In this document: piece after piece, positions 1 to 64,000 of the stretch
Layout of the letters: each line of letters opens with the position of its first letter
Numbering within the stretch: the stretch's first letter is position 1
Assembly (NCBI GenBank): GCA_964400745.1
Contig: CAYNVY010000002.1
Location: forward strand, 5,195 to 69,194
Source of the DNA: an uncultured Enterobacteriaceae bacterium
GTDB taxonomy: Bacteria; Pseudomonadota; Gammaproteobacteria; Burkholderiales; SG8-39
Direction: 5' to 3'
DNA: 64,000 bases
The notes under the pieces: generated by a model
The model's input: only the letters and a program-made list of their open reading frames with translations
Databases searched by the model: none
Told to the model about the DNA's origin: nothing
Made by a program: the position numbers and the translations under genes

Positions 1-221
1 GCGTCTTCGGGGCGGTGTGTTTGCACGAACGCGCGGATCTCCGGTTGCGGTGCATCATGATCGCCCCGCGGTGCTCGGCCAGTCGAAAAGCCGACCCAAG
101 CACAGTATTTTTGCACTGCAGCATTAATGCTGTCAAGGTGAAATCCGCGCGGCGAGGGCACGCTCGGGTGGATCGGCAACCGATCTCTGGGACGTCGTCT
201 AAGCTATTGTTATAACTTACC

Positions 222-599
222 TTATCGTCCAAGCATCCGCAGCATATGCGGGCCGAACACGACGATACCCGCGATCGCCGCGCCGATCGCCGCAACCAGC
301 ACCGCTCCGGCCGCTACGTCCTTGGCCCGGGCTGCGAGCGGGTGCCGCTCGGGGGAGGCCAGGTCGACCACGAATTCGACCGCGGTATTGAGCGCCTCGG
401 CCGCCCATACGCAGCCGATCGCCAGCGCGATCAGCGCCCACTCAGCGGGAGAGATGCGCAGGAATGCTCCTGCTCCCACGACGAGGACCGACGCCACCGC
501 GTGTATCCTGGCGTTGGGCTGGGTCTGCAGCAGCACCTTCAGACCGCGAAATGCGTGGCCGAAACTGCGCAGGCGTTCGCTCAAGTAGGGGAAGGGCAT
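222..599 (-). CDS. dgkA: Diacylglycerol/undecaprenol kinase (prokaryotic DgkA family)
   Basis: 125-aa hydrophobic ORF with family motifs SFGHAFRGL, AEALNTAVEFVVDL and AKDVAAGAVL. Confidence 0.9.
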   Translation of the reverse strand: MPFPYLSERLRSFGHAFRGLKVLLQTQPNARIHAVASVLVVGAGAFLRISPAEWALIALAIGCVWAAEALNTAVEFVVDLASPERHPLAARAKDVAAGAVLVAAIGAAIAGIVVFGPHMLRMLGR

Positions 600-691
600 C
601 GGAAGGGGCCAGATAGCGTCAGGAGGGAGACAGCGGAATTATGCCCGATAACAACGGGGCCGGACGCCGCGCGGCTCCACGCGGCTCCCGC

Positions 692-1291
692 TCATCGCTT
701 GTCCTCCGCTGACGCCTTGCGTCGCAGAATCTCGTCGCGAAGCTGGCGAAAGCGGGCGCGGGTTTCGTATTCGACCAGCTTGCCGCCGATGATGGGCGGA
801 AGCCAGACCTGGGGGATGGATTCCAGATGGTATTCGACGCGCGTGCCGCTCGCGTCGGCGACGAGCCGGGTGGTGGACTCGTTTTTCTTCATGTTGCCGC
901 TGACCATGCGGCCGTGCAGTTTCTCGTACGGCGTCATGCGCACCTCGGTCACGGTTTCTATGTCCAAGAAAAAAGGCCCCATGCCCATGCGACCCTTTTG
1001 CGACACCATGAGGGTGTCATCGGTGCGTGACAGGATCACGCTCTTTTCCAGCTTCGAGATGAACTGCGTCGCGCGATCGTAATCCGTCACCACCGCCCAC
1101 ACCTCCTGCGGCGTGGCGCGGACATGGAAATTCACGTCGACGAAGACTTCCTCTTCCTGGATGCGAACGGCGAGGTTGATCGCATCGCCCGAGTCCGCGG
1201 CGGCATCGATTACGAAAATGCAAAGTAGCGCCAGCACGATGCTCAAGAAGCATCGCGGCATAGACATATAGCGGTGCGGCATCGTCGGCAC
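692..1291 (-). CDS. SRPBCC/polyketide-cyclase (START-like) family protein, probably exported
   Basis: Signal-peptide-like N-terminus, then ATPQEVWAVVTDYD...FISKL and GTRVEYHLESIPQVWLPP, typical of SRPBCC proteins. The start may be 1264. Confidence 0.75.
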   Translation of the reverse strand: MPTMPHRYMSMPRCFLSIVLALLCIFVIDAAADSGDAINLAVRIQEEEVFVDVNFHVRATPQEVWAVVTDYDRATQFISKLEKSVILSRTDDTLMVSQKGRMGMGPFFLDIETVTEVRMTPYEKLHGRMVSGNMKKNESTTRLVADASGTRVEYHLESIPQVWLPPIIGGKLVEYETRARFRQLRDEILRRKASAEDKR

Positions 1292-1388
1292 GGCGCTGCA
1301 ATCCTTAACAAGACAAGAAGAATTTCCATCGGAATTAGGCTTTTGTCAACGCGGTCTAGGCAGGTCTCGCTGCGGATAATACGCCTGC

Positions 1389-1417
1389 GTGCAAGGCAGG
1401 AGTTTGGAGCCTATAAT
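1389..1417 (+). promoter_or_regulatory. Putative sigma70 promoter of the FecR-domain gene
   Basis: GTGCAA (1389-1394), 17-nt spacer, perfect TATAAT (1412-1417). AAGGGAG RBS before the ATG at 1449. Confidence 0.5.
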
Positions 1418-1448
1418 CGGTTTCGGGGTCAATCTAAGGGAGACAACT

Positions 1449-2279
1449 ATGCATCGTTCATTCTGGGTGGCAATGTGTTTTGGATTGTGGACCCTGCTCG
1501 CGGCGCCTTTCGCGTTTGCCAACGGGGTTTATCAAAGCGTCACCGGCGACGTGAAAGCGGCTTCGGGGACAGCGGCGCCGGCAAGCGTTGCGAGAAACCA
1601 GCGCGTACTCCCGGGGACGACCGTCACCACCGGACCCGGCGCCCAGGCCATCATCCGATTCGATGACGGGCACGCCGTCGTGCTCAACGAAAATTCGGAA
1701 TTCCGCATCAATCAATACAGTTTCGACAAGGACAAGCCGCAAAGCGACAACATCGCAGTGCAGATCCTCAGAGGCGCCCTGCGTTCGGTCAGCGGCCTGA
1801 TCGCCACGAGAAGCCGCACCGCATTCGCACTGGTTGCACCGCAGGCGACCATAGGCATACGCGGCACCGACTTCATGATCGCGCTGGTCAATCCGGCCTA
1901 TCTTTCGGTGATTCAGGGCTCGATCGCCGCGACCAACGCCGCTGGGACGGCGACGTTCGCTGCCGGCGCAACGGCGACGGTGGCATCCTCCGCCGCCTTG
2001 GCCGTGGCCATTCCCGCGTCTTCGCTACCTGCTTCGGTGGCGGCATCGTTCAACAGCATGAGTTCTGTGGCAATCGGTGCCGCCGGCGCGGGCGCCGGCG
2101 GTGCGGGTGGGGCCAGCGCGGCGACGGGCGCAGCAGCCGGTGGGATCACGGCAGGCATGGTTGCAGCCGGTATCGCGGCGGTCGGCGTGGTCGCGGCAGC
2201 CACTTCCGATTCAACCGAGAACCAGTCGGTCAGTTCTCCGGCACCGAGTGGCACTACGGGAACGACCGGTACGAAATAG
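1449..2279 (+). CDS. Secreted FecR-domain protein with a YjbE-like C-terminal tail
   Basis: Signal peptide ending AFAFA. FecR-like beta domain (VTTGPGAQAIIRFDDG...LNENSEFRI...ILRGALRSVSG...ATIGIRGTDF). Ala/Gly-rich linker, hydrophobic segment, ending GTTGTTGTK. Confidence 0.85.
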   Translation: MHRSFWVAMCFGLWTLLAAPFAFANGVYQSVTGDVKAASGTAAPASVARNQRVLPGTTVTTGPGAQAIIRFDDGHAVVLNENSEFRINQYSFDKDKPQSDNIAVQILRGALRSVSGLIATRSRTAFALVAPQATIGIRGTDFMIALVNPAYLSVIQGSIAATNAAGTATFAAGATATVASSAALAVAIPASSLPASVAASFNSMSSVAIGAAGAGAGGAGGASAATGAAAGGITAGMVAAGIAAVGVVAAATSDSTENQSVSSPAPSGTTGTTGTK

Positions 2280-2322
2280 TCCTTTAGAGGACTACGACGA
2301 CCCCACCCAATCCGTTGCGGCA

Positions 2323-2384
2323 ATCGAGTTGCCGTAGTCGCACAACTCGATCAGGCAGGCTCGCAAACGTTTGCGTTTGCGAGC
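2323..2384. terminator. Two hairpins between convergent genes, likely a bidirectional terminator
   Basis: ATCGAGTTG/CAACTCGAT (2323-2351) and a perfect 11-bp stem GCTCGCAAACG-TTTG-CGTTTGCGAGC (2359-2384). The U-tracts are weak. Confidence 0.55.
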
Positions 2385-2405
2385 AGTTTGGTGTCACGCT
2401 TGCCA

Positions 2406-2834
2406 TCAGATACACGGCGTCCACTCCGTCGCGTCCGACCATACGGTCGCGCCTTTGACCAGGGGTTTGTCGTCGACCACATGCGGTTGCCGGCCTGGAT
2501 CGGCTATGCGCACGCCGATGCGGTCCGCTCTTACTTCGATCACCTCGCCGCGGATCCAGTCGCGGACCGCGATGCCGACCACCAAGGCGCGGCAGACCTT
2601 TACACCCGGCCTTCCGACCGCAACCAGCGCCTCGGCTTTCGCCCGCGCCTGAGCGATCGACATCGGCGTCGGCACGCAGCGCGGATCGAGGGGCGCGGAA
2701 CCCGAAATGCGACACGCGGCTTGCGCGCCCGCCACAGGTTGCGCGTCGGCCGCAGTTTGCGCACTGGCCCCATGCGGAAACGCCGCCATCGAGAAGCAGC
2801 TCGCAAGCAAAGCGCGCATCAGCGTCACCCGCAT
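2406..2834 (-). CDS. Hypothetical exported protein with four Cys in the mature part
   Basis: Signal peptide ending GASA-Q and a beta-rich C-terminal domain ending WTPCI. I chose the ATG at 2834; the ORF track starts at 2948. Confidence 0.6.
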   Translation of the reverse strand: MRVTLMRALLASCFSMAAFPHGASAQTAADAQPVAGAQAACRISGSAPLDPRCVPTPMSIAQARAKAEALVAVGRPGVKVCRALVVGIAVRDWIRGEVIEVRADRIGVRIADPGRQPHVVDDKPLVKGATVWSDATEWTPCI

Positions 2835-3087
2835 ACAGCCAATGAAGCGAGCGCCGAATGGTATGAGGATCACGTAACGCTCCGCATAATTGAGGCAATG
2901 CATCTGAAATGTCGGCATAGGCATCCGATATTTCACAAAATTCGGCACTAGAGGCTAGGAACCAAGACGATAGGAACGGACGTGCCCTGCCCGCCTTGGA
3001 GTTCTGTATTTCTCAGGTAACCGATAGCGGCACAGCTACTTCTCGCAGAGAAAGCGCGTCGAAAAACGCCGGGTAAGCCTATAAGCC

Positions 3088-3498
3088 TCACGGAATAAAA
3101 TTCTCCAGCCCGGCCCCCGAGCGCAAGCCGTCGATGCTCTTGAAATGCGCGTCTAGCGTCAGCAACGCGGCACTATGCTCCAGGCTGCTGGCAGCAATCC
3201 ACAGGTCGTTGGTGGGAATGGGCTGGCCTTTGCGGCGCAGCGCCGCATAGACCAGCGCGTAAATATCGGCCGTGGCGGCAGTGCTGGGCACCACCTGCAC
3301 CCTGGTCGCGTTAAGAAACTGTGCCAGCTCGCCGCGATTGGCGCTCTCCCGCCCACCCGCGGCAAAGCCTGCCAACAGTTCACCCAACACGGTGGCGCAC
3401 ACAATGATGCTCGGCGCGTACTGCAGCACACCTAAAACCCGCTCGTCGCCGCGCTTGAACGCCGCGTAGGCGTTGGTGTCCAGCGCGATCGGGCGCAT
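3088..3498 (-). CDS. vapC: Type II toxin-antitoxin VapC (PIN-domain) toxin
   Basis: PIN motifs IALDTNAY, VLGELLAG, PIPTNDLWIAA and LLTLDAHF. Confidence 0.92.
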   Translation of the reverse strand: MRPIALDTNAYAAFKRGDERVLGVLQYAPSIIVCATVLGELLAGFAAGGRESANRGELAQFLNATRVQVVPSTAATADIYALVYAALRRKGQPIPTNDLWIAASSLEHSAALLTLDAHFKSIDGLRSGAGLENFIP

Positions 3499-3501
3499 CG
3501 C

Positions 3502-3762
3502 CTAAGAACCCCAAAGCGCCGCATCGACCTCGGCAAAGGCGGCAGTGCCTTGCTCAAAAGCCTGTGCGTCTGCGTCGCTCCAAGTGCCGGCGAGCGCATC
3601 AAGGTCGTCGAATTTCCGCAACGCTTGCGGCTGGGCTGTTGTGTCATTGCCCTGCAACAGGCGTACGACCAAACTGTTAAGACTACTGCCCTCCTGCTCT
3701 GCCTGAAGCTTGAGCCGGGCCAGCGCCTTGTCGTCCAATCCGCGAATGCTCATCGTCGCCAT
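3502..3762 (-). CDS. Ribbon-helix-helix antitoxin (VapB/FitA-like)
   Basis: 86 aa, MATMSIRGLDD...LKLQAEQEGSSLNSLV RHH pattern, acidic C-terminus, directly upstream of the PIN toxin. Confidence 0.85.
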   Translation of the reverse strand: MATMSIRGLDDKALARLKLQAEQEGSSLNSLVVRLLQGNDTTAQPQALRKFDDLDALAGTWSDADAQAFEQGTAAFAEVDAALWGS

Positions 3763-3824
3763 GATATTACCAATGCATTCAAGTTGAGTGTATTGATAAT
3801 ATCAGCTTGACCTGAAACATTCAA
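3762..3824 (-). promoter_or_regulatory. Promoter and palindromic operator of the TA operon
   Basis: TTGAAT (3824-3819), 17 nt, TATTAT (3801-3796). Inverted repeat with 21-bp arms (18/21 matching) at 3762-3782 and 3784-3804 overlaps the -10 box and the start codon. Confidence 0.75.
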
Positions 3825-3894
3825 ACACCGGCCTCCCCTCCTCGTCCTACGCCTCGCCCCCCTCGCACCCGCCGCGCCCTCAGCCCCTCAGCCC

Positions 3895-6800
3895 TCAATT
3901 CAACTCCCAAGCCACATTCACCCCCTGCGGATGGATCATTACCCTTGGCGCGCCTTTCCTGGGTGCGCGCGAGGCTTCCCAGAACACTTTTCCGATTCCG
4001 TAGCCGAGCAGGCTGCCGGCCACGGTATCGGACACCCAGTGCTGGCGGCTGCCGACGCGGGCGAGATTGGTGAGGGCGGCGACGCCGTAGAGCCAAGGCA
4101 TGTCGTATTGCTCCGCGAAAGGGGTTACGACCGCCCAGGCGACGGTGGTATGGCCGGACGGAAACGAGTCGTATCCGTCGGTTCCAGAGAAGGCCTTGAA
4201 TTCGCGATTACCAAGCTCATTTCCAGGTCTTGCACGGCCGGTAAGGGCTTTCAGCCCAGTCACCGCGATTAAGGCCGTGCCGCCTGCTTCCAGCGCTGCA
4301 TAGCCGGTGCGCGAACGCACCGGATCGCTGCCGTCCAGCGCCGCCACACCGGCACCGGCGATCGCCAGCCAGGGCAGCGCATTGCCAACCTTGTTCATGC
4401 CTTTCAACCAGCGGTTATCGGCATGATCCCTGGCAAAGTCGTCGCTGCGCCGATCAAGCGCGGCGCTCGCGAGCACCATGCCGGTCCCGACGACGCCGGC
4501 GCGCAGCCAGTTCGTATCCGCGGCCACGCGCGCCGAATCGGCAAAATCGCCGGCCAGTCGATTGACCGTACCGGGCACGGGCTGTAGCAATTCCGCAAGC
4601 TGCGTTGCTGGTGCGTCTGTCTCGCGGTCGTCCAGCCGGGCGAGCGGATCGCGCTCACTCACCGACGGATTGAGGTATTCGACCGCGACCGCATCCGCCA
4701 GGCCCGCGCGGCCGATTGCGCCGTTCAAGTAGCGCTCCAGTCGCAGCAGATCGACGAATTCGTAGCGCACCACCGGGTCGGTGAATAGCGCCAGCGTGAC
4801 GCGCAGCTCGCGCATATCCAGGGGGCCGAGCTTCAGCGCCGTGCGCGCCACGCGCCCGATGGCGCGGCTGACCGGGGACAGATTGTTGGTCGACAACGCA
4901 ATCGACAATCGATGCGAACTATCGTACGAAACCTTGATATTGCGGAACTCCTGCCGGTACAAGGCCTCGACCAGGCGCTGCTCGTAGCCTTGCGCATCGG
5001 CGGCCCATTGCTCCGTCGCCGGCTTCGGCAACACGCTGGCAAATAGATCAGGCCCTTTGGGCGGGGGCGTCCACGTCTCGCGCCGGTCCGAGGGGATGGC
5101 GGCATGGTTCGGTGTGGGCGCGGCCCTGATGCTCAAGGTGCGATCGTCGCGCAGATTGGTCAGATCGTACAGGCCGGTTCGCGCGAGCATGGCGCCACCG
5201 TCGCGGGTGAGCGGCTTCCAGATGAAATTCGCCGTCGTGCCGCTGGAGCGTGTAAGGAAAGCGTCGAACGGAAGACTCAGGAAGATGCCCTTGTCGAAAC
5301 TGCCTTCGCCGAATTGTTCCGACGACATATTCGTCTTGGTGAAAAATCCGCCGAGCGCGACGCCGTTCTCGAACACACGCGAGACCTGCACTGTCGCTCC
5401 GATGTCTTTCGCAAGATAGCGGCCGACGCTCAGATTCGCCATCACGTTGTTCCACCCTGTATCCCAATATAGGGTGGCATGTCCTGTTGCCACACGATAG
5501 CCCGTTTGCTCCTCGGCCTTGTCAAACCCGAAGTCCTGCCTGAAATTGCGCTGCTGCACCGCGTTCACGTCCACGCCGAACGCCACCCGGCTGGCGAACG
5601 GCCGGTACAGCCACTCGCCGCCTACCCCCGCGAACATGTCCTCGATGTAGCCGCCGTAGAGGCTGTAGTACTGATTCTTGTCGAATCTGCCCATGTGGGT
5701 AAGCTGCAGATTCGGCATGGTCAGCGGCCCGTAGGTCAGGTATTCGCGCAGATGTGTCCGCACCCTGGGCGCGCCGATACTGCTGGTCGGCGGGTCGTAG
5801 CGAAATTTGTCGTAGTTGTCCAGCAGACGCAGGCGCAGGCTGCCTTGCAGCCATGTGTTGTCGCCGAGCCGCAGCTTCACCCGCTCCAAGGCGGATAGCT
5901 GATACAACACAAAGCCGTCCGGCCCGCCCAGCGTATGCCGGTAGTCCGGTCCCAGATTCGATTCGAAGCGCGGCCGGACGGACTGATACAGCGCGGATTG
6001 CGCGGCAGTCTGTCCCGGTGAACGCGCGATGATCGCCTCGCGTTGCTCGTGCAACGGCAATGGCCGGATCTGCTGCGCGACCCAGGCGTCGCGGTCGATC
6101 ACGTGTTCCGCCATATCGACTCCGCCCTCGCTGTAGGCGAGGACGAAACGATCCACCGCTGCCGGGGCATCGCGGTGCAGCACCGCAGCGACCCGATCGG
6201 TGCGCTCGCGCCAAAAGCGGGCCCGGGCGCCGTCTATTTCCAGCCGGATTTCACGTCCGAATTGCTCGATGCGCTGGACACGCCATTGGCTCTGAATCTC
6301 GATATCACGCGTGGTCGCCGCCCAGTCCGGCGCCTTCTGCGCACGCATGGACGTCACCGGCACGCGCGGAGGATCGCTCAATTTGAGCATGCTGATGCCG
6401 TCCAGCTGCGTATGCAAAGTGATGCCCAGCATCGCGGTATTGCCGCGCTCCACACCCAGCGTCACATCGACCGATCGATTCGCGCGATAAACCGCGCCGA
6501 AGTTCCAGGGCGAGCTTTGGCGCAGATTGTTGGACTGCGGCTCGTGCTGGTAATCGTTGCCGTCGTACTCAAGTTTCAGAATCAGCGGCTTCCAGGGCGT
6601 CTGGTATTGCACCCCACCGAACAGCGCAGTCGGCCCTCTGAAATAACTATTGAGCGCGAAATTGCCGCCTTGACCGGTGTCGGCCTTGCGCGTATCGAAT
6701 GCAGAGCTAATGCCCGATAGCGGATTGCGCAGATTGCCGCGGCCGCCGACGTAGCCCCAACCCAAGCCTAGGCTCCAGTCGAACGCGCCAGTGCGCTTGC

Positions 6801-7992
6801 TCGCCACCAGGTACTCCCCCGAGAACAGCCCGGTTCCGGCTATGTCCCGCAGTCCGACCGCGACTTGCGGGACATAGGCCGATTCAGTTACAAGCCGGAA
6901 CTTGGCGTCCAGGCTCTTGTCTTTGTACGCCTGGCTTCCGCTCAATGCCTCCGAACCGTATGGGATATTGCTCACATTGGTATAGCGAAACCCCGCCTCC
7001 AGCCAGTCGAACGGCTGAAACATGATGTTGCCTTGCGTGTAGGGATAGGCCCGGCTCATATTGAACGTGAAATGGCCGGTGTTCTGCATCCTGGCGCTCG
7101 GTGTCTGTAGAAGTCCTGCGCCGCCCCAGTCGCTCGCCGTCACTACCAGACTTCTGGATCGCGCCGGGATGGTTTGACTATTCATCTGCAAGGCAACAGT
7201 TTCGTTTTGCCCAGCGGCAGGATCAGCCGCCGGCCCCTGCGTCGCCAAGAACGAGATCAGCCTGTACGAAAACGCCTCCGGCCAGCCACCGTCCCGAGGC
7301 GGAGCCCAGATCCACGCTCCCGGCGCAGGCTCGTCCTGCGCTTCAGAATTCCACAACCCGGCACCGAACCGCTGCACTCTCCCATCCGGCTGCGCCACCC
7401 ACGCCCAGTCCACACCCTGCCAGGTCCCCGGGCTGCAGGCCCTGACATAGGCTATCGCTTCACTCCCGGGGGTATGCATCACTGCGCAGCGCGAACCGCC
7501 CGCAGTCACTACCGTCACGCTGCGCGGACGCTCAGGCAAGACCACGCTATGCCCAGGCTCTAGAATCGGATCGCGGTTCGGATTTGCCTGCAACCAGCGC
7601 GCGTCCGGCACCGCCACCGGGACTCTCCCGGTGACCGGCAGTGCGGCTATCCATCCCCGCAACCGCGCCGCAGTTTCCGCGTCAACTCTGAGTCCACCGA
7701 CCTGCCCCGAAAGGCGCCTGAGCAGATCAAGTCGCAACTCACCCTGCGAAGGCCTCTCGCCCGGCACGCGCCAACTCAATCCAAGCGGGTAGGCATTCGG
7801 CGTGACCGGCTGCTCCAGCAGCCAGTCGCTCAGCCGTCTAGGCGCACCCTGTCCAATTACAAACGACGGAAAAGAGACAAGTAACGCAGTAATCGCTATG
7901 GTAAGTAGTCGCGGGGGCGCGCTCGCGCCCTGAAAGAAGTCCCCTTGGGGGGCTCGCGAATATCGTCTAGCGTCAGCAAAGCCGGATTTCAT
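3895..7992 (-). CDS. Fusion protein: GfcC/YjbG domain + YjbH/GfcD outer-membrane barrel protein + PAP2 phosphatase domain
   Basis: GfcC-like N-part (LPVTGRVPV...NPNRDPILEPG...WAWVAQPDG...EPAPGAWIW). YjbH signatures SDWGGAGLLQTPSARM, YKDKSLDAK, FGEGSFDKG, WKPLTRDGG. PAP2 motifs KALTGRARP, SFPSGH, ARVGSRQHWVSD. Start set at the TAATG overlap with an AGAGG RBS. Confidence 0.88.
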   Translation of the reverse strand: MKSGFADARRYSRAPQGDFFQGASAPPRLLTIAITALLVSFPSFVIGQGAPRRLSDWLLEQPVTPNAYPLGLSWRVPGERPSQGELRLDLLRRLSGQVGGLRVDAETAARLRGWIAALPVTGRVPVAVPDARWLQANPNRDPILEPGHSVVLPERPRSVTVVTAGGSRCAVMHTPGSEAIAYVRACSPGTWQGVDWAWVAQPDGRVQRFGAGLWNSEAQDEPAPGAWIWAPPRDGGWPEAFSYRLISFLATQGPAADPAAGQNETVALQMNSQTIPARSRSLVVTASDWGGAGLLQTPSARMQNTGHFTFNMSRAYPYTQGNIMFQPFDWLEAGFRYTNVSNIPYGSEALSGSQAYKDKSLDAKFRLVTESAYVPQVAVGLRDIAGTGLFSGEYLVASKRTGAFDWSLGLGWGYVGGRGNLRNPLSGISSAFDTRKADTGQGGNFALNSYFRGPTALFGGVQYQTPWKPLILKLEYDGNDYQHEPQSNNLRQSSPWNFGAVYRANRSVDVTLGVERGNTAMLGITLHTQLDGISMLKLSDPPRVPVTSMRAQKAPDWAATTRDIEIQSQWRVQRIEQFGREIRLEIDGARARFWRERTDRVAAVLHRDAPAAVDRFVLAYSEGGVDMAEHVIDRDAWVAQQIRPLPLHEQREAIIARSPGQTAAQSALYQSVRPRFESNLGPDYRHTLGGPDGFVLYQLSALERVKLRLGDNTWLQGSLRLRLLDNYDKFRYDPPTSSIGAPRVRTHLREYLTYGPLTMPNLQLTHMGRFDKNQYYSLYGGYIEDMFAGVGGEWLYRPFASRVAFGVDVNAVQQRNFRQDFGFDKAEEQTGYRVATGHATLYWDTGWNNVMANLSVGRYLAKDIGATVQVSRVFENGVALGGFFTKTNMSSEQFGEGSFDKGIFLSLPFDAFLTRSSGTTANFIWKPLTRDGGAMLARTGLYDLTNLRDDRTLSIRAAPTPNHAAIPSDRRETWTPPPKGPDLFASVLPKPATEQWAADAQGYEQRLVEALYRQEFRNIKVSYDSSHRLSIALSTNNLSPVSRAIGRVARTALKLGPLDMRELRVTLALFTDPVVRYEFVDLLRLERYLNGAIGRAGLADAVAVEYLNPSVSERDPLARLDDRETDAPATQLAELLQPVPGTVNRLAGDFADSARVAADTNWLRAGVVGTGMVLASAALDRRSDDFARDHADNRWLKGMNKVGNALPWLAIAGAGVAALDGSDPVRSRTGYAALEAGGTALIAVTGLKALTGRARPGNELGNREFKAFSGTDGYDSFPSGHTTVAWAVVTPFAEQYDMPWLYGVAALTNLARVGSRQHWVSDTVAGSLLGYGIGKVFWEASRAPRKGAPRVMIHPQGVNVAWELN

Positions 7993-8726
7993 TACCTCTT
8001 CCCAACCACACTCTGCTCCTGCACCGGCCACCGCTGCCAGCTAAAACACAGCCCCTTCTCCAAGCACTGCTCGCCATAAACGACCACTTCCTTCCCATCC
8101 TGCATTTCCACCGCGTACCGCGCCGGCGGCAACACCTCATTGCGGTCAACGCCTCCCGCTTCCAGTCGCTCCTCAAACCAGATAAAACCTTGCGGATCCA
8201 GCCCCTGCAAATCGCTCTTCCGTGGTTGCGACACTACACGCACCGACATCGCATCCCGCACGCCCAAGCGATACCCCGGCATCACATCCCGCACGCGATT
8301 CCAGCGATGCGCCTGATCGCTTCGCGCCAGCGCTGACCACGACGGAAGCGCAGGCATAGAGACGCTGCGCCATTCGGTAGTGAGGCCAGTCGCACCGACT
8401 AGTCGACCATTTTGCAGGCGCAACACTTCCCGCTCGGCGCTGTACCAGACTTCTACTGGCCCCGACGAGTCGACATCCTCATAGCCGAGCGCAAGCAAGA
8501 CCACTCGGCCGGCAATAGTAAGCCTGAGATAGCGAAAATTCGGATTGAGGCGAGCGCTCGCGACGTTATCCGCGCCACCGGCGGCTTGGCGCAGGGTTTG
8601 CAGCATCGAATTGCTGGCGGGAGAACAAGAGGCCAGGGCAACAAGCGACGAAATTATCGCCGCCCGTACCACCGTGGCGATATCGGTAGAAGATCGAGGT
8701 TTTCCGGAAGCAGGCATTGGCGGCAT
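7992..8726 (-). CDS. YjbF/GfcB-family outer-membrane lipoprotein
   Basis: Lipobox LASC. YjbF-like motifs VVLLALGY and WYSAEREVLRLQNGRLVGATGL. Lies between the yjbE-like and yjbGH-like genes. Confidence 0.85.
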   Translation of the reverse strand: MPPMPASGKPRSSTDIATVVRAAIISSLVALASCSPASNSMLQTLRQAAGGADNVASARLNPNFRYLRLTIAGRVVLLALGYEDVDSSGPVEVWYSAEREVLRLQNGRLVGATGLTTEWRSVSMPALPSWSALARSDQAHRWNRVRDVMPGYRLGVRDAMSVRVVSQPRKSDLQGLDPQGFIWFEERLEAGGVDRNEVLPPARYAVEMQDGKEVVVYGEQCLEKGLCFSWQRWPVQEQSVVGKR

Positions 8727-8910
8727 ATTGCGTCGCGGGCACTCAGCGCGACTTCGACCGAATACCCCACCGCACTAGAGTTCCTATCCAGATTCAGAAA
8801 AGGGCTGGCAACAACGGCTCAACACAAACATACCCGAGTTCCGATCCGTGGAACCCCTCTAGACTTGGCGGACTTGCCATAAAGCCAGCGAAATGTTGCG
8901 CCGGCAAAGC

Positions 8911-8951
8911 ACAAAAACAAAAAATCCTTGGCTAGTATCGCCAAGGATTTT
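8911..8951 (-). terminator. Rho-independent terminator after the yjbE-like gene
   Basis: 12-bp stem AAAATCCTTGGC/GCCAAGGATTTT (8921-8951) followed on the minus strand by a T-rich tract, 17 nt after the stop codon. Confidence 0.85.
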
Positions 8952-8968
8952 CTGGAAGAAATGACTGC

Positions 8969-9235
8969 TTACTTTGTACCGGTTGTGCCTGTCGTTCCAG
9001 CCGCAGCCGGAGTCGTGACTGCATCATCAGTGGAAGAAGATACCGCAGCCGCTACCGCAACTACCGCGACTGCCGCTGCAACCATCCCTGCCGTAATTCC
9101 GCCAACCGCAGCCGCGGATGCACCACCTGCGCCAGCACCACCAGCACCACCAGCACCACCCTGTCCTTGTTGTTGCGCCAATGCGCTACCTGCAACGAAC
9201 ATGGACGCAACCAAAACAGCTAGCGCTTTTTTCAT
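8969..9235 (-). CDS. Small secreted Gly/Ala/Thr-rich YjbE/GfcA-like protein
   Basis: 88 aa. Signal peptide ending SALA-Q, Gly-rich linker, hydrophobic segment and Thr-rich tail. Strong AGGAGA RBS. First gene of a yjbEFGH-like order. Confidence 0.8.
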   Translation of the reverse strand: MKKALAVLVASMFVAGSALAQQQGQGGAGGAGGAGAGGASAAAVGGITAGMVAAAVAVVAVAAAVSSSTDDAVTTPAAAGTTGTTGTK

Positions 9236-9302
9236 TTTATCTCTCCTGTTTATATCTAAGCAAAAACCGAATTTGAACGGCAAATTCAAATAGCGGAAGG
9301 GT

Positions 9303-9401
9303 CATTATCCACAAAAATCGGAAAGTTGCAAGCCAGGCAGAACCGCCCGAAACGCACTATCTAATTTGCATTATCCACAAGAAATTAGAATGTTGCAAGC
9401 C
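9303..9401 (-). promoter_or_regulatory. Tandem direct repeat; each copy is a TTGCAA-N16/17-GATAAT promoter-like element containing a perfect DnaA box
   Basis: Copies at 9303-9334 and 9369-9401. TTATCCACA at 9305-9313 and 9371-9379. Confidence 0.6.
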
Positions 9402-9465
9402 CGCAACAGACCATATTTCGGTAATTTTTGGGGTTTGTCGCGTAAAAACAACAAAGAAAACACCA

Positions 9466-9492
9466 AGAACATATAGAACATATAGAACATAC
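9466..9492. repeat. 9-bp tandem repeat, 3 copies
   Basis: AGAACATAT AGAACATAT AGAACATAC. Confidence 0.9.
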
Positions 9493-9565
9493 ACCGCAGG
9501 CTTGAGCGATAAGTGAGGGAAAGAAATCACGCCAATAGGTGCTTCTTGACCTTCCAATGCTGAGC

Positions 9566-10243
9566 CTACGCAAGCCCGAAGAATGGAAAAACAAGTATCG
9601 CATACATATACGCCACGAATTCACCGACCAACGTACGCACGCCCTGACTAGAATTCCACCAACATGTCGGATCATAGCTTCTATCTTCTACGGCGATGAT
9701 ACCCACTTGCGGACTTTCGCCAAATGCCCTCTGGAAAAGTAGCCTCGACCGTCTGGCGTGAACCCCGATGGACACAACATCAACGCCCTTGTGGATTGCA
9801 CCGTCTTGATACAACGAGGCTCTTAGGGCTAGTGCTGAAGCATATGTCCGATCGCGCCTCACCGACGGTGAGGGTACGGCTTGGACTACATCTTTACTCA
9901 TACCCATTCGCATCAATTTAGTAGCGCCTAATACAGCATACGTCCCGTATTCACGCATATCCTCTTCACTATCAGTGGGCCCCCCAGTAACGTAGAGCTT
10001 TTCGTAACGATGCTGCATGAATTCGTCTCTTGCAACTCTCAACACATATTCAGGCACCCATCCTTCAACCACCAATACCCCTGTTCGAACAGGATGGCTA
10101 ACAGCGAAAAACTGATGCGCTGTCAAAACTAAGATAGACAACAGCGCAACGCTCAGGATTGAGAAAAGGAAGACACCTCTAAGCGTAGGGATAGGAACTT
10201 CACGGTACCGAACCAGCCCCCAAAACGCCTTTTGGACTTTCAT
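9566..10243 (-). CDS. ElyC/SanA/YdcF (DUF218) family membrane protein
   Basis: N-terminal TM segment, VLVVEGW, YVTGG, RTYASA, HARRSRLLF and a C-terminal LVGEFVAY helix. Confidence 0.8.
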   Translation of the reverse strand: MKVQKAFWGLVRYREVPIPTLRGVFLFSILSVALLSILVLTAHQFFAVSHPVRTGVLVVEGWVPEYVLRVARDEFMQHRYEKLYVTGGPTDSEEDMREYGTYAVLGATKLMRMGMSKDVVQAVPSPSVRRDRTYASALALRASLYQDGAIHKGVDVVSIGVHARRSRLLFQRAFGESPQVGIIAVEDRSYDPTCWWNSSQGVRTLVGEFVAYMYAILVFPFFGLA

Positions 10244-10413
10244 CTTGACAGTAGATCTAGTCTAGGCCAACTGGTCAAGGTAGTACTGATGAATGTTCGA
10301 TCCAGAGTGCGGTATCATTTGCATATCTTCTTCACATATCACCATGTTTGCATCATGCCAAGCTAACTTGCATGGCTGCAATTCCTCAGTCAGATTCACT
10401 CTTAACACAAGCA

Positions 10414-11730
10414 ATGAAATTTAACACGTCCAATATGACTAAAAGACTAGCCCGCCTAGCATTGATACTCTTGATCGTCGGCTCCGTCACCGGCATCGGA
10501 CAACTCTTACGCAACGAGACTTACTACCCGCTTGTAGTCGTTGATGCCGCCGACAACCTTACGCTAACCTTTCTGCAACGGCCGACACCAGACAGCAACG
10601 CATGTTCGGTCCTGGCTGCCAATATTGCGAGTCTGATGCACGCAAACTGCCCTGGGTGCACGGTGACGAGGCAGCAGTGCACAGCGGATTTGACAACTGA
10701 TCTGACCGAGCTTCTTTCCGAAAGGCCTGTACCTTTGCCTTCTGCACGCATACTCAATGGTGTTATTGCGTATGCCCACCCCGATCCGAAGACCGCACTT
10801 GCGATCTGCCTAGAAAGCCAGCGACAATCTATTGCAAGCGAAAAGCAGGCCCAAGTTCTCTGCGATCCCGCCAATACGCCACGACCGCTTCCTTCGTCCT
10901 ACAACAAAACTGCCGAAGCAACACAAGCTGCGTTCCATTATTTTGCACAGTTCGTTTCCGTGTTTGCAGCTTGCCTTGGCATCTACCTTATCATTCAGTT
11001 CTTTTCTGTCCGCAATCCCACTGACACCCTCGGCACACCTGCTGCCACAGTAGTCGATCTCAAGATAACAAATCTCATCAAGCGCATTGCAGACATCCTG
11101 ATATCGCTCCTATTGCTTTCTGCTTTAATACCGATTCTCGTCCTCGTCTCTGCGCTCATTTTTGTCTTGGAAGGTTACCCCATCTTTTATGTTTCGAAGC
11201 GGTTCATTTCCTTGGATCAGTGCGTATCGATATTGAAATTCAGGACCATGGTCAAAGATGCCACCTCGCCCAAGTATCGCTTGCGCGAGCGCTTTATGAG
11301 AGACGGCTATCTCGACATCCCGCTGAATTGCGAGGTATATACCCCAATCGGAAGGTTCTTGGAGAGAACGCAACTCGTCGAAGTTCTCCAATTATTCAAT
11401 ATCCTCTTCCACGGGATGAGTCTGATAGGAAACCGCCCCCTTCCTCGCGAGAACATCATGCTGCTAAAGCAATTCCCCGGTTGGGAAGGCCGATTCTTCA
11501 GTCCCGCAGGCTTAACCGGATTGTCACAAGTCGTCGGGAAGTTGAACCAGACACCACTGCAGCGCATGGAACTGGAATGCCTGTATTCGAGCACTTACAA
11601 GGAAAAGGGTGGAAACATACTCCTGTGCGATTTATTTATTGCCTATTTTACCGTCAGGCTCCTATTTTTCGGAAAACCACTCTCGTTCGACGGAGCCAAA
11701 CGTCTGATAATGTCTGCAAACGGCAAGTGA
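10414..11730 (+). CDS. Sugar-transferase (monotopic PGT, Bac_transf) homolog with an N-terminal Cys-rich periplasmic domain and a degenerate catalytic dyad
   Basis: IKRIADILIS, LKFRTM, TPIGRFL, GMSLIGNRP, GLTGLSQV. The canonical LDELPQ reads LVEVLQ. Start uncertain (10369, 10414 or 10435). Confidence 0.8.
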   Translation: MKFNTSNMTKRLARLALILLIVGSVTGIGQLLRNETYYPLVVVDAADNLTLTFLQRPTPDSNACSVLAANIASLMHANCPGCTVTRQQCTADLTTDLTELLSERPVPLPSARILNGVIAYAHPDPKTALAICLESQRQSIASEKQAQVLCDPANTPRPLPSSYNKTAEATQAAFHYFAQFVSVFAACLGIYLIIQFFSVRNPTDTLGTPAATVVDLKITNLIKRIADILISLLLLSALIPILVLVSALIFVLEGYPIFYVSKRFISLDQCVSILKFRTMVKDATSPKYRLRERFMRDGYLDIPLNCEVYTPIGRFLERTQLVEVLQLFNILFHGMSLIGNRPLPRENIMLLKQFPGWEGRFFSPAGLTGLSQVVGKLNQTPLQRMELECLYSSTYKEKGGNILLCDLFIAYFTVRLLFFGKPLSFDGAKRLIMSANGK

Positions 11731-11785
11731 ACAAATGCATAACTGGTAAAACTCTACTCACCGTGGGAAACTCCCTCTAAGCAGC

Positions 11786-12499
11786 ATGCACATTCTCATT
11801 CTTGGCGCATCATCGTTGGTCGGGACCGCATTGGCCCAAGCATTTGCACCTAAGAATGCTTTGACTCTTGTTGGTCGAAATGCCGCCAACTTGGCAGACG
11901 CCGCCCAGAAATGCGGCGCTTCCGGTGCTGCGCTTGTCGATTGCGTTTCACAGGACTTTTCACTGAACGTGGATTGTGTGTTGCAGGCCATCGAGGGGAT
12001 TCGAATCGACTTGCTCATCGACGCTGCATCTGCGACTTCTGGCAAGAGGGATTCTGAAATTCAATCAAACGAAATGGCCGACCTCGTATCCGCGGACTTC
12101 TCGTCCAGAACAAAGATAATTGACCATATCCTCCGTAATCAGACGGACGCTCCGGCGGTAATCCTTATATCCACAATACTCACGCTGGTAAAGAGCCCGG
12201 GACGATCGGTTTACACTGCGCTCAAGGTTTTGTACGAAACCTATCTGAAGAAGATACGTGACAAGCGCCCAGAATTTAACCTGCTAGTGGTCTATGTCGG
12301 AACAGTCATTGACGCGAAGAACGAATCGGACAAACCAAAGAAGCTCGCGTCGGCCGTTTTCGACGCCTTTGCTAGAAATAGGCGAAGACTATTTTATGGC
12401 GTAAGCGGCATGCTCTTTCTCGGATTGTTCTACTTTCAGCCGATTGCTTTCTATTTGGTAACTCTGGCACAGCGCAAGATCAGACAACGATCCGGTTGA
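11786..12499 (+). CDS. SDR-family NAD(P)-dependent oxidoreductase
   Basis: ILILGASSLVG Rossmann motif and YTALK (YxxxK). Confidence 0.75.
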   Translation: MHILILGASSLVGTALAQAFAPKNALTLVGRNAANLADAAQKCGASGAALVDCVSQDFSLNVDCVLQAIEGIRIDLLIDAASATSGKRDSEIQSNEMADLVSADFSSRTKIIDHILRNQTDAPAVILISTILTLVKSPGRSVYTALKVLYETYLKKIRDKRPEFNLLVVYVGTVIDAKNESDKPKKLASAVFDAFARNRRRLFYGVSGMLFLGLFYFQPIAFYLVTLAQRKIRQRSG

Positions 12500-12573
12500 A
12501 CCCGCTAGGCACTAGGAGCCAGGAGCTAAATCCTAGATCCGAATCGGCATGACGTCGTAATAGGTATATTGGC

Positions 12574-13815
12574 TCAATCAGGGAATATCTGGCGGTAGAA
12601 CGCATCAAGTATTTTGCGTTTGGCCATATGTTCGACAACGTAGATGCGGCCCATCCGCGCCATCTCACCGCGCCTCGATGGATCAACGGACAATTCCTGA
12701 ATCGCCTTTTCCAGAAGATTCTCGTCGCGTGGAATGCAAATGCCCGCGCCCGATACGGACATCACACGGTCAATCGAACTGCCCACCGGTGCCGTAATGA
12801 CCAATGGCCTCGAACATGCCATGATGTTGAACATCTTTCCAGGCATGACCAAGTCGCTTACTTCGTCCCGCTGAACAATGACATGCAGATCAATCGCCGA
12901 GAGCAAGGCTGGCAAATCATCTTCGGATTGAAGTGGTGCCAATGTTACGTTGCTAAGATTGAGTTCGCGCACCAGTTGCTCTATGGCCGACTTGGCCGGA
13001 CCATCACCGCAAATGAGAAAGTGCGTGTCATCGCGCGCCTTCCCATGAAAGCGGCGGGCCATTTCTACCAAGATCTCGATACCCTGCTTTCGAGCAAGAT
13101 TACCGGAATAGCCAACGATGAATCTGTCCGCTGGCAAACCTAGCCGATTGCGCATCGTCAAACTAATTTCAGGCGCTTTTTCGACTAGCCGGTCTACATC
13201 CACCCAGTCAGGGAAAAGTTCGCAGCGCGCCCGGCTCAATCCCTTTCGCTTGAGACGCTGTACCATCGCAGCGCTGACGCCTGTAACCAGATGGGCGCGA
13301 TCAAGCAAGAAACGTTCTACCCAATAGAGAAGGCGAAGAATCTTACCGAATCGGATTATGCCAAGGGTTTCTGCAATGTCCACTTGCAGATCCTTGACCA
13401 TCACTACCTTGCGCGCATTCCGCATCGGCAGAAGAAGTACTGAACAAAGAATCAGGGGCGGCGCCGTTATCAATATTGCGTCGGCGCCGGCGAGTGCAAT
13501 ATGGCGCAAAACCAATGGTAGGGAAAAGAGAAAGAACAGAATCTCGGAGATGATGCGCTGTCCGAAACCTGGTCCGCGCGGAACGTAGGTTGGTACCCGC
13601 CAGATGTTGACGCCATTGCGCTGCTCTCGCGAATACGAGCGATACGCATAGCCGGGAAATCTCTTCCAAGTTGGATAGAGCGGCGCGGACGTTAGGACGT
13701 CTACCTGGTGGCCATCGGCAGCGAAGCTTTCTGCCATTTCAGTCGTATATCGGGGGATCCCGATCGGCTCTGGAAAGTAATAACTTCCGTAGACGAGAAT
13801 GCGCTTTACGCTCAT
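12574..13815 (-). CDS. WcaI-like GT4 glycosyltransferase
   Basis: YYFPEPIGIPRYTTEMA, WRVPTYVP, YSGNLARKQG, LVMPGKMFNIMA. Confidence 0.88.
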   Translation of the reverse strand: MSVKRILVYGSYYFPEPIGIPRYTTEMAESFAADGHQVDVLTSAPLYPTWKRFPGYAYRSYSREQRNGVNIWRVPTYVPRGPGFGQRIISEILFFLFSLPLVLRHIALAGADAILITAPPLILCSVLLLPMRNARKVVMVKDLQVDIAETLGIIRFGKILRLLYWVERFLLDRAHLVTGVSAAMVQRLKRKGLSRARCELFPDWVDVDRLVEKAPEISLTMRNRLGLPADRFIVGYSGNLARKQGIEILVEMARRFHGKARDDTHFLICGDGPAKSAIEQLVRELNLSNVTLAPLQSEDDLPALLSAIDLHVIVQRDEVSDLVMPGKMFNIMACSRPLVITAPVGSSIDRVMSVSGAGICIPRDENLLEKAIQELSVDPSRRGEMARMGRIYVVEHMAKRKILDAFYRQIFPD

Positions 13816-13929
13816 TTGGCGACGCTCCTTACGCCGTATATTCCGGCGTTCCTAAGTTATTCGGGCTTGCCAATTCTGAAAACCCGATGTCGCTGACCAT
13901 TGAATCGTCCAGAGGCCACAGCGGTGCGA

Positions 13930-14682
13930 TTACGAAGGCATCTTTCTGCACTCGGCTCGCTGAAAAAGGGCATCCATCTCGATAATTTCGCCCGTCAAAG
14001 GTGAAACGTGGAAGTTCAATGGGCGGATGAACTTGAATCCTGCCTGCAGCATCAATTCTGAAATACCTTGGAAATCCATTTCCCCATCGTACAAATCGGC
14101 AAACGTAACTTCCATCAATACCCACTCGACTTGGCGCAAGAAATCAGCACCACCGCGAATAACTTTGTCCTCGGCCCCTTGCACGTCGATCTTGACCAAA
14201 ACCGGTTCGTCGAGCTTTCGATTTCGGAAAAGTGCGTCAAGCGTGCTGATCGGCACTTTGATTTCTTCCACAACAGTTGATTGCGGGAACGCCGAAATAC
14301 GATCTTGGCCAAGCGTGAGCATCGAACTGACTTGCGAGTCCTTGTTACGGTGAAACACAGCTTCGCCAACGTAGTCGCCTACCGCCGTAACCAGCACGTC
14401 AACACCTTCGGACTTCAGGTTCGCGCGCAGTCGCACCGCAGTTCTGGCATCCGGTTCGATTGAGACAATCTTTGCACCTTCAAATAGCCTGGATGCCGCG
14501 ACGGCGAATTGACCGACGTTCGCGCCAATGTCCACTACCGTCTTTGGAAGGATACCGGCGTGCTTCAATCGTGTGACAATCAAGAACGATGCAATTGAGA
14601 ATTTCGGCCATCCTACAAGACCCTTGATCGCGCCATCAATTTCCAGCACGGCCAGAAGCGATCGAATTCTTGACAGCAACAT
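13930..14682 (-). CDS. FkbM-family methyltransferase
   Basis: VVDIGANVGQF, SIEPD, STLD, LVKIDVQGAE. Confidence 0.9.
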   Translation of the reverse strand: MLLSRIRSLLAVLEIDGAIKGLVGWPKFSIASFLIVTRLKHAGILPKTVVDIGANVGQFAVAASRLFEGAKIVSIEPDARTAVRLRANLKSEGVDVLVTAVGDYVGEAVFHRNKDSQVSSMLTLGQDRISAFPQSTVVEEIKVPISTLDALFRNRKLDEPVLVKIDVQGAEDKVIRGGADFLRQVEWVLMEVTFADLYDGEMDFQGISELMLQAGFKFIRPLNFHVSPLTGEIIEMDALFQRAECRKMPS

Positions 14683-14685
14683 TTC

Positions 14686-15534
14686 CTAGCCCTTTGCTTT
14701 CACTGGCAGAGGGCGGAGACCTTCGCTAACAAGGCGGATGCCCTCTGCCAACCCGATTCGGGGGCGCCAGAATTGCAGGATTGCAGGGTCGGCTTCGTTT
14801 CGCTTATCCCTTTGCAGGTCATCCACTTCCTTGGCTGGATTAATTCGCGTCCCAGGGTAGATTTCCGAAACGATCGTCGCCACCTCGAGAATTGAGTTCC
14901 AAATGAAATTGGTAACGTGCAATTCGATCGTGCGAGGGATCGCTTCATAGCGCTCGGATAAAATGTCCAGGCAGGCTGAGCAATCGTCGGCATGCAGGAA
15001 CTGCCGCACCTCGGTTCCGTCTGTCATCATATTGATTTCCCGCGCATCGCGTGCCTTTAGTAGAAAGTCGGTAATCACATGCGACTTGTTCATGTCGTGC
15101 TCAACACCGTACACATTCCAAAACTTAACCACCAGTCCTCCGAGCGCCCGGGTATATGACTCACCCAGGGCCTTAAGAATGCCATAAGGCGAGTACGACA
15201 TATTGGACATCTGGCTCGAAGCGAAGATGAAAGGCTTCTTCGTTTCCTTCAGCATTTTGAATGTGTACTCCATCAATCTTGTATTGTTTGAGAGAAATTC
15301 CTGCTGATGCTGATAAGTCTTCAGATAGCGCGAACCGCCTACGTCGAACGCTAGAAAATGCACGAAGTCCGCCTGCTCCATCCGGTTTCGAAGAAGCTGG
15401 TTTTCGGGAAGCCGCAAGTCCTCTTCCGGTGTATTCTCAAGATCGAAGTCCAGTACAGTCGCGCCCTTCTTTCTGCAGTAACTGGCGAGAGCCATACCGA
15501 TTTGCCCGGATGATCCAAGAATCAAGTGCTTCAT
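14686..15534 (-). CDS. NAD-dependent epimerase/dehydratase (extended SDR)
   Basis: LILGSSGQIG, YGILK, FWNVYG, RQFLHADD. Start moved to MKHLILG. Confidence 0.85.
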   Translation of the reverse strand: MKHLILGSSGQIGMALASYCRKKGATVLDFDLENTPEEDLRLPENQLLRNRMEQADFVHFLAFDVGGSRYLKTYQHQQEFLSNNTRLMEYTFKMLKETKKPFIFASSQMSNMSYSPYGILKALGESYTRALGGLVVKFWNVYGVEHDMNKSHVITDFLLKARDAREINMMTDGTEVRQFLHADDCSACLDILSERYEAIPRTIELHVTNFIWNSILEVATIVSEIYPGTRINPAKEVDDLQRDKRNEADPAILQFWRPRIGLAEGIRLVSEGLRPLPVKAKG

Positions 15535-15687
15535 ATTTTGATCTTCTATGATGGTGGTTGTTACATCAATATCGCAACAGCGCTTCCGCCACGACACGGA
15601 CAAGAGCGATCGTGAACTCTCTTCATCCGCATAGCGTGCAGAATCCGAATGACTCCGGATGGCCCATTGGCAGCTATTCCAGCCCCG

Positions 15688-16671
15688 CTACTTGAATTTA
15701 CCTTGGGACGCCATGACTTGCGCTTCAATCCAGGTATATGTACGCCGAATGCCATCTTCTAGCTTTTGGGTAGGCCGCCATTTGAGCTTTTCCTGGATTA
15801 GCTTGTTGTCGGAGTTGCGTCCCCGCACCCCAAGCGGTCCCGAGATGTTCTTGCGTTGAATATTCTTGCCAGCAATACGAGCAACCATTGCTACTAGATT
15901 GTTGATGCTGATCATCTCGTCCGAGCCTATATTGACAGGGCCACTGAAGTCTGAACGCATCAACCTAGTGGTTCCCTCAAGGCACTCGTCAACGTATAAG
16001 AACGAACGCGTCTGAAGTCCATCGCCCCAAACCTCGATCTCTCCTCCATCCGGAACCATCGCGACTTTTCGGCACATGGCCGCCGGTGCCTTTTCTCTCC
16101 CCCCCTGCCAGGTTCCTTGAGGTCCGAAAATGTTGTGGTAGCGGGCAACGCGGGACTGGAAACCGTGATTCCGAGCGTACGCGAAATAAAGGCGCTCGCT
16201 GAAAAGCTTCTCCCATCCATACTCGCTGTCCGGATTGGCTGGATAGGCGCTGTTCTCTGCGCAGTTTGGATTGTCCAGGTCCAACTGGTTGTGCTCCGGA
16301 TACATGCACGCAGAAGACGAGTAGAAGATTCTCTTGCTGTTACGGCGCATACATGCCTCCAGCACATTGAGATTTATGAGCGCCGAGTTATGCATGATAT
16401 CGGCGTCGTTCTCGCCAGTAAATATGAAGCCGGCCCCGCCCATGTCTGCTGCAAACTGATAGATTTCATCAAATTTCTGGTCTATCGCTTCGCGGCAAAT
16501 GATTGGATCACGCAAATTGCCCTGAATGAAATCATCCGCCAGGGTGGTGGAAAATTCCGGATACTTCAGGTCAACGGCACGCACCCAGTAGCCCTCGCTT
16601 TTCAGCCGGGCCACCATATGTCCACCGATAAATCCACCGCCACCCAATACCAATGCTCTCTTTAGCGCCAT
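15688..16671 (-). CDS. GDP-mannose 3,5-epimerase-like extended SDR
   Basis: GGGGFIG, AADMGGAGFI, YSSSACMYP, AYPANPDSEYGWEK and GGREKAPAAMCRKV match GME-family motifs as I recall them. Confidence 0.85.
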   Translation of the reverse strand: MALKRALVLGGGGFIGGHMVARLKSEGYWVRAVDLKYPEFSTTLADDFIQGNLRDPIICREAIDQKFDEIYQFAADMGGAGFIFTGENDADIMHNSALINLNVLEACMRRNSKRIFYSSSACMYPEHNQLDLDNPNCAENSAYPANPDSEYGWEKLFSERLYFAYARNHGFQSRVARYHNIFGPQGTWQGGREKAPAAMCRKVAMVPDGGEIEVWGDGLQTRSFLYVDECLEGTTRLMRSDFSGPVNIGSDEMISINNLVAMVARIAGKNIQRKNISGPLGVRGRNSDNKLIQEKLKWRPTQKLEDGIRRTYTWIEAQVMASQGKFK

Positions 16672-16687
16672 CTCAATTCCTCAAAGG

Positions 16688-18085
16688 TTATTGCCTGCCA
16701 TATTTATCATCGAACCTGACAATGTCGTCTTCACCCAAATAGCTGCCCGACTGCACCTCTATGATTTCTAGTTCCGTCTTGCCAGGATTCTCCAGACGGT
16801 GTCTTACACCCAAAGGAATATACGTCGACTGATTCTCAGAAATGACGAAATTTTCCCCCCCTCGAGTGACCCTGGCCGTGCCCCTGACGACTATCCAGTG
16901 TTCGGCGCGATGGTGGTGCAGTTGCAGGCTAAGCGAAGCGCCCGGCTTTATGGAGATGCGCTTTACCTGAAACCGGTCTCCGGTATCGACCGAATCATAC
17001 GAACCCCAGGGCCGGATCACGCGGCGATGTTCTGTCGCCTGATAGGTATGGCTTCTCTCAAGTTCGACAACAATCTCCTTGACACTCTCCGTATGATTCC
17101 GATCGACAACCAGAATCGCATCCATAGTATCGATGATCAGAAGATCCTCCGTTCCCAGCGCCACGACAGGCCGATGTGGTGCGTGTACAAAGGTATTTTT
17201 GGAACCTTTAATCAACCCCATTCCGACTAGGGAGTTGCCAAAGCTATCTTTTTCAAATAGCGCGGCCACGGCGCTCCACGAACCTACATCGCTCCATTGG
17301 TGGTCGAACGTGACTACCGCAATTTCTTTATGCTTCTCCAATACTGCGTAATCTATGCTTTCGGAACGACAGGCTGCGAAAGCCTCCTTTTCAAGACGGA
17401 CAAAATTTCCGTCCTTCTCCTGATGGCTAACAGCTTTCTCAGCGGCATTGAGAATATCGGCAGCGTACAACTGAAGCAGTTCGAGCAGTTTGGAAGCCTT
17501 TACCAGGAATATTCCTGCATTCCACAAGTATCCGCCTTGGATAAACAACTCCCTCGCAACCTCCACCTCAGGCTTCTCGATGAACCGGTCCACCCGATTG
17601 ACCGCCCCGACCGGCTCGCCTTTGGAGATATACCCATATGCAGTACTCGGAAAATGGGGTACCACTCCAAAGGTTACGATGAAACCGTTCTCTGCGGCGT
17701 CTATTCCCTGTTTGACCGTGGTGACAAATGCCTGTGCATCGGGTATGTGGTGATCTGCGGGACAAAAAAGCAACAAATCTGCGGGAAGCGCATTCAGCGC
17801 TGCGGCGGCCATCGCTGCCGCGGTGTTGCGAGCCACCGGCTCCAGAATCAGTGTCCCCGACACTCCTGCCTTATCGAAGCTATCGGCAAGAAAAAAGCGG
17901 TGCTCATCACTCGCGACGCAGGTGATTTCAGAGCCTAACAGCTTGACTCGTTCCAACGTCAGGTGCAGCAGGCTCTTGTCCCCGAAAATAGGGACGAACT
18001 GCTTTGGAAAGGACCTTCGTGAAAGCGGCCAAAGGCGAGTGCCCGAACCTCCGCAAAGTATTACAGGACGAATAGGAATAATCAC
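16688..18085 (-). CDS. manC: Mannose-1-phosphate guanylyltransferase / mannose-6-phosphate isomerase
   Basis: PVILCGGSGTRLWPLSR, EPVARNTA, FIEKP and the cupin tail LSLQLHHHRAEHW. Confidence 0.95.
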   Translation of the reverse strand: MIIPIRPVILCGGSGTRLWPLSRRSFPKQFVPIFGDKSLLHLTLERVKLLGSEITCVASDEHRFFLADSFDKAGVSGTLILEPVARNTAAAMAAAALNALPADLLLFCPADHHIPDAQAFVTTVKQGIDAAENGFIVTFGVVPHFPSTAYGYISKGEPVGAVNRVDRFIEKPEVEVARELFIQGGYLWNAGIFLVKASKLLELLQLYAADILNAAEKAVSHQEKDGNFVRLEKEAFAACRSESIDYAVLEKHKEIAVVTFDHQWSDVGSWSAVAALFEKDSFGNSLVGMGLIKGSKNTFVHAPHRPVVALGTEDLLIIDTMDAILVVDRNHTESVKEIVVELERSHTYQATEHRRVIRPWGSYDSVDTGDRFQVKRISIKPGASLSLQLHHHRAEHWIVVRGTARVTRGGENFVISENQSTYIPLGVRHRLENPGKTELEIIEVQSGSYLGEDDIVRFDDKYGRQ

Positions 18086-18343
18086 CAGGGCCAGCTAACC
18101 ATAAGAGGAGTCATACCGAAGGAAAAACCAAGCGGGATTAAGCACGACATTTGCGCTGCGCGCTCATGGCAGCCGGACTCGCTCCACCCCCACTTGCCTC
18201 CGTCACTTTGATTGTTTTCCAGCTTCTTTTCTTTCCGGCTCATTTTACCTCAAATTTACACCAAGAATAACCGCTGCGGAGCAGAGCAAATCGGTCGCGA
18301 ACCAAGACGAAGAACCGATTAATTCTGCCTGCCGCCGACTTGC

Positions 18344-19222
18344 CTAAGCCGTCAAATACGGGTTGTTCAGCACTTCCTTTACCCTATTTGTATTCAACTC
18401 ATTTCTGGTCGGATGATCCAGAATATGACACTGATAAATATGATCAATCCAGCGGGCATTTTTGAATAATCGATGCCCACGCAGGAAGGGATGCTTTTCG
18501 ATTGGCCTCATTTGATGATTGCCCGTGAATTCGTGGACTGCCCCCTGTTCCCCGCAGTAGGAATTATGCGAGGGGTCCTCAAGATCATCCAAATAGATGA
18601 CGACTCGAGGCAGATAGTTCCTTGAATCGTGCTCCAGCACTTTCAAAGCATCGACGGTAGAACTGTAGTAATCGACGTCGATCGATATGAATCCTATCGG
18701 CGCGTCGGCAAAGCTCTTGGAGGCGAATTTCTCTACAGTTTCCGAGATGGGGCCCAGTACGACTTGCGTATTTTTGTCTAACTTGACCGACAGCTTTTCA
18801 AAATCCATCGGATAGTCGCCTACCTGATAGAGTTCCGGATGGTCCCTGAAGGACGTGGGCGGGGGCATTCCCTTCCCGGTATCGAATCCATAGACATCAA
18901 TGCCGATTCCGGTCAATTCAGTTACTTTTTCCGCGATCTCCTGCAAATTCAATAGCCCAGCTCCTGCGGCCACTCCGAACTCTATGACCGATGTCCGTCT
19001 ATATCCGAGCGCTTTCGCTTGATCTGCGATATTGAGCAAAGCGTATGCATGATGATGTCGAATAATGAGATCGAACTCGACCTTCTGCCGGTAGTTGCCG
19101 AAAGCCGCGACTATTAGGGCCAGCAAGTTCAGGTGCAACGGTTCTGTAAATCGCTCGTAAAGCAGTCTTTTCCAGATGTGCCTGTTCTTCAGTCTTGTTT
19201 TTAGAAAGACAAAATTTGACAT
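18344..19222 (-). CDS. TylF/MycF-like O-methyltransferase-fold protein
   Basis: IEFGVAAGAG, YGFDTGKGMP, FISIDVDYYSST and YLDD resemble TylF-family motifs. Confidence 0.6.
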   Translation of the reverse strand: MSNFVFLKTRLKNRHIWKRLLYERFTEPLHLNLLALIVAAFGNYRQKVEFDLIIRHHHAYALLNIADQAKALGYRRTSVIEFGVAAGAGLLNLQEIAEKVTELTGIGIDVYGFDTGKGMPPPTSFRDHPELYQVGDYPMDFEKLSVKLDKNTQVVLGPISETVEKFASKSFADAPIGFISIDVDYYSSTVDALKVLEHDSRNYLPRVVIYLDDLEDPSHNSYCGEQGAVHEFTGNHQMRPIEKHPFLRGHRLFKNARWIDHIYQCHILDHPTRNELNTNRVKEVLNNPYLTA

Positions 19223-19295
19223 GGTGAAAACTTCTCCTGATGATTTCCTATTCCAAAAAATGCAACCAACGATATTTCCGCCTTCCGACTTGCCG

Positions 19296-20156
19296 TCAGG
19301 TATCCGAGCCCGAGAATGTAAAGAATCCCATTACTCTCGAGCTGACTGCAACAATCCCGCTTCTTAACCCTCTCCAATCAAAAGAAACCATCGCCTTGGC
19401 GGTATGGAAAAGGTGAAATCCAATTGACTTTGAAAAAAGTAACAGGATTGGAATAGAAACGTGCTTTCTGCATATGGCGCCGAATCCGAGCCCGTAACTG
19501 AAGGCCTTCTTATCCGATAGCACGTGCCTGTTCAATTCCGGGTGCAGCACATGAATTTCGGGGCGGTACATGGCTTTTCGACCCGCCCTGACATTTCGAA
19601 TGACGAATTCGACGTCTTCATAGCCGCCGAATCGTTTGCCCGGGCCCAACCGGGGGTCGAAATGCATGCCCTCGTACGGTTTGACAAACAGCGCGATCGC
19701 GGAACCAAAATAGTAGCTGTTATGAATGTCAATGCGCCGGCTCTCGCTTGGCCAGCGACGCATTACATCCTTCCGTAGCTTTCGATCAATGATTTTTCCG
19801 TGAAAAATCTCCACATCCAAATTGTCTAAGCTGCATTGCAGCACCCGTGCGAGAGTGTCGGGATAGTACTCACAATCGTCGTCCGGAAATGCAACAAAAT
19901 CGCCTCTCGCGATGCGCAAACCTTCATTCCGGGCATGCGAAGTTCCCTTTTCGCGCAACTTTACGTGTACTACATTCAATCTGCCCTTGAATCGTTCGAT
20001 AGTGGGAGTCAGATCGATGCGATCGTTCTGGTCGACGACAATGATCTCGAACAGCGTCCAAGGAATCTCCTGAGCGGCCGCGCTGTCCAAGTATGCGGCC
20101 ACCTCGGCGTCCCGGCCGTACGTCGCCATGATCAGGCTGAATCGAATCCCATCCAC
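19296..20156 (-). CDS. GT2 glycosyltransferase
   Basis: SLIMATYGR, EIIVVDQ, ARNEGL, AFPDDDC, GYED. Confidence 0.9.
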   Translation of the reverse strand: MDGIRFSLIMATYGRDAEVAAYLDSAAAQEIPWTLFEIIVVDQNDRIDLTPTIERFKGRLNVVHVKLREKGTSHARNEGLRIARGDFVAFPDDDCEYYPDTLARVLQCSLDNLDVEIFHGKIIDRKLRKDVMRRWPSESRRIDIHNSYYFGSAIALFVKPYEGMHFDPRLGPGKRFGGYEDVEFVIRNVRAGRKAMYRPEIHVLHPELNRHVLSDKKAFSYGLGFGAICRKHVSIPILLLFSKSIGFHLFHTAKAMVSFDWRGLRSGIVAVSSRVMGFFTFSGSDT

Positions 20157-20294
20157 ACTTCATTCCTCTCAATGCGCTGTTTATGTCCGTCTTGCAAAGC
20201 GGCGCTCGCCGGACTTGCGCCCCTCCGATATACCCGTTGCGAGACGGGAAGCGCTTGCCTCGCTGCAACATTCTTTCAAGTGTATGGCGCAGGA

Positions 20295-21353
<1,059 letters not shown>

Positions 21354-21515
21354 TCAATCGGTAGAAGCGAGGTTAGACCACATACTCCCATATGTTATGT
21401 CCCGATGCCTGGAACATCGGTTCAGGTTAAAAAGCGAATCCAATTCGACGAAGGGCGCTTGGACAAATCAAACCTCACGTCGCGTCAATATAGGCGCGCT
21501 GAGGCAGCGTATACT

Positions 21516-22862
21516 TTACAATTCACCCGCTAGCGCCGGCCCCGTTCTTGCCCGTTTGCGCGCATACATCACGATCGCCAGATGCAGTGCAAATAGCACC
21601 AATCCACCGGAGTTCTTGAGCGCCTGGTTGTAGTGCGCGGTTGATGCCAGCCACAGCACGCACAGAAATGCGTTGATCGAAGCGAGGGTGTGCCATTTGA
21701 TCGCCTCGCCGGCACCGGACTTGCGATCCAGATCCATCAGCGCGGGATAGCAAATGGCGATCATGGTTGCAGTAAACACGATGGTCCAGATGACCCCGTT
21801 CTTGATCAGGATGTCGGCCGCAAATCCCAAGTCGCTCCCTACAAAGACGAACTTCGTACTAAAAGCCTCGGCGCCAATTCCGATCAGAATATCCGGCCAG
21901 TCGATAAGCGAATAGACCAAGAAAGGGATGGTGAAGGCAAACACATAGAACTCCACCGAGCCTGCGCCCTGAATCAATCGGAACTCAGGCACTTTTTCGA
22001 GCTGCTCCTGCGGCAGGTATACATTGCCGCCGAAGAAAATGCGGTCAAACAGCAATTCGTTCGCGATCAGCACGTATAACGCCACGCTCAGGAAGGCGAA
22101 GGCGATCAACATCGGCCGCAGGGCCTTTCTGTTGATGAATATCGCATGCATGAGCATCGCCAGCATGGCCAGAACCGCTACGGTTCCACCCAGGCAAACC
22201 AGAAGCATGACGAACGATAGCCAAGCCCAAAAGCGGGGGCGCTTCTCGATCAAATGCAGCCCGCTGATTCTTCGGATTCCGGCGAACCAGACTAAGGAAT
22301 GCAGCGCGAGCATACCAGATATCTGCGGCCCCAAAAGCACGCTGTTCAAACCGCCTTGGGTCGTGAAAATTCCAAGGCGCAGGGGAATATCCGCCTTGGC
22401 ATTCAATCGGTACGGGAGCGCTTCGGTCGTGTTAAACAGGTCATACAAGAAGATTTGGCCGCCCATCAGAATTATGACGAATTCGACGACCATGCAAATC
22501 AGGAAGAACTTGTGAATCAGGCTTATCTGGCGAATTACGGCGACATAGGAGGTGCCTTCACCCACCTGCAGCATTTGGTAGAACAAAAATGCAAATACCA
22601 GCAGGTAGAACCCGCCTTCCAGAAGCACGAATCCGTGCCCCACAGCTACCTGCACGTATAGCAAGCAGATCATGAAAATGATCAGCGCAACCTGATATCT
22701 GGGAAAGGTAAATGGCTTCGCGCTGATCAAGGCTGAAATTGCCCAGCCGCTCAGAACAAATCCGGCGGAAACATGCAGGGTCGCCACGTTCAGCATCGCC
22801 CCCGCCATGGGAGTCAGACAGCACAAGAACACGATAAGGAATGGGAAGGAACTCAACCTCAT
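21516..22862 (-). CDS. Polytopic membrane protein, probable Wzy O-antigen polymerase
   Basis: About 11 hydrophobic segments, two larger loops, GIG...SDLG motif late in the protein, located among glycosyltransferases. A WaaL-type ligase cannot be excluded. Confidence 0.6.
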   Translation of the reverse strand: MRLSSFPFLIVFLCCLTPMAGAMLNVATLHVSAGFVLSGWAISALISAKPFTFPRYQVALIIFMICLLYVQVAVGHGFVLLEGGFYLLVFAFLFYQMLQVGEGTSYVAVIRQISLIHKFFLICMVVEFVIILMGGQIFLYDLFNTTEALPYRLNAKADIPLRLGIFTTQGGLNSVLLGPQISGMLALHSLVWFAGIRRISGLHLIEKRPRFWAWLSFVMLLVCLGGTVAVLAMLAMLMHAIFINRKALRPMLIAFAFLSVALYVLIANELLFDRIFFGGNVYLPQEQLEKVPEFRLIQGAGSVEFYVFAFTIPFLVYSLIDWPDILIGIGAEAFSTKFVFVGSDLGFAADILIKNGVIWTIVFTATMIAICYPALMDLDRKSGAGEAIKWHTLASINAFLCVLWLASTAHYNQALKNSGGLVLFALHLAIVMYARKRARTGPALAGEL

Positions 22863-22869
22863 GGCAAGC

Positions 22870-23670
22870 TTATGTCCCGGAGCTCAGGTCCGCATGGCGC
22901 CAGCGATACCAGTCCCATTTACCCTGCAGCTTCTGCTCGAATACATCGACATCGTCGTCCGCATAGATTGTCACCCTGCTTAGGAGCATCGAATCGCGGC
23001 CGGGAAGGTTCCGGTCCAATCTGCAGGTGACTCCGGCGCGGTATCCGGCGTCTTCTGCCATGTCCCGGACACGACGATCCACCGCGCCGTAGGGATACGC
23101 CAACAGGTCGATCTTGCTTCCGAGCAGGTCCTCGAGGTAGTCCTTGCTGTCTGAGAGTTCCCGCGCCAGAGCGAGATCGTCGCAATCGGTGAGGCGCGAA
23201 TGCGTGACCGAGTGAGACCCGATACGGGCTCCCGGCAGGTTTGCCAGCTCGCGTACATCTTCCGGTCCGAGAAACCCCGCGCGGCGCTGCGACACGGCAT
23301 CGGTGCGGACAAAAACCGTGAACGGAATACTCAACTCCACAAGCATGGGGGCGGCAACCGTCAGATTGTCCCTGTAGCCATCGTCAAACGTCACCATGAT
23401 TCCAGGGGTGCCCTGCTTCAATGCCTCGATTTCAAGGGGCGCGAATTGATTCGCATACCGATCGGAGAGATGGCGCATTTGCTGTTTGAACCGGTCCGGC
23501 GTCATATTGAAGATACCCGACGCATCTTCGCCGATCGGAGTGCCTATCGAGTGGTAGGCGAGGATGCGCAGGCCCGGCCGTACGACCTGCCCCAATCGCA
23601 GATTGCTGTAGGCCCAGGTGGCCGCACTCCATGCCTGTCGCCGAAAGGCCGAAAACAGGTCAAGTGCCAT
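22870..23670 (-). CDS. Polysaccharide deacetylase (CE4/NodB family)
   Basis: ILAYHSI, VTFDDGYRDN, IGSHSVTH, AYPYG. TGATG overlap with the upstream gene. Confidence 0.9.
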   Translation of the reverse strand: MALDLFSAFRRQAWSAATWAYSNLRLGQVVRPGLRILAYHSIGTPIGEDASGIFNMTPDRFKQQMRHLSDRYANQFAPLEIEALKQGTPGIMVTFDDGYRDNLTVAAPMLVELSIPFTVFVRTDAVSQRRAGFLGPEDVRELANLPGARIGSHSVTHSRLTDCDDLALARELSDSKDYLEDLLGSKIDLLAYPYGAVDRRVRDMAEDAGYRAGVTCRLDRNLPGRDSMLLSRVTIYADDDVDVFEQKLQGKWDWYRWRHADLSSGT

Positions 23671-24671
23671 CACATCCCCGGGGTCCGACGCTTGATCAGG
23701 TAATTGGCAACCCGCCGCAGGACCGATGAAGTCGCCCAATCCGCTTCTCCAAGGTATCTGATTTCCTTTCCTCCGAATCCGCGCTTGAAGTGGTCCACCC
23801 CGCGCGCGGCTTCTGACGCCGGATTGATTCCGCCAAAATCCAGAACTTGAATTCCACGCTCGCGCAACAAACCTCGAACCCTGGAAAACATGCTATAGGC
23901 CGCACTGACGTCCCTGCCGCCCTTGAGAGTCGCAGCCGACAGGTAATACGCTACCGGCCCCTGGATAAGCACCAAGCAACCGGTTACCGGTTTTGCATTC
24001 ATCCGGCCGATCAGAATATAGACGGCGTCGCCCAATTTTGCATTCAGATCCTCTACGGTCTGTGCATCCCATTCGGGAAGATCCATGCCTTTCTCGACTA
24101 TCAGGTTCTGGGTCAGCGTGACCAGATCACGTCTGAGCGCGTCGGTGTTTCCGCAAGCCCATTCCAGCGGCGCTCCATTTGCCTTTTTTACGTAATACCT
24201 GTGCTTTCCGGTAATTGAACTCAGCCATTCCTTTTCGGGGTTCTTCAGGTCTAGAAGTATGGATCGTCCGCTGAGAATGCAATGCGTTGGAGCAGACCAA
24301 CCGGCGGACCGGATAAGCCGCGATACCTCGTCCGAGTACTCCCGCATCGGGTTTATCCGGCAGTAGAGCTGATAGGTTCCGGCGATTGCCCTAATTGCGG
24401 TTCGCAATGACTCGCCCCACGCGGTCGGGACACCAACCGGTCCACCATTCACCCACGCTAACGAAACACCTAGCGGGAAACGGCGCACCAAGACCTGCGC
24501 CATTGCAATTGTCTGATTGTTATCCATCGCAACCAAACGATAAGGGTGCCAGCCAAAATAGCTCTTGTGCTCACCCCATCCATAGCTCTGATAGAAGTTA
24601 TGATCCGGAAACTGCAATAGCAGCGCGTCCCAACCCGACGTATCCCCCTCCCAGGCAGCCCATTTCAACAT
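23670..24671 (-). CDS. FemAB/FemX-like GNAT (aminoacyl-transferase fold)
   Basis: NFYQSYGWGEHK, RYYVKKA, LDFGGI, GVDHFKRGFGG. Confidence 0.82.
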   Translation of the reverse strand: MLKWAAWEGDTSGWDALLLQFPDHNFYQSYGWGEHKSYFGWHPYRLVAMDNNQTIAMAQVLVRRFPLGVSLAWVNGGPVGVPTAWGESLRTAIRAIAGTYQLYCRINPMREYSDEVSRLIRSAGWSAPTHCILSGRSILLDLKNPEKEWLSSITGKHRYYVKKANGAPLEWACGNTDALRRDLVTLTQNLIVEKGMDLPEWDAQTVEDLNAKLGDAVYILIGRMNAKPVTGCLVLIQGPVAYYLSAATLKGGRDVSAAYSMFSRVRGLLRERGIQVLDFGGINPASEAARGVDHFKRGFGGKEIRYLGEADWATSSVLRRVANYLIKRRTPGM

Positions 24672-25663
24672 AGGAAATTCACCCACCAGACGTTTCGATA
24701 AGAATCGGGCGCGTCTGGAACGACCGCGGAAGGCAAGTCCGGCCAGTGCGAGCAATTCAAACCCTTCTTTAACGCGATCCGGGAAACCGCCGCCGCTTCG
24801 CGCCGGCTCGCCCGAAATGGATAGCCAAACGGCGCCACTCCCGCCGGAAGACCGCCGAATACAGGCTCGATGTCGAGCCCGCGAAGCAGTCGATCAAACT
24901 CTTTATACAAGCTGCGGCGCCGGTCCACTTCCTGCGCCGGCTTTATCTTGCTCAAAATGTCGATGGATTCGCAGTGAATCGCAGAATCGCCGAGATCTTC
25001 TGTTTCCGATTCCGGCAAAGACACCGGGAGCGCATGCCCCGTCACAATCCATCGGGAGCCTCGCGTAATCTGCTCCCCGAGGGTGCGGACCCGTATCCCC
25101 GTTGCGTTCTGAATCCGCGCCAAAGCTCGCTTGGCGACGAAAGTTGCGGAAAGCGGCCTGTTTCGACACGCGAGAGGCGCAGCCAGTCGTTCGGTCCATC
25201 CCTTCGCGTTGACCAGCAGCGCCCCCCCATCGGGCAAGGCGAAAGTCTTGCGCATGCTGACAATTCCGAAATCGCCGCGGCTTCCGAGCGCGTTTCCCTG
25301 AGCGTCACGACTTAGAAATCCATGTGCGTTATCTTCGATCAAGACGGCGCCATGCTCTACGCAATACGCCCTGAAGACTGTGAGCTCCTGCGGAAAGCCA
25401 AAATAATTCACCGCCAATACCGCCTTTACCCCACGCAGCGCCGGCAGCGCCGACGGTGCAAGCGACTGTGTCACAGGATAGAAGGCCACTTCGGCGCGAA
25501 CCGCGTGAACTGCGGGGAGAATATCCCTGCAGATGAAGCCGGGAATCAATACCTTGTCGCCTGCCTCGACTCCGATGGTCCTAAAAACCTCGCGCAGCGC
25601 ATGGCGTGCCCGACTGAACAGGCGAACATTCCCCCCCGACGTCGCGCCGGCGATCAGGTCCAT
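24665..25663 (-). CDS. DegT/DnrJ/EryC1/StrS-like PLP-dependent protein (atypical)
   Basis: VLIPGFIC, VNYFGFPQ, LIEDNAH, SMRKTFALPDGG. Confidence 0.7.
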   Translation of the reverse strand: MDLIAGATSGGNVRLFSRARHALREVFRTIGVEAGDKVLIPGFICRDILPAVHAVRAEVAFYPVTQSLAPSALPALRGVKAVLAVNYFGFPQELTVFRAYCVEHGAVLIEDNAHGFLSRDAQGNALGSRGDFGIVSMRKTFALPDGGALLVNAKGWTERLAAPLACRNRPLSATFVAKRALARIQNATGIRVRTLGEQITRGSRWIVTGHALPVSLPESETEDLGDSAIHCESIDILSKIKPAQEVDRRRSLYKEFDRLLRGLDIEPVFGGLPAGVAPFGYPFRASRREAAAVSRIALKKGLNCSHWPDLPSAVVPDAPDSYRNVWWVNFLC

Positions 25664-25715
25664 CCGGCTTCGCTACCTGGCAACCGGTGCGCAACATTGC
25701 GTCCCCGCCCGCCGA

Positions 25716-26528
25716 TCATGCCCGTTGCCGAAAGTCGTCCAGGATCTCCCCGGCAAAGGATTTCAGCAGATTCTTCACTATGATCGCCTTGGTCCAAAGC
25801 GACACGCCCTCGTGCTTGAAGTACCGCCAGAATACGGCGCGTGCCTCGTACCGGATTTTCCGGTACTTCTTCGTCGCCTGCTCCTCATGAATTCTCCAGG
25901 CAGACAGGATCTCGCTCGTATATGCGAAATCCACCGCGAGGCCCGCTCTTATGAAGTATTCGTAATCGCAGGAGTAGACAAGCGACTCGTCCTGAGCGCC
26001 TACGCTCCGCACCGTGTCACGCTTGATGAAGCAAGCCTCGGAGTCGATATAGCATCCAAGCTGAAGCAACAGATCTCCAGCCGTCCCTTTGGGAATAAAC
26101 GACTCCGGAAGGAAAAATCTCGCCAGATGGCTGCCGATGATTTCGTCGCGCTCGTTGATGTAATGTGTGTTGCAAAAGACAAGGCCGGCGGTCGGGTAGG
26201 CTCGCGTCACTTCCATTTGCCTGGAAAGCCGTGTCGGATAGCAGAGATCATCCTGGTCGATGATCGCGATCCACTCCCCGCGCGCCTGTGAAAATGAAAA
26301 ATTTCGCGAACCCGGTAAACCGTGATTGCTCCTGAAGAACGGCCGAATGCAATCATGCCGGTCGGCAAACCGCTTGATCATCGAAACCGTGCCGTCGCTC
26401 GAACCGTCGTCAACGATGACGACTTCAAAATTGGGATAGTCCTGCGCCAGCACGCTGTTCAGCATCTTCTCAAGGTAAACTTCCCCGTTGTAGGTGCAGA
26501 TTGCAACGGTAACCAGGGCCGCGTTCAT
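25716..26528 (-). CDS. GT2 glycosyltransferase
   Basis: VTVAICTYNG, VIVDDGSSDGT, IDQDD, CDYE. Confidence 0.92.
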   Translation of the reverse strand: MNAALVTVAICTYNGEVYLEKMLNSVLAQDYPNFEVVIVDDGSSDGTVSMIKRFADRHDCIRPFFRSNHGLPGSRNFSFSQARGEWIAIIDQDDLCYPTRLSRQMEVTRAYPTAGLVFCNTHYINERDEIIGSHLARFFLPESFIPKGTAGDLLLQLGCYIDSEACFIKRDTVRSVGAQDESLVYSCDYEYFIRAGLAVDFAYTSEILSAWRIHEEQATKKYRKIRYEARAVFWRYFKHEGVSLWTKAIIVKNLLKSFAGEILDDFRQRA

Positions 26529-26556
26529 TCAATCAGCCTCGTCTGCATGATTCCCG

Positions 26557-27459
26557 TCACTGAACATAACCCTTGTAATACGACTCCAGGTATTCCTGCA
26601 AGGCTATCCGCCAATGCCGCATTGAATTCAGCTTGCGCAGATCCAGGCGCCGGTTGATCAACCGCTCGGACGGCGGCCGTTCGGCAAAATATTCCTTCTT
26701 GAAATAGTCCGAGCTTACTTCGACGATCTTTACGCCTTCCTGCAAATTCAACAACTGCAACATTTCCTGTGCAACCTCCAGTCTGCTCGTGATTCCGCCG
26801 CAGACCAGGTTGTAAAGCCCCCAGTAGTTTGTTTCCAGCAGCAACTTCACATTCCGGGCAAAATCGTGCGTATAGGTCGGGGTCCCGAATTTGTCGTTCA
26901 CCACATGAATGACTTTGCTCCCGTCCTTTATCTGCTTCAGGATCTTTTGCACGAATTTCTTGTCCTTCTTCGGCCCGCCGCCCATCATCCAACCGGCCCG
27001 GCAGACAAGGTGCTGCGCCGCGTTTTCCCGGACGAACATTTCCCCCGCGTATTTCGATCTCGCGTAATGCCCCAGAGGATTGGGCTGATCCCAGTCGTCG
27101 TAGACGTCTTTCTTTCCATCGAAAATCCCAGCTGTGCTGATGTAAAGCAAGGGGATCCGCAGTTCATTCGCGATATACACCGCATTTTCGACCGCAAGCG
27201 TATTGGTGACGTAAGTATCGTCCGCATGCTGCTCGCAATATTCCAGGTCGGTAAACGCACCCAGGTGAAAGAGGCAATCCGGTTTGAATTCGATGACATC
27301 CCTCCGATAGGCATCGAAGTCGCGGAAATCCAAATAGCTGAGCCACGGCTCATTGACGTCGATGTCGGTGCATTTCAACGTCGAGTCTGCGCCGAAAACC
27401 TTATGAAAAGCTTCCCCGAGCATTCCGCCGCAGCCCGCCACGTATATTCTTTTTGACAT
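26557..27459 (-). CDS. RmlD-like NDP-4-keto-sugar reductase
   Basis: GCGGMLG, AFTDLEYCE, YISTAGIFDG, PNPLGHYARSK, GTPTY. Confidence 0.85.
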   Translation of the reverse strand: MSKRIYVAGCGGMLGEAFHKVFGADSTLKCTDIDVNEPWLSYLDFRDFDAYRRDVIEFKPDCLFHLGAFTDLEYCEQHADDTYVTNTLAVENAVYIANELRIPLLYISTAGIFDGKKDVYDDWDQPNPLGHYARSKYAGEMFVRENAAQHLVCRAGWMMGGGPKKDKKFVQKILKQIKDGSKVIHVVNDKFGTPTYTHDFARNVKLLLETNYWGLYNLVCGGITSRLEVAQEMLQLLNLQEGVKIVEVSSDYFKKEYFAERPPSERLINRRLDLRKLNSMRHWRIALQEYLESYYKGYVQ

Positions 27460-27482
27460 TTTCGATCTCGCCTTTTCCGGGA

Positions 27483-28763
27483 CTAATCTCTATTGGCCTG
27501 CACTTCAAACATTTTTTCATCTCGCCGACTATCTGCCAGGCATTCCGCGAACAATCGTCGATAATCATCGGCCATCGAGCCCGCTTTTTTCTCGATGCGA
27601 TCTAGCGCCAATGCCGCGCGACGAGCCCACGCGTCCGGCCTGTCTACGAAATCAGCCAGCGCTCGGGCAATTTCATCTGGCGCCCCTGGATTGATCAACG
27701 CTCCGATGTTTTCGTCGATGAACTCCGGGATTGCCCCCACGCGCGTTGCCAGCACCGGCGTGCCCACTGCCATCGCTTCCGCCAAGGTCAAGCCAAAACC
27801 TTCGAAGCTGCGCGTGACCATCGCAAGAAGATCAAGTTGCGCGATCAGGTCGGCCGCGCGTCCGGCGACATAGCCAAGAAAATGTACCCTATCCCCGATC
27901 CCCAAACCGGCCGCAAGACAATTCAGCCTTCGCAGTTCGTCTTCAGCGCCGGATCCGATCACCACCAGTCGTATGCGCGCCTGATACTGCAAAGGCATAC
28001 GTGCCAGCGCAAAGATGAGGTCTTCATGCCCTTTATATGCCTCGACGCGCCCGGCAATGCCTATCATCAATTCGCCCGGCGCGGCTTTAACGGCCGATTT
28101 GATGTCAAAAATGCCGGCATCGGTCACCTTGGCATCAAGGGTGATACGGTGATGGATGACTCGGATCCGCAATGCCTCGTCGTCTAGCCAACGGCGTGCC
28201 AGGAGGGTCGCCCGGGTGGCCCATGAAACGCACACAAGCGCCGTCGCGGTTCGGGATATCTTGCGGTCCATGAGGCACTCATACCAACCCATGAACGGGC
28301 CCGGGGCGGTAGCCGTGTGATGAACCAGCAGTAGCCGGGCGGCAATCCCGGACCGAGCGCCGGCCTCCAGCGCGCACAAGGTTCCCCGCGCCCCCGGATA
28401 ACCGCCGTTGTTTCCCAACAACAGATCAAACCGCCCCTCCATTGCGAACTGCCGCCGCAACCGGCGCACCGACAGCCAGTCCGTCAGAGGCAGCAAGAAA
28501 TGAAGCCCCCGGGACAAGCGGCGCAGCAGCGGCCGCTTTTGCCAACGGCTCTTCAATTCATTGTGCGAACAGGAGGACACGGAAACACAGCGAACGTGGG
28601 GCAGGGCCTCGAAGCGGGCTTTCAAGCGCTCATAGCCGGCGTTCCCTTTGTTCACCATTAGTACAAACCGGTCGTCCGGCGAAGACCAGGTGGAGAGCAA
28701 CTCCAGCAGATGGGTATCCACGCCACCCCAAGAGTCCTGTTCCCAATAAATCAATATGCGCAT
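27483..28763 (-). CDS. GT4 glycosyltransferase
   Basis: WGGVDT, GRVEAYKGH, EGFGLTLAEAMAVGTPV. Confidence 0.92.
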   Translation of the reverse strand: MRILIYWEQDSWGGVDTHLLELLSTWSSPDDRFVLMVNKGNAGYERLKARFEALPHVRCVSVSSCSHNELKSRWQKRPLLRRLSRGLHFLLPLTDWLSVRRLRRQFAMEGRFDLLLGNNGGYPGARGTLCALEAGARSGIAARLLLVHHTATAPGPFMGWYECLMDRKISRTATALVCVSWATRATLLARRWLDDEALRIRVIHHRITLDAKVTDAGIFDIKSAVKAAPGELMIGIAGRVEAYKGHEDLIFALARMPLQYQARIRLVVIGSGAEDELRRLNCLAAGLGIGDRVHFLGYVAGRAADLIAQLDLLAMVTRSFEGFGLTLAEAMAVGTPVLATRVGAIPEFIDENIGALINPGAPDEIARALADFVDRPDAWARRAALALDRIEKKAGSMADDYRRLFAECLADSRRDEKMFEVQANRD

Positions 28764-28766
28764 GTC

Positions 28767-29564
28767 TTACTTGCCGGAAGTTTCCGGCCGGTCACTGCGC
28801 TCGAAGAGCACGGTGCGAATCACTCCGCCGGACTCCGGCACCTCGCACAGCACGCGGCTGGCATAACCGGAAACATTGAACGGCGGTGCTGTCAGCACGA
28901 CTCCAGAGTTGAACAATGGACGGATTCCACAACCGGCCGAAATATCGACGTTGGGCGTGAAATCGGCGCCAGCGGGCAAATGCTCGGTGACAATCCAGCG
29001 GTCGAATTTGCGGCACTTTTCGACGACGATCTGGATATGCTTATTTGAAAGGTGTTGAAGCACCTGCCGAATGAAGACCACGTTACCGTCGGGCAGCGCG
29101 TCTTCGATAGCATTCAACCGCAAAAATTCCACGTTTTGAAACGCAAAATGCTGACGGTTGTATTCCTGCAGTTCGTCGACGATGTCGCACGCGTAGTAGT
29201 GCCGAACCTGATCGACAAAATGCCGACCGATGTTGAAGTCACCAGACCCCAAATCGACTACAACCGGCGCGTTCGGAAGGGACGACAGCAGGCTGCGCAC
29301 CGCCCCTACGTAAGGCCCGACAATGGCTGGATCGTGGGACCCGGTCCCTGAGTAAAAAGTACCATCGCCCTTTCCCCAATCGCTATTGCTGTAGACCTCG
29401 GCGAAAACGCGGTCTACAGGCAGATTCCGGTATTTCCGGTGCAAACGCCTTTCATCTGCGCGGATACGGGCGTCTCGCAACCACTTGGGCAAGAAACGTC
29501 GGACAACGGTCCGCAGCGACGACATGATCCTGCCGTATTGAAAACGCGGTTGGGTCGCGGTCAT
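28767..29564 (-). CDS. Class I SAM-dependent methyltransferase
   Basis: SGTGS, VVDLGSGDFN, YYACDIV, RQVLQHL. Start at the ATGA overlap. Confidence 0.85.
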   Translation of the reverse strand: MTATQPRFQYGRIMSSLRTVVRRFLPKWLRDARIRADERRLHRKYRNLPVDRVFAEVYSNSDWGKGDGTFYSGTGSHDPAIVGPYVGAVRSLLSSLPNAPVVVDLGSGDFNIGRHFVDQVRHYYACDIVDELQEYNRQHFAFQNVEFLRLNAIEDALPDGNVVFIRQVLQHLSNKHIQIVVEKCRKFDRWIVTEHLPAGADFTPNVDISAGCGIRPLFNSGVVLTAPPFNVSGYASRVLCEVPESGGVIRTVLFERSDRPETSGK

Positions 29565-30811
29565 GAAACGTATGCCCGGCCGGGCACCTTGAGCCATTTG
29601 CCTGAAAACGGGACGCCGCGCAAAGTCCGTGCGAAATAGCGGTAGCACAGGCGAATGCGGCGCCAGTAAAAGACCGGTGCAAGCCCCAGTTCCAGACGCA
29701 TGGAATTGCGCCCGTGACGCAATATCGACCAAACGTAACTGGGCGATATGAAACGGCGCTCATACTTGAACGGGAACAGGATCAGAATGGCCACCAGCAT
29801 GGAATCCAGTGTCCCGATTTCCCGGACCGGATAGTGGTACCGGGCCAAACGGTCATGCATGATGTAATTCAATACGTACTGCTCCATGCGCCCAAGGCGC
29901 TTGCGCCAATTGTTTTCCGTGCGCTTTTCGGACCAGCCCGTCGCACTGAAAGATTTGTTTGAAATGCGATCCCCGTGCCAATCCAGTCCGGCCCAGGTGG
30001 AACGCAGCATAGAATCCCTGTAGTCCACTCCCAACCAGGCGGCGAACTCGCGCATCGTATCCTCGCGCGGCAGGTCTTCCAGCCGGGTGGCAATGTAGTC
30101 GAGCCCGAGTTCCTCCGCGAGCGCGGAATCCTCGAGCGCCATCTTGAGACAGTTGTACAGATGGTGCTGATTATCGTGGGTCCGGTAATAATTTCTGAAA
30201 TGCTCTACGTGGGAGCAGAAATTTGCCCTCGGATCGCGCGAGGAGAACACGACGCGCGTCGACGGGAAATCCCGATGGAAAAGCCGGAATTCGTAATCAA
30301 GATGCGGATGATGAAAGATAAGGCGGGCCTCACCGATGTCCTGCCCCAGGCACAAACCGTAGGCGCCATAGATCGACAGAAGGAAATCGCGGGAATTCAG
30401 GGAACAATCCTGCATCAATCCAAGCAGGTGCCGCTTGAACTCCGCCGTATCAATACTGAACGATTCGTCGGAATTCTCGCCCAAGCTGCCCTTCGCCTCC
30501 TGGATATCGTAGCGGGAGACTAGCTTGTAAAGATACTGCCCGATGAACTCGTCGGCCGCGTCCTGTGTGCGCCCCTCCTCAACGGTGAAGGACAATGCCC
30601 GGGTGAAAAACTCGGAATAGACCGCAAAATGACCGTTGAAGGTCAATATCTGCGGGTGGGAATCCAGCAGGCTTTGAAGGAAATCGGATCCGGTGCGTCC
30701 GGTGGTGACAAGCGCCACCATCGGCAGCGTCCGCAGGCGCGCCATCCACCACTGGTACTGCGACTCCGATGCGACAGCCTGTCGAGGCCCATCCCCGCGC
30801 GCCAGGCTCAC
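29561..30811 (-). CDS. Sulfotransferase-family protein
   Basis: 5'-PSB-like TTGRTGSDFLQSLLDSHPQI, 3'-PB-like SRDPRANFCS, RLEDL. Lies near cysC. Confidence 0.75.
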   Translation of the reverse strand: MSLARGDGPRQAVASESQYQWWMARLRTLPMVALVTTGRTGSDFLQSLLDSHPQILTFNGHFAVYSEFFTRALSFTVEEGRTQDAADEFIGQYLYKLVSRYDIQEAKGSLGENSDESFSIDTAEFKRHLLGLMQDCSLNSRDFLLSIYGAYGLCLGQDIGEARLIFHHPHLDYEFRLFHRDFPSTRVVFSSRDPRANFCSHVEHFRNYYRTHDNQHHLYNCLKMALEDSALAEELGLDYIATRLEDLPREDTMREFAAWLGVDYRDSMLRSTWAGLDWHGDRISNKSFSATGWSEKRTENNWRKRLGRMEQYVLNYIMHDRLARYHYPVREIGTLDSMLVAILILFPFKYERRFISPSYVWSILRHGRNSMRLELGLAPVFYWRRIRLCYRYFARTLRGVPFSGKWLKVPGRAYVS

Positions 30812-30814
30812 GTT

Positions 30815-31465
30815 TCAGACGGCCCGAGGTTGGATGACCGCCCTGAGCAATACCGGATCCTGGTCGCCGAAGGGCGCAAAACCCGGCGCAACCTCAAAAT
30901 AGCGGACGGCAAATCGGGATGCCATATCCGCCAGAAACGTATCTGGATCGATAAATCGACGGTAGTGGTCGGTCTGGAATTCGTGCAAGCCAATGTTTTC
31001 ACCCTCGCCGTACAGGGTGTCGTAGATTGTCCGCGCTTCCAGCAGCAGTACCCAGGGAGCCGTGGTGATCCGTGCGATGTTGGCCAGCACGCGAGCGGAC
31101 TCTTCGTAGTTGATCGCATGGAGCGAGAACCGGCTGTAGATGACCAATCGCTCCGCGCCCCTGCCCACCTCGTTGAAATCCAGTGTCGTGAAGTCGCCCT
31201 GGCGCACTTCGATCTTGCCGGCGGCCGCGGATGCCAAAGCCGCGGCTGACTCCTGAAAGGCGCCGACGGCGACGGGGCAAGCGTCCAGACCGATGTACCG
31301 GGACGCAAACTGGCTCAACACGAATCCGTCGCGGCCGTTGCCGCAGCCGAGTTCCACCACCACGTCGCCGGTGCGCATGTGCCTTTCGAGGCAATGGCGC
31401 GCGAACCCCGAAGGCTCGCTGATCTTGAAAGTTTGATAGTGCTTGTTCCAGAATGCGTCCCGCAT
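30815..31465 (-). CDS. Class I SAM-dependent methyltransferase
   Basis: FWNKHY, PSGFA, VELGCGNGRD, YSRFSLHAI. AAGGGA RBS before the ATG at 31465; alternative start 31558. Confidence 0.85.
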   Translation of the reverse strand: MRDAFWNKHYQTFKISEPSGFARHCLERHMRTGDVVVELGCGNGRDGFVLSQFASRYIGLDACPVAVGAFQESAAALASAAAGKIEVRQGDFTTLDFNEVGRGAERLVIYSRFSLHAINYEESARVLANIARITTAPWVLLLEARTIYDTLYGEGENIGLHEFQTDHYRRFIDPDTFLADMASRFAVRYFEVAPGFAPFGDQDPVLLRAVIQPRAV

Positions 31466-31529
31466 GACGTCCCTTGTTGTTGATTGATAGTCAGATTTGG
31501 AGTGTTGCCCGAATTCAATGCGGCCTGGA

Positions 31530-32057
31530 TCAAACCGCGATCGGATGGGCTTTTTCAAAAGCAGCCATGAGGCGCGTCAGTTCCGCCTCCGGCGAAAGAC
31601 CGCGCGCGTAGTCTATCAGTATATCCGGGGACGTTGGTTCATCCACGGGGAAGTCCAATCCGGCTACGTTGTGCAACTCGCCGGCATCGAAGCGACGATA
31701 GATTCCCTTGGGATCGCGGCGGCGCAATTCTTCGATCGGAACCTTGAGGTACACCTCGAAGTAGCCCGGCTGGTGCTCGCGGTTCCATGCATGGATTTCC
31801 TTGAACAAGGCGACGGCGCCCATTACGACGGTGACACCTTGCACCGCGATCATCCGCGCAAGGCGCGCATACTTGAAAGCGAGGATCAAACGTTCCTCGC
31901 GTCTGTGCTCGGCGGTGATGGCAAGCGCCTCGCGCAATTCGTCGCCATCCAGCATGACCACGGATCGTCCCGCAGCGCGCAGATGGTCGGTCAGCAGTTT
32001 CGCAAGAGTTGTCTTGCCCGCAGCGGACAAGCCGGTAATCCAGAATACGTTTGACAT
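31530..32057 (-). CDS. cysC: Adenylyl-sulfate kinase
   Basis: WITGLSAAGKTT P-loop, LDGDELR, RDPKGIY, NVAGLD. Confidence 0.9.
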   Translation of the reverse strand: MSNVFWITGLSAAGKTTLAKLLTDHLRAAGRSVVMLDGDELREALAITAEHRREERLILAFKYARLARMIAVQGVTVVMGAVALFKEIHAWNREHQPGYFEVYLKVPIEELRRRDPKGIYRRFDAGELHNVAGLDFPVDEPTSPDILIDYARGLSPEAELTRLMAAFEKAHPIAV

Positions 32058-32164
32058 GAGTTTTCAGTTCCAAAACGACCCGCAGAAATCGGCAATGTAA
32101 CGGCCGGCAAGTCAATAGCACGAAAGGCGAGGCCGGCAACGCTCTGCTTCGCCTGGTCGCAGGT

Positions 32165-33955
32165 TCAGGAAAAAGTCAACGCCTTGAGAAGCGTACGAAA
32201 AGGGTCATCCGAGGCGCGCGCATAGCGCGCACAAAAAGCCGTTCGCGCCGCTTGCACCTCCTTGCGCGACCACCAGGCTCCAACATCGTCCCAGATGTCA
32301 TTCACGTGCCGGGCCGCCGCCTCCGGGTTGCCGAAGAAGATGCCGGCCTCGGCGAGCATTTGGTACAACGGTATGGCATCGTCCCGCAATTCCCAATTGT
32401 CTGGGTTCCAGAAAACGACTGTAGGAATATTTTCAGTCAGAGTCTCCAGAAAGACGGTGCTATTGTAAGTGGCCACGACCAGCCTGCTGCGCGCGATTCT
32501 ATGCTCGATAGGTGCAACGCTAGGGTCAATTTCCACGCGCGGGAACGCCGCGCGCCATTGAGGAATGAACGCCGAGCGCAGCTTGTCGTCAGTCCGCTTG
32601 TGGATCCGCAACACCAGCTTCTCCCTGGCCGATTCGTCTAGCGCCCTGGCAAAGCGCAATTGATCCTGCAAAAAAGCCTGCGACTGGTTGGCCGCGGTGG
32701 CCCAACTGTTGCACTTGAAACTCACCATTCTGATGGAAACGGTCACCAGCAGCATGCCTCCATCCGGCTTCCATATCCGTTTCCTGCTTCCCGGGCTTTT
32801 CAATGCGAACAGAGGATAGGTGCTCGGCCGCGAATCCTGCCAACCCCAGGTCAGAAAGCGGTCGGCAACCGCGACCTGATGATCTTCACCCGCGACTACC
32901 CGGCCTGCGCCATAAAAGCCACCGTGCTGCCCGATGACCAGCGGCACGCCGTCCTCGGTTCGCGCCGCCGCCCAGCACTGAAATACTTCGTCGAACTGGA
33001 ACGAGTTCGAGGTAAAGATCACTTTGGGCCGGGAAGGCCAGGGCAATCTCTTTACCGCCTTCAGCAGCGCTGGATAACCCTCCAGATACACCGTTGGAAT
33101 CTGGCGCGTCACCATCTTCGCCACGAATCGCCGGAATTCGTCGCCTGAATCTGCCCTTGGCGGCAATCGTAATGCTCTTCTCGACTCCAGGTCAGGCGGA
33201 ACCTGCGGCGGTGGCGGCGATCGCCAGGATTTTGGAATTCCTCCCAACGCAAGCTGCAGGCGAGCTTCCATGAGCTTCGGCAAATAGGAGGCAATGAAGA
33301 ACGCCTCGTCGGGTCGCACCATCTGTTCCAGCAAGGAGCGGACACCACGGCGCAGCAATTGCCCGAAACCCCGCTTTGGATCGGCAGTAGCGCTGTCCTG
33401 CATTAGTCCGCGCCGCTCGCCCGGTATTTCATCCCACGGAACGCGACCCTGTTCGCGAATGGCGCAGGCATACAAGAAATGGTTCCATCGCAAATCGTCC
33501 GGACTCATGCCGCGCAGATCCCGCGGTATCAGCTCGTCCTCGGGGTCGGCAAGCAGGAGCGTCCCCGCTACGTCATTCCTCTCGGCCGCAAGCGCGACCA
33601 TGGTCCACCGGTCGAACAGCACATGGATAAACAAATAGAGCCAAGGTCCCACAAGAATTCGCCAGTAGCGCACATCATGATCGGTGCCGTGGCGGGAGTT
33701 GAGCATCTGCGCAAGTCCGGTCAGAGCCTCCTCGTAGCATGACTGTAGATACAGATAGTCGGCATGGAGCTTTTCACGGTCGTCCCAGTGATAGGGCATC
33801 ACCTCCGCATCGAGCGTCTCCCACGCCGACCGCTCATCGGGCAGGCGGCACCAGTTTCCAAGAAAAAGCAGCGGCTCGTCTGCGCGCCAGGAGCGTTGCT
33901 CGGAGGTGGTGACAAGTAGACGCTTGCTTACGGTCGCGCCTCTTGCTATCTGCAT
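32165..33955 (-). CDS. Putative transferase, LIC12162-like family (candidate nonulosonic acid transferase)
   Basis: LVTT...LFLGNWC, PYHWDDR, YWRILVGPW, GQHGG, TWGW, TYNSTVFLE. Family recalled from nonulosonate loci, not searched. Confidence 0.7.
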   Translation of the reverse strand: MQIARGATVSKRLLVTTSEQRSWRADEPLLFLGNWCRLPDERSAWETLDAEVMPYHWDDREKLHADYLYLQSCYEEALTGLAQMLNSRHGTDHDVRYWRILVGPWLYLFIHVLFDRWTMVALAAERNDVAGTLLLADPEDELIPRDLRGMSPDDLRWNHFLYACAIREQGRVPWDEIPGERRGLMQDSATADPKRGFGQLLRRGVRSLLEQMVRPDEAFFIASYLPKLMEARLQLALGGIPKSWRSPPPPQVPPDLESRRALRLPPRADSGDEFRRFVAKMVTRQIPTVYLEGYPALLKAVKRLPWPSRPKVIFTSNSFQFDEVFQCWAAARTEDGVPLVIGQHGGFYGAGRVVAGEDHQVAVADRFLTWGWQDSRPSTYPLFALKSPGSRKRIWKPDGGMLLVTVSIRMVSFKCNSWATAANQSQAFLQDQLRFARALDESAREKLVLRIHKRTDDKLRSAFIPQWRAAFPRVEIDPSVAPIEHRIARSRLVVATYNSTVFLETLTENIPTVVFWNPDNWELRDDAIPLYQMLAEAGIFFGNPEAAARHVNDIWDDVGAWWSRKEVQAARTAFCARYARASDDPFRTLLKALTFS

Positions 33956-33965
33956 GTCATGCGAA

Positions 33966-35123
33966 TCAGGAACGCTGCATGAGTTTGGTCTTGAGTCCAA
34001 GCAACTCTTCGTCGCTCAATATGGCCGAATGGATCAGGTGCGCCTTCACCAGCGTGAACAGCAGGCTCAGATCATCGTCCGAAAGGATAAGATCGAGCTC
34101 CGCGAGCCGCATCGCCAGACCCTTGCGGCCGGAATGACGGGTTATGGGAAAACGCCGCGCGGGCGCGCCAACCAACTCCGGCCGGATGATCTCGTACATG
34201 CTGGAAGCCTTGAACATTCCGTCCTGGTGAAGTCCGGCGCCATGCGCAAACGCGTTGCCGCCTACGATAGCCTTGTTGGGTGGAAGCGGGAAGCCCGTCA
34301 CCTCGGACACCAGCATGCTGGTAGCGTAAAGGCGGGTGGTGTCCAAGCGATTGCGGAATGGAAACCGGTCCGGGCGGGACACCATGGCCATGACCACTTC
34401 CTCCAGCGCGGCGTTGCCGGCCCGCTCGCCCAAGCCATTGATGGTGCAGTGCGCTTGACGTGCACCGGCCTCGAGTCCGGTAAGAGTATTGATGGTCGCC
34501 AAACCGAGGTCGTCATGGCAATGAATCCCGAGCACGACGCCGGCCAATTCCGGTACCTCACGCTGCAGTGTTTCAAGGTAGTGGCGAATGTCGGCCGGAG
34601 TGGCGTACCCGACCGTATCGGCCACCGTGACTGCGCATGCGCCGGCCTCGATAGCGAGACGGATCACTTCGCATAAAAAAGGCAGATCCGCCCTGGATGC
34701 GTCCTCCGTGATCACTTCGACTTCTGCGCACAGGTTTCGGGCTTCAATCACGCTCGAAGCGAGCATGGCCAGAGCCTGGTCGGAGTCCATCTCGAGCTTA
34801 TAGCGTACATGCAGGTCGCTTACCGGCATTACCAAAGTCATGCGCGGATGTTCAGCCGATCGCAACGCCACCCCCGCCGCAGCGATGTCGTCCGATTTGG
34901 TCCGGGCAAAGGCCGCGACCCTTACGCCTCGACACTCGCGGGCGATGTCCGCCGACGCGCGCGCATCGTCCGGCGAAGCCGCGGGAAAGCCGGCCTCGAT
35001 AGTATCAACGCCGAGTTCCTGCAAAGCCTTGGCGATCACCAGCTTCTGCTGCGGGAGCATGGCCGCTCCGGGCGCTTGCTCGCCATCGCGCAGCGTGGTG
35101 TCGTATATTTGGATATCGATCAT
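33966..35123 (-). CDS. 2-isopropylmalate/homocitrate/citramalate synthase-like enzyme (DRE-TIM), short form without regulatory domain
   Basis: YDTTLRDGEQ, EAGFP, HCHDDLG, GLGERAGNA, HQDG. 385 aa; start at the ATGA overlap. Confidence 0.9.
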   Translation of the reverse strand: MIDIQIYDTTLRDGEQAPGAAMLPQQKLVIAKALQELGVDTIEAGFPAASPDDARASADIARECRGVRVAAFARTKSDDIAAAGVALRSAEHPRMTLVMPVSDLHVRYKLEMDSDQALAMLASSVIEARNLCAEVEVITEDASRADLPFLCEVIRLAIEAGACAVTVADTVGYATPADIRHYLETLQREVPELAGVVLGIHCHDDLGLATINTLTGLEAGARQAHCTINGLGERAGNAALEEVVMAMVSRPDRFPFRNRLDTTRLYATSMLVSEVTGFPLPPNKAIVGGNAFAHGAGLHQDGMFKASSMYEIIRPELVGAPARRFPITRHSGRKGLAMRLAELDLILSDDDLSLLFTLVKAHLIHSAILSDEELLGLKTKLMQRS

Positions 35124-36175
35124 GGCAGCTCCGGGTTCCGCACCATGACAATCGCGCGGGGGACCATGCCCACTTCGATGTCCCGTTGCGGCGCCTGCAG
35201 TGGATAGACCTGCCCCAATGTTTCGGCAATCGCCGCTGCCACGACCGGAAAGCCGGCCGCATGCGCCGCAACCACGCTGCCGCTGGGGCGCGGATTCACC
35301 TCGAGTATGCAGGGGCGGCCCTGACCGTCCGTCATCAAATCGATATCGTGGAGCCCATCCAGCCCAATAGCCTCCGCGATGTCCAGGCAATATTTCATGA
35401 TCGCCGGGTCCGACATGATGCGATTGCCCGTAAATGGAATGCCCGTGGGATTGGTGCGCCGGCGTACCAGAGCCGCCTTCGCGCGGCCGCGTATGGCGAA
35501 CACGTCGACGTCGTGCACTGGCGCGTGCAGCAGGGGCATCACCATCAGTACCCCGTCGGCGAACCATGTTTGCATTTCTTCGGCGTCGGGAGTGTCTTCA
35601 ACACGCTTTTCCCGAGCGCCGCCGCCAATCCATGCCGCCGGGACTTCGCCCGTGCCCACCAAAAGGCGCATGCCGCGGCCACCGCGCCCCGCCACCGGCT
35701 TCACGATGACGCTGTGGCGGGGGTAGCCGTATCCGGCCATGGAGGTCTGAAGCTCGTCCAGGCTATCGACGCAGACATGCTCCGGAACCCGCAATCCCGC
35801 CGACTGAAGCGCGCGATAGGTTGCCTGTTTGTCGCGAATCATATCGAGCACTGCGATCGGGCTGGCCAGCACAATAGCGCCGGCAGCAGAAATTGCCGCC
35901 CGATCGGCGGAGAGGCGAAAAGCTTCCTCGTCGGAACTCGGCAGCACAAGATCGATCTTCTCATGCGCAACGATGCGCGCGACCTCATCTACATAGGCAG
36001 GATCCCCGCCCCATGGAACCTGATAGAAGGCATCCACATAGCCACGACCTGCTGCATTGCCGGACGCGTCCACGCCCACAAGGTACGGCCGAAGTATCGG
36101 ATCGCTACGCAGATGAGTAAGCAGGTCCGGCACCATTGTGCCTCCGACGCAGGTGAAAAGTATCCGAGCGTTCAT
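35120..36175 (-). CDS. ATP-grasp ligase (PylC/CarB-like)
   Basis: LPSSDEE, RDKQAT, IVKPVAGRGGRG, LEVNPRPSG. Confidence 0.88.
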   Translation of the reverse strand: MNARILFTCVGGTMVPDLLTHLRSDPILRPYLVGVDASGNAAGRGYVDAFYQVPWGGDPAYVDEVARIVAHEKIDLVLPSSDEEAFRLSADRAAISAAGAIVLASPIAVLDMIRDKQATYRALQSAGLRVPEHVCVDSLDELQTSMAGYGYPRHSVIVKPVAGRGGRGMRLLVGTGEVPAAWIGGGAREKRVEDTPDAEEMQTWFADGVLMVMPLLHAPVHDVDVFAIRGRAKAALVRRRTNPTGIPFTGNRIMSDPAIMKYCLDIAEAIGLDGLHDIDLMTDGQGRPCILEVNPRPSGSVVAAHAAGFPVVAAAIAETLGQVYPLQAPQRDIEVGMVPRAIVMVRNPELP

Positions 36176-37236
36176 GTCATGCCTGCAACGTGGTCCGCAC
36201 GAATAGGCTGGTCGCGGGAGATTGCTTTCAAGGCAGTGTTGCCAAGTACTGCCCCGTATGAAGAAGGCGGGAGACCGAGTTCACCCGGCAGCGGGCGCTT
36301 GAGAGCCACGTTCCCCTCAGAAAACGCCTCTCCTGCCGCAATGTCGCAACGCGCGATGAGACAGCGGTGCCGCTGATCACGCACCGCCTCTTCCGCAGGC
36401 GCCGGCGCGATGCGCCCGTCGCCGAGCATAACCTGCAGGCGTCGTATCTTTCCCACCATGCTCGCAAAATCGGCTGGCTCCATGGAGATGTGGTGATCCG
36501 CACCGGCAAGACTCTTGTCCAGCGTGAAGTGCTTTTCGATGACCGTCGCGCCCAATGCCACTGCTGAGAGGCAGGCGAGATCGTCCAGCGTGTGGTCCGA
36601 GTAGCCGACTGCCACGCCGAACCGGCAACCCAGCGCGGACATGCCGGCAAGATTGACCGTATCGTCGGGCGCCGGGTAAAGCGCAGTGCACTTGAGGACC
36701 GCCAGGCCCGGGGATCCGTTGCAGCGCGCGGTGTCGATCGCCGCCGCGATCTCTTCTTCATACGCCAGACCGGTGGAAATAATCAGCGGCAATCCCTTTC
36801 GCGCCGCGGCAGCGACAAGCGGCAGGTTGGTCATCAAGCCGGAGGACACCTTCACCGCGGGCATCCCCAGGCGGCTCATGCGGTCCAGGCTGACAAAGTC
36901 TCCAGGAGTAGAAAACAGGATAATGTCCAGACGCTTGGCCAAGTCCATCATATCGTGCATGGCGGCGTCATCGAGAGACTTGTCGCGAAATTCGGCATGA
37001 GACACGGTCCCCGCCACGTAGCTTTCCTCAGCGTCCACGGTCTGCAGCTTGACCGCATCGGCTCCGGCCGCGGCGGCAGCTTCTATCATGCGTGCGCACA
37101 GGGCGGCGTCGCCGTGATGATTGACTCCCACCTCGGCGATCACGAATACGGGATGTCCGGGACCGATGCGGCGGTTGCCAATGCCAAAGCTGAGGTTTCC
37201 TGCCGATTTCAGCATATTCTGCGGATCTTCGTTCAT
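36172..37236 (-). CDS. NeuB-family nonulosonic acid synthase (PseI/LegI-like) with SAF domain
   Basis: IAEVGVNHHG, ADAVKLQ, STPGD, GYSDHT, IEKHFTLD, DHHISMEP. Confidence 0.92.
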   Translation of the reverse strand: MNEDPQNMLKSAGNLSFGIGNRRIGPGHPVFVIAEVGVNHHGDAALCARMIEAAAAAGADAVKLQTVDAEESYVAGTVSHAEFRDKSLDDAAMHDMMDLAKRLDIILFSTPGDFVSLDRMSRLGMPAVKVSSGLMTNLPLVAAAARKGLPLIISTGLAYEEEIAAAIDTARCNGSPGLAVLKCTALYPAPDDTVNLAGMSALGCRFGVAVGYSDHTLDDLACLSAVALGATVIEKHFTLDKSLAGADHHISMEPADFASMVGKIRRLQVMLGDGRIAPAPAEEAVRDQRHRCLIARCDIAAGEAFSEGNVALKRPLPGELGLPPSSYGAVLGNTALKAISRDQPIRADHVAGMT

Positions 37237-37280
37237 CTAAGCCCTTATATATTGGATACTATCGGTGCATCTCTCATCGT

Positions 37281-37955
37281 TCACATTATAATCCGGCCGA
37301 GTTCAAACGCTTCCGCCGCGGCAACGCCGACCATGGCGCCACGCCAGCGTGCCAGATGCTCCACGGCTTCGATGGAACGCGGATGCGGAAAAGCGCGCAT
37401 CTCGTCCGCATATATCGATAGCGCCGCCAGTTTTCTCGGCAAGTAGTCCGACACATCGACAAACCAATTCGGCGCAAACGGCGCCATTGACGCGGGCGGG
37501 CGCCACTCGGTACTGGAGGCCGTTTCAAAAAACAGCAGCTGGCGCACCGAGCAACCTGGTTGAGGACGGCACGCCGCTACAACCGCATCGTGAACCCGGC
37601 GATGGTCGATGTTTACGTCATGCCCGTGGTGGGTGTAGACGATGTCCGGCCGGGACCTTTGTACCGCGCGTTCGATGTCCTGGACAGTGTCGAGAAGCGG
37701 GATCGTATCCAGTCGGTTGTCCGGATATGCCATCAACGTCACGTCGATCACCCCCAGTTCGGCGCACGCGCGTCGCGCAGCATCGTGGCGAGCAGCGAGT
37801 TCCCGCTCGCGGTCCGCGGGTTTGCGTGAGCATATCCCATCTGCCAGGAATATGACGGCCGCGCTGCCCCCCTCGGCGCAATGGCGCGCCAGTGTTGCGC
37901 CGCAGCCGAGCACTTCGTCATCGGGATGTGCGGCAACCACCAATACCCTGCTCAT
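37281..37955 (-). CDS. PIG-L/LmbE-family N-deacetylase
   Basis: AAHPDDEVLG, DVNIDH, FETASSTEW, FPHPRS. Confidence 0.92.
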   Translation of the reverse strand: MSRVLVVAAHPDDEVLGCGATLARHCAEGGSAAVIFLADGICSRKPADRERELAARHDAARRACAELGVIDVTLMAYPDNRLDTIPLLDTVQDIERAVQRSRPDIVYTHHGHDVNIDHRRVHDAVVAACRPQPGCSVRQLLFFETASSTEWRPPASMAPFAPNWFVDVSDYLPRKLAALSIYADEMRAFPHPRSIEAVEHLARWRGAMVGVAAAEAFELGRIIM

Positions 37956-38105
37956 AATGGCATGACCTCTTGCGATGAAAGATCGCTGCTATTTTCCATT
38001 CTTTTCGGAATTCGCGCAGATTCGATATGCCTACAATCTCACCTGCGTTGGACCGGAGATCATGTTGATGCTGCTTTGACAATGCGCGTATGGCACTATT
38101 GTGCG

Positions 38106-39266
38106 TCACCGGATCGTCGGCTCGTTCGAACCGCTGCGCTTCGCCCTTGGTTCGGGAATGCGCGACCTTGTAGCAGACCCAGGCGCGGACAACATCGCCG
38201 CACAAACGCGGCTCGCACCGCGCCCGTCAACCGCGGCGAGACAGCGCATCGACCACGCTTTGTCCAGGCCTTCGCACAAAATCTTTCCAATGCCTTCCGC
38301 CAATCCATGATCGTCCACTTCATTGCTATGTCCAAGCCATCGAACCAGGCCATGTCGTCCAAGTTCATCAGCGATCGGTCGCTGATTTTCGGACAGAGTT
38401 ACCACCAAGGCAGGCAGCCCCAAGCATAGACGCTCCCAACTCGTCGCCCCGCCAGCGCCCACCGCCAGATCGGCTTTTTCCATCAGTGGCGCAAGACTGG
38501 GAAGGTCGCAATGCAGATGAATGTTGTTGTGTCCATCAATCAGATTGCCGACTCCCCGAATATGCCGATTGGTCTTGCTCATGACTATGTCGACATCGAT
38601 TTCCGGGCGATTGAGCCGCAACAGCGCGGCTAACACGCGCGTGGTCAGGTTGGCCCTGTCCACACCTCCGAAAAATACCAGGATGCGCCGAATCGGGCCA
38701 CTTCGCGGCACAATGTGTCCGCGCATTTGCGCATACAAAGGCTGCAGCAATGCGTATTTTGGCCCCAATAGCAACGTACAGCCCCCGGGGATCTTACTTG
38801 CATAGCGGGTATGCATTAGCGCCACCAGGTTCTGGTCAAGCAGCAGATCGCACTCATGCGTTCGGTCGGCGAGATCGTCGATCACCATAACTTGCCCGAC
38901 CGCGTGGCACAATTTCTGCTCCCAACGGATATCGAGGGCATAGTGGTCGACTACCAGCCAATCGGGTTCAACGTTCATCGCCCGAATTGCCGCGAGGGTC
39001 TGCTCTGCGTCCTCCTGCCATGAAGCTCTCAGCCATCGGGCGTGCGCGGGCGTTTCGCCGGCTTCTACCGGCACATCAATTTCGGGCAGACGGTTGACGG
39101 CAAACCCTCTTGCCTCAATCAGGTCGCACAGATCGCCGTCATGCTCGCGACAGACAAAGCGCGCCTCCACGCCGCGCTCGCGCAATGCAGCGGCCAGCGT
39201 CAGGCAGCGCATGACGTGCCCGGTCCCAATATGGGATGCCGCGTCCGTGCGTATGACCGCCAGCAC
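38106..39266 (-). CDS. pseG: UDP-2,4-diacetamido-2,4,6-trideoxy-beta-L-altropyranose hydrolase
   Basis: RTDAASHIGTGHVMRCLTLA, VVDHY, IDDLADR, GATSWERLCLGLP, ENQ. Confidence 0.92.
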   Translation of the reverse strand: MLAVIRTDAASHIGTGHVMRCLTLAAALRERGVEARFVCREHDGDLCDLIEARGFAVNRLPEIDVPVEAGETPAHARWLRASWQEDAEQTLAAIRAMNVEPDWLVVDHYALDIRWEQKLCHAVGQVMVIDDLADRTHECDLLLDQNLVALMHTRYASKIPGGCTLLLGPKYALLQPLYAQMRGHIVPRSGPIRRILVFFGGVDRANLTTRVLAALLRLNRPEIDVDIVMSKTNRHIRGVGNLIDGHNNIHLHCDLPSLAPLMEKADLAVGAGGATSWERLCLGLPALVVTLSENQRPIADELGRHGLVRWLGHSNEVDDHGLAEGIGKILCEGLDKAWSMRCLAAVDGRGASRVCAAMLSAPGSATRSRIPEPRAKRSGSNEPTIR

Positions 39267-39269
39267 GAA

Positions 39270-40559
39270 TCAGCGGACCTTGAACAGGGGAACGAGCGGC
39301 TCGCACTGGAGCAGGTCCCGAATTTTGCCGTCTGCAAGAGCGCGGGCGATCAACGGAAATACCTCCCGGTAGCATGCGAGCAATTTCGTTACGTCCTCCT
39401 CGCTATGGGCATAGCTGAGGTTATGTGTGCCCAGCGTATATATGCCCCGGCGGAAGACCTCCTGTATGAACAGCGTCTTGATCTCCCAGTTGGAAAAGGG
39501 GGCTTTCTCGCGAAACTGGAGGAATGACCAGGTCGGGTGACCGCTCAGTCCGATCACGTCCTCGAGCCTATTGTCCTCAATTATGCGGGCAACCCCTTCC
39601 AGAATCTGCTTGCCTCGGGTTCGCAGCGTCTCGATGACCGGCTCACCGCGCAACTTGGTAAGCACGGCTTTGGCCGCGGCAAGGGACAAGGTTTCCCCGC
39701 CGAAAGTGCCGGAGAAGAAAATCTGCTCGACTACGTTCATGTATTCCGATTTGCCTACCAATGCCGACAGGGGATATCCGTTGGCCATGCCTTTCCCGAA
39801 CGTGGCAAGGTCCGGGGTGACACCGAATTCCTGCTGCGCACCGCCGATGGCGTAGCGAAAGCCGGTTATGGTCTCGTCGAACACCAATAACGCGCCGTGC
39901 CCGCGTGCGAGGTCCTGAACCTTCTGCAGGAAGTCATCCTTCGGATACGCTGAATTCATCGGCTCCAATATCACTGCCGCAAACTCGCCGGGATGCGCTT
40001 CGAGCACGCTTTGCAGGGACAGGATGTCGTTGTAAGTGAAACTGTGCGTGAGTTCCTTCACGGCCTTGGGTACGCCGAGATCGCGCGCCGTGCTGCCAAT
40101 ATACCAATCCTGCCATCCGTGGTAACCGCATACCGCGACGCGGTCCCTGCCCGTGCAGGCCCGGGCAACCCGTATCGCCCCGGAGGTCGCATCCGTGCCG
40201 TTTTTGGCGAAGCGGACCTTCTCCGCGCAAGGTATCATCTCGACCAGCAGTTCCGCCACCTCCGTCTCCAGCCGGTGCGGCAGCGAAAATGTTACGCCGC
40301 ATTCCATCTGCTTTCGTACGGCCGCGTCCACGTCCGGATCGCAATAGCCCAGGGTGACGCACGCCAGGCCGTTGACAAAATCGAGATATTCATTGCCATC
40401 CACGTCCCACATGCGGCTGCCCTTTGCACGCTCGACGAAGTAGGGCGACACCCCGAACGGCAGCGCGGTCTTGCTCTTGCTGAAAGTCTGCGAGCCGAGC
40501 GGAATCGATTTGAGGGCTCGCTCGAGAAGTGCTTCAGATTTACTGTAACGTTCGGACAT
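39270..40559 (-). CDS. Class III aminotransferase (GSA-aminomutase-like, glycan-locus type)
   Basis: PLGSQTFSKS, DVDGNEYLD, GYHGWQDW, FDETITGFR, TFGKGMANG. Confidence 0.9.
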   Translation of the reverse strand: MSERYSKSEALLERALKSIPLGSQTFSKSKTALPFGVSPYFVERAKGSRMWDVDGNEYLDFVNGLACVTLGYCDPDVDAAVRKQMECGVTFSLPHRLETEVAELLVEMIPCAEKVRFAKNGTDATSGAIRVARACTGRDRVAVCGYHGWQDWYIGSTARDLGVPKAVKELTHSFTYNDILSLQSVLEAHPGEFAAVILEPMNSAYPKDDFLQKVQDLARGHGALLVFDETITGFRYAIGGAQQEFGVTPDLATFGKGMANGYPLSALVGKSEYMNVVEQIFFSGTFGGETLSLAAAKAVLTKLRGEPVIETLRTRGKQILEGVARIIEDNRLEDVIGLSGHPTWSFLQFREKAPFSNWEIKTLFIQEVFRRGIYTLGTHNLSYAHSEEDVTKLLACYREVFPLIARALADGKIRDLLQCEPLVPLFKVR

Positions 40560-41338
40560 TATTTTTTCTCCGCAAGGAATGCAGCATCTGCAAGTAGGGA
40601 CTTCCTGGTGCCCTCGTTGCGCTGAAAGCGCGCATTGAATTGTTTCAACTCGGGTGATTCCCGCAACAATGCCAGCACATCATCTGTCGTGAAATCCGGC
40701 TTGCCCGGATACAATCGTTCGTAAACCAGACGCACGAACTCGAAATCCTCCGGCTCGTCCACTGTCCAGCGCAGGGACGAGAGGTCCTCGCTGCGAACAT
40801 GATTGCCGACACGAAACCGGTCTGGCTGCTTGCGAATGAACGGCGTAACGTGTTCGCGCTGCGATGGCAGAATTGCCTCGGTCCAGGCCGACTTCAGGCA
40901 GGCGAACCGGGTAACCTCGACATCGAGCCCGTCCGGGTAGGTGGGCGGAGCGCAATTGGACAGGTAGTCGAGGTCCGAGGCCAAAAACCTGCCCACAATC
41001 TCGTCGATCAGTGACGGATCCGCCAATGGACAGTCTCCGGTCAGCCGGACTACGACATCCGGCGCGTAGGGCAATGCCGCCTGGAAAAAGCGGTCCAGGA
41101 CATCGTTCAGGCTGCCGCGAAAGCAATCCACTCCGGCATCGCGACATAGGTCAAACAGAGCGTCGTCGGAGGGATCGATGCTGGTAGCCACGACTAGGCG
41201 TTCAAGGCTGGTGCATCTCGCCAATCGCTCAAGCTGATACTCCAGCATGGGACGCCCGAGGATCGGCATCATCACTTTTCCCGGCAGTCGCGACGATGAC
41301 GTGCGGGCCTGCAGTATGGCTAGTACCCCCATGGTCAT
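40559..41338 (-). CDS. SpsF-like cytidylyltransferase (CMP-ulosonate synthetase fold)
   Basis: ILQARTSSSRLPGKV, GSLNDVLDRF, RLTGDCP, REHVT, RWTVDEPED. Confidence 0.88.
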   Translation of the reverse strand: MTMGVLAILQARTSSSRLPGKVMMPILGRPMLEYQLERLARCTSLERLVVATSIDPSDDALFDLCRDAGVDCFRGSLNDVLDRFFQAALPYAPDVVVRLTGDCPLADPSLIDEIVGRFLASDLDYLSNCAPPTYPDGLDVEVTRFACLKSAWTEAILPSQREHVTPFIRKQPDRFRVGNHVRSEDLSSLRWTVDEPEDFEFVRLVYERLYPGKPDFTTDDVLALLRESPELKQFNARFQRNEGTRKSLLADAAFLAEKK

Positions 41339-41922
41339 TTGGCACCCTCCTGCTGCGACGCATCATTGGCAATGCCGTTTCGCCGCATCCAATCTTCGCG
41401 CCGCAGCATCGCGATGACATTGTCGACATAGCGACCCCGGTCCCAAATCAATCCTTCCAGGCGTCCCACCTCCTTGAACCGGAACATATCATGGATAGTC
41501 TTGGAAGCGTCGTTGCTGGCTGCAAATGTGCTCTTGATGATGCGCATGTTGAGCCTCAAAAAGGCCACACGAAGGAGCAACGACACCGCCTCGACAACGT
41601 GTGGCCCCTTGCGATATTCCTTGTCGCCGATGACGATGGCGAGGTCGCAATAGCGATGCACCCAGCTGATCGCACTCAGATTGCACACGCCTATGTGCTT
41701 GTCCGTCGCCACGTCGACAATGGATAGAACCATCCGGTCCCTGTCCCTCTTGCACGATTCATAGAACTCCAGTTGCCCTTCTACGCTGTTGGGCCAATAA
41801 CGTTGCGCTAGCCAACGGCTGGTTTCCTCATCGCTCAGCCACTCGTGCCAAGGCCCCTCCGCATCCGCCCTGGTGGGATGACGCAGGTACACATTGGTGC
41901 CGATCATGTACGGGTTGATCAT
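41335..41922 (-). CDS. RimJ/RimL-type GNAT N-acyltransferase (PseH-like)
   Basis: KHIGVCNL, IVIGDKEYRKG, AFLRLNMR, FKEVGRL. Overlaps the ACP gene by ATGA. Confidence 0.8.
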   Translation of the reverse strand: MINPYMIGTNVYLRHPTRADAEGPWHEWLSDEETSRWLAQRYWPNSVEGQLEFYESCKRDRDRMVLSIVDVATDKHIGVCNLSAISWVHRYCDLAIVIGDKEYRKGPHVVEAVSLLLRVAFLRLNMRIIKSTFAASNDASKTIHDMFRFKEVGRLEGLIWDRGRYVDNVIAMLRREDWMRRNGIANDASQQEGAK

Positions 41923-42155
41923 GCCTTACCTCGGCGTTTGGCTTCGATTCGGGCCATGAGCCCACGCACGTCCTTGATCGATACGATATCTTCGTCGTTG
42001 AATTCGACTCCGAGCGACTCCTCTACCGCCAGAATCAGTTTCATGTGGCGCAGGGAGTCCCATTTCGCCAGAGTAGCCGGGGTTGACTCTTCGCTCACCG
42101 ATTCAACCGGTACGCCCATGATGCTCGCAACAATCTCAAACACATTCTTGCTCAT
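41919..42155 (-). CDS. Acyl carrier protein
   Basis: 78 aa, acidic, WDSLRHM phosphopantetheine-Ser motif, GGAGAG RBS. Confidence 0.92.
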   Translation of the reverse strand: MSKNVFEIVASIMGVPVESVSEESTPATLAKWDSLRHMKLILAVEESLGVEFNDEDIVSIKDVRGLMARIEAKRRGKA

Positions 42156-42380
42156 TCAATTCTCTCCATGTATTTCACCTTCTAATCCCGCTTGCCGCGC
42201 AGGATCGGCAGCGCGAGATCGGAAGACTGCAGGGTAGGCTCACGACTAACAAACGACTCGCAGAATCGGAGGCTCGAATGCAGGTGCTGGTGACAATTGC
42301 CAAGTCCCGCAACGACCGACGAAGTACGGTGCCAGCGACAACAAGGACCCCTGACAATTTAGCACTGCCGCAGAGTAAGC

Positions 42381-43064
42381 TTAGGACTCCTCTGGCTTGT
42401 AAATTTTGAGCAAATACTTCTTGCCATCAACGAAAAAGAAAGATGGCCAATGCTCATTATTTCCGATGCGCAACATATTGAACTGCTCGCGGATTGTTTT
42501 GTCGATATTTAGCTCCCCGTCCTTTGGCGTCCGCCTCCAATAGAAACTTTCGACGCCGGACTGCCTAGTTCTCGTAAAGTTCGGAAAGCAGTCCAAAAAC
42601 TCGGATATTGCGGCAAACGTAGCCTCGACTTGGGCCGCGCGTATTTCGTCATAAAGTTCATATCCCGAGAGAGTAAAAGAGGACTTGAATAGAATGTCAC
42701 CGGAGTCGACTTGCTCACCGGCCTCCAATAAGCAGATTGGAATCTCCTTCTTCCCCTCCAGTATCTGCCACTGTACCGGCGCGAAACCCTTTCCCAGTGG
42801 CAGATCGCTCTCGTGTATTACGACGTTCAGGTGATTCCTGCTCAAGAAGCTCTTGTCAAGAATTCTTGTGTAGCCAAGTATGAAGACAATATCCTGATTG
42901 GAAACCGCGGAATAATCGTGGGAAATTGTAAAGCGGAATGTCTGGTCGCTGACAAATGCCTTTGACTGCAGTAAGTGACCCTCAATCCAGTTGTTTGCTC
43001 GATCGAGAAGGAACGTCACCAGATAGGGCGTTGCGCGCGGCGTACGGGAGAAGTTGCTTGGCAT
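42381..43064 (-). CDS. Formyltransferase-family protein
   Basis: VVIHESDLPLGKGFAP, VDSGDI, FNMLRI. Start at the ATG at 43064. Confidence 0.82.
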   Translation of the reverse strand: MPSNFSRTPRATPYLVTFLLDRANNWIEGHLLQSKAFVSDQTFRFTISHDYSAVSNQDIVFILGYTRILDKSFLSRNHLNVVIHESDLPLGKGFAPVQWQILEGKKEIPICLLEAGEQVDSGDILFKSSFTLSGYELYDEIRAAQVEATFAAISEFLDCFPNFTRTRQSGVESFYWRRTPKDGELNIDKTIREQFNMLRIGNNEHWPSFFFVDGKKYLLKIYKPEES

Positions 43065-43150
43065 GGTTTCTGATGTGGGTGTTTCGGTTTGGCGGACTGC
43101 GCACTTCAAGCGGGCCGAAATGCACGCTATAAGCTTTTCCGGGAACCCTC

Positions 43151-43909
43151 TTACTGTCCGCGAGGCGTCAATACCTCGACCGTCAATAGCCGCTTTACGC
43201 CCTCGCGCCCGGTCAACTCCATGAGACGCGAACATAGAACGGCGATCGACTGCGGCAGCCACCCTGACAGTCGTGGGTGGGGAATATCGTGAATTTTGAA
43301 AAACAGACCCGGGCACAGCCGCTTTACGTCCTCCAGGATGGCGGAAAGGGATTGTGGATTATTCCAGGCCTGGTAAATCACGATAAGGCCGGCTTCATTC
43401 AACTGGTCAGCGAAATACCGGATAAACGACGCCTGTGCCGGCGCGTCCGCGTTCCTGGTAAACGGGTAGAACTCAAAGCAGAATATCAGATCGAACCGGC
43501 CAAGGGGCCCGGCATCTGGAGATATCGCCTCCGCCTTGAATTCCGCGGCCGGATATCTGGCGCTGGCGTACGCTACCGCGTCAGCTGAAATGTCTATCCC
43601 GAGCACCTTGGCGTCCTTGAAGCATTGCGCCAGTGCAACGGTCGTAAATCCAAGCCCGCATCCCGCGTCCAGGATGTTTCCTGCCTTGTTCAGTCCGAGA
43701 TTCAGTCCAAGAGATCGAACGATCGTCTGCACCTTGCGCAGGGGCTGCACGTCATTGTGGTTGGCGATCATCGTACGTTCTGGATCGTCACCCAGGAGCA
43801 TGCGCCGGTAGGAACCGAAATCGCTCTTTGGATCGAGTGCGGTAACTTCGTTTATCGAACGAATCTTTTCTTCGTCTTCCTTAAGCTGCTTCGGATGCCA
43901 CCATTCCAT
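43151..43909 (-). CDS. Class I SAM-dependent methyltransferase
   Basis: ILDAGCGLG, GIDIS, FDLIFC. Confidence 0.82.
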   Translation of the reverse strand: MEWWHPKQLKEDEEKIRSINEVTALDPKSDFGSYRRMLLGDDPERTMIANHNDVQPLRKVQTIVRSLGLNLGLNKAGNILDAGCGLGFTTVALAQCFKDAKVLGIDISADAVAYASARYPAAEFKAEAISPDAGPLGRFDLIFCFEFYPFTRNADAPAQASFIRYFADQLNEAGLIVIYQAWNNPQSLSAILEDVKRLCPGLFFKIHDIPHPRLSGWLPQSIAVLCSRLMELTGREGVKRLLTVEVLTPRGQ

Positions 43910-43989
43910 TGCGAATCCCTGTAATTTGCGCAGTCGATGCTTTGTGCCAGAGCTGCGGCGCCCGGCCGCGATAGCCAGTCAGGTTCGAG

Positions 43990-45786
43990 TCAATCGTCTA
44001 GCGGAGAACGCACTTCGGCAAATCCCCCCCCACCCGGGGCCGGCACCTGTTTTAGATCCAGCACAAACCAATCGCCTTCCCCCGCCTTGCGAGGTGTTGG
44101 CACGAACCCCTGGCCTGCATAGAACTCCTCCACCTGGCTATTCTTGGCCGTGGGAATGTACTGACCCAGTATGCGCTGAGTTCCACGCCGGCGGGCCAAA
44201 TGCATCGCTTCGGCAAGAAACCGGCCTTCTATGCCCCGCCCCAAGGCACGGCACGAAAGCAGCAGCGTATCGACGACCGCCTCGTCGCCCTGGTAGCGAA
44301 TCACGCAAGTCCCGACGATACCCATGTCGCCGAACTTGTCAGCCACCCTCAGCCAAAGGACTTCGTGGTCCGGCGATTCTGAGAAGCTTCGAATGTCGGC
44401 GTCCGAATAGCGCCGCGACGTGAGATTGAACTGGTTGGTCTTCTGGGTCTGCTGCGCTATGCGCGGTATGCTCATCGCATCGGCGCGGCCGATGTGCAGC
44501 TTCATCTCCAGTGAGCGGCAATAGCTCTCAAGATCCGAACACTTGGCCCGCTCGCGCTGGCGCCCGCTTTCGGCCTGATACAACGCGCCGCGCTTTCGAT
44601 CCTCATCCGTAATGCGCGGGAGATCGAAAGCGCCGCAGGCCGCCAATATCCAGCGATAGTCGGACGGGCGCGCAGGGGGCAGTTGCAGCACCTGAACCTC
44701 CGGCACCATGCTCCGGGCGAGATCGGCCTCGAAGGGGCTGTCGTCCGCGAAGACAAGGCTGTCGATGCCGATATTCAATTCCGCGGCGATGTCGCGCAGA
44801 TTGCCCGCTTTGTCCCGCCAATTGATGCGCCAGGCCGCTATGTGCTCCGGCTTGAGCACCATGTCCGGGTGCCGCTCGAACACTTCCATCACGTCCGCCT
44901 CGTTGTTCTTGCTGCATATGGCCAGGATGACTCCGCGGCGATGCAAGGACAAGACCTCGCGCTGGAACTCGACAAACGCGGAACCGGGATGGCCGCTTCC
45001 GAGCTTGATCCCTTCCAGCCCGTCCTCGCCCACAATGCCGCCCCAAAGCGTATTGTCGCAATCAAGCACGAGACATTTACGCGCCCTTCCCTTCAAGGCC
45101 CGCAGGTACTTGAAATCTTCCCTGGCGATTTCTGCCAGGGCCAGGCGCGAGTAGGGCGACCGGGCGAGCTGCCAATAACGCAAATCGTAGAACTGGCGCG
45201 CCCCAATGCGGGCCAGGCATGTCTCCATGCTCACCAGATAGGCGTTATCAACAGAGGACAGGGCCAGCCGCAGCCCCTCGTTCAACCTGGCCACCACAGC
45301 CAATTGCCCGCATGCCAGTTGTGCGTCCTGAATCCCCATTGCGGGATACAGCGGCGCCTCCAGGCCGTGCCAGAGGATCATGGCATTGGACTGTTTCCGA
45401 ATGCCGCGGACTACGGTCCCGAACAAGGCGACCAGCCTGGCCACTTCCTCCTCCACCTGCGCCGGGGAAAGGGCGGAAAAGCCGGTATCCAACAAGGTGC
45501 TCAGGGCCGGAAGCGGCGCAAACACGAGTGCTGCGTCCAGATCGCGGTGCAGCAACTCCGGCGCCCCGCCCAATGCCTCCTGCACGAGGTTATCGAATCC
45601 GCCGAAGGCGACATCCGCACGAAACCCAAGCTCATAGGCCATGTACTGGAGATAGCCCTGGATCGATTCCATCGTTACGTTGCGCAGTACGGCCAGGCGC
45701 ATGCGCGGGAGATCGCCGATCTCCGGCGCGGACAGACGATCCTCAATTTCGGCCAGTGTCGGCAGCGGCGGTTCGATGTAGAGCAT
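43990..45786 (-). CDS. FkbH-like glyceryl-ACP synthase (HAD-IIIC)
   Basis: KCLVLDCDNTLWGG, SKNNE, FADDSPFE, KTNQFNLT, LLSCRALGR. Confidence 0.93.
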   Translation of the reverse strand: MLYIEPPLPTLAEIEDRLSAPEIGDLPRMRLAVLRNVTMESIQGYLQYMAYELGFRADVAFGGFDNLVQEALGGAPELLHRDLDAALVFAPLPALSTLLDTGFSALSPAQVEEEVARLVALFGTVVRGIRKQSNAMILWHGLEAPLYPAMGIQDAQLACGQLAVVARLNEGLRLALSSVDNAYLVSMETCLARIGARQFYDLRYWQLARSPYSRLALAEIAREDFKYLRALKGRARKCLVLDCDNTLWGGIVGEDGLEGIKLGSGHPGSAFVEFQREVLSLHRRGVILAICSKNNEADVMEVFERHPDMVLKPEHIAAWRINWRDKAGNLRDIAAELNIGIDSLVFADDSPFEADLARSMVPEVQVLQLPPARPSDYRWILAACGAFDLPRITDEDRKRGALYQAESGRQRERAKCSDLESYCRSLEMKLHIGRADAMSIPRIAQQTQKTNQFNLTSRRYSDADIRSFSESPDHEVLWLRVADKFGDMGIVGTCVIRYQGDEAVVDTLLLSCRALGRGIEGRFLAEAMHLARRRGTQRILGQYIPTAKNSQVEEFYAGQGFVPTPRKAGEGDWFVLDLKQVPAPGGGGFAEVRSPLDD

Positions 45787-45837
45787 ATTAGGGAATGGTC
45801 GGTCAGAAAGTTGGATAGGGGAACGCTTGTTCGAAAT

Positions 45838-47295
45838 CTACCCGGCCTGGACTGCTGCGAATCCGTTGAGCAGATTCAGCATGACCGGAAGCGAGTCCTG
45901 GTTGCGAACCGGCAGCAGGCTCGCGGTCTGGTCGGTCGCGAGCCTCGGCAAGCGCGGATTGGCAATCCGTAGGCCGGGATTGCGCCGGACCAGAGCGTGG
46001 CAGAGCACTTCGCCGGCCGCCTTGGCGGCACAATATTCGATCATATCGGATGGCAGTTCGTCTAAGGCCACCGTCGACGGACAAAACGCGCCTTCGAGCC
46101 CCACGGAACTCAAGTGTTCCACCAATTGCGCGAAGCCGCTGACATAGTAATCGCAGAAGCGGTCGAACAATTCGGCAGAGAACCGGGAGCGCGTCCCGAC
46201 AAAAATTGGGGGCGTCGCAAAATAGTACAAGTGGGTCGGCCACCACCCGTCGGGAAGCGCGCTTTCAGGGACAAGCGGCGCACGAACATCCAGTGCGACC
46301 GCGCGCGCCTTGCCGCCGTGTGAAAGAATTTCGGCAACCACTGCCTCGGCTTCGCTGCGCCCCCGGTGATAGGTGAGGCAGACGTCCGCCCCACCGGCGG
46401 CCAACACCTTCGCCGTGAGTTCCCCCAAGCCCCTTGAACCGCCCACCACCAACGCGCGCTGAGTGCAAAACGCAGTCCGCGAGACGACTCGTGTTGCCAA
46501 TTCCTGCATCGACGCCTGCCGGGTTGGCGGCGGACGCAGGAAAGCACGCACGGTCCCGGAAAGACCCGCGCCCTCCACCCCCACCGTGAGGAGGCCGAAG
46601 CGACGATCGAAGCGAAGGACGCGATAGCTCACGCGGCTCGGCGCTTCGCCCGTCCGGTGCGGTATTTGCGCCAGTTCAAGCTCGGAATACAGCGAATACA
46701 GACCGGGACATTCCATGCCGACGAGCCGGCTGGTGTTTGCAAGCAGAATCGGCAAGCCTTCGCCGCACAGGTCGACGAGCGCTGGAAAAAGCCGTGCTGC
46801 ATGGCCGGTTTCGACCGGCATCACCCATCCGCCCGACCTGCCCTCCAATTCGTCCATCCCGAGTTCGATCGGCGTAGCGGAAGCAGGCGTGCCGGCCACG
46901 GCAGGCAAAGCGCGGACGGGCGCATCGTTTCCTGGCACAAATTCGACCAGCATTGCATCCCCTCCCGGAACCGTGACCTCTAGCCGAACCTTGCCGGATG
47001 CGTCAACGCCACGATCGCGACAGATCGCTGGCTCCCCAATCAAGATTGGGCGCGTGAACTCGACATGCAGGCTTGCGACGCTGCTGGCGCCGCCGCGCTT
47101 TCCGGCCCAGCATTCCAGCGCCCAGAGAAGGGTGTGAACGCCGTGCACGACCAGTTCGCCGGCAGGACAGCGACGGGCGTGCAGCGGATCGACGTGCAGG
47201 GGATTGCGGTCGCCGGAAAAGTCGGCGAATGCCAATTGATCTTCCAGCGAGAACATACGCTCGCCTAGAATCGGCAGCATTGCTTCAGGTGCCAT
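45838..47295 (-). CDS. MaoC-type dehydratase fused to an SDR ketoreductase
   Basis: FADFSGDRNPLHVD and VVHGVH (hot-dog fold), then ALVVGGSRGLG and YCAAK. Confidence 0.88.
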   Translation of the reverse strand: MAPEAMLPILGERMFSLEDQLAFADFSGDRNPLHVDPLHARRCPAGELVVHGVHTLLWALECWAGKRGGASSVASLHVEFTRPILIGEPAICRDRGVDASGKVRLEVTVPGGDAMLVEFVPGNDAPVRALPAVAGTPASATPIELGMDELEGRSGGWVMPVETGHAARLFPALVDLCGEGLPILLANTSRLVGMECPGLYSLYSELELAQIPHRTGEAPSRVSYRVLRFDRRFGLLTVGVEGAGLSGTVRAFLRPPPTRQASMQELATRVVSRTAFCTQRALVVGGSRGLGELTAKVLAAGGADVCLTYHRGRSEAEAVVAEILSHGGKARAVALDVRAPLVPESALPDGWWPTHLYYFATPPIFVGTRSRFSAELFDRFCDYYVSGFAQLVEHLSSVGLEGAFCPSTVALDELPSDMIEYCAAKAAGEVLCHALVRRNPGLRIANPRLPRLATDQTASLLPVRNQDSLPVMLNLLNGFAAVQAG

Positions 47296-47304
47296 CTGCG
47301 CGCT

Positions 47305-48210
47305 TCATTTTTTCCATCGGGCGGGATTGACATACACCTCGTCGTCGACTGCAAACTGCCGCAGACGCTCCATGGCGCCAGGCGGCAAGGGCGAATCCGC
47401 GGTGGCGAGGATTTCCTCCCACTGGCGCACCTGTTCGCAACCTACGATGATCCTATCGGCGTCGGCGCAATGCAGACTGAACCCGAGCGCAGCCTGCAGA
47501 GGCGGTACGCCCAATTCCTGGTATGCAGTCCAAAGGCGCGCATGGTGGGCGCGCAATGCGCGGAAATGCTCAGGGAGGCGCTCCGGAGGCATGAGCAGCA
47601 CCCCCTGCAGGAATGCGCTGCGCAAATGCACTTCGACCCCCCGCGACTTGGCGACGCAGGACAGCCCGCTTGTGACGTAGCGCTGGTCGTATATGTTGTA
47701 GGGAACCTGGACCAGATCGAGTTGATACCGAGCCAGCAATTCGGCAAACTCTGCCGGCCGGTAGAGGGAACACCCGATCTTCTCAACCATGCCTTCCGCG
47801 CGCAACTCCTGGAGGCGCTTCCACAACGCGTTGCCGGCAGGCCCCAGCAGATCATCCGCATGATGCACCAGAAGGCCATATACCGCCGTACCGCCAAGCG
47901 TCGACAGCGAAGCGCGAAACGCCTCTTCCACCAGGTCCGCGGACTCGGCGGGGGTTTTGTCCGTGCCCTTGAGCGGTCGGGTCTTAGTCACCACCTTGAA
48001 CCCGGCGGCAACGGCGCGGTGCTCGCCGAGCGCGCGTTCCGCGTCACCGTACGCCCATGCGGTATCCAGCGTTGTCACGCCGGATTCCCGCGCCCTTTTC
48101 AGTATGGCTGACACGTCCGCCGCCGGCGCGACGCCGCTTTGATTTGCGATCCCGTAGCTCATGCCCCACTGGACCGTGCCCAGCCCCAGGCGCTGCGCGG
48201 CGCTCAGCAC
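47305..48210 (-). CDS. Aldo/keto reductase
   Basis: LGLGTVQWG, DTAWAYG, VVTK, LLVH, RSAFLQG. Confidence 0.9.
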   Translation of the reverse strand: MLSAAQRLGLGTVQWGMSYGIANQSGVAPAADVSAILKRARESGVTTLDTAWAYGDAERALGEHRAVAAGFKVVTKTRPLKGTDKTPAESADLVEEAFRASLSTLGGTAVYGLLVHHADDLLGPAGNALWKRLQELRAEGMVEKIGCSLYRPAEFAELLARYQLDLVQVPYNIYDQRYVTSGLSCVAKSRGVEVHLRSAFLQGVLLMPPERLPEHFRALRAHHARLWTAYQELGVPPLQAALGFSLHCADADRIIVGCEQVRQWEEILATADSPLPPGAMERLRQFAVDDEVYVNPARWKK

Positions 48211-49352
48211 CCGAGAGCCCGCGAAAGCACGGACACCACGTAGTCCTGGTCGTCGCCGGACAGCCGCGGGTGCAAGGGAAGGGTGATGGCTTGGTTACCG
48301 TGGCGCTCCGCTTCTGGAAAACTCCCCTCCACGCGGCCGGGGAGACGGTAATAGGGCTGCAGATGAACCGGCGTGTAATGCACGTTGACCAGGATGTCTT
48401 CGGCGCGCATCGCTTCGAACACGGCCCGCCGGTTCTCCTCGACGTGGACGACATACAGATGCCAAGCCGAGACATTGCCATTGGCCAATTGCGGCCTCCT
48501 TATCGGCAATGCTGCCAGAAGCGCGTCATAGCGCCGCGCCAGTTCCTGACGGCGCGCCAAGTAGCCGTCGAGACGCTGCAACTGGCTCAGGCCCAGGGCG
48601 GCGTGGATGTCCGACAATCGATAGTTGAATCCAAGCATTTGCTGCTCGTAGTACCACTGCGGCGCCGAAACGCCCTGATGGAGCAGCTTCGGGTCGCGGG
48701 TGATGCCATGAGCCCGCAGCATCAGCATGCGCTGGGCCAGCATGGCATCGTTGGTCAGGGCCATGCCGCCCTCGGCCGTGGTGATGATCTTTACCGGATG
48801 AAAGCTGAAAACGGTGATGTCCGACCAGCGGCAGCTGCCGACGGGCTCGCCATTTCTTGACGCGCCGATGGCGTGCGAGGCGTCTTCCAGGACCTTGAAG
48901 CCGAATTCCCGGGCAAGATCCCATATCGCTTCCTGGTCGGTGGGCTGGCCGGCAAAATGCACCGGCACCAGGACCTTGGGCAGGCTGTGTTCCCGTCGGG
49001 CGCGAACCAGTTTTTCCTTCAGGCAAGGCACGCTCAAATTCATGCTTGCCGGATCGATATCGACAAAGTCCACATCCGCGCCGCAATAGCGGCCGCAATT
49101 GGCCGACGCCACGAACGTATTGGGTACGGTCCAAAGGCGGTCGCCGGGCCCCAAGTCCAGCGCCAGGCAGGCGATGTGCAGCGCCGAGGTTGCGCTGTTG
49201 ACCGCCACCGCATGATGCGCGCCCACACGCGCGCGCACGGCCTGTTCGAATTCACCAATCGTGGGCCCTTGCGTAAGATTTTCCGAACACAGCACCTTTA
49301 CCACTGCGTCGATATCGCTCTGGGTGATGTCCTGCCGGCCGTAAGGGATCAT
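48204..49352 (-). CDS. pseC: UDP-4-amino-4,6-dideoxy-N-acetyl-beta-L-altrosamine transaminase
   Basis: MIPYGRQ, LTQGP, NSATSALH, EDASHAIG, FSFHPVKIITTAEGG, WYYEQQMLGFNYR. Confidence 0.95.
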   Translation of the reverse strand: MIPYGRQDITQSDIDAVVKVLCSENLTQGPTIGEFEQAVRARVGAHHAVAVNSATSALHIACLALDLGPGDRLWTVPNTFVASANCGRYCGADVDFVDIDPASMNLSVPCLKEKLVRARREHSLPKVLVPVHFAGQPTDQEAIWDLAREFGFKVLEDASHAIGASRNGEPVGSCRWSDITVFSFHPVKIITTAEGGMALTNDAMLAQRMLMLRAHGITRDPKLLHQGVSAPQWYYEQQMLGFNYRLSDIHAALGLSQLQRLDGYLARRQELARRYDALLAALPIRRPQLANGNVSAWHLYVVHVEENRRAVFEAMRAEDILVNVHYTPVHLQPYYRLPGRVEGSFPEAERHGNQAITLPLHPRLSGDDQDYVVSVLSRALGC

Positions 49353-49476
49353 CGAATACCTTCTGGGTGTTTTGGAGCGGCGGTTTGCAAACATGTCAGG
49401 CGGTCGGATCGACTGCGCGTGCGAAATTCAACGCCGTGGACGGCAGTGCAACGCGCCATCCAGGCAAGAAGCGGTT

Positions 49477-50670
49477 TCACGCCCGTCCGGCCGCCGCCCC
49501 GGCGATCAATTGCTCGAGGAAGACGTGGGTGGGGTTCTCGTCGTCGTTGTTGATGACATAGGGCACCATCTCCCTGGTCTTGGCTGCGTAAGACTCGTCG
49601 CTGAGTGCGAGTATTTTCATTACGCGCCCGGCAAAGGCTTCGTAACTGTCTTCCTTAAGACTCCAGATTCCGTCGACGCAGAAATCCCACAGCGGATTGC
49701 CGGAGAAATTGCAGAACAGCGCCCTGTCGCCCCGGCTCAGACCTTCGCGCAATGCCGTGGACACCATGGCAAGCGAGAGACGGCTTCTCGAAATCAGTCC
49801 GTAGGTCGTGAACTGCTCGCGAACCCGAGGGGTAATGCGCACGTCATTCCCGATGTACTTTTCGTACCAAATCAACTCCGCATCAAGGGAGTGAATGTCG
49901 GCCCGATTCTCCTGCGGGGTAGCGTCCCGTTTGCCCGCGATGACCAGCCTCAAGCCCCGTTCTCGGGCTAGACGCACCGCGTATTGCGCAATCCGGCCGA
50001 CCGCATCCTCGAATCCGGGATATCTCAGATCCCAACCCGGCGAAGCCTCCGCTACCACGCACAGGTCATAGTCGAAGCGTTCGCTTTTGAACGCCTGCGC
50101 CGCCGCCCGAAAGCGGCGAAAGTAGGCTTCTCTCAATGAGCCAACGGGATAGAAGCGCTCCACATGCGCTCCCCTGCCCAGGTAAAGTTCCTTTTCGTAT
50201 TTGCCAAAACACGCGTACTCCGGAATGAAGATGCGCCTGGCGGCAGCCTCCGTCAGTTCGAGCACATCGTAGCGTGCGGCGTTCTGGATCGCCAGATAGC
50301 GCCTGCGGCGATGATCCGCGCGGGCCATATCGTGGAACAGTTCGGAGTTGTCGATATAGGTGATCACGATGCGCGGCGCGAACTGTCGGACCAGAGCCAC
50401 AAAATAAGCCGTCCGAAATGGCGTGCCCCGCAAGAGCAACAGGAACCACTGAAGAATGACGCTCCAGGAAAGGCGCAGCCTGGTCATGGTCACTTCCAGC
50501 GGCGCCACTCTGGCACTACCGCAAAGAGGCAGAATATAGTCGATATTGGCCAATTCGAAGATGACGACATCAACCGGCTTCATGGCGCCCCATTGAACCT
50601 CGAGAGCGCGTGCCCATAGTGAGATCCGCTCCAGGCGGCGCAACAGTTTCCCCCGCATCGCCGCGTTCAC
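49477..50670 (-). CDS. Surface-carbohydrate biosynthesis protein, candidate GT-B ulosonate transferase
   Basis: ITYIDNS, AIQNAAR, ACFG, PVGSLR, STALREG. GTGA overlap; position within the NeuB block. Function inferred. Confidence 0.5.
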   Translation of the reverse strand: MNAAMRGKLLRRLERISLWARALEVQWGAMKPVDVVIFELANIDYILPLCGSARVAPLEVTMTRLRLSWSVILQWFLLLLRGTPFRTAYFVALVRQFAPRIVITYIDNSELFHDMARADHRRRRYLAIQNAARYDVLELTEAAARRIFIPEYACFGKYEKELYLGRGAHVERFYPVGSLREAYFRRFRAAAQAFKSERFDYDLCVVAEASPGWDLRYPGFEDAVGRIAQYAVRLARERGLRLVIAGKRDATPQENRADIHSLDAELIWYEKYIGNDVRITPRVREQFTTYGLISRSRLSLAMVSTALREGLSRGDRALFCNFSGNPLWDFCVDGIWSLKEDSYEAFAGRVMKILALSDESYAAKTREMVPYVINNDDENPTHVFLEQLIAGAAAGRA

Positions 50671-51500
50671 CAAACCGAGCGTCCGCCATCCATCACGACG
50701 TTCTGTCCGTTCATGTAGGATGACGCGCCGGAGCAAAGGAATTGGATCGCCGCCCGGTATTCGTCCCGCGTCGCCATCCGGCCAAGCGGAATCAATGCGC
50801 TGAGGCGTTGGACAAACGCCTCCCCCTGGCCATTGAATACACCGCCCGGTGACAGCGCATTGGCACGCACGTTCTTGTCAGCCCAATATGTGGCGAGGTA
50901 GCGTGTCAACCCTACCAAGCCCGCTTTGATTACTGAGTACGTTACGGGTTTTACTGGCTGCAGTTCGTCCGGAAGTCCGTCTTTTCTATACAGCCGCTGA
51001 TCCGGCGAAAAGACCGAAAGGTCCGAGGCGATATTCAGGATCACCCCACCTTTTCCATCCCTCGCCATAGCCGCGCCAAAAACCTGGCTGCACAAGAATG
51101 CCCCGGTCAGCCCGACTGCAATCTGCAAATCCCATTGTTCCAGGGGGAAGTTTTCGAGCCGGGAGGTTTCCAGGACGCCTTCATCACCCTTGACTTTCGG
51201 GTCGATTGCGGCGTTGTTGACCAAAACGTCGATACGAGTACCGACGAACCATAACGATTCGGCAACGGTGCGTATCGCGGCGAGCCGGGTCACGTCCATA
51301 ACCCGGGTGACTATCTTTTCCCGAGCGAAGTCTGACGCCAGCGCATTCCGGGCTGTTTCCAGCGCGGGCTCGGAAAGATCTGTCAGAACCACGGTCGCGC
51401 CGCTTTCCAGCAGAGCGGCAGCGTGCTCCAACCCGAGCAAACCTGCGGCTCCTGTAATGAGCGCGGTCTTTCCGCTTAGATCGAATTTCTTGGATGCCAT
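50667..51500 (-). CDS. SDR-family oxidoreductase (PtmA-like)
   Basis: TGAAGLLG, NNAAIDP, YSVIK, NALSPGG. Confidence 0.9.
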   Translation of the reverse strand: MASKKFDLSGKTALITGAAGLLGLEHAAALLESGATVVLTDLSEPALETARNALASDFAREKIVTRVMDVTRLAAIRTVAESLWFVGTRIDVLVNNAAIDPKVKGDEGVLETSRLENFPLEQWDLQIAVGLTGAFLCSQVFGAAMARDGKGGVILNIASDLSVFSPDQRLYRKDGLPDELQPVKPVTYSVIKAGLVGLTRYLATYWADKNVRANALSPGGVFNGQGEAFVQRLSALIPLGRMATRDEYRAAIQFLCSGASSYMNGQNVVMDGGRSVW

Positions 51501-51530
51501 TGCGTATTGCCTCGATTTGACGGGCTTGTC

Positions 51531-52286
51531 TCAGGACCGGACCTGGCCGCCGTCAAGCGTCCAGATGCCGCCGGTTGCGAAGCCGGCGCGGGAGGATGCC
51601 AAATAGACCGCCAGACTGGCTACTTCGTCCGGCGTTCCCAATCTCGACAAGGAAACGTCGCGCTCCAACATTTCGTGAACCATTTTTTCATTCTCGTACA
51701 GCTTTCGCGACCAGACGGAGCCGTCAAACAAGATGTTTCCGGGCGCGATTGCGTTGATTCGCACGCCGAGCCTGCCGAGGGGGCGGGCAATGCCACGCAC
51801 GTATGCGTTAAGGGCAGCCTTGGCACTCGAATATGTCACTGGGGCGCCCGGAATGACTTCAAGCCCGCAAATGGACGACACGCAGACTATTGCGCCCTTG
51901 CTCGCCGCAAGCGCCTCACGTGCCGCTTCAACCGTGTTTGTGGTGCTCCAAAGGTTCAGGGCGAACACCCGCTGCCACTCCTCCGGCGATTCCTCACCGG
52001 GAGGCACCGACCGACCGCTGCCTACGTTGCAGACGAGAATATCCAGCCGTCCCAATGACTTGATCGCCTCCGCGACGATTCGTCGCGCCTCCTCCGGGCG
52101 CGTGACATCCCCCGCCACGGACAGGGCACCGGGGAGGGCCGCTGCCGCCGCGGCAACGGCATCTGCGGTTCGGCCATTGAGTGCCACCTTGCATCCCTCG
52201 GCATGCAATGCTTTCGCGATGGCATGCCCGATTCCTTTGGAGGAACCCGTGACAAGCGCAGTTTTACCGGAGAGTCCAAGCAACAT
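51531..52286 (-). CDS. SDR-family oxidoreductase
   Basis: TGSSKGIG, YSSAK, NAIAPG, DGG. Confidence 0.9.
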   Translation of the reverse strand: MLLGLSGKTALVTGSSKGIGHAIAKALHAEGCKVALNGRTADAVAAAAAALPGALSVAGDVTRPEEARRIVAEAIKSLGRLDILVCNVGSGRSVPPGEESPEEWQRVFALNLWSTTNTVEAAREALAASKGAIVCVSSICGLEVIPGAPVTYSSAKAALNAYVRGIARPLGRLGVRINAIAPGNILFDGSVWSRKLYENEKMVHEMLERDVSLSRLGTPDEVASLAVYLASSRAGFATGGIWTLDGGQVRS

Positions 52287-52381
52287 GTTCGATGTCGGTA
52301 CTTTTTCGATCAATGACTCGGGTCAAACACAGGTGCTGGCATGCCAGCGTGATGCACGCTGCTGATTGCTCATCCCCGCCC

Positions 52382-53221
52382 CTACAGTCCGAATTGTCTG
52401 ATCCAACCGATCACCATATCGCGATAGGAGCACAGGGTTTCGGCGTGATTCGAATCGGTCGCTCGAGCCGTCTGCAGGATATAGTTTCCTCGATACCCAA
52501 TCTGCGCGAGTTCCGCAAACACCGCTTGAAAATCCGCGCTGCCGGTCCCGAGCGGTACCGTAGTACCACCGAGTACTCGATCTTTGACGTGGACATTGAC
52601 GATCCGTCGGCCATAAGCGGCAAACTCGTCCCGAGGGAGAAAGCCGAGGGCGGCGCTGTTGCCGATGTCATAGTTGATGCCGAACAGGGCTGGATCGAGA
52701 CGGTCAATGAAACGAGCGAGATCTTCCGGAGCAAAATCCGATTCGAATATCACACGAAGACCTTTGGCCGAGAAAAGCGGCGATTGCGCCTGCAAAAAAT
52801 CGATCAACGCCTCTTCCTGCTCACCGGTATCCAGCCGGCCGTTGTCGACCAGTGGCACCACAATCATGTCGATGCCCACAACTGCGCACGCGTCGGCGAT
52901 CGCCACGAAGTCCTTCTTCAGCGCCTTCCCTTGCTCCGCCTCTGCCTTCCAAAACGGTGCCTGCATGAAGCAATCGCCAGTGAGCGAAGGGATACCAATT
53001 CCGTGGCGGAGGCCGAGATTGCGGATTTCCCCCTGACCCGCGGGGGTCAGCAATGGGTTCTCGAAGAGGCGATCCTGATCCAGCGTCCATTCCATCAAAC
53101 GGAGGCCGCATTTCTCGGCAACCGGAAATTCGCCTGCCCATGACTCCCATGGAAACGCCTGGATGCGGCCATCGACCAACGGCGATAGCCGGCCTTGCAT
53201 GAAGCCAATGCGATTATTCAC
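52382..53221 (-). CDS. Sugar-phosphate isomerase/epimerase (xylose-isomerase-like TIM barrel)
   Basis: IGFMQGRLSP, IFESD, NYDIGN, VHVKDR, VPLGTG. GTGA overlap start. Confidence 0.85.
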   Translation of the reverse strand: MNNRIGFMQGRLSPLVDGRIQAFPWESWAGEFPVAEKCGLRLMEWTLDQDRLFENPLLTPAGQGEIRNLGLRHGIGIPSLTGDCFMQAPFWKAEAEQGKALKKDFVAIADACAVVGIDMIVVPLVDNGRLDTGEQEEALIDFLQAQSPLFSAKGLRVIFESDFAPEDLARFIDRLDPALFGINYDIGNSAALGFLPRDEFAAYGRRIVNVHVKDRVLGGTTVPLGTGSADFQAVFAELAQIGYRGNYILQTARATDSNHAETLCSYRDMVIGWIRQFGL

Positions 53222-54207
53222 TTTGGCTTGAAACGGTACGGTGTCGGCGCGCTGCCTTTTACCGACGAATCCCGCGCTGCATCCCATGCCTGAATCTGCC
53301 GGACAATATCGACACCGGTGTTGTCGCTCCAACGGCGCAGCAACTTGCCGAATATCTCGCCTGTTTTCCCCGAGCCAATCGCGCTGCCATTAAGCGACGT
53401 CACCGGCAACATGCTAAACGGCGTTCCTGTCATGAAAGCTTCGTCGGCGGTATAGACATCATAGGCGTTGAAGTTCTTCTCGACGACGGGAATGCCCAAC
53501 TGCGGACAAAGCTCCTGCATCACGTAGTCGCGTGAAACACCTCTGAGGATATTTCGGCCTTCCGGCGAAATGACGGCGCCGTTCTTGACGATGAAAAAAT
53601 TATCGCCCGTGCCTTCGGCAATGAAGCCGTCGGGATCGAGCAGGAGCGCCCAGTTGTTGTCCCCTTCGATCTGCGATGCCTCTATATTCGCCATCAAGTA
53701 ATGTATCCGGCTGCGATTCTTCACCTTCGGATCAAGCAGATCGGCCGGAATGGCGCGCTGCGAAGTGATGACGGCGTTGATTCCTGTTGCAAACAATTGC
53801 GCCATGCCGACAACCGTCCAGCGCAGCGGAAAGTCGGCGATGATGACATTCGGCCCCTTGTGCAGGCCTTCGATTCCCTGATAGATTCCGAGCAACCCTC
53901 GGGAGACATCGATCATCAGCCTGTGCTCATCGTCCGCCGCAAACAGATGGTCGTTCGCGTCGATGGTTTGATAGCAGGCCTGTTCCATTGCTTCGGGCGT
54001 CATCTGGAGGGGAATTCTGAGAATCTTGATTCCGGCGTACAGGCGTTCGATATGTTCCCGCAATTTGAATTGCTTCTTGTTGAACGACCGCGTCATCTCG
54101 AACACCATGTCGCCGAACATCAAGGCAGAGTCATAAATGGAGATCTTCGCCTCGCTTTCGGGGACAAGCTTTCCATTGAAATAGACGACGCGTGTGGCAT
54201 TACTCAT
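53218..54207 (-). CDS. Class IV (branched-chain-type) aminotransferase
   Basis: FGDMVFE, HIERL, AEGTGDNFF, ILRGVSR, ADEAFMTGT. Confidence 0.9.
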   Translation of the reverse strand: MSNATRVVYFNGKLVPESEAKISIYDSALMFGDMVFEMTRSFNKKQFKLREHIERLYAGIKILRIPLQMTPEAMEQACYQTIDANDHLFAADDEHRLMIDVSRGLLGIYQGIEGLHKGPNVIIADFPLRWTVVGMAQLFATGINAVITSQRAIPADLLDPKVKNRSRIHYLMANIEASQIEGDNNWALLLDPDGFIAEGTGDNFFIVKNGAVISPEGRNILRGVSRDYVMQELCPQLGIPVVEKNFNAYDVYTADEAFMTGTPFSMLPVTSLNGSAIGSGKTGEIFGKLLRRWSDNTGVDIVRQIQAWDAARDSSVKGSAPTPYRFKPK

Positions 54208-54219
54208 CGGGAGGCACCC

Positions 54220-54981
54220 TCATGGTTGAGATTGGCTGGCAAGCTTTTCGGGGCAATATACCGTGTCATACCAGCGGATGATGTCGGTAATGTGGAATTG
54301 GGAGTTTCGCGGGTAGAGATATTCATAGAGCCGTCGCATGAATTCGTACTGCTCCTGAGTATTGACGTCCAGCACCAGGTCCGGGCGCCGGAACTCGGCA
54401 GGGCATTTGATCGTACTGATTGGACACCATTTCGCATCCACCGCCTGGCTGCGACTGTAGTCGTAGAAATTGAGATGGACGTGTTCGCGCTGGCGAGGGT
54501 CGCTATGCCTTTCCCTCGCCTCGGCCAACAGGGAGAAATCGAACATTTCGGCACCGATCCCGTCCGGATACTCGGAATCCCCTATCACCGACAGATTGGA
54601 GGAAAAACCTCTATGACCCAAGGACAGATGGTGATCGGCGATCCGGTCTATTTCAGACGCCTCGGGCGTCGCGTTGTCGGCGGGCAGCCGGCCGACAATA
54701 TCCGCCTTGGTCCAAACCGCCGCCTGGTAGTAGCGCTCGACAAGATCGCTTTCGGATCCCGCGAATACCTTGACGCCATAGCGCTGGCCAAGCTGCTTCA
54801 GCACGGCATCCTTTTCCGTATCGGGAATCGCCAGAACGATATCGTCCAATCGCGTGCAACGCTTGACGCGTTCGAGAATGCGGCCCACCAGCGGCGCGCC
54901 TGCCAAGTCCATCATCGACTTTCCCGGCAGTCGGGTCGAACCCATGCGGGCCTGAATGATCAGGACGACACGCTGTCTCAT
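54220..54981 (-). CDS. Second SpsF-like cytidylyltransferase
   Basis: IIQARMGSTRLPGK, GSESDLVERY, RLPADN, REHVH, LDVNT. Confidence 0.88.
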   Translation of the reverse strand: MRQRVVLIIQARMGSTRLPGKSMMDLAGAPLVGRILERVKRCTRLDDIVLAIPDTEKDAVLKQLGQRYGVKVFAGSESDLVERYYQAAVWTKADIVGRLPADNATPEASEIDRIADHHLSLGHRGFSSNLSVIGDSEYPDGIGAEMFDFSLLAEARERHSDPRQREHVHLNFYDYSRSQAVDAKWCPISTIKCPAEFRRPDLVLDVNTQEQYEFMRRLYEYLYPRNSQFHITDIIRWYDTVYCPEKLASQSQP

Positions 54982-55574
54982 GAATTGGTCTCCGCAAAAT
55001 AGGCCTTCTCAACCAGGCCGCAAACGATATGGCCGATCATGATGTGGCACTCCTGAATGCGGGCCGTCTGCGTCGATGGAACGCAAATGCAGTCGCCTAG
55101 CGACTTCAATCTTCCACCACCCTGGCCGCTCAATCCAATCGTGACGATTTCCCGCTGCTTCGCCGCAGCGACGGCAGCAAGAATATTGGGACTATTCCCG
55201 CTGGTAGAAATGGGGATGAACACGTCACCGGGTCTCGCGATCGCCGCCAGTTCACGGGCAAAGACCTGGTCGTAACCGTAGTCGTTGCCGATCGCGCTCA
55301 TCGCGGAATTGTTGGTGCCCAGCGCTATCGACGGCAGCGGCGCGCGGTCAAACAGGAAGCGCGAAATGAACTCGGCGGCAAGGTGCTGGGCATCGGCAAA
55401 GCTGCCGCCATTCCCGGCGAAAATAAGTTTGCCGCCGGCCCGCAATGACGATAGGCATTGCTTCGCCAGATTTTCGATTTGCCCGACTATGTGCGCATCG
55501 TTCAGCATCGCCTGCTTGACGGCGATGGAAGCACTGACTTGGCGGACAATTTCAACGGACACCGGTTCGCTCAC
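54978..55574 (-). CDS. gmhA: Phosphoheptose isomerase (SIS domain)
   Basis: AGNGGSFADAQHLAAE, IGNDYG, STSGNSPN, TARIQECH. GTGA overlap start. Confidence 0.9.
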   Translation of the reverse strand: MSEPVSVEIVRQVSASIAVKQAMLNDAHIVGQIENLAKQCLSSLRAGGKLIFAGNGGSFADAQHLAAEFISRFLFDRAPLPSIALGTNNSAMSAIGNDYGYDQVFARELAAIARPGDVFIPISTSGNSPNILAAVAAAKQREIVTIGLSGQGGGRLKSLGDCICVPSTQTARIQECHIMIGHIVCGLVEKAYFAETNS

Positions 55575-57463
55575 AGCGTCCCCTCGAGCCGCTCCATTGC
55601 GACCCAGAAGCCTTCGCCGCCGTTCTTGTGTCCTTGCCAGATTTCCGGAATAAACGACGCATTCGGACAACCTTCCTTGAGGATTGCGCCCAACCGCACA
55701 AAATCGATATCCCCTTCGCCCACCTGAAGCCCTTCGCCGTTCAATCCCATGGCGTCGCCCAAATGAAGATGCGCCGTAAATGGAGCGACCCGGCTGCTGA
55801 AGTCGTAGAAGTCGATTCCCATATGATTGCAGGTCAGCCGGCTGTGGGAAACGTCGAAGCACATGCGCAGGCCAAGTGCGCCGCACCACTCGACTATCTC
55901 GTCGATCTTTACGAAGATATTCTGGTAGCGCTGGCCGCCGAAATGCCAGGGAAAGGGCGCCATGGTCTGGGGAATGAGTTCAACGCCTTCCATGTCGAGT
56001 TCGGCAAGGCTCTTGGCAAAGCGCTCGTAATAGCCGCGGATTTCGCGCGCCGGAAGCGGGGCATCCATGGTGAAACCGCCGATATTGGCGACGATGAGCG
56101 GTCTCGGGGTATTGGGGAAAAAGCGCTTCAGATTCCTGGTAATGTCTATCACACGTTGCGTTTCGCGCAGGGATTCAATCCTGTAGGCACTGTCGGGGGT
56201 GGCCAGGTCCATGAGCCGGCTGCCAGCAAACAGCTCCGGCGCGTGAACCACGAAACCGGCAGTGTGTGCGCCTTCCAGAAAATCGGCCGGATCAAGTTCC
56301 ATATCCGAATAGGAAAGATGGAATTCAAACACGTCGGGCCGTATCCGCGCGGCGTATTCCTTGAAATCATGGTAGCGAACCGGAACGCCCCAGGGCCGCG
56401 AAAAGCGGTAGGGCCGCGGCTCGATTCGCTTATCCGACAGATCGGAGGGATAGAAGAAATCCTCTTCCGCGAGGTCATGCTGCAATGTGCGCCCTAGCAG
56501 TTCTTCATAGCGCTGGGGAGACAAACCCTGACCGGGGCTGCGGACCTTGACATGCGCAGCGGCAAGAACGGTTCCCTTGGCAAGGTCGGTGGCCGCCACA
56601 AGGCTTTTCCCCAGGTTCTCCCGGTTGATCATTTCACCTTGGGACAATCGACGCTCTTTACCTTCACCCAGGGCATCTTCGATTTCCCGGATGCCTTCAA
56701 TCATGCGCCTGAATTCGGGGTGCGTAAGGCTCGCCGCATGGTCGGGGCCTTCCATTTCCCGGTCCAGCGTGAAATGGCGCTCTATGACACACGCCCCAAG
56801 CGCGACGGCCGCCAGGGATACATTGATGCCGCGTTCGTGCCCCGAGTAGCCAACCAGTGGATGAATCCCGCGCAATTGATGCATCCATTTTAGGTTGATA
56901 TCGTGAAGCGGCGCCGGGTAGGTGCTGTTGCAGTGAAGCAGCACAAAAAAAGCATTGCGCTTATTGAGGAAATTCACTGTGTATTGGACTTCTTCCGAAC
57001 GACTCATTCCCGTGGAGAGAATCAGGGGCTTCCCCGTGGCTGCGAGTTTGTCCAGAAGCGGAAGATTGGTAAGGTCGGCGGAAGCCACTTTATAGGCGGG
57101 TACGCCAAAGCCTTCGAGGGCGTCGACGCTACGGGCGTCCCAGGGGGTGCAGAGGTAGAGAATGCCCTTCTGCGCGCAATAGCCAGCGAGTCTGCGATGA
57201 TCTTCGACCGGGAGTTCGAAGCGGCGCAGCAGATCCAGGACGTACTCCGTTCCAAGATCTTCGCCGTCCTTGCGCAGGGTGCGCCGACGGTAGACCTCGT
57301 CGAGATGGCGCATCTGGAACTTGGCACAATCTGCGCCCACATCGGCGGCGAGGTCGATCATTTGAACCGCACGGTCGAAATCCCCATTGTGGTTGTTGCC
57401 GATTTCGGCGATGACATAGGTCCGGCCTGATCCTATTTCGTGATTTCCGATGGTGATGGTCAT
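55571..57463 (-). CDS. NeuB-family synthase + SAF + C-terminal xylose-isomerase-like TIM barrel
   Basis: IAEIGNNHNG, GYSGHE, IERHFTLD, GPDHAASL; SAF KVRSPGQG; tail VHAPE, CFDVSH, HLHLGD, PEIWQGH. Confidence 0.92.
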   Translation of the reverse strand: MTITIGNHEIGSGRTYVIAEIGNNHNGDFDRAVQMIDLAADVGADCAKFQMRHLDEVYRRRTLRKDGEDLGTEYVLDLLRRFELPVEDHRRLAGYCAQKGILYLCTPWDARSVDALEGFGVPAYKVASADLTNLPLLDKLAATGKPLILSTGMSRSEEVQYTVNFLNKRNAFFVLLHCNSTYPAPLHDINLKWMHQLRGIHPLVGYSGHERGINVSLAAVALGACVIERHFTLDREMEGPDHAASLTHPEFRRMIEGIREIEDALGEGKERRLSQGEMINRENLGKSLVAATDLAKGTVLAAAHVKVRSPGQGLSPQRYEELLGRTLQHDLAEEDFFYPSDLSDKRIEPRPYRFSRPWGVPVRYHDFKEYAARIRPDVFEFHLSYSDMELDPADFLEGAHTAGFVVHAPELFAGSRLMDLATPDSAYRIESLRETQRVIDITRNLKRFFPNTPRPLIVANIGGFTMDAPLPAREIRGYYERFAKSLAELDMEGVELIPQTMAPFPWHFGGQRYQNIFVKIDEIVEWCGALGLRMCFDVSHSRLTCNHMGIDFYDFSSRVAPFTAHLHLGDAMGLNGEGLQVGEGDIDFVRLGAILKEGCPNASFIPEIWQGHKNGGEGFWVAMERLEGTL

Positions 57464-58848
57464 TATTTTTCGATTTCCACGTGATTCTTTCGCTCGCGCG
57501 CCGTCCATGCGCGAAGTCCTTCCTGCTCGAAGCGGAAGGGGCGTATTTTGAGTCCGGCGCTTTCTAGGTTCGCCATCACCTCATGCTTATGGAACGGCGG
57601 AACAAAGAACAGGAAAAAACCCCCACCCCCCGCTCCCAGAAGCTTGCCTCCGACGGCACCATGGCGCCGGGCGCCCTCGTAGATCTCATCGAGCCGGGCC
57701 GTCGAAATCTTGCTGCTCAACTGGCGTTTGAATTGCCACGCTTCGTGCAGGGATTGCCCAAACTCAAGCAACTTGCCTCGAAGCAACTGGTTGCGCATCC
57801 GGTAAGACAGAGCCACGTTGCTTTGAACCAACTGGCGTACATCCTGCTGTTGCATTTGCTGGCGCTGATCCTGGTGGATATCGCCGGAGTCATGCGTGGT
57901 CCCGGTATCGCACAGGATCAGACTTTCTTCCAACTCCAGCAGGGTGTCCGAATGTATCCTCAGCGGATGCACGATATTCTGGTCCATCCGGAATTCCATG
58001 AAATTGAAGCCGCCGAATACCGTGGCGTACTGATCCTGCCAACCGCCCGCCACACCAAGATAGAGGCGCTCGGCCTGGTATGCGAGTTCGGCGAGTTCGT
58101 GAAGATCCCATTGATCGCGGCGGAATTGGTTAAAGCATCCGAGTACCGCCGCCGACACTACCGCGGATCCTCCTAGCCCCGAATTCATCGGAAAATCCGA
58201 ATGAAGATAGAGTTCAAAGCCGAAATCGGGGTGTATGGCTTTGAGCAGGGATTGAATCAAGCCAAAACGGCCTTCCTGCGCCAACGCCGATCGAAGATCG
58301 TCGGCGCACAGGCATTCAGCGAGGTCGAGCGACCGGATAAGGATCTTTTCATCGTCCCGCAAGCGCAGCGTGGCATGACTGTAAAGGGAAATGGTCGTAT
58401 TGATGACCGCGCCACCTTCGCCGGAAAAGTAGTGGGTCAGGTCCGAACCGCCGCCGCCGAAGCTGATCCGGACTGGAGAGCGGGAACGTGCATAAACCGG
58501 TTCCTCCGCCTGAATCGGCAGATGATCGCGGCTGACGATACCTGCGAGGCGCCGATTCGCATCCAGAAGGGGAATAACCCGAATCCGATGGTCGAGCTTT
58601 TTCAGCAAGACTTCGCGCGGCGTGTCGGGAGCCGCCCACACGAATTCGGCATTTGCACATGAAGCGATAGGCTCGTCCAGCGAAGTCCCGTCCAGCAATT
58701 TTCTGCGTATGTCGCCATCCGTGGCGAGGCCGATTACGGCACCTGCGAGCGTGGTAGTCAGTACGATTCCATGATGATTGGCGTCGATCTGCAGGAGCGC
58801 ATCCCGCAGCGGCGCCCTTTCAAATATCAAGAAATTATTCAGCTGCAC
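57463..58848 (-). CDS. CBS-pair domain fused to a GHMP sugar kinase (HddA-like)
   Basis: N-terminal ATDGDIRR CBS motif; PVRISFGGGGSD, SGLGGS, GGWQDQY, KLLGAGGGGF. Confidence 0.9.
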   Translation of the reverse strand: MQLNNFLIFERAPLRDALLQIDANHHGIVLTTTLAGAVIGLATDGDIRRKLLDGTSLDEPIASCANAEFVWAAPDTPREVLLKKLDHRIRVIPLLDANRRLAGIVSRDHLPIQAEEPVYARSRSPVRISFGGGGSDLTHYFSGEGGAVINTTISLYSHATLRLRDDEKILIRSLDLAECLCADDLRSALAQEGRFGLIQSLLKAIHPDFGFELYLHSDFPMNSGLGGSAVVSAAVLGCFNQFRRDQWDLHELAELAYQAERLYLGVAGGWQDQYATVFGGFNFMEFRMDQNIVHPLRIHSDTLLELEESLILCDTGTTHDSGDIHQDQRQQMQQQDVRQLVQSNVALSYRMRNQLLRGKLLEFGQSLHEAWQFKRQLSSKISTARLDEIYEGARRHGAVGGKLLGAGGGGFFLFFVPPFHKHEVMANLESAGLKIRPFRFEQEGLRAWTARERKNHVEIEK

Positions 58849-59552
58849 AAAAGGCCCTTGCGGTCTGCTTCGACCCAGCGACAGAATCGAAGATAATCAT
58901 CTGGAATGCCGATATCGATGAAATCAGTTTGCAGCGCCACAGCTTTCAAGTTACCGCGGGCAGCAAGCGCCGGAAAGCTGACCCGCTCCAGAGAAAACGG
59001 CAAGCGGTTCCAGTCCTTGAGAATTTCAGCATCCAGATGGCACAAACCGGCATTGATCCAGCCCGCCCCCGCGCCATTGCTTTTTTCATGAAAGGCAGTG
59101 ACATAACCACGAGCGTCGAGTTGCACCCGACCATAGCGACCGGCGTCGCCCAATTCCACCACGGCCATGGCGGGCGCATCGGCCGCGAGGACTTCCCGGA
59201 CGCCGCTGCCGAGCCAGGTGTCCGCATTGGTTACCAAAATACTCCCGGATAGTTGCAACTCCGCGACCGCAAATGCTACTGCCCCGCCCGTTCCCATGGG
59301 AGCGGGTTCTACCAGCCATTGCACTTCGCAATCCTTCAGCAATCCAGCCTGCTCCTGTTTCAGGAAGCCAACGATCAGGTCCGCCTGATGGTGTAACAGA
59401 AAGACAAAGGACCTCAGACCTTGGGCAATCCAATGCTGGATCTGCAGGTAAAGAAACGGCACCTTCCCGACCGGGGCCAACGCCTTGGGAACTTCCGCCA
59501 CTACAGGCAAAAGTCGGGTGCCAAAGCCGCCGGCCAGAACCAGCATCCTCAC
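58839..59552 (-). CDS. Sugar-1-phosphate nucleotidyltransferase (HddC-like)
   Basis: LAGGFGTRL, PKALAP, PMGTGG, NADT, FIDIGIPDD. Confidence 0.88.
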   Translation of the reverse strand: MRMLVLAGGFGTRLLPVVAEVPKALAPVGKVPFLYLQIQHWIAQGLRSFVFLLHHQADLIVGFLKQEQAGLLKDCEVQWLVEPAPMGTGGAVAFAVAELQLSGSILVTNADTWLGSGVREVLAADAPAMAVVELGDAGRYGRVQLDARGYVTAFHEKSNGAGAGWINAGLCHLDAEILKDWNRLPFSLERVSFPALAARGNLKAVALQTDFIDIGIPDDYLRFCRWVEADRKGLLCS

Positions 59553-59597
59553 TGCGCCACCAACTGCGTCTGGCCGCTTGAATGATCGTGCATTGCG

Positions 59598-61391
59598 CTA
59601 TCCGTGACTCGCTTCGGGCAGAGCAACCGAAACTTTTCCCAAGACATCCGCTGCAGCGCCCTCCACCACCACACTTCCCCGCTCAAGGAGAAATAGCCGG
59701 TCGCAGTGCTCGACGGTGCTCAACCGGTGCGCGACGATTATAAGGGTCTTATCGCCCCGCATGGCGCGCACCGCATCCATGATCCCCCGTTCAGTGTCGA
59801 TATCAAGAGAACTGGTGGCCTCGTCGAGCACCAACACGGGAGGATTGTGGTAGAGCGCCCGGGCAATGCCAATGCGCTGACGCTGGCCGCCGGAGAGGCG
59901 CACTCCTCGCTCGCCCACCACGGTATCCAAACCTTGCGGCAGCTCCTTGACGAACTGTTCCAACTGAGCCGCGCCGATCGCTCGCTGGACAGCCGCTTCG
60001 TCTATCTGCTCGGAAGGAAGACCAAATGCCACGTTGCGGCGCAGCGTGTCGTCGGAGAGATATATTGACTGAGGCACATAGCCCAACTGATCCTGCCAAC
60101 CGCGCGGGTTTGGCTGGATATCGACACCGTCGATTTTTACCGCACCGCTGACCGGGGTGAGCAGGCCGAGAATGATATCGACCAAGGTGCTTTTCCCCGC
60201 GCCGCTGCCGCCGATGATTCCAATACTGGCGCCGCGCGGGATAGACAGGCTCACCTCGTTCAACGCCAGCTGTTCCGCGGCGGGATACCGATAACTGACA
60301 TTTTCGAGCGTGAGCGCGCGTTTAAACGGCGTGGGTTGGCCGCGAGGCGCGGCATCGTCCGGATTCAGAAGGCGGAATTCCTTGTACAGGTTCTCAACCG
60401 CAGGCAATGCATAACGCACCGTCTGTACGGCGACGAGTGCGCGACTTACGGAAGGCATCAGGCGAAAAGCGGCGGCCGCGAACATACCAACGGTCGGCAC
60501 GACGGCCCCGGCCGGCTTACCCTGCCAGATCATGACCAGCACCAAGGCAACGAGCCCGATAACTGCGAGCAGCTCAAGCCAAAGCCGAGGCAGCGCCACC
60601 AAAGTATGCTGGCGCTGGCCGATGCGCGCCACCCCGGTGCTGTGAGTCCGATATTGCGAAAAAAATTCCGCCTCGCGGCCCAGCAATTTGATGTCCTTGG
60701 CGCCACCTAGCCCTTGCTGCAAATGCTGGATGCGCATGGCCGAATGGTGCTGCGCCGCCACGCCCCAGCGCAGGATGTGACTGCGGGTCAAACGGTGAAA
60801 ACCCAATCCGGGCAGTCCGAAAGCGCATATCACCACAAGCGCACCGATCGGCTCCACCATGAGCAGCAACGCGGCAATTCCCAGGAGCACAAGGCCTTCG
60901 GTCGCCAAAATGAGACCTTGTTGAACCACTGATGCGAAGCCGCTGACCTGGTTGGTCGCGTTGTGAATCAGATGAGCCGAGTTCCTCTGCAAATGGAAAA
61001 CATAGGGCTGGCGCAGGTAACCATCGAAAAGGCGCTGGGAGAAATTGTCCTCCAGGTCATATACGAAGCGCATTTGGCTCCAAGCGAGAAACGCTAAAAA
61101 CAGCGCCTTTACCACGGCCACACCCACCAATACCAGCATGCCTCCAACCACGAGTTGCTCCTGACTGGGATTACCCAGCTTTTCGAGCCACGGAGCAAAC
61201 GCCGAATACTTGGTGACGATATCGCTGTTGGTAACCAGAGCCAATGCGGGGATGACCAGACCGATACCCAGCGTCTCAAGCAGCATTCCAACAAACATCA
61301 GGACCATAAGCACTGCTGCGCCCCTGCGCTGCGCGGGCACCATCGAATACCAGAGCATGTGGAACAGGCTCGACGGTCTTTGCACCCCCAT
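59598..61391 (-). CDS. ABC transporter permease/ATPase fusion, PglK/MsbA-like glycan flippase
   Basis: TMD with AAFRLMPS; Walker A GGSGAGKST, GYVPQ, LSGGQRQR, LDEATS. Start at the ATG at 61391. Confidence 0.9.
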   Translation of the reverse strand: MGVQRPSSLFHMLWYSMVPAQRRGAAVLMVLMFVGMLLETLGIGLVIPALALVTNSDIVTKYSAFAPWLEKLGNPSQEQLVVGGMLVLVGVAVVKALFLAFLAWSQMRFVYDLEDNFSQRLFDGYLRQPYVFHLQRNSAHLIHNATNQVSGFASVVQQGLILATEGLVLLGIAALLLMVEPIGALVVICAFGLPGLGFHRLTRSHILRWGVAAQHHSAMRIQHLQQGLGGAKDIKLLGREAEFFSQYRTHSTGVARIGQRQHTLVALPRLWLELLAVIGLVALVLVMIWQGKPAGAVVPTVGMFAAAAFRLMPSVSRALVAVQTVRYALPAVENLYKEFRLLNPDDAAPRGQPTPFKRALTLENVSYRYPAAEQLALNEVSLSIPRGASIGIIGGSGAGKSTLVDIILGLLTPVSGAVKIDGVDIQPNPRGWQDQLGYVPQSIYLSDDTLRRNVAFGLPSEQIDEAAVQRAIGAAQLEQFVKELPQGLDTVVGERGVRLSGGQRQRIGIARALYHNPPVLVLDEATSSLDIDTERGIMDAVRAMRGDKTLIIVAHRLSTVEHCDRLFLLERGSVVVEGAAADVLGKVSVALPEASHG

Positions 61392-61500
61392 GGCTTTGCT
61401 TTGCAAGGATTTCTTTGTTACGCCAATGATTCCAGAATATTCTTGGCAACCGGAAAATTGATGGTTCGTACGAGGAGGGCAACGCCGATCAGATGGAGAA

Positions 61501-62043
61501 TCATGCGTAGGTTTGACAGGCGGCGAACGGCTTGCCAATGGTATCTTTGGCAATAAGATTCGGCGCTCCTTGCAACGGCCAATCGATCGCGAGTCGCGGA
61601 TCGTTCCAAAGCAACGTGTGTTCGTCCTCCGGGTGCCAGTAGTCGGTCGCCTTGTATAGAAATTCTGCGCTCTCTGAAGTGACGCAGAAACCATGGGCGA
61701 AACCGGGGGGGATCCATGCCATGCGCTTGTTTTCCGCAGAGAGCGTGAAGGCGACCCATTTCCCGAAAGTGGACGACGATCGCCGCAGGTCCACGACCAC
61801 GTCGTAGACTTCGCCTGCGATTACCCGCACCAACTTGCCCTGTGGGTGCTGCAATTGATAATGCAGACCGCGCAGCACGTCGCGCTGCGATTTGGAATGG
61901 TTGTCCTGCACGAAGTCGACTTCGATACCGAGGCTTAGCAGTGCGCGCTTGTTCCAGCTTTCGTAGAAGAAACCGCGCTCATCTCCGAAGACCTTCGGTT
62001 CGATTATCAACACGTCCGGGATGGTGGTCGGTGTTGCTTTCAT
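61501..62043 (-). CDS. rmlC: dTDP-4-dehydrorhamnose 3,5-epimerase
   Basis: FGDERGFF, FVQDNHSKS, LRGLHYQ, PPGFAHGF. Confidence 0.95.
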   Translation of the reverse strand: MKATPTTIPDVLIIEPKVFGDERGFFYESWNKRALLSLGIEVDFVQDNHSKSQRDVLRGLHYQLQHPQGKLVRVIAGEVYDVVVDLRRSSSTFGKWVAFTLSAENKRMAWIPPGFAHGFCVTSESAEFLYKATDYWHPEDEHTLLWNDPRLAIDWPLQGAPNLIAKDTIGKPFAACQTYA

Positions 62044-62279
62044 TCGTACACCCGCACGTTGAATATTCTTGCTATTTCAGATTGAATTTCAAACATTTTC
62101 CGCCGTCATCCGCGTAGTTTTCAGCACCTTGCCAGGCACTCTTCGTTCCCAATACAAACCTGCGCGTTGCGAGTCGACGCAATTCACGGCAATGTGCGGC
62201 ATATCGCATCGAAATACGAAGCGCGTATCGACAGGAAGCCACGGGTAGTAGCCGTCAGAGGAAGGAGCGGGGGGTGTAG

Positions 62280-63488
62280 TCAGCGCAACGCGAGGTAACG
62301 CTTTATGGTCTTCAGTCGTTGCGCCTGTTCAGGATCGCTTCTTGCTTTTATCAGCGCTTCGCGAAAAAAGGCCAAAATTATCCCTGCAAGGCCCGCCGCC
62401 ATCGTCCAAAGTATTACAAGGATGGCACGCTTGGGTTTGGACTTGCGGTCCGGCTCGATCGCCTTGTCCATCACCTGGATGACGGAGGACTCCTTGGCTT
62501 CGTCGATTTTGGCGATTTCGTACTGCCTGGCGAGCAATTCGAAGATGACTTCGTGGTATTTGACGTTGCGCAGCAAACTGAGGCTGTCCGAAACTTGGCC
62601 GCTTGGGCTGTTTGTAGTAGCGTTGGTGCCGCCGACTCCTTCAATCTTGGCAAGTTCGCGTTTCAACGAAGCCAGTTCCTGTTGCGCCATTTGAAGGTCC
62701 GGATTGCGATCTGCGGCAAAGGAGCGCATGGCGCCAATTTGGACTTCTTTCACAGTAATCTGCCCACGCAAGCGTGCAGTTACTTCCACCATTGCTCGGC
62801 CCTGTTCGTCCACCTTTACCAGCCCGCCGGTTTGCAGGGCCTGCCTGGCCGCAGCCTCAGCCTTGGAAAGGTTGTCTTTCGCCAATGCAAACTGTCGCTC
62901 GAAGAAAAGGCGGCGCTGCGAAGCTTCGGTCACCGCTAGTATGCTGGTGAATTTTACGAGTTCGTCGATATAAGCATTGGCAAGTTCGGCTGCACGCTTG
63001 GTATCCTTGTCGTCTACTTCGACTGTAATCGTGCCATCTTTTTCTGACGTAATCTTGGTAACGCCTTCCAGAGCTTTGTACGCGTCCGAGGGGTGTTCAA
63101 TATCGATCTTCCAGGTCTTCATCAAATCAAAACGCTGGATCATGTTGTCTGCCACGGTACGGCTCTTGAGCATGGCAACGTAGAGATCGTTGGGACTCTT
63201 GAGACCCGCCGCTCCGCCCACCAATCCGGCGATCCCCCCAAGCTGCGCCAGCATCGCCGAGGCACTGGACTGGCTTTGCTGCGGCGGCAGAATCCTTGCG
63301 CTAGCAGTGTAGATGTTGGGCAATGTGAGGCTGTATGCAGCAACCGCTAATCCGACCACAAACGGCAGCCCGAGGACCAGTTTCTTGTGCTTGGCAAGGA
63401 CGATTAACAGATCGAGCAAGCTCATTTCGTCATCGCCAGTGCTAGCGTCGTGTATTGAGTCTTCTGGCAGGTTGGCGGATTCAATCAT
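62280..63488 (-). CDS. Wzz/GNVR-family polysaccharide chain-length regulator without kinase domain
   Basis: SLLDLL + TM1, YTASARILPP, coiled coil, VMDKAIEPDRKSKPKR + TM2. Confidence 0.88.
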   Translation of the reverse strand: MIESANLPEDSIHDASTGDDEMSLLDLLIVLAKHKKLVLGLPFVVGLAVAAYSLTLPNIYTASARILPPQQSQSSASAMLAQLGGIAGLVGGAAGLKSPNDLYVAMLKSRTVADNMIQRFDLMKTWKIDIEHPSDAYKALEGVTKITSEKDGTITVEVDDKDTKRAAELANAYIDELVKFTSILAVTEASQRRLFFERQFALAKDNLSKAEAAARQALQTGGLVKVDEQGRAMVEVTARLRGQITVKEVQIGAMRSFAADRNPDLQMAQQELASLKRELAKIEGVGGTNATTNSPSGQVSDSLSLLRNVKYHEVIFELLARQYEIAKIDEAKESSVIQVMDKAIEPDRKSKPKRAILVILWTMAAGLAGIILAFFREALIKARSDPEQAQRLKTIKRYLALR

Positions 63489-63576
63489 CTGGTCATTGGC
63501 AGCAATAGGTAAATATGGGATGGCGGGAGCAGTTGCGGACTCTAATCTCGGCGGAGGCGCCGCACCTCCACATTCT

Positions 63577-64000
63577 CTATTGCTTGATCACTTTCAAGGC
63601 TGCTGCGCCCAAGCCGAACTGATACAGAATCTGGCCATAGTCCTTAAGTACTTTCGTCCACGTCGTGCGCTCAAAATCTTCTGGCACTACGATAGTGTCA
63701 CCGGGCATCAGGCGTTCACCTTCAAAGCCCGCCATCAGCCATCCGGATTGGCGCTTGCTTATGACAGAGCCGTCGACCCGGAGCAGATACACGTCCGCCT
63801 TGTCGCCCATCCGGGACACGCCGCCGGCCTGGCGCAGGTAATCGGTCAGGCGCTTTTCCGGTCTGAACACAAACGCATTTTCGTTATAGACCGCGCCGAC
63901 GACGTTGATCGTGGATGGTTTGGAGGGAACAACAAAGCGATCGCTGTCCTCGAGCACAAGATCCGGGAGATCCTTGAGCCCTGCCGCATCGTCCGCCGGA
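63577..64000 (-). CDS. SLBB-domain polysaccharide export protein (Wza/KpsD/WbfF-like), 5' end outside the window
   Basis: INVVGAVYN, DYLRQAGG, LMPGDTIVVP and a C-terminal amphipathic helix. Confidence 0.85.
   Translation of the reverse strand, partial: PADDAAGLKDLPDLVLEDSDRFVVPSKPSTINVVGAVYNENAFVFRPEKRLTDYLRQAGGVSRMGDKADVYLLRVDGSVISKRQSGWLMAGFEGERLMPGDTIVVPEDFERTTWTKVLKDYGQILYQFGLGAAALKVIKQ

Follow-up and report, generated by a model that had tools for sequence, protein, structure and literature searches.

Why do two otherwise unrelated secreted proteins, encoded on opposite strands of one locus, end in almost the same peptide? This was pointed out in a preliminary description of the window, that is, the whole stretch of 64,000 nucleotides from contig CAYNVY010000002.1 of an uncultured Enterobacteriaceae bacterium, and both proteins and their tails were recovered as quoted there: the last 42 residues of a FecR-like protein and of an 88-aa protein in the position of YjbE/GfcA are identical at 27 positions. 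Their common C-terminal layout consists of a Gly/Ala linker, a small-residue hydrophobic stretch, acidic/Ser residues and a Thr-rich end. The respective features are collected in Table 1.

Table 1. Features of the FecR-tail gene and of the yjb/gfc locus, with positions in the window.
Feature	Position	Strand	Remarks
FecR-like protein with YjbE-type C-terminal module	1449..2279	+	276 aa; signal peptide inferred, residues 1-24
Folded beta-rich domain, residues 25-205	1521..2063	+	predicted structure, confident to about residue 210
Gly139-Thr140 in IGIRGTDF motif, inferred FecR/FoxR self-cleavage site	1863..1868	+	GT conservation
Gly/Ala linker, variable length	2064..2138	+	pLDDT <50 from residue 212
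YjbE-type module of FecR protein (G/A/V hydrophobic stretch, S/D/E, Thr-rich end)	2139..2276	+	
Conserved partner gene ending W-x-P-C	2406..2948	-	without the MORN repeats of its homologues
YjbG(GfcC)-YjbH(GfcD)-PAP2 fusion	3895..8031	-	YjbH domain 5155-7137, type A
YjbF (GfcB)	7992..8726	-	PF11102 34.1 bits, over 25.9 cut-off
Strong terminator-like hairpin between yjbE and yjbF	8918..8954	-	15 pairs, z -6.8
YjbE/GfcA-slot protein	8969..9235	-	88 aa; signal peptide, Gly/Ala linker, module at 8972-9103

The conservation had been taken to lie at the level of the protein, with differing synonymous codons, and this was borne out: of the 26 identical residues that more than one codon can encode, 9 have the same codon in both genes, where codon usage alone would give 6.0, so a fresh DNA copy between the two window tails is not indicated. 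In a genome-wide scoring of ORF C-termini (48,847 ORFs, six frames), three high scores (76, 73 and 66 bits) went to the FecR tail, the window yjbE-slot gene and a further, nearly identical copy of yjbE on contig C51, and the next score was 31.5; the scores are without composition correction and the seed profile was built with both window tails, so that what counts is the distance to the next score and not the scores themselves. The TTGTTGTK repeat is lineage-specific, and other tails end in poly-T or HH. The ten residues after the hydrophobic stretch contain no K/R and two D/E in both window tails, in agreement with the acidic/Ser/Thr character and the missing basic cluster noted before. At least two K/R after the stretch were found in 1 of 35 FecR tails and 1 of 22 YjbE tails, versus 9 of 15 control anchors, and large hydrophobics made up 0.15 of the tails versus 0.43 of the control anchors, the control set consisting of only 15 crude ORFs. 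The net charge after the stretch was zero or below in 33 of the 35 tails, and the Kyte-Doolittle mean of the stretch was about 2.05 versus 2.07 for the control anchors. Judged from its sequence, the module would not be an ordinary stop-transfer anchor. An insertion-energy comparison with PEP-CTERM was dropped, as its 19-residue window caught the basic residues by which the control had been chosen.

The 88-aa protein has no Pfam match at all, and is also missed by the PF11106 (YjbE) profile, which likewise misses a gammaproteobacterial yjbE-slot protein (25.3 bits against a cut-off of 27.9) and matches the homologue P0132 weakly (22.2 bits against 27.9). It is called YjbE-like because of its location upstream of yjbF and its homologues with weak PF11106 matches, and it corresponds to GfcA by position: yjbF follows its gene directly, and the protein is small and has a signal peptide, a hydrophobic stretch and an S/T-rich end. 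The YjbH of the fusion matches PF06082 (E 8.2e-238) and is the only one found in this genome; the GfcC part, upstream of and fused to YjbH, matches PF06251 with 22.8 bits (over 20). Hairpins with z < -2 follow 21 of 30 yjbE genes, and are counted as non-specific because 12 of 21 fecR genes also have one. A homologue of the W-x-P-C protein was present in 15 of the 26 loci with both tailed FecR and yjbH versus none of the 39 untailed loci, and MORN repeats were found in 5 of 5 scanned homologues. Two PF11846 (PglL-type) genes and a large glycan cluster are present in this genome, neither of which demonstrates modification. As for the literature, GfcA is annotated and predicted as an inner-membrane protein, and one sentence in PMC8592465 speculates that it is an O-antigen-modified or glycosylated cargo of GfcD. 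GfcB is given a LolA-like fold, a lateral gate model has been proposed for GfcD, the N-terminal barrel of YjbH is FapF-like with amyloid secretion proposed, and the yjbE mRNA exceeds the yjbFGH mRNA according to a second-hand statement.

The FecR-like protein was matched by PF04773 (FecR) at residues 58-159 (E 9.5e-12, Pfam scan), and in the predicted structure the domain begins at residue 25, after a signal-like helix. By predicted structure search, the best matches of the whole domain were anti-sigma periplasmic domains (6OVK, E 9.8e-6), and its first subdomain was aligned with RIN (5IX9) with an rmsd of 1.3 over 61 columns and 28% identity; a separate comparison of the protein with 5IX9 gave an E of 1.7e-4. 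The GT of the IGIRGTDF motif is kept in 74 of 74 complete FecR ORFs from the genome loci, tailed or untailed. E. coli FecR cleaves itself at G181-T182, as stated in PMC12036975, and Gly139-Thr140 would be the positional equivalent. The scanned neighbours of the gene were DAGK, SRPBCC, the W-x-P-C protein, VapBC and yjb genes, and neither an ECF sigma factor nor a TonB-dependent receptor was found among them. A similar FecR cluster was seen in Thermodesulfobacteriota (Atlas).

The tail extends well beyond one FecR protein, being kept in 117 of 119 homologues, and the supposed co-occurrence with the Yjb/Gfc machine was found as well. Among 80 FecR loci of the genome collection (6 of them cut off), yjbH lay nearby in 26 of the 35 tailed and 0 of the 39 untailed loci; YjbH was encoded in 33 of the 35 tailed-FecR genomes, namely within the locus in 26 and elsewhere in 7 of the other 9. 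In the order sample of 201 genomes, all 9 tailed-FecR genomes (from the best 30 loci) were among the 24 with YjbH over the cut-off, and the tail profile matched 17 genomes, 16 with YjbH and 1 as a false positive. In the family sample (n=81), tailed FecR was present in 8 of 24 YjbH-positive versus 1 of 57 YjbH-negative genomes, the sole exception being 80% complete. Since the genomes are kin and several occur in more than one sample, these counts overstate independence. The tailed FecRs form one clade, and most YjbH genomes have YjbE only, without a passenger. As the FecR-tail protein is almost confined to YjbH genomes, the YjbE peptide is likely a cargo of the YjbH barrel. Two observations count against this. 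A charged C-terminus is found in a related subclade of FecR, of which 3 of 5 members are in YjbH-positive genomes, and two alphaproteobacterial genomes that gave no YjbH match (L105 and L120) have small proteins with a similar hydrophobic-then-acidic end.

The module had further been described as a portable tag for folded passengers, and as such it is portable, conserved and tied to the Yjb/Gfc machine, but FecR is the only folded passenger family found. Across all loci read, FecR (in one or two copies) was accompanied as passenger only by unfolded-looking spacers and one small Cys-pair domain, and a search of 34 YjbH genomes, made with a profile that is not very sensitive, gave FecR or small proteins only. 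A general PEP-CTERM-like signal on diverse secreted proteins could not be upheld, with three tailed ORFs versus about 20 PEP-CTERM-like ORFs in this genome. Broad tail profiles gave 16 matches among 1.84 billion representatives, nearly all of them small YjbE-like proteins, and the 'longer' tail search gave 6; because of composition bias these profiles are insensitive, and such few matches do not exclude other passengers. A phylum-wide tail search (E 0.05) matched 33 of 301 genomes, mostly as noise, and missed this genome's own tails; in the 30 loci read, most non-YjbE matches were signal peptides or internal stretches. P0147 and P0148, long or joined ORFs in appearance, were not counted as passengers.

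Where tail and YjbE occur together, they resemble each other: in 12 of 20 genomes the FecR tail matched the genome's own YjbE best (mean 0.51 versus 0.24), including cases on different contigs or more than 100 kb apart (G027, G175). Codon sharing was near chance in most of these pairs, and recent DNA copying was seen in 2 of 20 (codons common to 30/33 and 19/29 residues). The extreme C-terminus also follows the subtype of YjbH. At type B yjbH loci, 37 of 38 tails had His among the last five residues, versus 1 of 28 at type A, the type A tails being Thr-only and the type B tails His-ending, with at least three type changes on the FecR tree. In six FecR relatives, whose clade is nested among the tailed FecRs, the tail is replaced by an outer-membrane barrel, classed as CarO-like by the CarO match of the three scanned barrels (E 2.6e-15 to 8.6e-20) and by Atlas neighbours. 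A YjbH match was obtained in 0 of these 6 genomes, which are incomplete MAGs, and the swap is a single event, which counts against its weight.

One reading, to which we give about an even chance, brings together the shared module, the way it goes with yjbH and varies with the resident YjbE and the YjbH subtype, and the barrel that takes its place in relatives in which YjbH was not found. In this reading, the YjbE module would be the protein on which YjbF/G/H act: they would place it in the outer membrane as an anchor, its Thr end outside and possibly glycosylated, and the FecR domain would remain on the periplasmic side. Once exported by Sec, the Gly/Ala/Val stretch would escape retention in the inner membrane by its few large hydrophobics and the absence of a basic cluster behind it, and could be ferried by the LolA-like YjbF; no type B locus has a yjbF match, so this step cannot be universal. 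The Ser/Thr-rich C-terminus would then thread the C-terminal barrel of YjbH, whose lateral gate, a predicted feature, would let the hydrophobic stretch out. The Thr end would come to lie outside and may bear polysaccharide from the adjoining glycan cluster, and the N-terminal part would remain periplasmic, as the Gly/Ala linker in plain YjbE and as the folded FecR-like domain in the fusion, where this domain would act as a plug for retention or as a tether in the periplasm. The passenger is optional. Surface display of the passenger at the outer membrane, as first proposed, is less likely than such periplasmic retention in view of the plug-like fold and the CarO-like barrel swap. A structure prediction for mature YjbE together with the YjbH domain scored 0.00, which speaks neither way. 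More tentatively, and with some doubt on our side, YjbH/GfcD might be a sorting insertase which reads a subtype-specific C-terminal code, passes the glycan-loaded Ser/Thr tail to the surface and lets the small-residue helix slip out laterally into the outer membrane; on this view, the anchor of the group 4 capsule would be YjbE/GfcA, and the module a portable tag mooring folded domains without BAM or Lol.

The tracking of the genome's own YjbE agrees equally well with co-assembly with YjbE. The small-residue helices of YjbE might pack into a membrane assembly or fibre, with FecR as a minor subunit and YjbH as a conduit or scaffold and not a reader of tails, which we regard as unlikely but worth keeping in mind. 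FecR tails matching the resident YjbE and not a universal consensus, scattered extra yjbE copies with near-identical tails (2 in this genome with 40/42 residues, 4 in G492), strong hairpins after YjbE-type genes, which suit an abundant subunit, and the FapF-like barrel of YjbH all point this way. Self-association alone leaves unexplained why the extreme C-terminus follows the YjbH subtype and why a barrel replaces the tail; it is compatible with the cargo reading and may be part of it. It is rather improbable that YjbE and the FecR fusion are inner-membrane-anchored accessories of capsule export, the periplasmic FecR domain reaching YjbH as an anti-sigma domain contacts an outer-membrane receptor. 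The published prediction for GfcA, the equal Kyte-Doolittle means, the anti-sigma structural matches and a TolA-like spacer in one yjbE-slot protein are consistent with such an anchor, but with the signal peptide cleaved the Thr-rich acidic end would be cytoplasmic without basic residues, where nothing obvious would make it vary with the subtype of a barrel in the outer membrane, and its natural substitute is just such a barrel.

Exosortase systems act on a C-terminal signal with a hydrophobic core, have a lineage-specific look and are tied to a polysaccharide locus. A corresponding dedicated enzyme which cuts or transfers the tail, so that the folded passenger is displayed at the cell surface in attachment to a glycan or lipid, would account for the C-terminal position, the hydrophobic core, the lineage-specific look and the polysaccharide-locus link, and Leptospira FecR-domain proteins reported as partly surface-exposed and the PAP2 domain fused to YjbH can be cited for it. 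It is nevertheless quite improbable: no PEP-CTERM or GlyGly-CTERM NCBIfam match was obtained at E up to 0.1 and no rhombosortase (TIGR03902) match in this genome (88% complete), the tail alignments contain neither a basic cluster nor an invariant residue, and neither a protease as conserved neighbour nor a spread of passengers was found. Finally, the likeness could have arisen without common function, either because DNA was copied repeatedly from one gene to its neighbour or because the composition is of low complexity. The two recently copied pairs, the near-identical hairpins after yjbE and fecR in L144 and the low complexity of the module, whose broad profiles match unrelated signal peptides, would fit; this explanation is largely refuted and scarcely credible, since residues match while codons are near chance in most pairs, the match holds across contigs or over more than 100 kb, and nearly all homologues keep the tail.

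In the literature searched, which lay apart from most subscription papers and from the gfcA-alignment supplements of bioRxiv 10.1101/391854, neither a fusion of the YjbE module nor a sorting role for it was described. The questions addressed here are the function of YjbE/GfcA, the substrate of the YjbH/GfcD double barrel and the anchor of group 4 capsules. A natural fusion which follows the resident machine, and is swapped for a barrel where no machine was found, provides comparative evidence for YjbE as protein cargo. The FecR domain is a ready reporter, detectable and locatable unlike the tiny Gly/Ala/Thr peptide, and the type A and type B tails lend themselves to a swap experiment. If true, the cargo reading would mean that helical anchors can enter the outer membrane by an additional route, and it offers a testable lead on the anchoring of group 4 capsules.

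Compared with known systems, the YjbE module has in common with PEP-CTERM/exosortase and GlyGly-CTERM/rhombosortase a C-terminal hydrophobic-core module on a signal-peptide protein and a link to polysaccharide genes; it differs in that no signature motif, basic cluster or dedicated peptidase was found, and in that it is carried by one passenger family, not many, and also occurs as a free-standing small protein. With the FecR/PupR/FoxR anti-sigma factors, the FecR-tail protein shares the PF04773 match, the structural match to the PupR periplasmic domain and the conserved GT, but not the cytoplasmic sigma-binding N-terminus. Its first subdomain superposes on RIN (PDB 5IX9) of the LapA/MpIBP retention module, RIN being, according to PMC5550230, a periplasmic plug which keeps the adhesin in its outer-membrane pore. 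The FecR protein has a Sec-type signal peptide without type I secretion repeats, an extended part of about 70 residues and YjbH, not TolC, as putative partner; it did not reach the NF033682 threshold (22 bits versus 50, E 1.4e-4), so that the resemblance is one of fold alone, with the type I adhesin body absent. With yjbEFGH/gfcABCD of group 4 capsule export, the gene order yjbE-yjbF-yjbG/H and the adjoining large glycan cluster with Wzz are common, as are the signal peptide, hydrophobic stretch and Thr-rich end in YjbE-slot proteins of gamma- and alphaproteobacterial loci. The type B branch differs by its His-ending tails and lack of a yjbF match; the locus described here differs in that YjbG, YjbH and PAP2 are joined in a single fusion, and in that the YjbE module doubles as the C-terminus of a folded FecR protein.

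The FecR and yjbE-slot ORFs and their tails were re-read, and the preliminary description of them agreed with the sequence. The tail, or module, comprises a Gly/Ala/Val hydrophobic stretch, acidic/Ser residues and a Thr-rich end. An FecR domain was present in the 276-aa protein, and the 88-aa gene, followed by a 15-pair hairpin, occupied the yjbE slot. Between the two genes lay, besides yjbF and a GfcC-YjbH-PAP2 fusion of 1378 aa, a gene for a protein ending in W-x-P-C and, inserted between this gene and the fusion, a PIN/antitoxin pair. PAP2 fusion to the YjbH C-terminus was also seen in many relatives. Homologues of the W-x-P-C protein contained MORN repeats, which the window copy lacked, and were encoded at 15 of the 26 loci with tailed FecR and yjbH. 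A glycan cluster with an initiating sugar transferase and glycosyltransferases followed for ~50 kb beyond the 88-aa gene; GC at 9.6-20 kb of the window was down to 51% vs 64% genome-wide.

Features of the window, its genome (G000) and fetched loci (L)
Feature	Location	Strand	Content or context
FecR protein, 276 aa	window 1449-2279	+	tailed
W-x-P-C-ending partner gene of the system	window 2406-2948	-	unannotated
VapBC-like pair	window 3088-3762	-	PIN domain and FitA-like antitoxin
PAP2 phosphatase-family domain	window 3895-4300	-	fused at YjbH C-terminus
yjbE-slot protein, 88 aa	window 8969-9235	-	tailed
Glycan cluster, very large	window 9566-63488		two NeuB, two cytidylyltransferases, ABC exporter, Wzz
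Second yjbE copy, orphan	G000 C51:18933-19334	+	distant from yjb operon, after ychF
FecR + Pro/Ala linker + CarO-like barrel	L168, L170, L173, L177, L178, L179

The module was common to both proteins and conserved family-wide. Over their last 42 residues the two tails were identical at 27 positions, and degenerate codons were shared at 9 of 26 identical residues vs 6.0 expected. Exactly three ORFs with this end were found in the genome (88% complete, one YjbH), namely both window genes and the orphan yjbE, which was identical to the window yjbE at 40/42 last residues, with DNA identity of 78%, and was not followed by a strong hairpin; another genome (G492) contained four such copies. A further six FecR-like ORFs in this genome all lacked the tail; ~20 PEP-CTERM-like ORFs across several contigs and two PglL-type O-oligosaccharyltransferase genes (L205, L206) were also seen in it. 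Among the best 119 of 475 matches to the 276-aa protein, the tail was retained in 117, and the remaining 2 looked frameshifted or truncated; it was also kept in distant homologues (37-46% identity). Tandem FecR paralogues, either an untailed beside a tailed copy or a pair with differing tails, were observed at L047:7461-8222 and L363.

The co-occurrence of tailed FecR with YjbH looks like dependence. In an order sample of 201 genomes, 24 with YjbH over the cut-off, YjbH was present in all 9 other genomes with tailed FecR among the best 30 FecR loci (from 93 matching genomes). A tail profile built from those loci, circular for YjbE but with the 177 YjbH-negative genomes as a fair negative set, matched in 17/201 genomes, 16 of them with YjbH; the 17th match, in a YjbH-negative genome, was rejected as a Tat signal peptide. 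For 80 FecR loci of a genome collection (35 tailed, 39 untailed, 6 ended by a contig edge), yjbH was within the locus for 26/35 tailed vs 0/39 untailed FecRs, with >7 kb of sequence on each side for 18 of the 39 untailed loci. Where yjbH was missing from the locus of a tailed FecR (9 cases), YjbH was found elsewhere in the genome for 7 and was not found in 2 genomes, both small MAGs. The corresponding values for 80 metagenome loci, on mostly short contigs, were 20/40 and 0/35. In a family sample of 81 genomes, tailed FecR was found in 8/24 YjbH-positive genomes and 1/57 YjbH-negative ones (that one 80% complete), the diverged tails of two genomes, below the score threshold, being assigned by eye. 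These samples overlap and the genomes are related to one another, so the counts are less independent than their number suggests. The converse failed, as YjbH genomes mostly carried small YjbE alone, and no FecR passenger was seen in 20 gamma-/alphaproteobacterial yjbH regions, most of which had small YjbE-type genes.

The module tracked the resident YjbE and YjbH type. For the 20 genomes with both genes, the FecR tail was ranked against every YjbE; the genome's own YjbE came first in 12, 2nd to 4th in 7 and 8th in 1. Codon sharing between the paired tails was about as expected in most pairs and high in two (30/33 and 19/29), so the tails were sometimes renewed by DNA copying and otherwise alike at the protein level. 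Two YjbH types, A and B, were distinguished, and His was among the last five tail residues in 37/38 at type B loci vs 1/28 at type A, a tally that takes in three twice-fetched loci, a false ORF and a type A locus that was partial and counted as B; a further 13 gamma/alpha tails had none. Type B loci (L038-L050 and others) carried a divergent YjbH subtype with YjbE tails ending in His; no yjbF match was found at them, and a weak DUF3108-like gene in one is a possible stand-in. On a tree of the FecR domain only, with seven type labels taken from Pfam scores, parsimony gave 5 type changes, at least 3 of them forced by well-supported branches. The history of the tail is thus uncoupled from the FecR domain and coupled to the local machine.

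Several tail losses were placed inside the well-supported clade that contains all tailed FecRs, and the module was exchanged for a barrel with terminal Trp in six Gallionella-like FecR proteins, 3/3 scanned barrels matching the outer-membrane porin CarO. YjbH matches were found neither in these six genomes nor for four other tail-less clade members tested, all MAGs in which absence is unproven. A FecR group with a charged C-terminal end had YjbH in 3/5 genomes, in one of which a frameshifted tailed paralogue adjoined yjbH. One FecR (L163) was fused to a c-type cytochrome region. The N-terminus of small barrels of the CarO-like kind is periplasmic, which would probably place the FecR domain at the outer membrane's inner face.

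The structure predicted from a 48-sequence alignment was confident up to about residue 210 of the 276-aa protein; for the tail no structure was predicted. The modelled domain matched periplasmic domains of anti-sigma factors as well as 5IX9, an adhesin retention plug that was also found by sequence profile; the 5IX9 domain is a periplasmic plug too big for passage through the pore (PMC5550230). GT self-cleavage of FecR is covered in PMC12036975, and FecR-domain proteins of Leptospira in PMC13719327. The segment ahead of the module varied, being a Gly/Ala linker, a helix resembling TolA (L324) or one or two FecR domains; in four genomes of a single genus it was a Pro/Ala rod together with a basic Cys-pair segment. 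The YjbE body had been proposed as a portable tag read by the Yjb machine; portability and the tie to the machine were borne out by co-occurrence and tracking, but its generality was overstated, as no folded passenger family other than FecR was found in wide, weak searches. Small alphaproteobacterial proteins (L105:1303-1602, L120:1483-1818) had a similar hydrophobic-then-acidic end without the Thr run, their genomes giving no YjbH match, and a similar stretch was internal to a large adhesin-like ORF (L106).

On the reading we prefer, which we hold at about even chances, YjbF/G/H would take the module as cargo, the module would finish anchored in the outer membrane with its Ser/Thr end facing outside, and the anchored module would hold the FecR domain in the periplasm as plug or tether. 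Co-assembly of tailed FecR with YjbE, whose tail it resembles, is a possible but less probable alternative. An inner-membrane anchor appears doubtful: Gly, Ala and Val made up ~80% of the tail stretch and large hydrophobics 15%, and net charge after it was zero or negative in 33/35 FecR tails, vs 43% large hydrophobics and at least two K/R in 9/15 among 15 crude control anchors from the same genome. For gfcA, which is highly variable, an inner-membrane, serotype-specific role has been predicted (bioRxiv 10.1101/391854). Surface display through a classical, cleaved sorting signal is quite unlikely. Tail alignments had no invariant column. Glycosylation of the tail is plausible from its context of glycan cluster and PglL-type genes.

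In published work, gfcA is of unknown function, GfcB has a LolA-like fold, and GfcA was speculated to be O-antigen-modified and then sent to GfcD (PMC8592465). The GfcD C-terminal barrel was modelled with a lateral gate and lipid A as cargo (PMC11494523), and the double barrel was described with a FapF-like N-barrel and amyloid secretion suggested (PMC8346858, PMC9603273). The capsule anchor was termed unknown (PMC13621845), yjbE mRNA was above yjbFGH mRNA (as cited in PMC8208086), and PMC8117528 contributed nothing further on YjbE itself. Neither a YjbE-tailed fusion nor YjbE as a sorting signal was found described in literature searches. The system is a variant of the known Yjb/Gfc system and is of value because the YjbE/GfcD question becomes testable through it.

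Follow-up and report, generated by a model that had tools for sequence, protein, structure and literature searches.

The mechanism by which Gram-negative cells retain their Wzy-dependent capsules is described as unknown in the accessible parts of PMC12220298 and PMC13621845. Among the closest described systems, GfcD (YmcA)/YjbH of the E. coli group 4 capsule and yjbEFGH loci is characterized by a gfcA-gfcB-gfcC-gfcD order with overlapping stop and start codons, by a double barrel of 12 plus 13 strands with a middle domain, and by its location where a Wzy/Wzz/OPX cluster ends; its open-sided barrel has been proposed as a lipid exit (PMC11494523). GfcC is a separate protein there, whereas it is fused in Burkholderia OtnG (PMC8592465, excerpt). 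Enzymes of the PAP2 type such as PgpB, YbjG, LpxT, Aquifex LpxE and B. subtilis YodM share a tripartite motif and a helical fold, and are hydrophobic, free-standing inner-membrane proteins. PAP2 genes adjoining a capsule-attachment barrel have already been reported, namely in the group 1 order galF-PAP2-wzi-wza-wzb-wzc (PMC6128206) and, recurrently, in the Gfc block of Stenotrophomonas (PMC13712831); in the available portions of both sources these are separate genes with a putative role. A different arrangement is described for P. gingivalis LpxE, a lipid A 1-phosphatase with a signal peptide and weakly hydrophobic PAP2 helices located N-terminal to a predicted 8-strand outer-membrane barrel, with a link to type IX secretion (PMC12704123, available in part).

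The window, i.e. the whole stretch of 64,000 nucleotides analyzed here, resembles the E. coli system in gene order, double barrel and position at a polysaccharide cluster, but differs in that GfcC is fused to the barrel and that the C-terminus adds a second middle domain, a PAP2 domain and a hairpin. The features are:

222..599, reverse strand: PF01219 kinase belonging to the Firmicute undecaprenol-kinase type; no further copy was found in the genome (Pfam, bit scores, tree)
1461..2279, forward strand: FecR-domain protein whose C-terminal end nearly repeats the GfcA tail (PF04773; local alignment to GfcA)
3895..3945, reverse strand: C-terminal beta-hairpin of the fusion, terminating in V-x-[LV]-x-W, and the stop codon after it (alignment of 119 relatives)
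3958..4527, reverse strand: PAP2 domain with weakly hydrophobic helices (Pfam, motifs, nearest PAP2 structure 5JKI)
4251-4225, 4161-4150 and 4059-4027, reverse strand: PAP2 catalytic motifs (motif reading)
4618..5037, reverse strand: second middle domain M2, from a divergent YjbH subtype (second PF06082 match, bit scores, secondary structure)
5143..5952, reverse strand: GfcD C-terminal barrel with 13 modeled strands, the open-sided barrel of Fruet 2024 (model; PMC11494523)
5953..6357, reverse strand: middle domain M1, E. coli-type YjbH (sequence comparison, structure model)
6388..7137, reverse strand: GfcD N-terminal barrel with 12 modeled strands (PF06082, structure model)
7228..7848, reverse strand: GfcC/YjbG-like periplasmic domain, aa 49-255 (PF06251, match to 3P42, E. 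coli YjbG 28%)
7852..7992, reverse strand: N-terminus with a hydrophobic stretch at aa 29-47, likely a Sec signal peptide (read from the sequence)
7992..8726, reverse strand: gfcB/yjbF lipoprotein gene, its stop overlapping the fusion start (PF11102)
8969..9232, reverse strand: gfcA-like gene with signal, Gly/Ala linker, Ala/Val helix and Thr-rich end (sequence, heuristic tail scan; no Pfam match)
62280..64000, reverse strand: Wzz-type co-polymerase (62280-63488), followed by the terminal part of a multi-SLBB OPX gene (Pfam and cluster search)

The fusion locus thus holds an operon with the gfcA, gfcB and gfcC parts, and the multi-SLBB OPX gene heads the same polysaccharide cluster as the Wzz-type co-polymerase. 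Group 4 is defined by a capsule identical to the O antigen and by GfcE-Etp-Etk; in place of the latter, this cluster combines a multi-SLBB OPX with Wzz, and it gave no Wzc/Etk match. The neighboring DUF218 gene (9566-10243) was not seen in the other loci examined.

The fusion gene is a single uninterrupted open reading frame of 1365 aa on the reverse strand, from the ATG at 7992 to the stop at 3895, and its start shares one base with the gfcB stop (TAATG). This agrees with the sequence-only reading, which had described one frame of about this length and had placed its domains correctly to within a few tens of bases. We could confirm from the predicted domains that a capsule-export outer-membrane double barrel and an apparently intact lipid-phosphatase (PAP2) domain are encoded by one gene. 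An assembly artefact or a lone stop-codon loss, the outcome that had been named as fatal to the fusion, is hardly conceivable and was rejected: the exact protein does form a singleton cluster, but 119 full-length relatives show the same domain order, 117 of them with the complete PAP2 motif, and separately assembled contigs agree. The junctions were checked on contigs, not reads, from four runs of one study. A contig of run X1, which is possibly the source of the same DNA, spans 4000-9500 with zero differences; contigs of run X2 cross two of the junctions, GfcC to barrel (6545-8200) and M2 to PAP2 (4298-5046), and the barrel-M2 join is bridged only by X1 among the pieces listed. No publication on a YjbH-PAP2 fusion was found in a literature search, and a search of NCBIfam assigned no family to the fusion protein, GfcA or the neighboring kinase.

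At the N-terminal end, the Pfam Caps_syn_GfcC_C match covers aa 197-242 (E 1e-4, 22.8 bits against a cut-off of 20), aa 106-240 match the E. coli GfcC structure 3P42 (E 0.001), and identity to E. coli YjbG is 28%. The YjbH match at aa 286-946 (E 8e-238) covers PF06082 nearly in full (792 bits, model positions 2-657 of 658), with 40% identity to E. coli YjbH over 679 residues. The structure model forms the 12- plus 13-strand double barrel with the middle domain in between at pLDDT 80. The expected parts GfcC, YjbH and PAP2 were all recovered, whereas the count of three was not, since M2 (about aa 986-1125, 5037-4618) makes a fourth. M2 and M1 share the order of secondary-structure elements in the model, and in 14 relatives M2 gives a second PF06082 match at model positions 255-375. 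An internal duplication of M1 was considered and rejected, as M2 scores 60-104 bits to 15 YjbH proteins of the divergent subtype but 2 bits to its own M1.

The PAP2 domain (aa 1237-1340, E 2e-14) carries the motifs KX6RP, PSGH and RX5HX3D just as previously noted, in the frame as K1248-x6-R1255P, P1278SGH and R1312-x5-H1318-x3-D1322 and likewise in the alignment of relatives, where the third residue of PSGH is G in 69 of 119 rows, R in 48 and I in two. Its helices are modeled at pLDDT 75-91, and the nearest PAP2 structure was 5JKI (E 0.002, TM 0.48 by target, 21% identity), so that the domain is predicted to have the helical transmembrane-PAP2 fold. On a crude hydrophobicity scale, the mean of the five best 19-residue windows was 8.0, compared with 1.1 for PgpB, 1.1 for LpxT and 1.8 for YbjG; the helices thus appear far less hydrophobic than those of the three enzymes, and too weakly so for the inner-membrane insertion expected of them. 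PgpB, YbjG, LpxT, Aquifex LpxE and YodM also score only 1-15 bits against the profile of the PAP2 clade. The same trend in hydrophobicity is described for P. gingivalis LpxE (PMC12704123, in its available part), and free-standing relatives of the PAP2 clade have signal-peptide-like starts and the same hairpin. The sequence-only reading had called a helical PAP2 domain on an outer-membrane barrel a topological puzzle; the helical domain stands, while the puzzle has a precedent, by description, in P. gingivalis LpxE, which likewise joins such helices and a predicted outer-membrane barrel on one chain, although there PAP2 precedes the barrel and here it follows a capsule double barrel at the C-terminal end. 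The terminal hairpin has alternating hydrophobicity and a W conserved in 118 of 119 relatives. Compared with the C-terminal beta-signal of outer-membrane proteins, a last strand that ends in an aromatic residue and pairs within a barrel, the W mostly stands one to three residues short of the end, and the strands have only about 5 residues. As a missing 14th strand of the open barrel it was not seen in the model, in which the hairpin is unplaced and, like both linkers, below pLDDT 50, and PAP2 is not positioned against the barrel.

The fusion is common to many betaproteobacteria. In an order-wide sample, 31 of 43 YjbH-bearing genomes are fused, covering 13 families and both YjbH subtypes, and the cultured Variovorax ginsengisoli DS1607 is among the carriers of the fusion. 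M2 is missing from most fused forms, in which the YjbH and PAP2 matches lie only about 30-60 residues apart. The same PAP2 clade is also fused to Wzi, in 7/55 long relatives or representatives and in 24/80 metagenome loci, of which three have an SLBB-type OPX gene next to the fusion, and this strengthens the link of PAP2 to capsule surface assembly. In a FastTree phylogeny nearly all YjbH- and Wzi-fused PAP2 domains fall into one group of 101 rows (support 90) with intermixed labels, so that one or several fusion events may lie behind them; many "solo" rows are contig-end fragments. None of 47 YjbH-bearing genomes outside the order is fused, and a PAP2 of the fusion clade was absent within about 5-9 kb from all 31 unfused loci, in a scan covering 65 chosen neighbors by Pfam and the rest by clade profile, motif pattern and searches with single sequences. 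As the PAP2 of genus g213 escaped both the profile and the pattern, other distant PAP2s could go unseen. Two of the 31 unfused loci carry a different, inner-membrane-type PAP2 nearby. These counts weaken the earlier idea that the fusion is a clue to Gfc chemistry in general, and PAP2 as a universal missing Gfc partner is not supported. We propose instead that the PAP2 step is accessory to the capsule systems of this order and not a core Gfc step.

The kinase at 222-599 scores 84-89 bits to the Firmicute dgkA/UdpK type and 43 bits to E. coli DgkA. In the tree, the neighboring kinases group with ybeY-linked kinases of Bacillus, Staphylococcus and Brevibacillus and are split from E. coli DgkA and from the remaining copies of the same genomes (100/99), which places the gene of the window with the Firmicute type rather than with E. 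coli DgkA, as judged from sequence comparison. S. aureus dgkA is an undecaprenol kinase (PMC5991675, excerpt). Such a kinase lies within 5 kb of the gene in 7/31 fused versus 0/11 unfused genomes (Fisher p=0.16, with kin not independent) and in 8/15 genomes of the same genus; in six of the seven it is an extra copy beside a dgkA elsewhere. All plasmid matches of the kinase are non-enterobacterial. For a second lineage of kinases the scores hardly differ between Bacillus (43-47 bits) and E. coli DgkA (38). One locus combines uppS, kinase, hairpin PAP2, wzi, OPX and wzz, but uppS as a regular neighbor was rejected, since it stood beside such a kinase in only two of the loci examined.

Our preferred explanation, to which we give a probability of roughly 40%, is that an outer-membrane PAP2 beside the barrel dephosphorylates the undecaprenyl carrier lipid arriving with the exported glycan. 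BAM would assemble the chain and thereby place PAP2 in the outer membrane; the polymer of the Wzy/Wzz/OPX cluster would remain linked to undecaprenyl diphosphate (Und-PP) when it arrives at the open side of the 13-strand barrel; after the glycan has been released or handed on, PAP2 would take the stranded Und-PP or Und-P to undecaprenol, and the neutral alcohol would go back to the inner membrane, where an undecaprenol-kinase-type enzyme may re-phosphorylate it. LpxE-type PAP2s dephosphorylate Und-PP (PMC6581854, available in part). Of the three options offered by the sequence-only reading, Und-PP carrier handling gains support, as a predicted activity, from the undecaprenol-kinase-type genes next to the fusion; the other two, a transfer to a lipid or to the Thr-rich tail and a remodeling of the anchor, stand as candidates. 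Several observations speak against it: the kinase is absent from 24/31 fused genomes and its association with the fusion is not significant (p=0.16), E. coli-type Gfc loci work without such a domain, undecaprenol is described as restricted to Gram-positives (PMC9876793, excerpt), many free-standing clade members sit away from capsule loci, and the model does not place PAP2 against the barrel.

PAP2 enzymes are promiscuous, and the sequence therefore cannot name the substrate. It is possible, if doubtful, that the domain is an outer-membrane lipid A (or phospholipid) phosphatase comparable to P. gingivalis LpxE, with the barrel as its vehicle, and that its removal of lipid A phosphate tunes surface charge so that the capsule is retained. 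The similar features of that enzyme (PMC12704123, in part), the clade members remote from capsule loci and the exit of lipid A through the GfcD gate in simulation (PMC11494523) would fit, as would weak NCBIfam LpxE matches in relatives (E 8e-4 and 5e-3), which are far below cut-off and are equaled or exceeded by weak matches to undecaprenyl-diphosphatase models; this reading would not account for uppS or the additional undecaprenol-kinase-type gene next to the locus. An enzyme tethered by M2 and linker that recycles Und-PP at the inner membrane, like PgpB or YbjG, is very unlikely. It could draw on the transmembrane fold of 5JKI, on the periplasmic-type M2 and the linker ahead of PAP2, disordered in the model, and on inner-membrane-type PAP2 genes beside gfc in g213, which are unrelated to the fusion clade (1.7 bits), and in Stenotrophomonas (PMC13712831), as well as before wzi in group 1 loci (PMC6128206), the latter compared by description only and both sources being available in part. 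However, the helices are too polar for Sec insertion, and the short spacer of the forms without M2 could not cross the periplasm.

A phosphotransferase making the anchor itself, in which a phospho-His intermediate passes glycan-phosphate from Und-PP-glycan to a Thr of the GfcA tail or to a lipid, the kinase recycling the lipid by-product, is unlikely. LCP enzymes of Gram-positives are a model for such a transfer; to our knowledge, however, no attack of a PAP2 enzyme on a glycan-bearing diphosphate has been described. The fusion of one clade to two unrelated capsule-attachment barrels would suit it, and so would the GfcA-type tails flagged by the heuristic scan in 30/34 fused loci, together with FecR-domain proteins bearing such a tail in 10 loci, one of them in this window; an acceptor or a sorting tag should show such a distribution. 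LpxT is annotated as a PAP2 transferase, Larson 2021 raises the possibility that GfcA receives a glycan and is directed to GfcD (PMC8592465, excerpt), and the group 4 anchor is given as unknown in the available part of PMC13621845. On the other hand, only 2/24 Wzi-PAP2 loci have a flagged tail gene, and unfused loci without a clade PAP2 contain GfcA-type genes just as well, so attachment cannot generally depend on PAP2. More improbable still is a specific version in which chains exit the open-sided barrel on undecaprenyl diphosphate and PAP2 transfers the chains to the Thr-rich tail of the GfcA type as a C-terminal sorting and anchoring tag, also on FecR-domain cargo, while a kinase thought to be Gram-positive-only salvages the freed undecaprenol; if true, this would be a Gram-negative counterpart of the LCP ligases and would name the group 4 anchor.

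Our analysis adds the second middle domain, the Wzi fusion of the same clade, the low helix hydrophobicity and the neighboring kinases. As the clade is fused to both candidate attachment barrels, Wzi and GfcD, the latter with no demonstrated function, it points to one catalytic residue for mutation and to a small set of lipids worth measuring. If the domain acts on the undecaprenyl carrier, undecaprenyl phosphates would reach the outer membrane and be salvaged there, a helical membrane enzyme would be built into the outer membrane on the tail of a barrel, and a missing chemical step would be added to the attachment of these capsules.

The minus-strand open reading frame from 7992 to 3895 encodes 1365 residues without a stop, and its start codon begins one base into the stop codon of gfcB. 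The join of GfcC, YjbH and PAP2 in one frame with all three PAP2 motifs, as claimed by the sequence-only reading, was borne out by the stop-free frame, the Pfam matches and the motif positions (K1248-R1255-P1256, P1278-S-G-H1281 and R1312-H1318-D1322), although that reading had overlooked a second middle domain, M2 (residues ~986-1125). Four runs, all belonging to a single study, gave contigs that agreed with the assembly at the fusion without difference, and one of them, possibly the source DNA, spans 4000-9500. The features concerned are:

222-599, minus strand: PF01219 kinase, 3.3 kb downstream of the fusion
7992-8726: gfcB, locus member, followed by the fusion
8969-9232, minus strand: gfcA, locus member
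Fusion residues 197-242: GfcC_C (Pfam)
Fusion residues 286-946: YjbH (Pfam)
Fusion residues 1237-1340: PAP2 (Pfam)

The gfcA-gfcB-fusion locus closes a 55-kb polysaccharide cluster on its downstream side. This cluster opens with a multi-SLBB OPX gene and wzz, and it also contains genes of nonulosonic-acid type, an ABC transporter and a possible polymerase. Within 9566-62000 lie two NeuB and two cytidylyltransferase genes, numerous methyl-, amino- and sulfotransferases and the ABC transporter; no Wzx or Wzc match was found there. The GC content falls to about 50% at 9-20 kb, and the gene at 10348-11730, on the opposite strand, encodes a sugar phosphotransferase whose Cys-containing N-terminal part is unusual. 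A FitA-like antitoxin and PIN toxin pair (3088-3762, minus strand) is inserted directly after the fusion gene, and a small unannotated lipoprotein-like gene (2406-2948, plus strand), joined to MORN repeats in some relatives, is conserved beside the fusion within the genus.

A search with fusion residues 950-1365 yielded 344 matches. Among the matches listed, YjbH and PAP2 were joined in all 119 relatives besides the query, 102 of which had all six parts and 117 the full PAP2 motif; those bearing names were Burkholderiales. Of 401 genomes of the order, 43 carried YjbH, and pairing of YjbH and PAP2 match coordinates showed it to be fused in 31 (13 families), unfused in 11 and fragmentary in one. 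YjbH was present in 50 of 401 genomes of the phylum, fused only in the three that belong to this order, and non-fused frames there did not exceed 841 residues. The fusion is therefore common within one order and was seen nowhere outside it in these samples. One contig titled Akkermansia muciniphila (L007) carries a betaproteobacterial-type locus and is probably misbinned. Further Gfc fusions were GfcB-GfcC and a multi-SLBB OPX joined to GfcC (L118:7214-8644, L126:3925-5373, L127:1909-5373).

A structure model of residues 276-1365 (119-row alignment; pLDDT 80, pTM 0.70) comprised, in order, a 12-strand barrel, a middle domain, a 13-strand barrel, M2 with the topology of the first middle domain, a confidently helical PAP2, which was not positioned against the barrel, and a two-strand C-terminal hairpin (pLDDT <50). 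The closest PAP2 structure was B. subtilis YodM (5JKI). The 13-strand barrel has been described as open-sided, with lipid exit simulated (Fruet et al., PMC11494523). We infer conflicting signs for the membrane face that the active site sees: with an odd number of strands the chain would be left on the outer side once strand 13 is passed, but M2 has the character of a periplasmic domain. In 15 proteins of a divergent YjbH subtype the middle domain matched M2 at 60-104 bits, against 2 bits for the fusion's own first middle domain, while both barrels resemble those of E. coli. Three architectures occur, namely divergent YjbH-PAP2 (about 940 residues), from loci without gfcB/C, GfcC-YjbH-PAP2 (about 1200) and GfcC-YjbH-M2-PAP2 (about 1350-1500). 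Judged from these sequences, the protein is therefore probably a chimera whose tail was acquired from a divergent YjbH-PAP2 gene. The divergent subtype without gfcB and gfcC is found with or without PAP2 (L073, L075-L080, L082-L086, L089, L090).

Among 61 chosen YjbH- or PAP2-positive genomes and the window, seven of the 31 fused order-sample genomes (five families) had a PF01219 kinase no more than 5 kb from the fused gene, versus none of 11 unfused (Fisher p=0.16), and in six of these seven it was an extra copy. Within the genus the figure was 8/15, several of the rest being truncated where their contigs stop. A tree of 32 rows (midpoint root, long-branch warning) placed the neighbouring kinases, as two lineages, on the same side as the ybeY-linked kinases of Bacillus, Staphylococcus and Brevibacillus; a split at 100/99 separates this side from E. 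coli DgkA and the other copies. The window's lineage scored 84-89 bits to Firmicutes versus 43 to E. coli; the second was about even between them. S. aureus dgkA is an undecaprenol kinase (PMC5991675), and undecaprenol has been termed Gram-positive-restricted (PMC9876793). The window's kinase, of Firmicute undecaprenol-kinase type, is the only PF01219 kinase found in its genome (88% complete), in which no E. coli-type dgkA was seen. One locus (L227) combines uppS, a kinase of the neighbouring type and a hairpin PAP2 of more distant kinship (44 bits), with wzi-OPX-wzz divergent from them; in a Parabacteroides record a kinase gene and a hairpin PAP2 gene stand in tandem, and uppS occurred in only two of all loci compared.

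Most likely, at a probability of roughly 40%, the fusion PAP2 is an outer-membrane phosphatase that would clear undecaprenyl phosphates arriving with the glycan and, in some lineages, would be paired with a putative undecaprenol kinase. Its clade has far less hydrophobic helices than PgpB, LpxT and YbjG (8.0 vs 1.1, 1.1 and 1.8, a crude sum), and recycling by a PAP2 tethered at the inner membrane seems improbable to us. Weakly hydrophobic helices have likewise been reported for LpxE of P. gingivalis, which is predicted to be a PAP2 of the outer membrane (PMC12704123); a lipid A phosphatase is a weaker candidate than the undecaprenyl phosphate enzyme. A core role is disfavoured: 31 unfused YjbH genes had no clade member within about 5-9 kb, and 24 of the 31 fused genes had no kinase nearby. 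Near unfused YjbH, an unrelated PAP2 of inner-membrane type was present in two loci, both from one genus. In the Stenotrophomonas Gfc block, a recurrent PAP2 is regarded as accessory (PMC13712831).

An anchor-making transferase is somewhat less likely still. GfcA-type tails (heuristic: Ala/Val/Gly helix, then Thr-rich end) were flagged in 30 of the 34 fused loci that remained once two duplicates had been merged, and in many unfused loci too; since they occur with or without PAP2, the tails alone do not mark PAP2 as the ligase. In 10 loci, the window included, the tail ends a FecR-domain protein (Pfam confirmed for three), and a gene of this kind often stands in for gfcA where the locus is of the divergent type. 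Larson et al. guessed that GfcA is perhaps glycan-modified and exported by GfcD (PMC8592465). By its distribution among sequences, the tail suggests a portable tag handled by GfcD and, on FecR-domain proteins, a candidate C-terminal sorting signal for it. The window's FecR-domain protein (1461-2279, plus strand) ends in a near-copy of the tail of gfcA (8969-9232, minus strand); others are in L076, L077, L086, L132-L134, L142, L144 and L145, often in gfcA position. These proteins weakly match LipL45, Lsa33 and the LapA retention module. Another gfcA-like gene, almost identical, follows ychF at a great distance from any gfc locus (G000:C51:18936-19334).

The main texts of open-access articles yielded no paper on a YjbH/GfcD-PAP2 fusion; proteins of this kind could be listed in Table S3 of PMC13712831 or in the supplements to Solan 2021 and to the OPX survey. 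PAP2 does not occur in the main texts of the latter two, nor YjbH in passages of the Lipocone paper. A GfcC-GfcD fusion is already published (OtnG), and databases hold relatives labelled simply, for example as 'YjbH domain-containing protein'. The fusion is real and conserved, built of known parts, and apparently undescribed.

Free-standing clade members have a signal-peptide-like start and the same terminal hairpin, often with F or W at the end, and are possibly an outer-membrane PAP2 family; they are widespread (L092-L102, L104, L106-L109). Among the best 150 profile matches, 55 long ones were scanned, 43 with YjbH, seven with Wzi and five with neither. Wzi and PAP2 shared one frame in 24 of 80 metagenome loci, three of which adjoin an SLBB-type OPX gene, and a Wzi-PAP2 family occurs in OPX-Wzz loci (proteins P0276, P0278, P0286, P0296, P0311, P0312, P0326; loci L189-L228). 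In group 1 loci a PAP2 gene precedes wzi (PMC6128206). As the same clade is joined to YjbH and to Wzi, one enzyme clade is found on both of the barrels to which published work assigns a part in assembling the capsule at the surface.

Follow-up and report, generated by a model that had tools for sequence, protein, structure and literature searches.

The described systems closest to the locus considered here are the pseudaminic acid pathway (PseB, C, H, G, I, F), a nonulosonic acid cluster of Kuenenia, the type B flagellin locus of C. difficile, and the plant MAM and apple citramalate synthases. In the NeuB synthases, Glu134 is a proposed catalytic residue, one of three proposed catalytic acids (PMC8208679). 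The accessible part of PMC3210612 records N-malyl and N-(2-hydroxyglutaryl) amino sugars in O-polysaccharides, along with an 8-amino nonulosonic acid in the O-polysaccharide of Flexibacter maritimus; the literature searched described no alkylmalyl group, and no nonulosonic acid bearing a diacid. In addition, an ATP-grasp gene of the C. difficile locus is needed for a peptidylamido sugar (PMC5207246, accessible part), four pocket positions retune plant MAM synthases (PMC6603273, Table 2, from the part accessible), and the accessible text of a T. maritimum O-antigen paper and its four supplements contains no ligase or synthase terms.

The window analyzed here (the whole stretch of DNA, 64,000 nucleotides) encodes, within a cluster for surface polysaccharide, a PIG-L family de-N-acetylase, a divergent NeuB, an ATP-grasp protein and a short DRE-TIM synthase. 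Judged from sequence, there is about an even chance that these genes serve a polysaccharide pathway of pseudaminic-acid type whose ligase attaches a 2-hydroxy-diacid, in this case an alkylmalate, to a freed amine by an amide bond, a reading favored by the C. difficile precedent, by the N-malyl and N-(2-hydroxyglutaryl) sugars and by the 8-amino nonulosonic acid. Literature searches found no such pathway.

Organization of the locus

All genes described here lie on the minus strand. The PIG-L gene (37281..37955; Pfam PIG-L, 101 bits) encodes the metal motifs HPDDE and H-x-D-H, present as AHPDDE and NIDH, and is followed after 44 nt by the gene for the divergent nonulosonate synthase (36172..37236; Pfam NeuB and SAF domains), which has a short beta2-alpha2 loop in the alignment to 1XUU. 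Next come the ATP-grasp protein, a predicted carboxylate-amine ligase of PRK12767/PylC-like type with an EVNPR motif (35120..36175), the LeuA-derived DRE-TIM synthase (33966..35123; 385 aa, HMGL-like and HCS_D2 domains) and, 10 nt further, a LIC12162-family protein (32165..33955; TIGR04331, 467 bits against a cut-off of 225) that is a candidate ulosonyl transferase. The first four ORFs are intact. The sequence-only reading had described ATGA overlaps between neuB and the ATP-grasp gene and between the latter and the DRE-TIM gene, with PIG-L before and the LIC12162-like transferase after, and the ORF coordinates agree. Since the order NeuB, ATP-grasp, DRE-TIM, LIC12162 is found again in loci L155 and G001, which are near-identical to each other, it goes beyond chance.

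On the other side of PIG-L lie genes for a PseG UDP-sugar hydrolase (38106..39266; above the TIGR03590 cut-off), a GSA-aminomutase-like class III aminotransferase that is a candidate C8 aminase (39270..40559; best match PRK06209, below cut-off), an SpsF-like cytidylyltransferase (40559..41338), a GNAT acyltransferase in a PseH-like position (41335..41922), an acyl carrier protein (41919..42155; PP-binding), a formyltransferase that could be an alternative partner of PIG-L (42381..43064), an FkbH protein (43990..45786; above the TIGR01686 cut-off), a MaoC dehydratase-SDR fusion (45838..47295), a KidO-like aldo-keto reductase (47305..48210; homologs in the G698, G1009, G929 and G1597 loci) and the PseC aminotransferase (48204..49394; above the TIGR03588 cut-off). 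A PseB-like 4,6-dehydratase (20295..21302; Polysacc_synt_2) shares 51-60% identity with homologs at other loci of the divergent NeuB. The ATP-grasp protein belongs to its superfamily by fold, ATP-binding lysines and E-x-N-P-R motif; its best score against the PRK12767 equivalogs was 106 bits, below the cut-off of 218, and its nearest solved fold, 2PN1, is itself uncharacterised. Analogies are drawn with PylC and with FkbH.

The divergent NeuB and its neighbours

In the alignment to 1XUU, the divergent NeuB carries Gly in place of Phe112 and Leu in place of Glu134 (N. meningitidis numbering). Among its 120 relatives, residue 134 is Leu in 119 and residue 112 is Gly in 111, whereas residue 134 is acidic in 41 of 42 control NeuB proteins (E33 D8 S1). 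The PEP and metal ligands K53, Q55, T110, K129, S132, S154, S213, H215, E234, H236, D247 and R314 are all kept. The protein falls below the equivalog cut-offs (252/340 bits for TIGR03586, 294/400 for TIGR03569) and forms a distinct clade that branches near the PseI-type controls; a search of 200 genomes from the family of G001, 32 from the order of G929 and 230 of the same class yielded no further member. These changes at active-site positions had escaped the sequence-only reading.

Eleven loci of the divergent NeuB, representing about eight lineages, were compared with 42 loci of ordinary NeuB; three of the eleven end at contig breaks, the count for G997 covers two contigs, and G1117 was left out, being outside the clade and without the ligase. 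An ATP-grasp gene (>=150 bits) stands beside the divergent NeuB in 11/11 loci and beside ordinary NeuB in 0/42, PIG-L is present in 8/11 against 2/42, and a formyltransferase in only two of the eleven, results that favor acylation of the freed amine. So do two other neighbours: in G929 a spare full-length LeuA (S to G at 138, P to A at 168) directly follows the divergent NeuB, with a yeast-type leuA elsewhere, and in G1597 a D-2-hydroxyacid dehydrogenase directly follows the ligase. The placement in G929 is independent of the DRE-TIM clade, a different LeuA copy having been recruited. Against the same reading, the DRE-TIM gene is optional (present in four of the eleven loci, missing from seven), and distant ATP-grasp proteins (52-55 bits) adjoin ordinary NeuB in L396 and G1802; the occurrence of PIG-L in the ligase-free G1117 and in two of the controls also weighs against it. 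Removal of an acetyl group followed by re-acylation, as first proposed for this DNA, thus gains support from co-occurrence. The four genes do not, however, always travel as one cassette, DRE-TIM being present in only some of the loci and PIG-L non-adjacent in G001 and L155. Nor need PIG-L be the source of the acceptor amine, which could be supplied instead by the GSA-like aminotransferase (>=350 bits), found in 7/11 of these loci and in 0/42 controls.

That aminotransferase, which frequently forms a fusion with SpsF immediately behind the ligase (fusions in G698, G1207, G997 and G1597), is an argument for an alternative that appears unlikely, in which the ligase acts after NeuB on an 8-amino group made by the reductase and the aminotransferase, by analogy with KdnA/KdnB, while PIG-L works with the formyltransferase or simply exposes an amine that stays free. 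The 8-amino nonulosonic acid already mentioned (PMC3210612, accessible part) and the Kuenenia deacetylase/formyltransferase precedent (SugarBase preprint, accessible part) speak for it, as does G1117, where PIG-L, aminotransferase and formyltransferase occur without the ligase. The formyltransferase of the window could likewise pair with PIG-L, such pairing being documented, and this, like the FkbH/ACP/GNAT acyl route also encoded there, counts against acylation of the PIG-L-freed amine. However, the rarity of the formyltransferase argues against the 8-amino alternative, no aminotransferase is visible in G1096 (a genome 71% complete), and acylation after NeuB would leave the alteration of this enzyme unexplained.

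A distinctly unlikely explanation starts from that alteration: the divergent NeuB would make an unusual 2-oxo acid or take a substituted PEP, while DRE-TIM would either C-branch the 2-oxo group of the sugar with acetyl-CoA, the ligase closing a lactam or amide, or feed in 2-oxobutyrate via citramalate, so that the ulosonic acid would be branched or have ten carbons (C10). It draws on the loss of Glu134, listed as catalytic (PMC8208679) and, as a point against the alkylmalate reading, not obviously accounted for by a bulky acyl group, and on Phe112 having become Gly; on the variable neighbours DRE-TIM and 2-hydroxyacid dehydrogenase, which both act on 2-oxo acids; and on unexplained C10 CMP-ulosonic acids reported in Magnetospirillum (SugarBase preprint, accessible part). 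Nevertheless, a cytidylyltransferase is retained in 8/11 loci, which implies an intact C2 keto group, the window contains no chain-elongation isomerase or dehydrogenase, and DRE-TIM is optional. Put in its boldest form, this would make the divergent NeuB a novel type of PEP-condensing enzyme, one that has given up Glu134 and works only together with the ATP-grasp enzyme, yielding carbon-branched, lactamised or C10 ulosonic acids, with LeuA taken up on at least two occasions for their extension or supply, a proposal we hold equally doubtful.

The LeuA-derived synthase

DRE-TIM has the D-R-E helix, HxH metal site, C-terminal His/Tyr and TIM-barrel fold matches of a Claisen-type synthase, and its predicted model (pLDDT 90) is closest to the MAM synthase 6E1J, the top match, and to NmIPMS 3RMJ. 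The claim that it keeps its catalytic motifs and lacks the allosteric domain held up in the residue and domain check: R12-D13, Q16, E140, T170, H201, H203, H299 and Y310 are conserved, and the LeuA_dimer regulatory domain (Pfam) is absent. As for the claim that leuBCD is missing from the window, no leuC or leuB homolog occurs there. Being the genome's only leuA would have spoken against the original proposal, but a canonical 511-aa leuA (on C182) and leuC/leuB (on C91) are encoded elsewhere in the genome, and DRE-TIM is therefore a spare copy.

It belongs to a short clade of 64 members in which the 2-oxo-acid pocket is rebuilt. Its pocket residues are F72, T96, V98, P100, I138, T166, A168, G199 and G295, and F72, T96, V98, I138, T166 and A168 replace the L/H/F/S/N/P ketoisovalerate pocket of IPMS. 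F72, P100, I138, A168 and G295 are invariant in the clade (64/64), whereas nearly all of 55 other matches have L/H/F/S/N/P/E; Phe72 is shared with CimA-type matches. The exchange of H, N, P and S for T, T, A and G affects exactly those four positions by which plant MAM synthases are retuned, in favor of alkylmalate formation. F72 and I138, however, narrow the pocket while the remaining changes widen it, which counts against that reading, and thus no particular substrate is indicated. The protein also scores below the citramalate and homocitrate synthase cut-offs (TIGR00977 186/450, TIGR02090 342/485, TIGR02660 299/463, TIGR02146 258/414 bits). Among the matches listed in two collection scans most were ordinary LeuA and four loci belonged to the clade, one of them with flanks; phage records gave only ordinary LeuA-level matches. 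A relative with 73% identity carries the name of Rhodoferax saidenbachensis, which would be a cultured carrier. A degenerate HGxGxHQDG-motif pattern was rejected as a clade marker, as it was not specific to the clade.

The association with the ligase was evaluated indirectly, by the presence of an ATP-grasp relative on a contig of equal size, which was recorded for 26/57 clade relatives and 0/42 full-length LeuA. By the same measure it was recorded for 4/20 other short matches, all four with the rebuilt pocket, and was absent from short matches keeping the IPMS residues. In support of alkylmalate ligation, pairwise identities of DRE-TIM and ATP-grasp proteins track each other (rho 0.73, 31 pairs). 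No ATP-grasp relative was found in viral contigs and plasmids, and no match in 400 same-order genomes and 150 genus-mates of G001. This tracking, which includes distant pairs, and the translational coupling of DRE-TIM to the ATP-grasp gene make it improbable that the ligase turns the C1 carboxyl of the nonulosonic acid into an amide or forms a lactam within the molecule, with the DRE-TIM product used elsewhere in the glycan, e.g. as an ester or via the ACP/GNAT route, even though ligase and divergent NeuB pair strictly while DRE-TIM is optional, and ACP, FkbH and GNAT are in the window. That DRE-TIM is just a second isopropylmalate synthase free of feedback control, comparable to Leptospira LeuA2, which happens to lie in the cluster is highly improbable: IPMS models give its best family scores and short active IPMS enzymes exist (4OV4), but it lies below every IPMS cut-off, LeuA2 included (NF042434, 200 against 500), every one of the 64 members departs from IPMS at six or more pocket residues, and the short matches that keep those residues lack the ATP-grasp link.

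Possible pathway and relation to known systems

If the ligase does join an alkylmalate to a freed amine, PseB, PseC, GNAT and PseG, whose families are recognized here and whose roles are those established for them, would make the diamino-trideoxyhexose, from which PIG-L would remove an N-acetyl group. DRE-TIM, its reaction type suggested by the conserved catalytic residues, would combine acetyl-CoA with a 2-oxo acid that is not ketoisovalerate into a 2-alkylmalate (pyruvate is a possible substrate, as is a longer 2-oxo acid with an unbranched or polar chain), and the ATP-grasp enzyme would form the amide via an acyl phosphate; loci without DRE-TIM would use malate or 2-hydroxyglutarate. The divergent NeuB, its site opened, would condense PEP with the bulkier acylated sugar, and this would account for the constant presence of the ligase beside it. 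SpsF would then activate the product with CMP and the LIC12162 protein transfer it, while an 8-amino group probably comes from the reductase and the aminotransferase. The locus may represent a branch of nonulosonic acid biosynthesis that recurs but has gone unannotated, with the absence of an acid at 134 and an ATP-grasp neighbour as its sequence signature, and offers candidate genes for the hydroxy-diacid amides and 8-amino groups of O-antigens, for which no enzymes were found in the literature searched.

With the pseudaminic acid pathway it shares PseC and PseG, both above cut-off, and, as relatives only, the PseB-like protein, GNAT and cytidylyltransferase, but its NeuB scores under the PseI threshold, has neither Phe112 nor an acidic residue at 134, and is accompanied by the ligase, by PIG-L and by a class III aminotransferase. 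As far as the accessible part of the SugarBase preprint goes, the Kuenenia cluster also combines de-N-acetylation with re-acylation at the nucleotide-sugar level, with a formyl donor there and a predicted ATP-dependent ligase here. According to the accessible part of PMC5207246, the C. difficile ATP-grasp gene CDR20291_0245 adjoins an enzyme forming a small acid (CDR20291_0246) and is required for an N-acylated amino sugar, a likeness drawn from description; that locus has a Qui3N-type sugar, no NeuB and an ATP-grasp protein of another Pfam family. Finally, compared with what is accessible of PMC6603273 and PMC7826400, DRE-TIM is bacterial, lies in glycan loci without chain-elongation partners and has Ile rather than Gly/Ser at 138, but like the plant MAM and apple citramalate synthases it is a LeuA copy without the regulatory domain, altered at matching pocket positions in the service of specialised metabolism; it could thus be their bacterial parallel, with LeuA repurposed twice for glycan tailoring.

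Conserved neighbourhood of a divergent NeuB

The five genes highlighted in a sequence-only reading of the window, encoding a PIG-L de-N-acetylase, a nonulosonate synthase (NeuB), a predicted ATP-grasp carboxylate-amine ligase, a short LeuA-derived synthase (DRE-TIM) and a LIC12162-family transferase (LIC12162), were all found intact on the minus strand, with the ATGA overlaps it described at the NeuB/ATP-grasp and ATP-grasp/DRE-TIM junctions. The polysaccharide locus around them is long and also holds PseC, PseG, a PseB-like dehydratase, an SpsF-like cytidylyltransferase, a GSA-like aminotransferase, an aldo-keto reductase, GNAT, ACP, FkbH, a formyltransferase, an ABC transporter and a second NeuB. 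GC3 was 0.68-0.73 in the four genes of the suspected cassette versus 0.88 in the housekeeping leuA, in keeping with transfer of a glycan locus. LIC12162 is followed by genes for an APS kinase, a methyltransferase and a sulfotransferase (28767-32057, minus strand), in identical order in locus L155 and genome G001. FkbH, a MaoC-SDR fusion, ACP and GNAT are grouped at 41335-47295 (minus strand), which by analogy suggests a glyceryl- or lactyl-ACP route to a second N-acyl group. A second module (50667-59552, minus strand) comprises a fusion of NeuB with a xylose-isomerase-like TIM barrel, along with GmhA, HddA, HddC, a second cytidylyltransferase, a branched-chain aminotransferase, another TIM barrel and two SDRs, and its product may be a heptose-derived higher ulosonic acid.

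Compared with Neisseria meningitidis NeuB, whose numbering is used, the synthase of the five-gene group (NeuB*, a name used here for its clade as well) has kept Arg314 and the residues for PEP and metal, whereas Phe112 is replaced by Gly, Glu134 by Leu and the beta2-alpha2 loop is short; among the 120 closest relatives, Leu134 is present in 119 and Gly112 in 111. Phe112 lines the active site (PMC6795526), and Glu134 is listed as one of three proposed catalytic acids at a position otherwise E or D (PMC8208679). The change need not abolish activity, since active-site residues of this enzyme class have been argued to serve mostly binding (PMC12531865). In the NeuB linker (P0002-P0058 and relatives), Arg289, found in 117/120 close relatives and variable in distant NeuB*, adjoins the N-acyl pocket at Phe288, where it might bind the carboxylate of an acyl group.

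A profile search of 401 genomes from another class of the same phylum, with smaller follow-ups, brought the NeuB* loci to 11, window included, representing about 8 lineages within a single NeuB clade (support 0.997). The acid is also missing in G1117, which was placed outside the clade and left out. The system is rare, being present in 0/400 same-order genomes. Neighbours were counted about 10 kb to each side or up to the contig end (over two contigs in G997). The ATP-grasp family occurred in 11/11 NeuB* loci (168-554 bits) versus 0/42 ordinary NeuB loci (one 52-bit match), PIG-L in 8/11 versus 2/42, the GSA-like aminotransferase in 7/11 versus 0/42 at a threshold of 350 bits (four matches fell below it), a DRE-TIM enzyme in 4/11 versus 0/42, and SpsF in 8/11. 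A formyltransferase was found in 2/11 NeuB* loci. The three loci without PIG-L all end at contig ends; the rest of the G001 assembly held no PIG-L, and insertion-sequence-like DNA lies there directly upstream of NeuB* (L250:3194-4972), at the position of PIG-L in the window. Looser ATP-grasp associations also exist, as judged from G1802, where position 134 has its ordinary acid and the locus holds PIG-L, a formyltransferase and a distant ATP-grasp (55 bits). In distant loci, NeuB* is immediately preceded by a 600-650 aa protein (L257:1215-3050, L300:12827-14665, L304:6030-7844, L297:12253-14208, L352:2516-4357), a candidate dedicated glycosyltransferase that gave no Pfam/NCBIfam match where tested.

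The slot beside NeuB* and the ligase is variable. Clade DRE-TIM was absent from G698, G1207, G1009, G997 and G1096. G929 carries directly after NeuB* a full-length LeuA (Ser to Gly at 138, Pro to Ala at 168) from a tree branch different from the DRE-TIM clade, and retains a yeast-type leuA elsewhere; in G1597, a D-2-hydroxyacid dehydrogenase directly follows the ligase. Both kinds of enzyme are predicted to convert a 2-oxo acid to a 2-hydroxy acid. PhyH-family dioxygenases were observed in three NeuB* loci (L305:5749-6675, L304:9555-10343, L351:17711-18502), in one of them with the LeuA copy on one side and the ligase on the other.

DRE-TIM, a spare LeuA copy

DRE-TIM is a spare copy and not the sole leuA, as its own genome (88% complete) has a housekeeping 511-aa leuA behind ilv genes on contig C182. 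The leuC and leuB genes are on contig C91, and homologs of both are absent from the window, in agreement with the initial reading. With 8000 candidates scored, the best 58 matches to DRE-TIM were all short (at least 407 bits), ordinary LeuA reaching at most 387 bits. These, plus seven more distant short proteins and minus one fragment, form one 64-member clade (FastTree support 0.95). Catalytic and metal residues are retained in DRE-TIM, with Glu140 substituted in 7/64 clade members. The 2-oxo-acid pocket is rebuilt: F72, P100, I138, A168 and G295 are present in 64/64 and His96 in 0/64, whereas almost all of the remaining 55 matches have L, A, S, P, E and H at these positions. At the four pocket positions that retune plant MAM synthases according to Table 2 of PMC6603273, mapped via residue and spacing, the H, N, P and S of IPMS are T, T, A and G in DRE-TIM. 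The predicted structure (pLDDT 90) best matched the folds of MAM synthase 6E1J and NmIPMS. The pocket changes, partly widening and partly narrowing, indicate a substrate other than ketoisovalerate.

The DRE-TIM gene travels with the ATP-grasp gene. Linkage was seen directly at three loci (the window, L155 and G001, the latter two near-identical). Because protein searches report no gene neighbours, relatives of DRE-TIM, ATP-grasp and NeuB were also paired by equal size of the longest contig; by this indirect measure, 26 of 57 close DRE-TIM relatives pair with an ATP-grasp relative, 24 with a NeuB relative, 17 with both and 33 with either, versus 0/42 for full-length LeuA and 4/20 for other short LeuA-like matches, all four with the rebuilt pocket. 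Pairwise identities correlated for DRE-TIM/ATP-grasp (rho 0.73, 31 pairs) and DRE-TIM/NeuB (rho 0.63, 24 pairs), with 0/2000 permutations, which shows shared descent, not function. In other short LeuA-like proteins (P0064, P0069, P0080, P0113, P0076) the pocket is changed in part, and longest-contig matching linked none of them to an ATP-grasp relative.

Proposed acylation and its precedents

In the simplest reading of the chemistry, which we infer from these family assignments, residues and co-occurrences, the ligase would join a 2-hydroxy-diacid to a sugar amine as an amide ahead of NeuB*. The acid would be an alkylmalate in loci with DRE-TIM and otherwise malate or 2-hydroxyglutarate. Acylation before the NeuB* step would explain the strict NeuB*/ligase pairing. 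As a less probable rival, the ligase could acylate an 8-amino group newly placed on the sugar, while PIG-L would act for formylation (cf. the SugarBase preprint). A changed carbon skeleton, to which the replaced active-site residues might point, has a low probability, C1 amidation or lactam formation a lower one, and a plain second LeuA is very unlikely.

No paper on an IPMS-like enzyme, or on a NeuB*/ATP-grasp pair, in a nonulosonic acid locus was found in full-text searches, which cover only a minority of subscription journals. The solved structure nearest to the ligase, 2PN1, is uncharacterised. As one precedent, an ATP-grasp gene is needed to form a peptidylamido sugar (PMC5207246). Others come from O-polysaccharides, where N-malyl and N-2-hydroxyglutaryl amino sugars and one 8-amino nonulosonic acid are known (PMC3210612).

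Follow-up and report, generated by a model that had tools for sequence, protein, structure and literature searches.

How would genes resembling a polyketide starter module serve an operon for a sialic-acid-like sugar? The question is raised by a 64,000-nucleotide stretch of DNA (the window), in which an FkbH-type protein, a MaoC-dehydratase/ketoreductase fusion (DH-KR), an acyl carrier protein (ACP) and a GNAT acyltransferase lie, all intact, between pseC and pseG. From sequence comparison we tentatively propose, at slightly less than an even chance, that FkbH, DH-KR and the ACP provide a lactyl group which the GNAT would place on an amine of a pseudaminic acid (Pse)-type sugar other than the amine made by PseC.

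All named genes are intact open reading frames on the minus strand. The PseC aminotransferase (48204..49352; TIGR03588, 516 bits against a cut-off of 423.5) and the PseG hydrolase (38106..39266; TIGR03590, 297 bits against 153.55), which carries no fused acyltransferase domain, exceed their NCBIfam cut-offs, as does PseB, encoded 27 kb away from pseC. The genes listed for this interval in the initial annotation, including an intact methyltransferase and an intact formyltransferase-like gene, were all recovered there. The annotation had omitted a trio that lies in the same interval and bears on the mechanism: an aldo-keto reductase (AKR, 47305..48210; PF00248), an SpsF-type cytidylyltransferase (40559..41338; PF02348, under the PseF cut-off) and a class-III, GSA-aminomutase-like aminotransferase (39270..40559; PF00202, PRK06209-like). 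Beyond pseG lie a PIG-L de-N-acetylase (37281..37955; PF02585), a divergent nonulosonate synthase (36172..37236), which falls under both the PseI and NeuB cut-offs, and an ATP-grasp ligase (35120..36175; PF15632), a candidate third amide-forming system. Around the inserted genes no promoter-like sites were found, and terminator predictions gave nothing above chance.

FkbH, a predicted glyceryl loader of the HAD-IIIC type (43990..45786), scores 295 bits with TIGR01686 (cut-off 146.65). It was correctly described as intact: the HAD DxDxT motif (D242-C-D-N-T), K293, D348-D349 and the C-terminal cysteine (S511-C-R) are all present and align with the FkbH domains of polyketide synthases (PKSs). DH-KR (45838..47295) combines the Pfam MaoC domain, a double hotdog, with an adh_short (SDR) ketoreductase on one reading frame, and its predicted model (pLDDT 93) finds its matches among FabG-type SDRs and MaoC dehydratases. 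Residues D29/N31/H34, GGSRGLG, S407, Y421 and K425 are unchanged in all 53 aligned rows. Over its whole length the protein aligns with the N-terminal part of a PKS of 4928 aa encoded on plasmid p1 of Burkholderia sp. FERM BP-3421 (E 1e-24; profile E 6e-53), in which the following domain matches the window FkbH (34%), and also with a stand-alone SDR in a Streptomyces griseofuscus PKS locus that has ACP and FkbH genes close by. Full-length comparisons with PKS-linked DH-KRs gave identities of 28% (503 columns) and 30% (484 columns). These two plasmid loci, whose records bear generic names only, are presumably the FR901464 and lankacidin clusters. With the lactyl-ACP starter of FR901464/spliceostatin and lankacidin (FkbH, DH*-KR*, ACP) the module has homologous DH-KR and FkbH proteins and conserved catalytic residues in common; it differs in that its genes are free-standing, lack a ketosynthase, belong to a nonulosonic-acid operon and have a sugar amine, reached via the GNAT, as predicted acceptor.

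The dedicated ACP (41919..42155; PF00550) carries a W-D-S-L motif, of which D-S-L is invariant across 39 aligned rows. According to a review (PMC4765723), PKS-type DH-KRs turn glyceryl-ACP into lactyl-ACP. Since the window DH-KR is a full-length homologue of these starter enzymes, lactyl-ACP is the likely product of FkbH, DH-KR and ACP, and lactyl is, with some confidence, the group carried; the lactyl-ACP route of the initial annotation is thereby supported. In a quick tree the PKS DH-KRs form a separate long-branch group, and this, together with the low similarity, means that substrate or stereochemistry may differ.

A ketosynthase query gave no match in the 64 kb window, as the annotation had reported, and the same query matched PKS controls. 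The module would work like a starter module and is not a PKS; its presumed chemistry is that of a polyketide pathway already characterised, from which it was taken over. An origin of the region as a PKS remnant was rejected in view of the absent ketosynthase, the intact catalytic residues and the conserved synteny. The fusion was found in two other genomes among 400 scored in the class, in 2 of 150 in the family and in none of eight in the genus. Of 33 non-PKS loci, 25 have FkbH close to the fusion, as do 16 of the 19 for which 9 kb or more was fetched; an MBOAT enzyme accompanies the loader–fusion–ACP core in 8 of the 33. Judged by gene neighbourhood, this core is a portable cassette of glycan loci, often paired with MBOAT enzymes. 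The MBOAT-linked cassettes of polysaccharide loci, for which the literature searched yielded no characterisation, have the same loader, fusion and carrier, but a membrane acyltransferase and a likely O-acylation outside the cytoplasm in place of the soluble GNAT.

The GNAT gene (41335..41922; PF13302) overlaps the ACP gene, as previously noted; the ACP stop and the GNAT start share four bases, and another four are shared with the cytidylyltransferase gene. Its designation as PseH-like proved weak: the protein reaches 29 bits with TIGR03585 (PseH; cut-off 93.1), and its fold is of the RimL/SpeG/PseH type, with a TM of 0.75 to 4ri1 that is comparable to its SpeG matches. The canonical P-loop, Q/R-x-x-G-x-G/A, occurs in none of the 119 homologues listed; their fourth position is never Gly and in 76 of them is Pro. 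No canonical loop is seen in a clade of 22 rows (FastTree support 0.92), and a non-canonical one also occurs in 22 of 77 scorable distant representatives. The loop is kept by an ACP-less relative (locus L102) and by the PseG-fused GNAT of the syntenic genome G931, and R-G-K-G by another relative (L103). For 17 of the 119 homologues listed, among them 12 of the 20 nearest, the longest contig has exactly the length found for a homologue of this ACP or DH-KR, against 0.4–0.5, at most 4, in jittered controls, an indirect sign of co-occurrence. A tight GNAT clade that lost the CoA-pyrophosphate loop and tracks ACP fits an ACP donor, and it is quite likely, as the annotation had supposed, that the enzyme moves an acyl group from ACP to a sugar amine. 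Distant relatives are fused to cytidylyltransferases in 3 of 21 long proteins scanned, and those in L102 and L103 lie near an oxidoreductase and a second aminotransferase. Searches of phylum samples (401 and 301 genomes), of five handles and of 151, 161 and 161 genomes found a locus of the GNAT clade in G931 alone; the other matches in the 401- and 301-genome samples were outgroup members (28–33%). Viral contigs contained no member of the clade, and plasmids only distant GNATs. A GNAT with 64% identity (WP_029896954.1) is encoded by Desulfohalovibrio reitneri.

The formyltransferase-like protein (42381..43064; PF00551, ATG start) retains the Formyl_trans_N domain, the His and the Asp-Ser-Gly-Asp motif, and the usual catalytic Asn is replaced; V-I-H was read in place of the N-x-H usual for the family, which bears out the V-x-H form described earlier. 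No PseH above cut-off was found in the 88% complete genome, no decayed PseH domain follows pseG, and the genome holds no trace of a fused GNAT. Relatives of the formyltransferase occurred in two of five genomes searched and fill the PseH slot in both, as a domain fused to PseG in L122 (42%) and as a free gene between pseG and pseI in L129 (35%). In L121 and G931 the fusion partner of PseG is PseH-like. From this synteny, the formyltransferase is predicted to replace PseH. Should it be inactive, the GNAT would be the remaining N7 candidate.

The full gene order of the module was read in two genomes, the window and G931, and in a 2.7 kb fragment (L011); wider co-occurrence is indirect. The GNAT of G931 is 77% identical, its synthase orthologue 78% and its PIG-L, in the same place, 75%; a 32% relative of the ATP-grasp ligase follows PIG-L there. 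The G931 module lacks both the methyltransferase and the formyltransferase. These two are accessory to the module, a single unit of all seven named genes was rejected, and O-methyl-lactyl does not stand as a core feature. In both genomes the module interrupts the trio between AKR and SpsF. The trio itself occurs together in four of four fetched relatives, with no DH-KR or window-type GNAT within the stretch read. The conservation of the trio and the insertion of the module into it make a new amine the more likely site of acylation. Both module genomes carry PIG-L; none was seen in L121–L124, two of which are cut by contig ends, a pattern that favours N5.

A C8 amine is suggested by analogy. 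The Kdo8N aminotransferase reportedly belongs to class III. A nonulosonic acid with an 8-amino group has been described (PMC3210612); the available part of a paper on the Tenacibaculum O-antigen links no genes to its 8-amino sugar. In Acinetobacter baumannii, EpaA, a cytidylyltransferase joined to an aldo-keto reductase, epimerises C8 of Pse together with EpaB (PMC12053666), and ElaABC forms 8-epi-Leg (PMC13656337). These systems likewise couple a cytidylyltransferase to a C8 oxidoreductase, and the two Pfam domains of EpaA are those found in the window SpsF and AKR, a likeness of domain content; they differ in that the partner here is an aminotransferase, not a reductase. EpaA had no match in the phage collection.

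We hypothesize the following sequence of events. FkbH would load glycerate from 1,3-bisphosphoglycerate on ACP, as its family does; the MaoC domain would dehydrate glyceryl-ACP to pyruvoyl-ACP, and the SDR would reduce this to lactyl-ACP, as homology suggests. PseB and PseC would make the 4-amino sugar, which the formyltransferase, by synteny, would acylate in the stead of PseH to give an N7-formyl group. PseG and the synthase would then yield the nine-carbon sugar, to be activated by SpsF; AKR would oxidise it and the class-III aminotransferase aminate it, probably at C8 as the EpaA analogy implies, and the GNAT would transfer lactyl from ACP to the new amine. For the lactylated site, C8 is a candidate held somewhat below even chances; N5, an amine that PIG-L could free, is doubtful, N7 unlikely, and any other position very unlikely.

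The same ACP-to-GNAT route might carry another three-carbon group: glyceroyl, 2-O-methyl-lactyl (through the inserted methyltransferase), pyruvoyl or alanyl. This is unlikely, although the accessible parts of the literature offer precedents in the N-glyceroyl Pse of Tannerella forsythia, at N7 (PMC5378307), and the N5-di-O-methylglyceroyl Pse of Campylobacter jejuni 11168, where the fkbH-domain gene cj1302 lies in the flagellin glycosylation locus (PMC3068675, PMC7099621). Both resemble the present case in a three-carbon N-acyl on Pse and differ in that it is glyceroyl there and predicted lactyl here. The SAM methyltransferase (43151..43909; Pfam), situated between FkbH and ACP, and the non-matching methyltransferases adjoining the fusion in L004 and L021 also speak for a modified group. 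The invariance of both DH-KR active sites argues for lactyl instead, as does the G931 module without a methyltransferase, and the presence of the aminotransferase without DH-KR in all four relatives means that transamination of pyruvoyl-ACP is not its dedicated role.

Rather improbable, too, is that the GNAT stands in for PseH and puts lactyl on the PseC 4-amino sugar, giving N7-lactyl Pse, the formyltransferase acting elsewhere. The module comes after pseC-AKR, the GNAT fold matches PseH among others, PseG lacks a fused PseH, no PseH in the genome passes the cut-off, and a divergent synthase might suit a bulkier hexose substrate. Yet G931 has a separate PseG-PseH-like fusion with a canonical loop beside the same module, and formyltransferase relatives hold the PseH slot, so that the PseC product, named as acceptor in the initial annotation, is disfavoured. 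We give similarly little weight to an ordinary acetyl-CoA acetyltransferase of one sugar amine, with the ACP cargo destined for another enzyme or product. The closest solved structures, SpeG and PseH, are acetyl-CoA enzymes, the core uses other transferases (MBOAT) elsewhere, and Helicobacter pylori PseH binds acetyl-CoA with an atypical P-loop (PMC4964394), which makes the loop loss indecisive against CoA. That loss is, however, clade-wide and tracks ACP, the overlapping ACP–GNAT pair is kept in G931, and the window genes scanned include no MBOAT, FabH, acyltransferase-3 or hexapeptide family to receive the cargo. Lactyl transfer by the GNAT to an amine other than PseC's is the reading we tentatively retain.

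Compared with the canonical Pse5Ac7Ac pathway (CMP-Pse; PseB/C/H/G/I/F), the genome keeps PseB, PseC and PseG; PseH, PseI and PseF are not found over cut-off, and their places are taken by the formyltransferase, the divergent synthase and SpsF. A bolder and doubtful extension would combine a 5,7,8-triamino nonulosonic acid bearing three different N-acyl groups, a folate-derived formyl, a lactyl delivered by a private carrier protein and a third added by the ATP-grasp ligase, with a new ACP-dependent GNAT clade that gave up CoA and a cassette serving as a widespread glycan lactyl donor, possibly the source of polyketide lactyl starters. Three-carbon N-acyls on sialic-acid-like sugars are known from structures; the literature searched, in the parts available, assigns them no route, nor an ACP route or transferase to the N-glyceroyl groups of C. 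jejuni and T. forsythia, and it held no test of a carrier-lactyl-to-sugar-amine route. Bordetella O-antigen reportedly has a cap with a methoxypropionyl group, for which the accessible literature offered no confirmation. The module proteins are small and soluble, so loading, acyl identity, GNAT donor and acceptor amine are testable in vitro, and annotators could use the P-loop signature together with the PseH-slot rule to turn gene content into predictions of acyl groups. As to the accessory genes, neither had plasmid matches; the formyltransferase gene has the lowest GC content (0.48) of 31 genes measured, and the methyltransferase gene contains one 17-base direct repeat, probably by chance.

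Read from 49352 down to 35120, the minus strand of the window encodes in order pseC, an aldo-keto reductase (AKR), a MaoC-SDR fusion (DH-KR), FkbH, a methyltransferase, a formyltransferase-like protein, an ACP, a GNAT, an SpsF-type cytidylyltransferase, a class-III aminotransferase, pseG, a PIG-L deacetylase, a NeuB-family synthase and an ATP-grasp ligase, every one an open frame within a long surface-polysaccharide cluster. PseC, PseG and FkbH pass their NCBIfam cut-offs; the NeuB-family synthase falls below those of both PseI and NeuB, and the cytidylyltransferase below that of PseF. The initial annotation, which described an intact FkbH, a fusion, an ACP and a GNAT between pseC and pseG and no ketosynthase, was borne out; no ketosynthase was found within the 64 kb window. 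The module is real, coherent and intact, and two matches to a phosphopantetheinyl transferase occur elsewhere in the genome. The pseB gene (20295–21302, minus strand), over its cut-off, lies 27 kb from pseC; the two are adjacent in G931, a Pseudomonadota MAG, and in the relatives' loci L121, L122 and L129. A 17-base direct repeat (94%) in the methyltransferase gene (43188–43204 and 43317–43333) is probably due to chance.

In all 53 aligned rows, DH-KR keeps D-x-N-x-x-H in the MaoC part together with the Gly-rich, Ser and Y-x-x-x-K residues of the SDR, and its predicted model (pLDDT 93) resembles FabG-type reductases and MaoC dehydratases. Its plasmid matches include two PKS-linked proteins: a 4928-aa PKS from Burkholderia sp. 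FERM BP-3421, whose N-terminus aligns at 28% over 503 columns and is followed by an FkbH domain 34% identical to that of the window, and a free SDR (30%) from Streptomyces griseofuscus, encoded in a PKS locus close to genes for ACP and FkbH. We take these loci to be the FR901464/spliceostatin and lankacidin clusters, a designation that the database records do not carry. In those two pathways, DH-KR proteins turn glyceryl-ACP into lactyl-ACP, as a review states (PMC4765723). Because of this conversion and the homology to the PKS loci, the product of the module would be lactyl-ACP. With its homologous DH-KR and FkbH, the module would function in the manner of a polyketide lactyl starter, yet without a ketosynthase it is not itself a PKS.

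The DH-KR cassette is portable. Relatives of the fusion numbered 2434 at E ≤0.001 among 7996 scored proteins, the best 120 of these 2434 being near full length with at least 40% identity, and 8 of 134 matching plasmid records reached at least 80% query coverage, the Burkholderia and Streptomyces proteins among them. Neighbors were counted in 33 loci with a full-length fusion, many on short contigs; PKS loci L008, L009 and L087, the window's own locus and four duplicate or near-duplicate fetches were left out, and L007, L025, L032 and L033 fell below the coverage filter. FkbH was found in 25 of the 33, ACP in 17, an MBOAT acyltransferase in 8 and the window's GNAT clade in 1, with a ketosynthase in none of these loci, from which the PKS loci were excluded. 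Pfam calls beside individual copies included WcbI, FabH-like, AAC(3), acyltransferase-3 and hexapeptide genes. A quick tree placed the window protein in a (starred) group of eight, every member linked to the GNAT clade or AKR, with four further GNAT-linked rows in the neighboring group and the PKS-linked proteins in a long-branch group. The DH-KR at L093:2–1342 (genome G165), in a glycan-like locus, grouped with the PKS-linked proteins, a join made unsure by long branches. DH-KR adjoins the MBOAT acyltransferase in L005, L020, L023, L029, L035, L099, L101 and L104, with FkbH in seven of the eight; these are candidate O-lactylation systems for polysaccharides.

The initial annotation had proposed that a PseH-like GNAT moves a lactyl, glyceryl or O-methyl-lactyl group from ACP to the PseC product. 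The SpeG/PseH fold type of the GNAT stands; the protein misses the PseH cut-off (29 vs. 93 bits). G931 (L003) has the order pseB-pseC-AKR-DH-KR-FkbH-ACP-GNAT-SpsF-aminotransferase-pseG at 52–78% identity to the window, with no methyltransferase or formyltransferase in the module, and the GNAT fused to its PseG has a canonical loop. Searching 251 genomes from the order for the class-III aminotransferase added four close relatives, each accompanied by AKR and SpsF, with DH-KR absent from the stretch read. L121 encodes a PseG-PseH fusion that is 38% identical along its length to the G931 fusion; in L122 the partner of PseG is instead a formyltransferase, sharing 42% identity with the one in the window, and L129 has the order pseB-pseC-pseG-formyltransferase-pseI. 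The formyltransferase was present in two of the five genomes searched, both times in the PseH slot, the acyltransferase position fused to or beside PseG. Since formyltransferases or PseH fill this slot, the PseC amine (N7) would be theirs, leaving the ACP-linked GNAT for another amine; together with the G931 fusion, this argues against the PseC product as GNAT acceptor. Most simply, the formyltransferase would acylate the PseC amine in the window and PseH in G931. A V-x-H type formyltransferase fused to PseG (L122:10619–12295) or following it (L129:8110–8754) would, if active, mark N7-formyl pseudaminic acid. A separate FkbH-ACP-AAC(3)-family transferase group, in a flagellar locus with AKR, SpsF and class-III aminotransferase (L123:16381–19067), lacks DH-KR in the stretch read and is possibly a glyceroyl donor.

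The GNAT would then acylate C8 or N5. Bearing on C8, the module lies inside the AKR/SpsF/aminotransferase trio, the GNAT gene overlapping SpsF. EpaA, a cytidylyltransferase-AKR fusion, epimerizes C8 of Pse with a reductase (PMC12053666), an analogous role is proposed for ElaABC in Leg (PMC13656337), and Flexibacter maritimus has a nonulosonic acid with an 8-amino group (PMC3210612). Bearing on N5, the gene after pseG is PIG-L in the window and in G931, the two module genomes; in C. jejuni, C5 deacetylation is proposed to precede glyceroylation (PMC3068675), and the C. jejuni locus contains an fkbH-domain gene (PMC7099621). Since the ATP-grasp ligase stands close behind PIG-L in both genomes, we tentatively assign N5 to it and C8 to the GNAT. 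A LeuA-like synthase follows this ligase in the window (33966–36175, minus strand) and a 2-hydroxyacid dehydrogenase follows the 32% identical ligase of G931, suggesting an interchangeable acyl group. T. forsythia has an N7-glyceroyl sugar and its PseH acetylated in vitro; the available part of PMC5378307 names no glyceroyl route.

Among 271 candidates, 174 were GNAT relatives, the best 120 of them 50–97% identical. The consensus CoA P-loop, Q/R-x-x-G-x-G/A (PMC4964394), occurred in none of the 119 GNAT homologues among the matches listed, 76 of which have Pro at the first conserved Gly position. In a wider count with a looser pattern, over the best 150 representatives at 50% identity, ranks 1–18 were all non-canonical, ranks 19–70 comprised 24 canonical, 26 non-canonical and 2 unscorable loops, and ranks 71–150 comprised 55, 22 and 3; a 62-row tree contained a clade of 22 without any canonical loop. 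This should not be over-read, since H. pylori PseH binds acetyl-CoA with an atypical loop (same source). Of the 119 GNAT homologues, 17 different ones have a longest contig of exactly the same size as that of a homologue of another module protein, 9 matching DH-KR and 9 matching the ACP (expected 0.4–0.5), an indirect sign of linkage.

No description of an FkbH/lactyl-ACP route to nonulosonic acid or polysaccharide was found in the literature covered, with subscription journals mostly outside; it is absent from the available text of PMC4875605 (ACPs, flagellin glycosylation islands) and of PMC4402001, PMC7685785, PMC9796276, PMC13317340, PMC3849452 and PMC2279256.

A second ulosonic-acid block (50667–59552, minus strand) encodes a nucleotidyltransferase, an HddA-like kinase, NeuB fused to a TIM-barrel domain, GmhA, a second SpsF, a class-IV aminotransferase, a TIM-barrel protein and two SDRs; it is kept in G931 at 57–86%, with a carbamoyltransferase between the SDRs. 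G931 also carries two RmlD-like genes of identical start and length (L108:13732–14652 and 16457–17377), an apparent recent duplication. Leptospira O-antigen-type genes (LIC12162 family over its cut-off, LA_1612 match weak), an APS kinase, a methyltransferase and a sulfotransferase at 29561–34000 and 49477–50736 (minus strand) suggest a sulfated glycan. At 3895–8726 (minus strand), YjbH shares one frame with a PAP2 domain and adjoins YjbF (group 4 capsule export genes).
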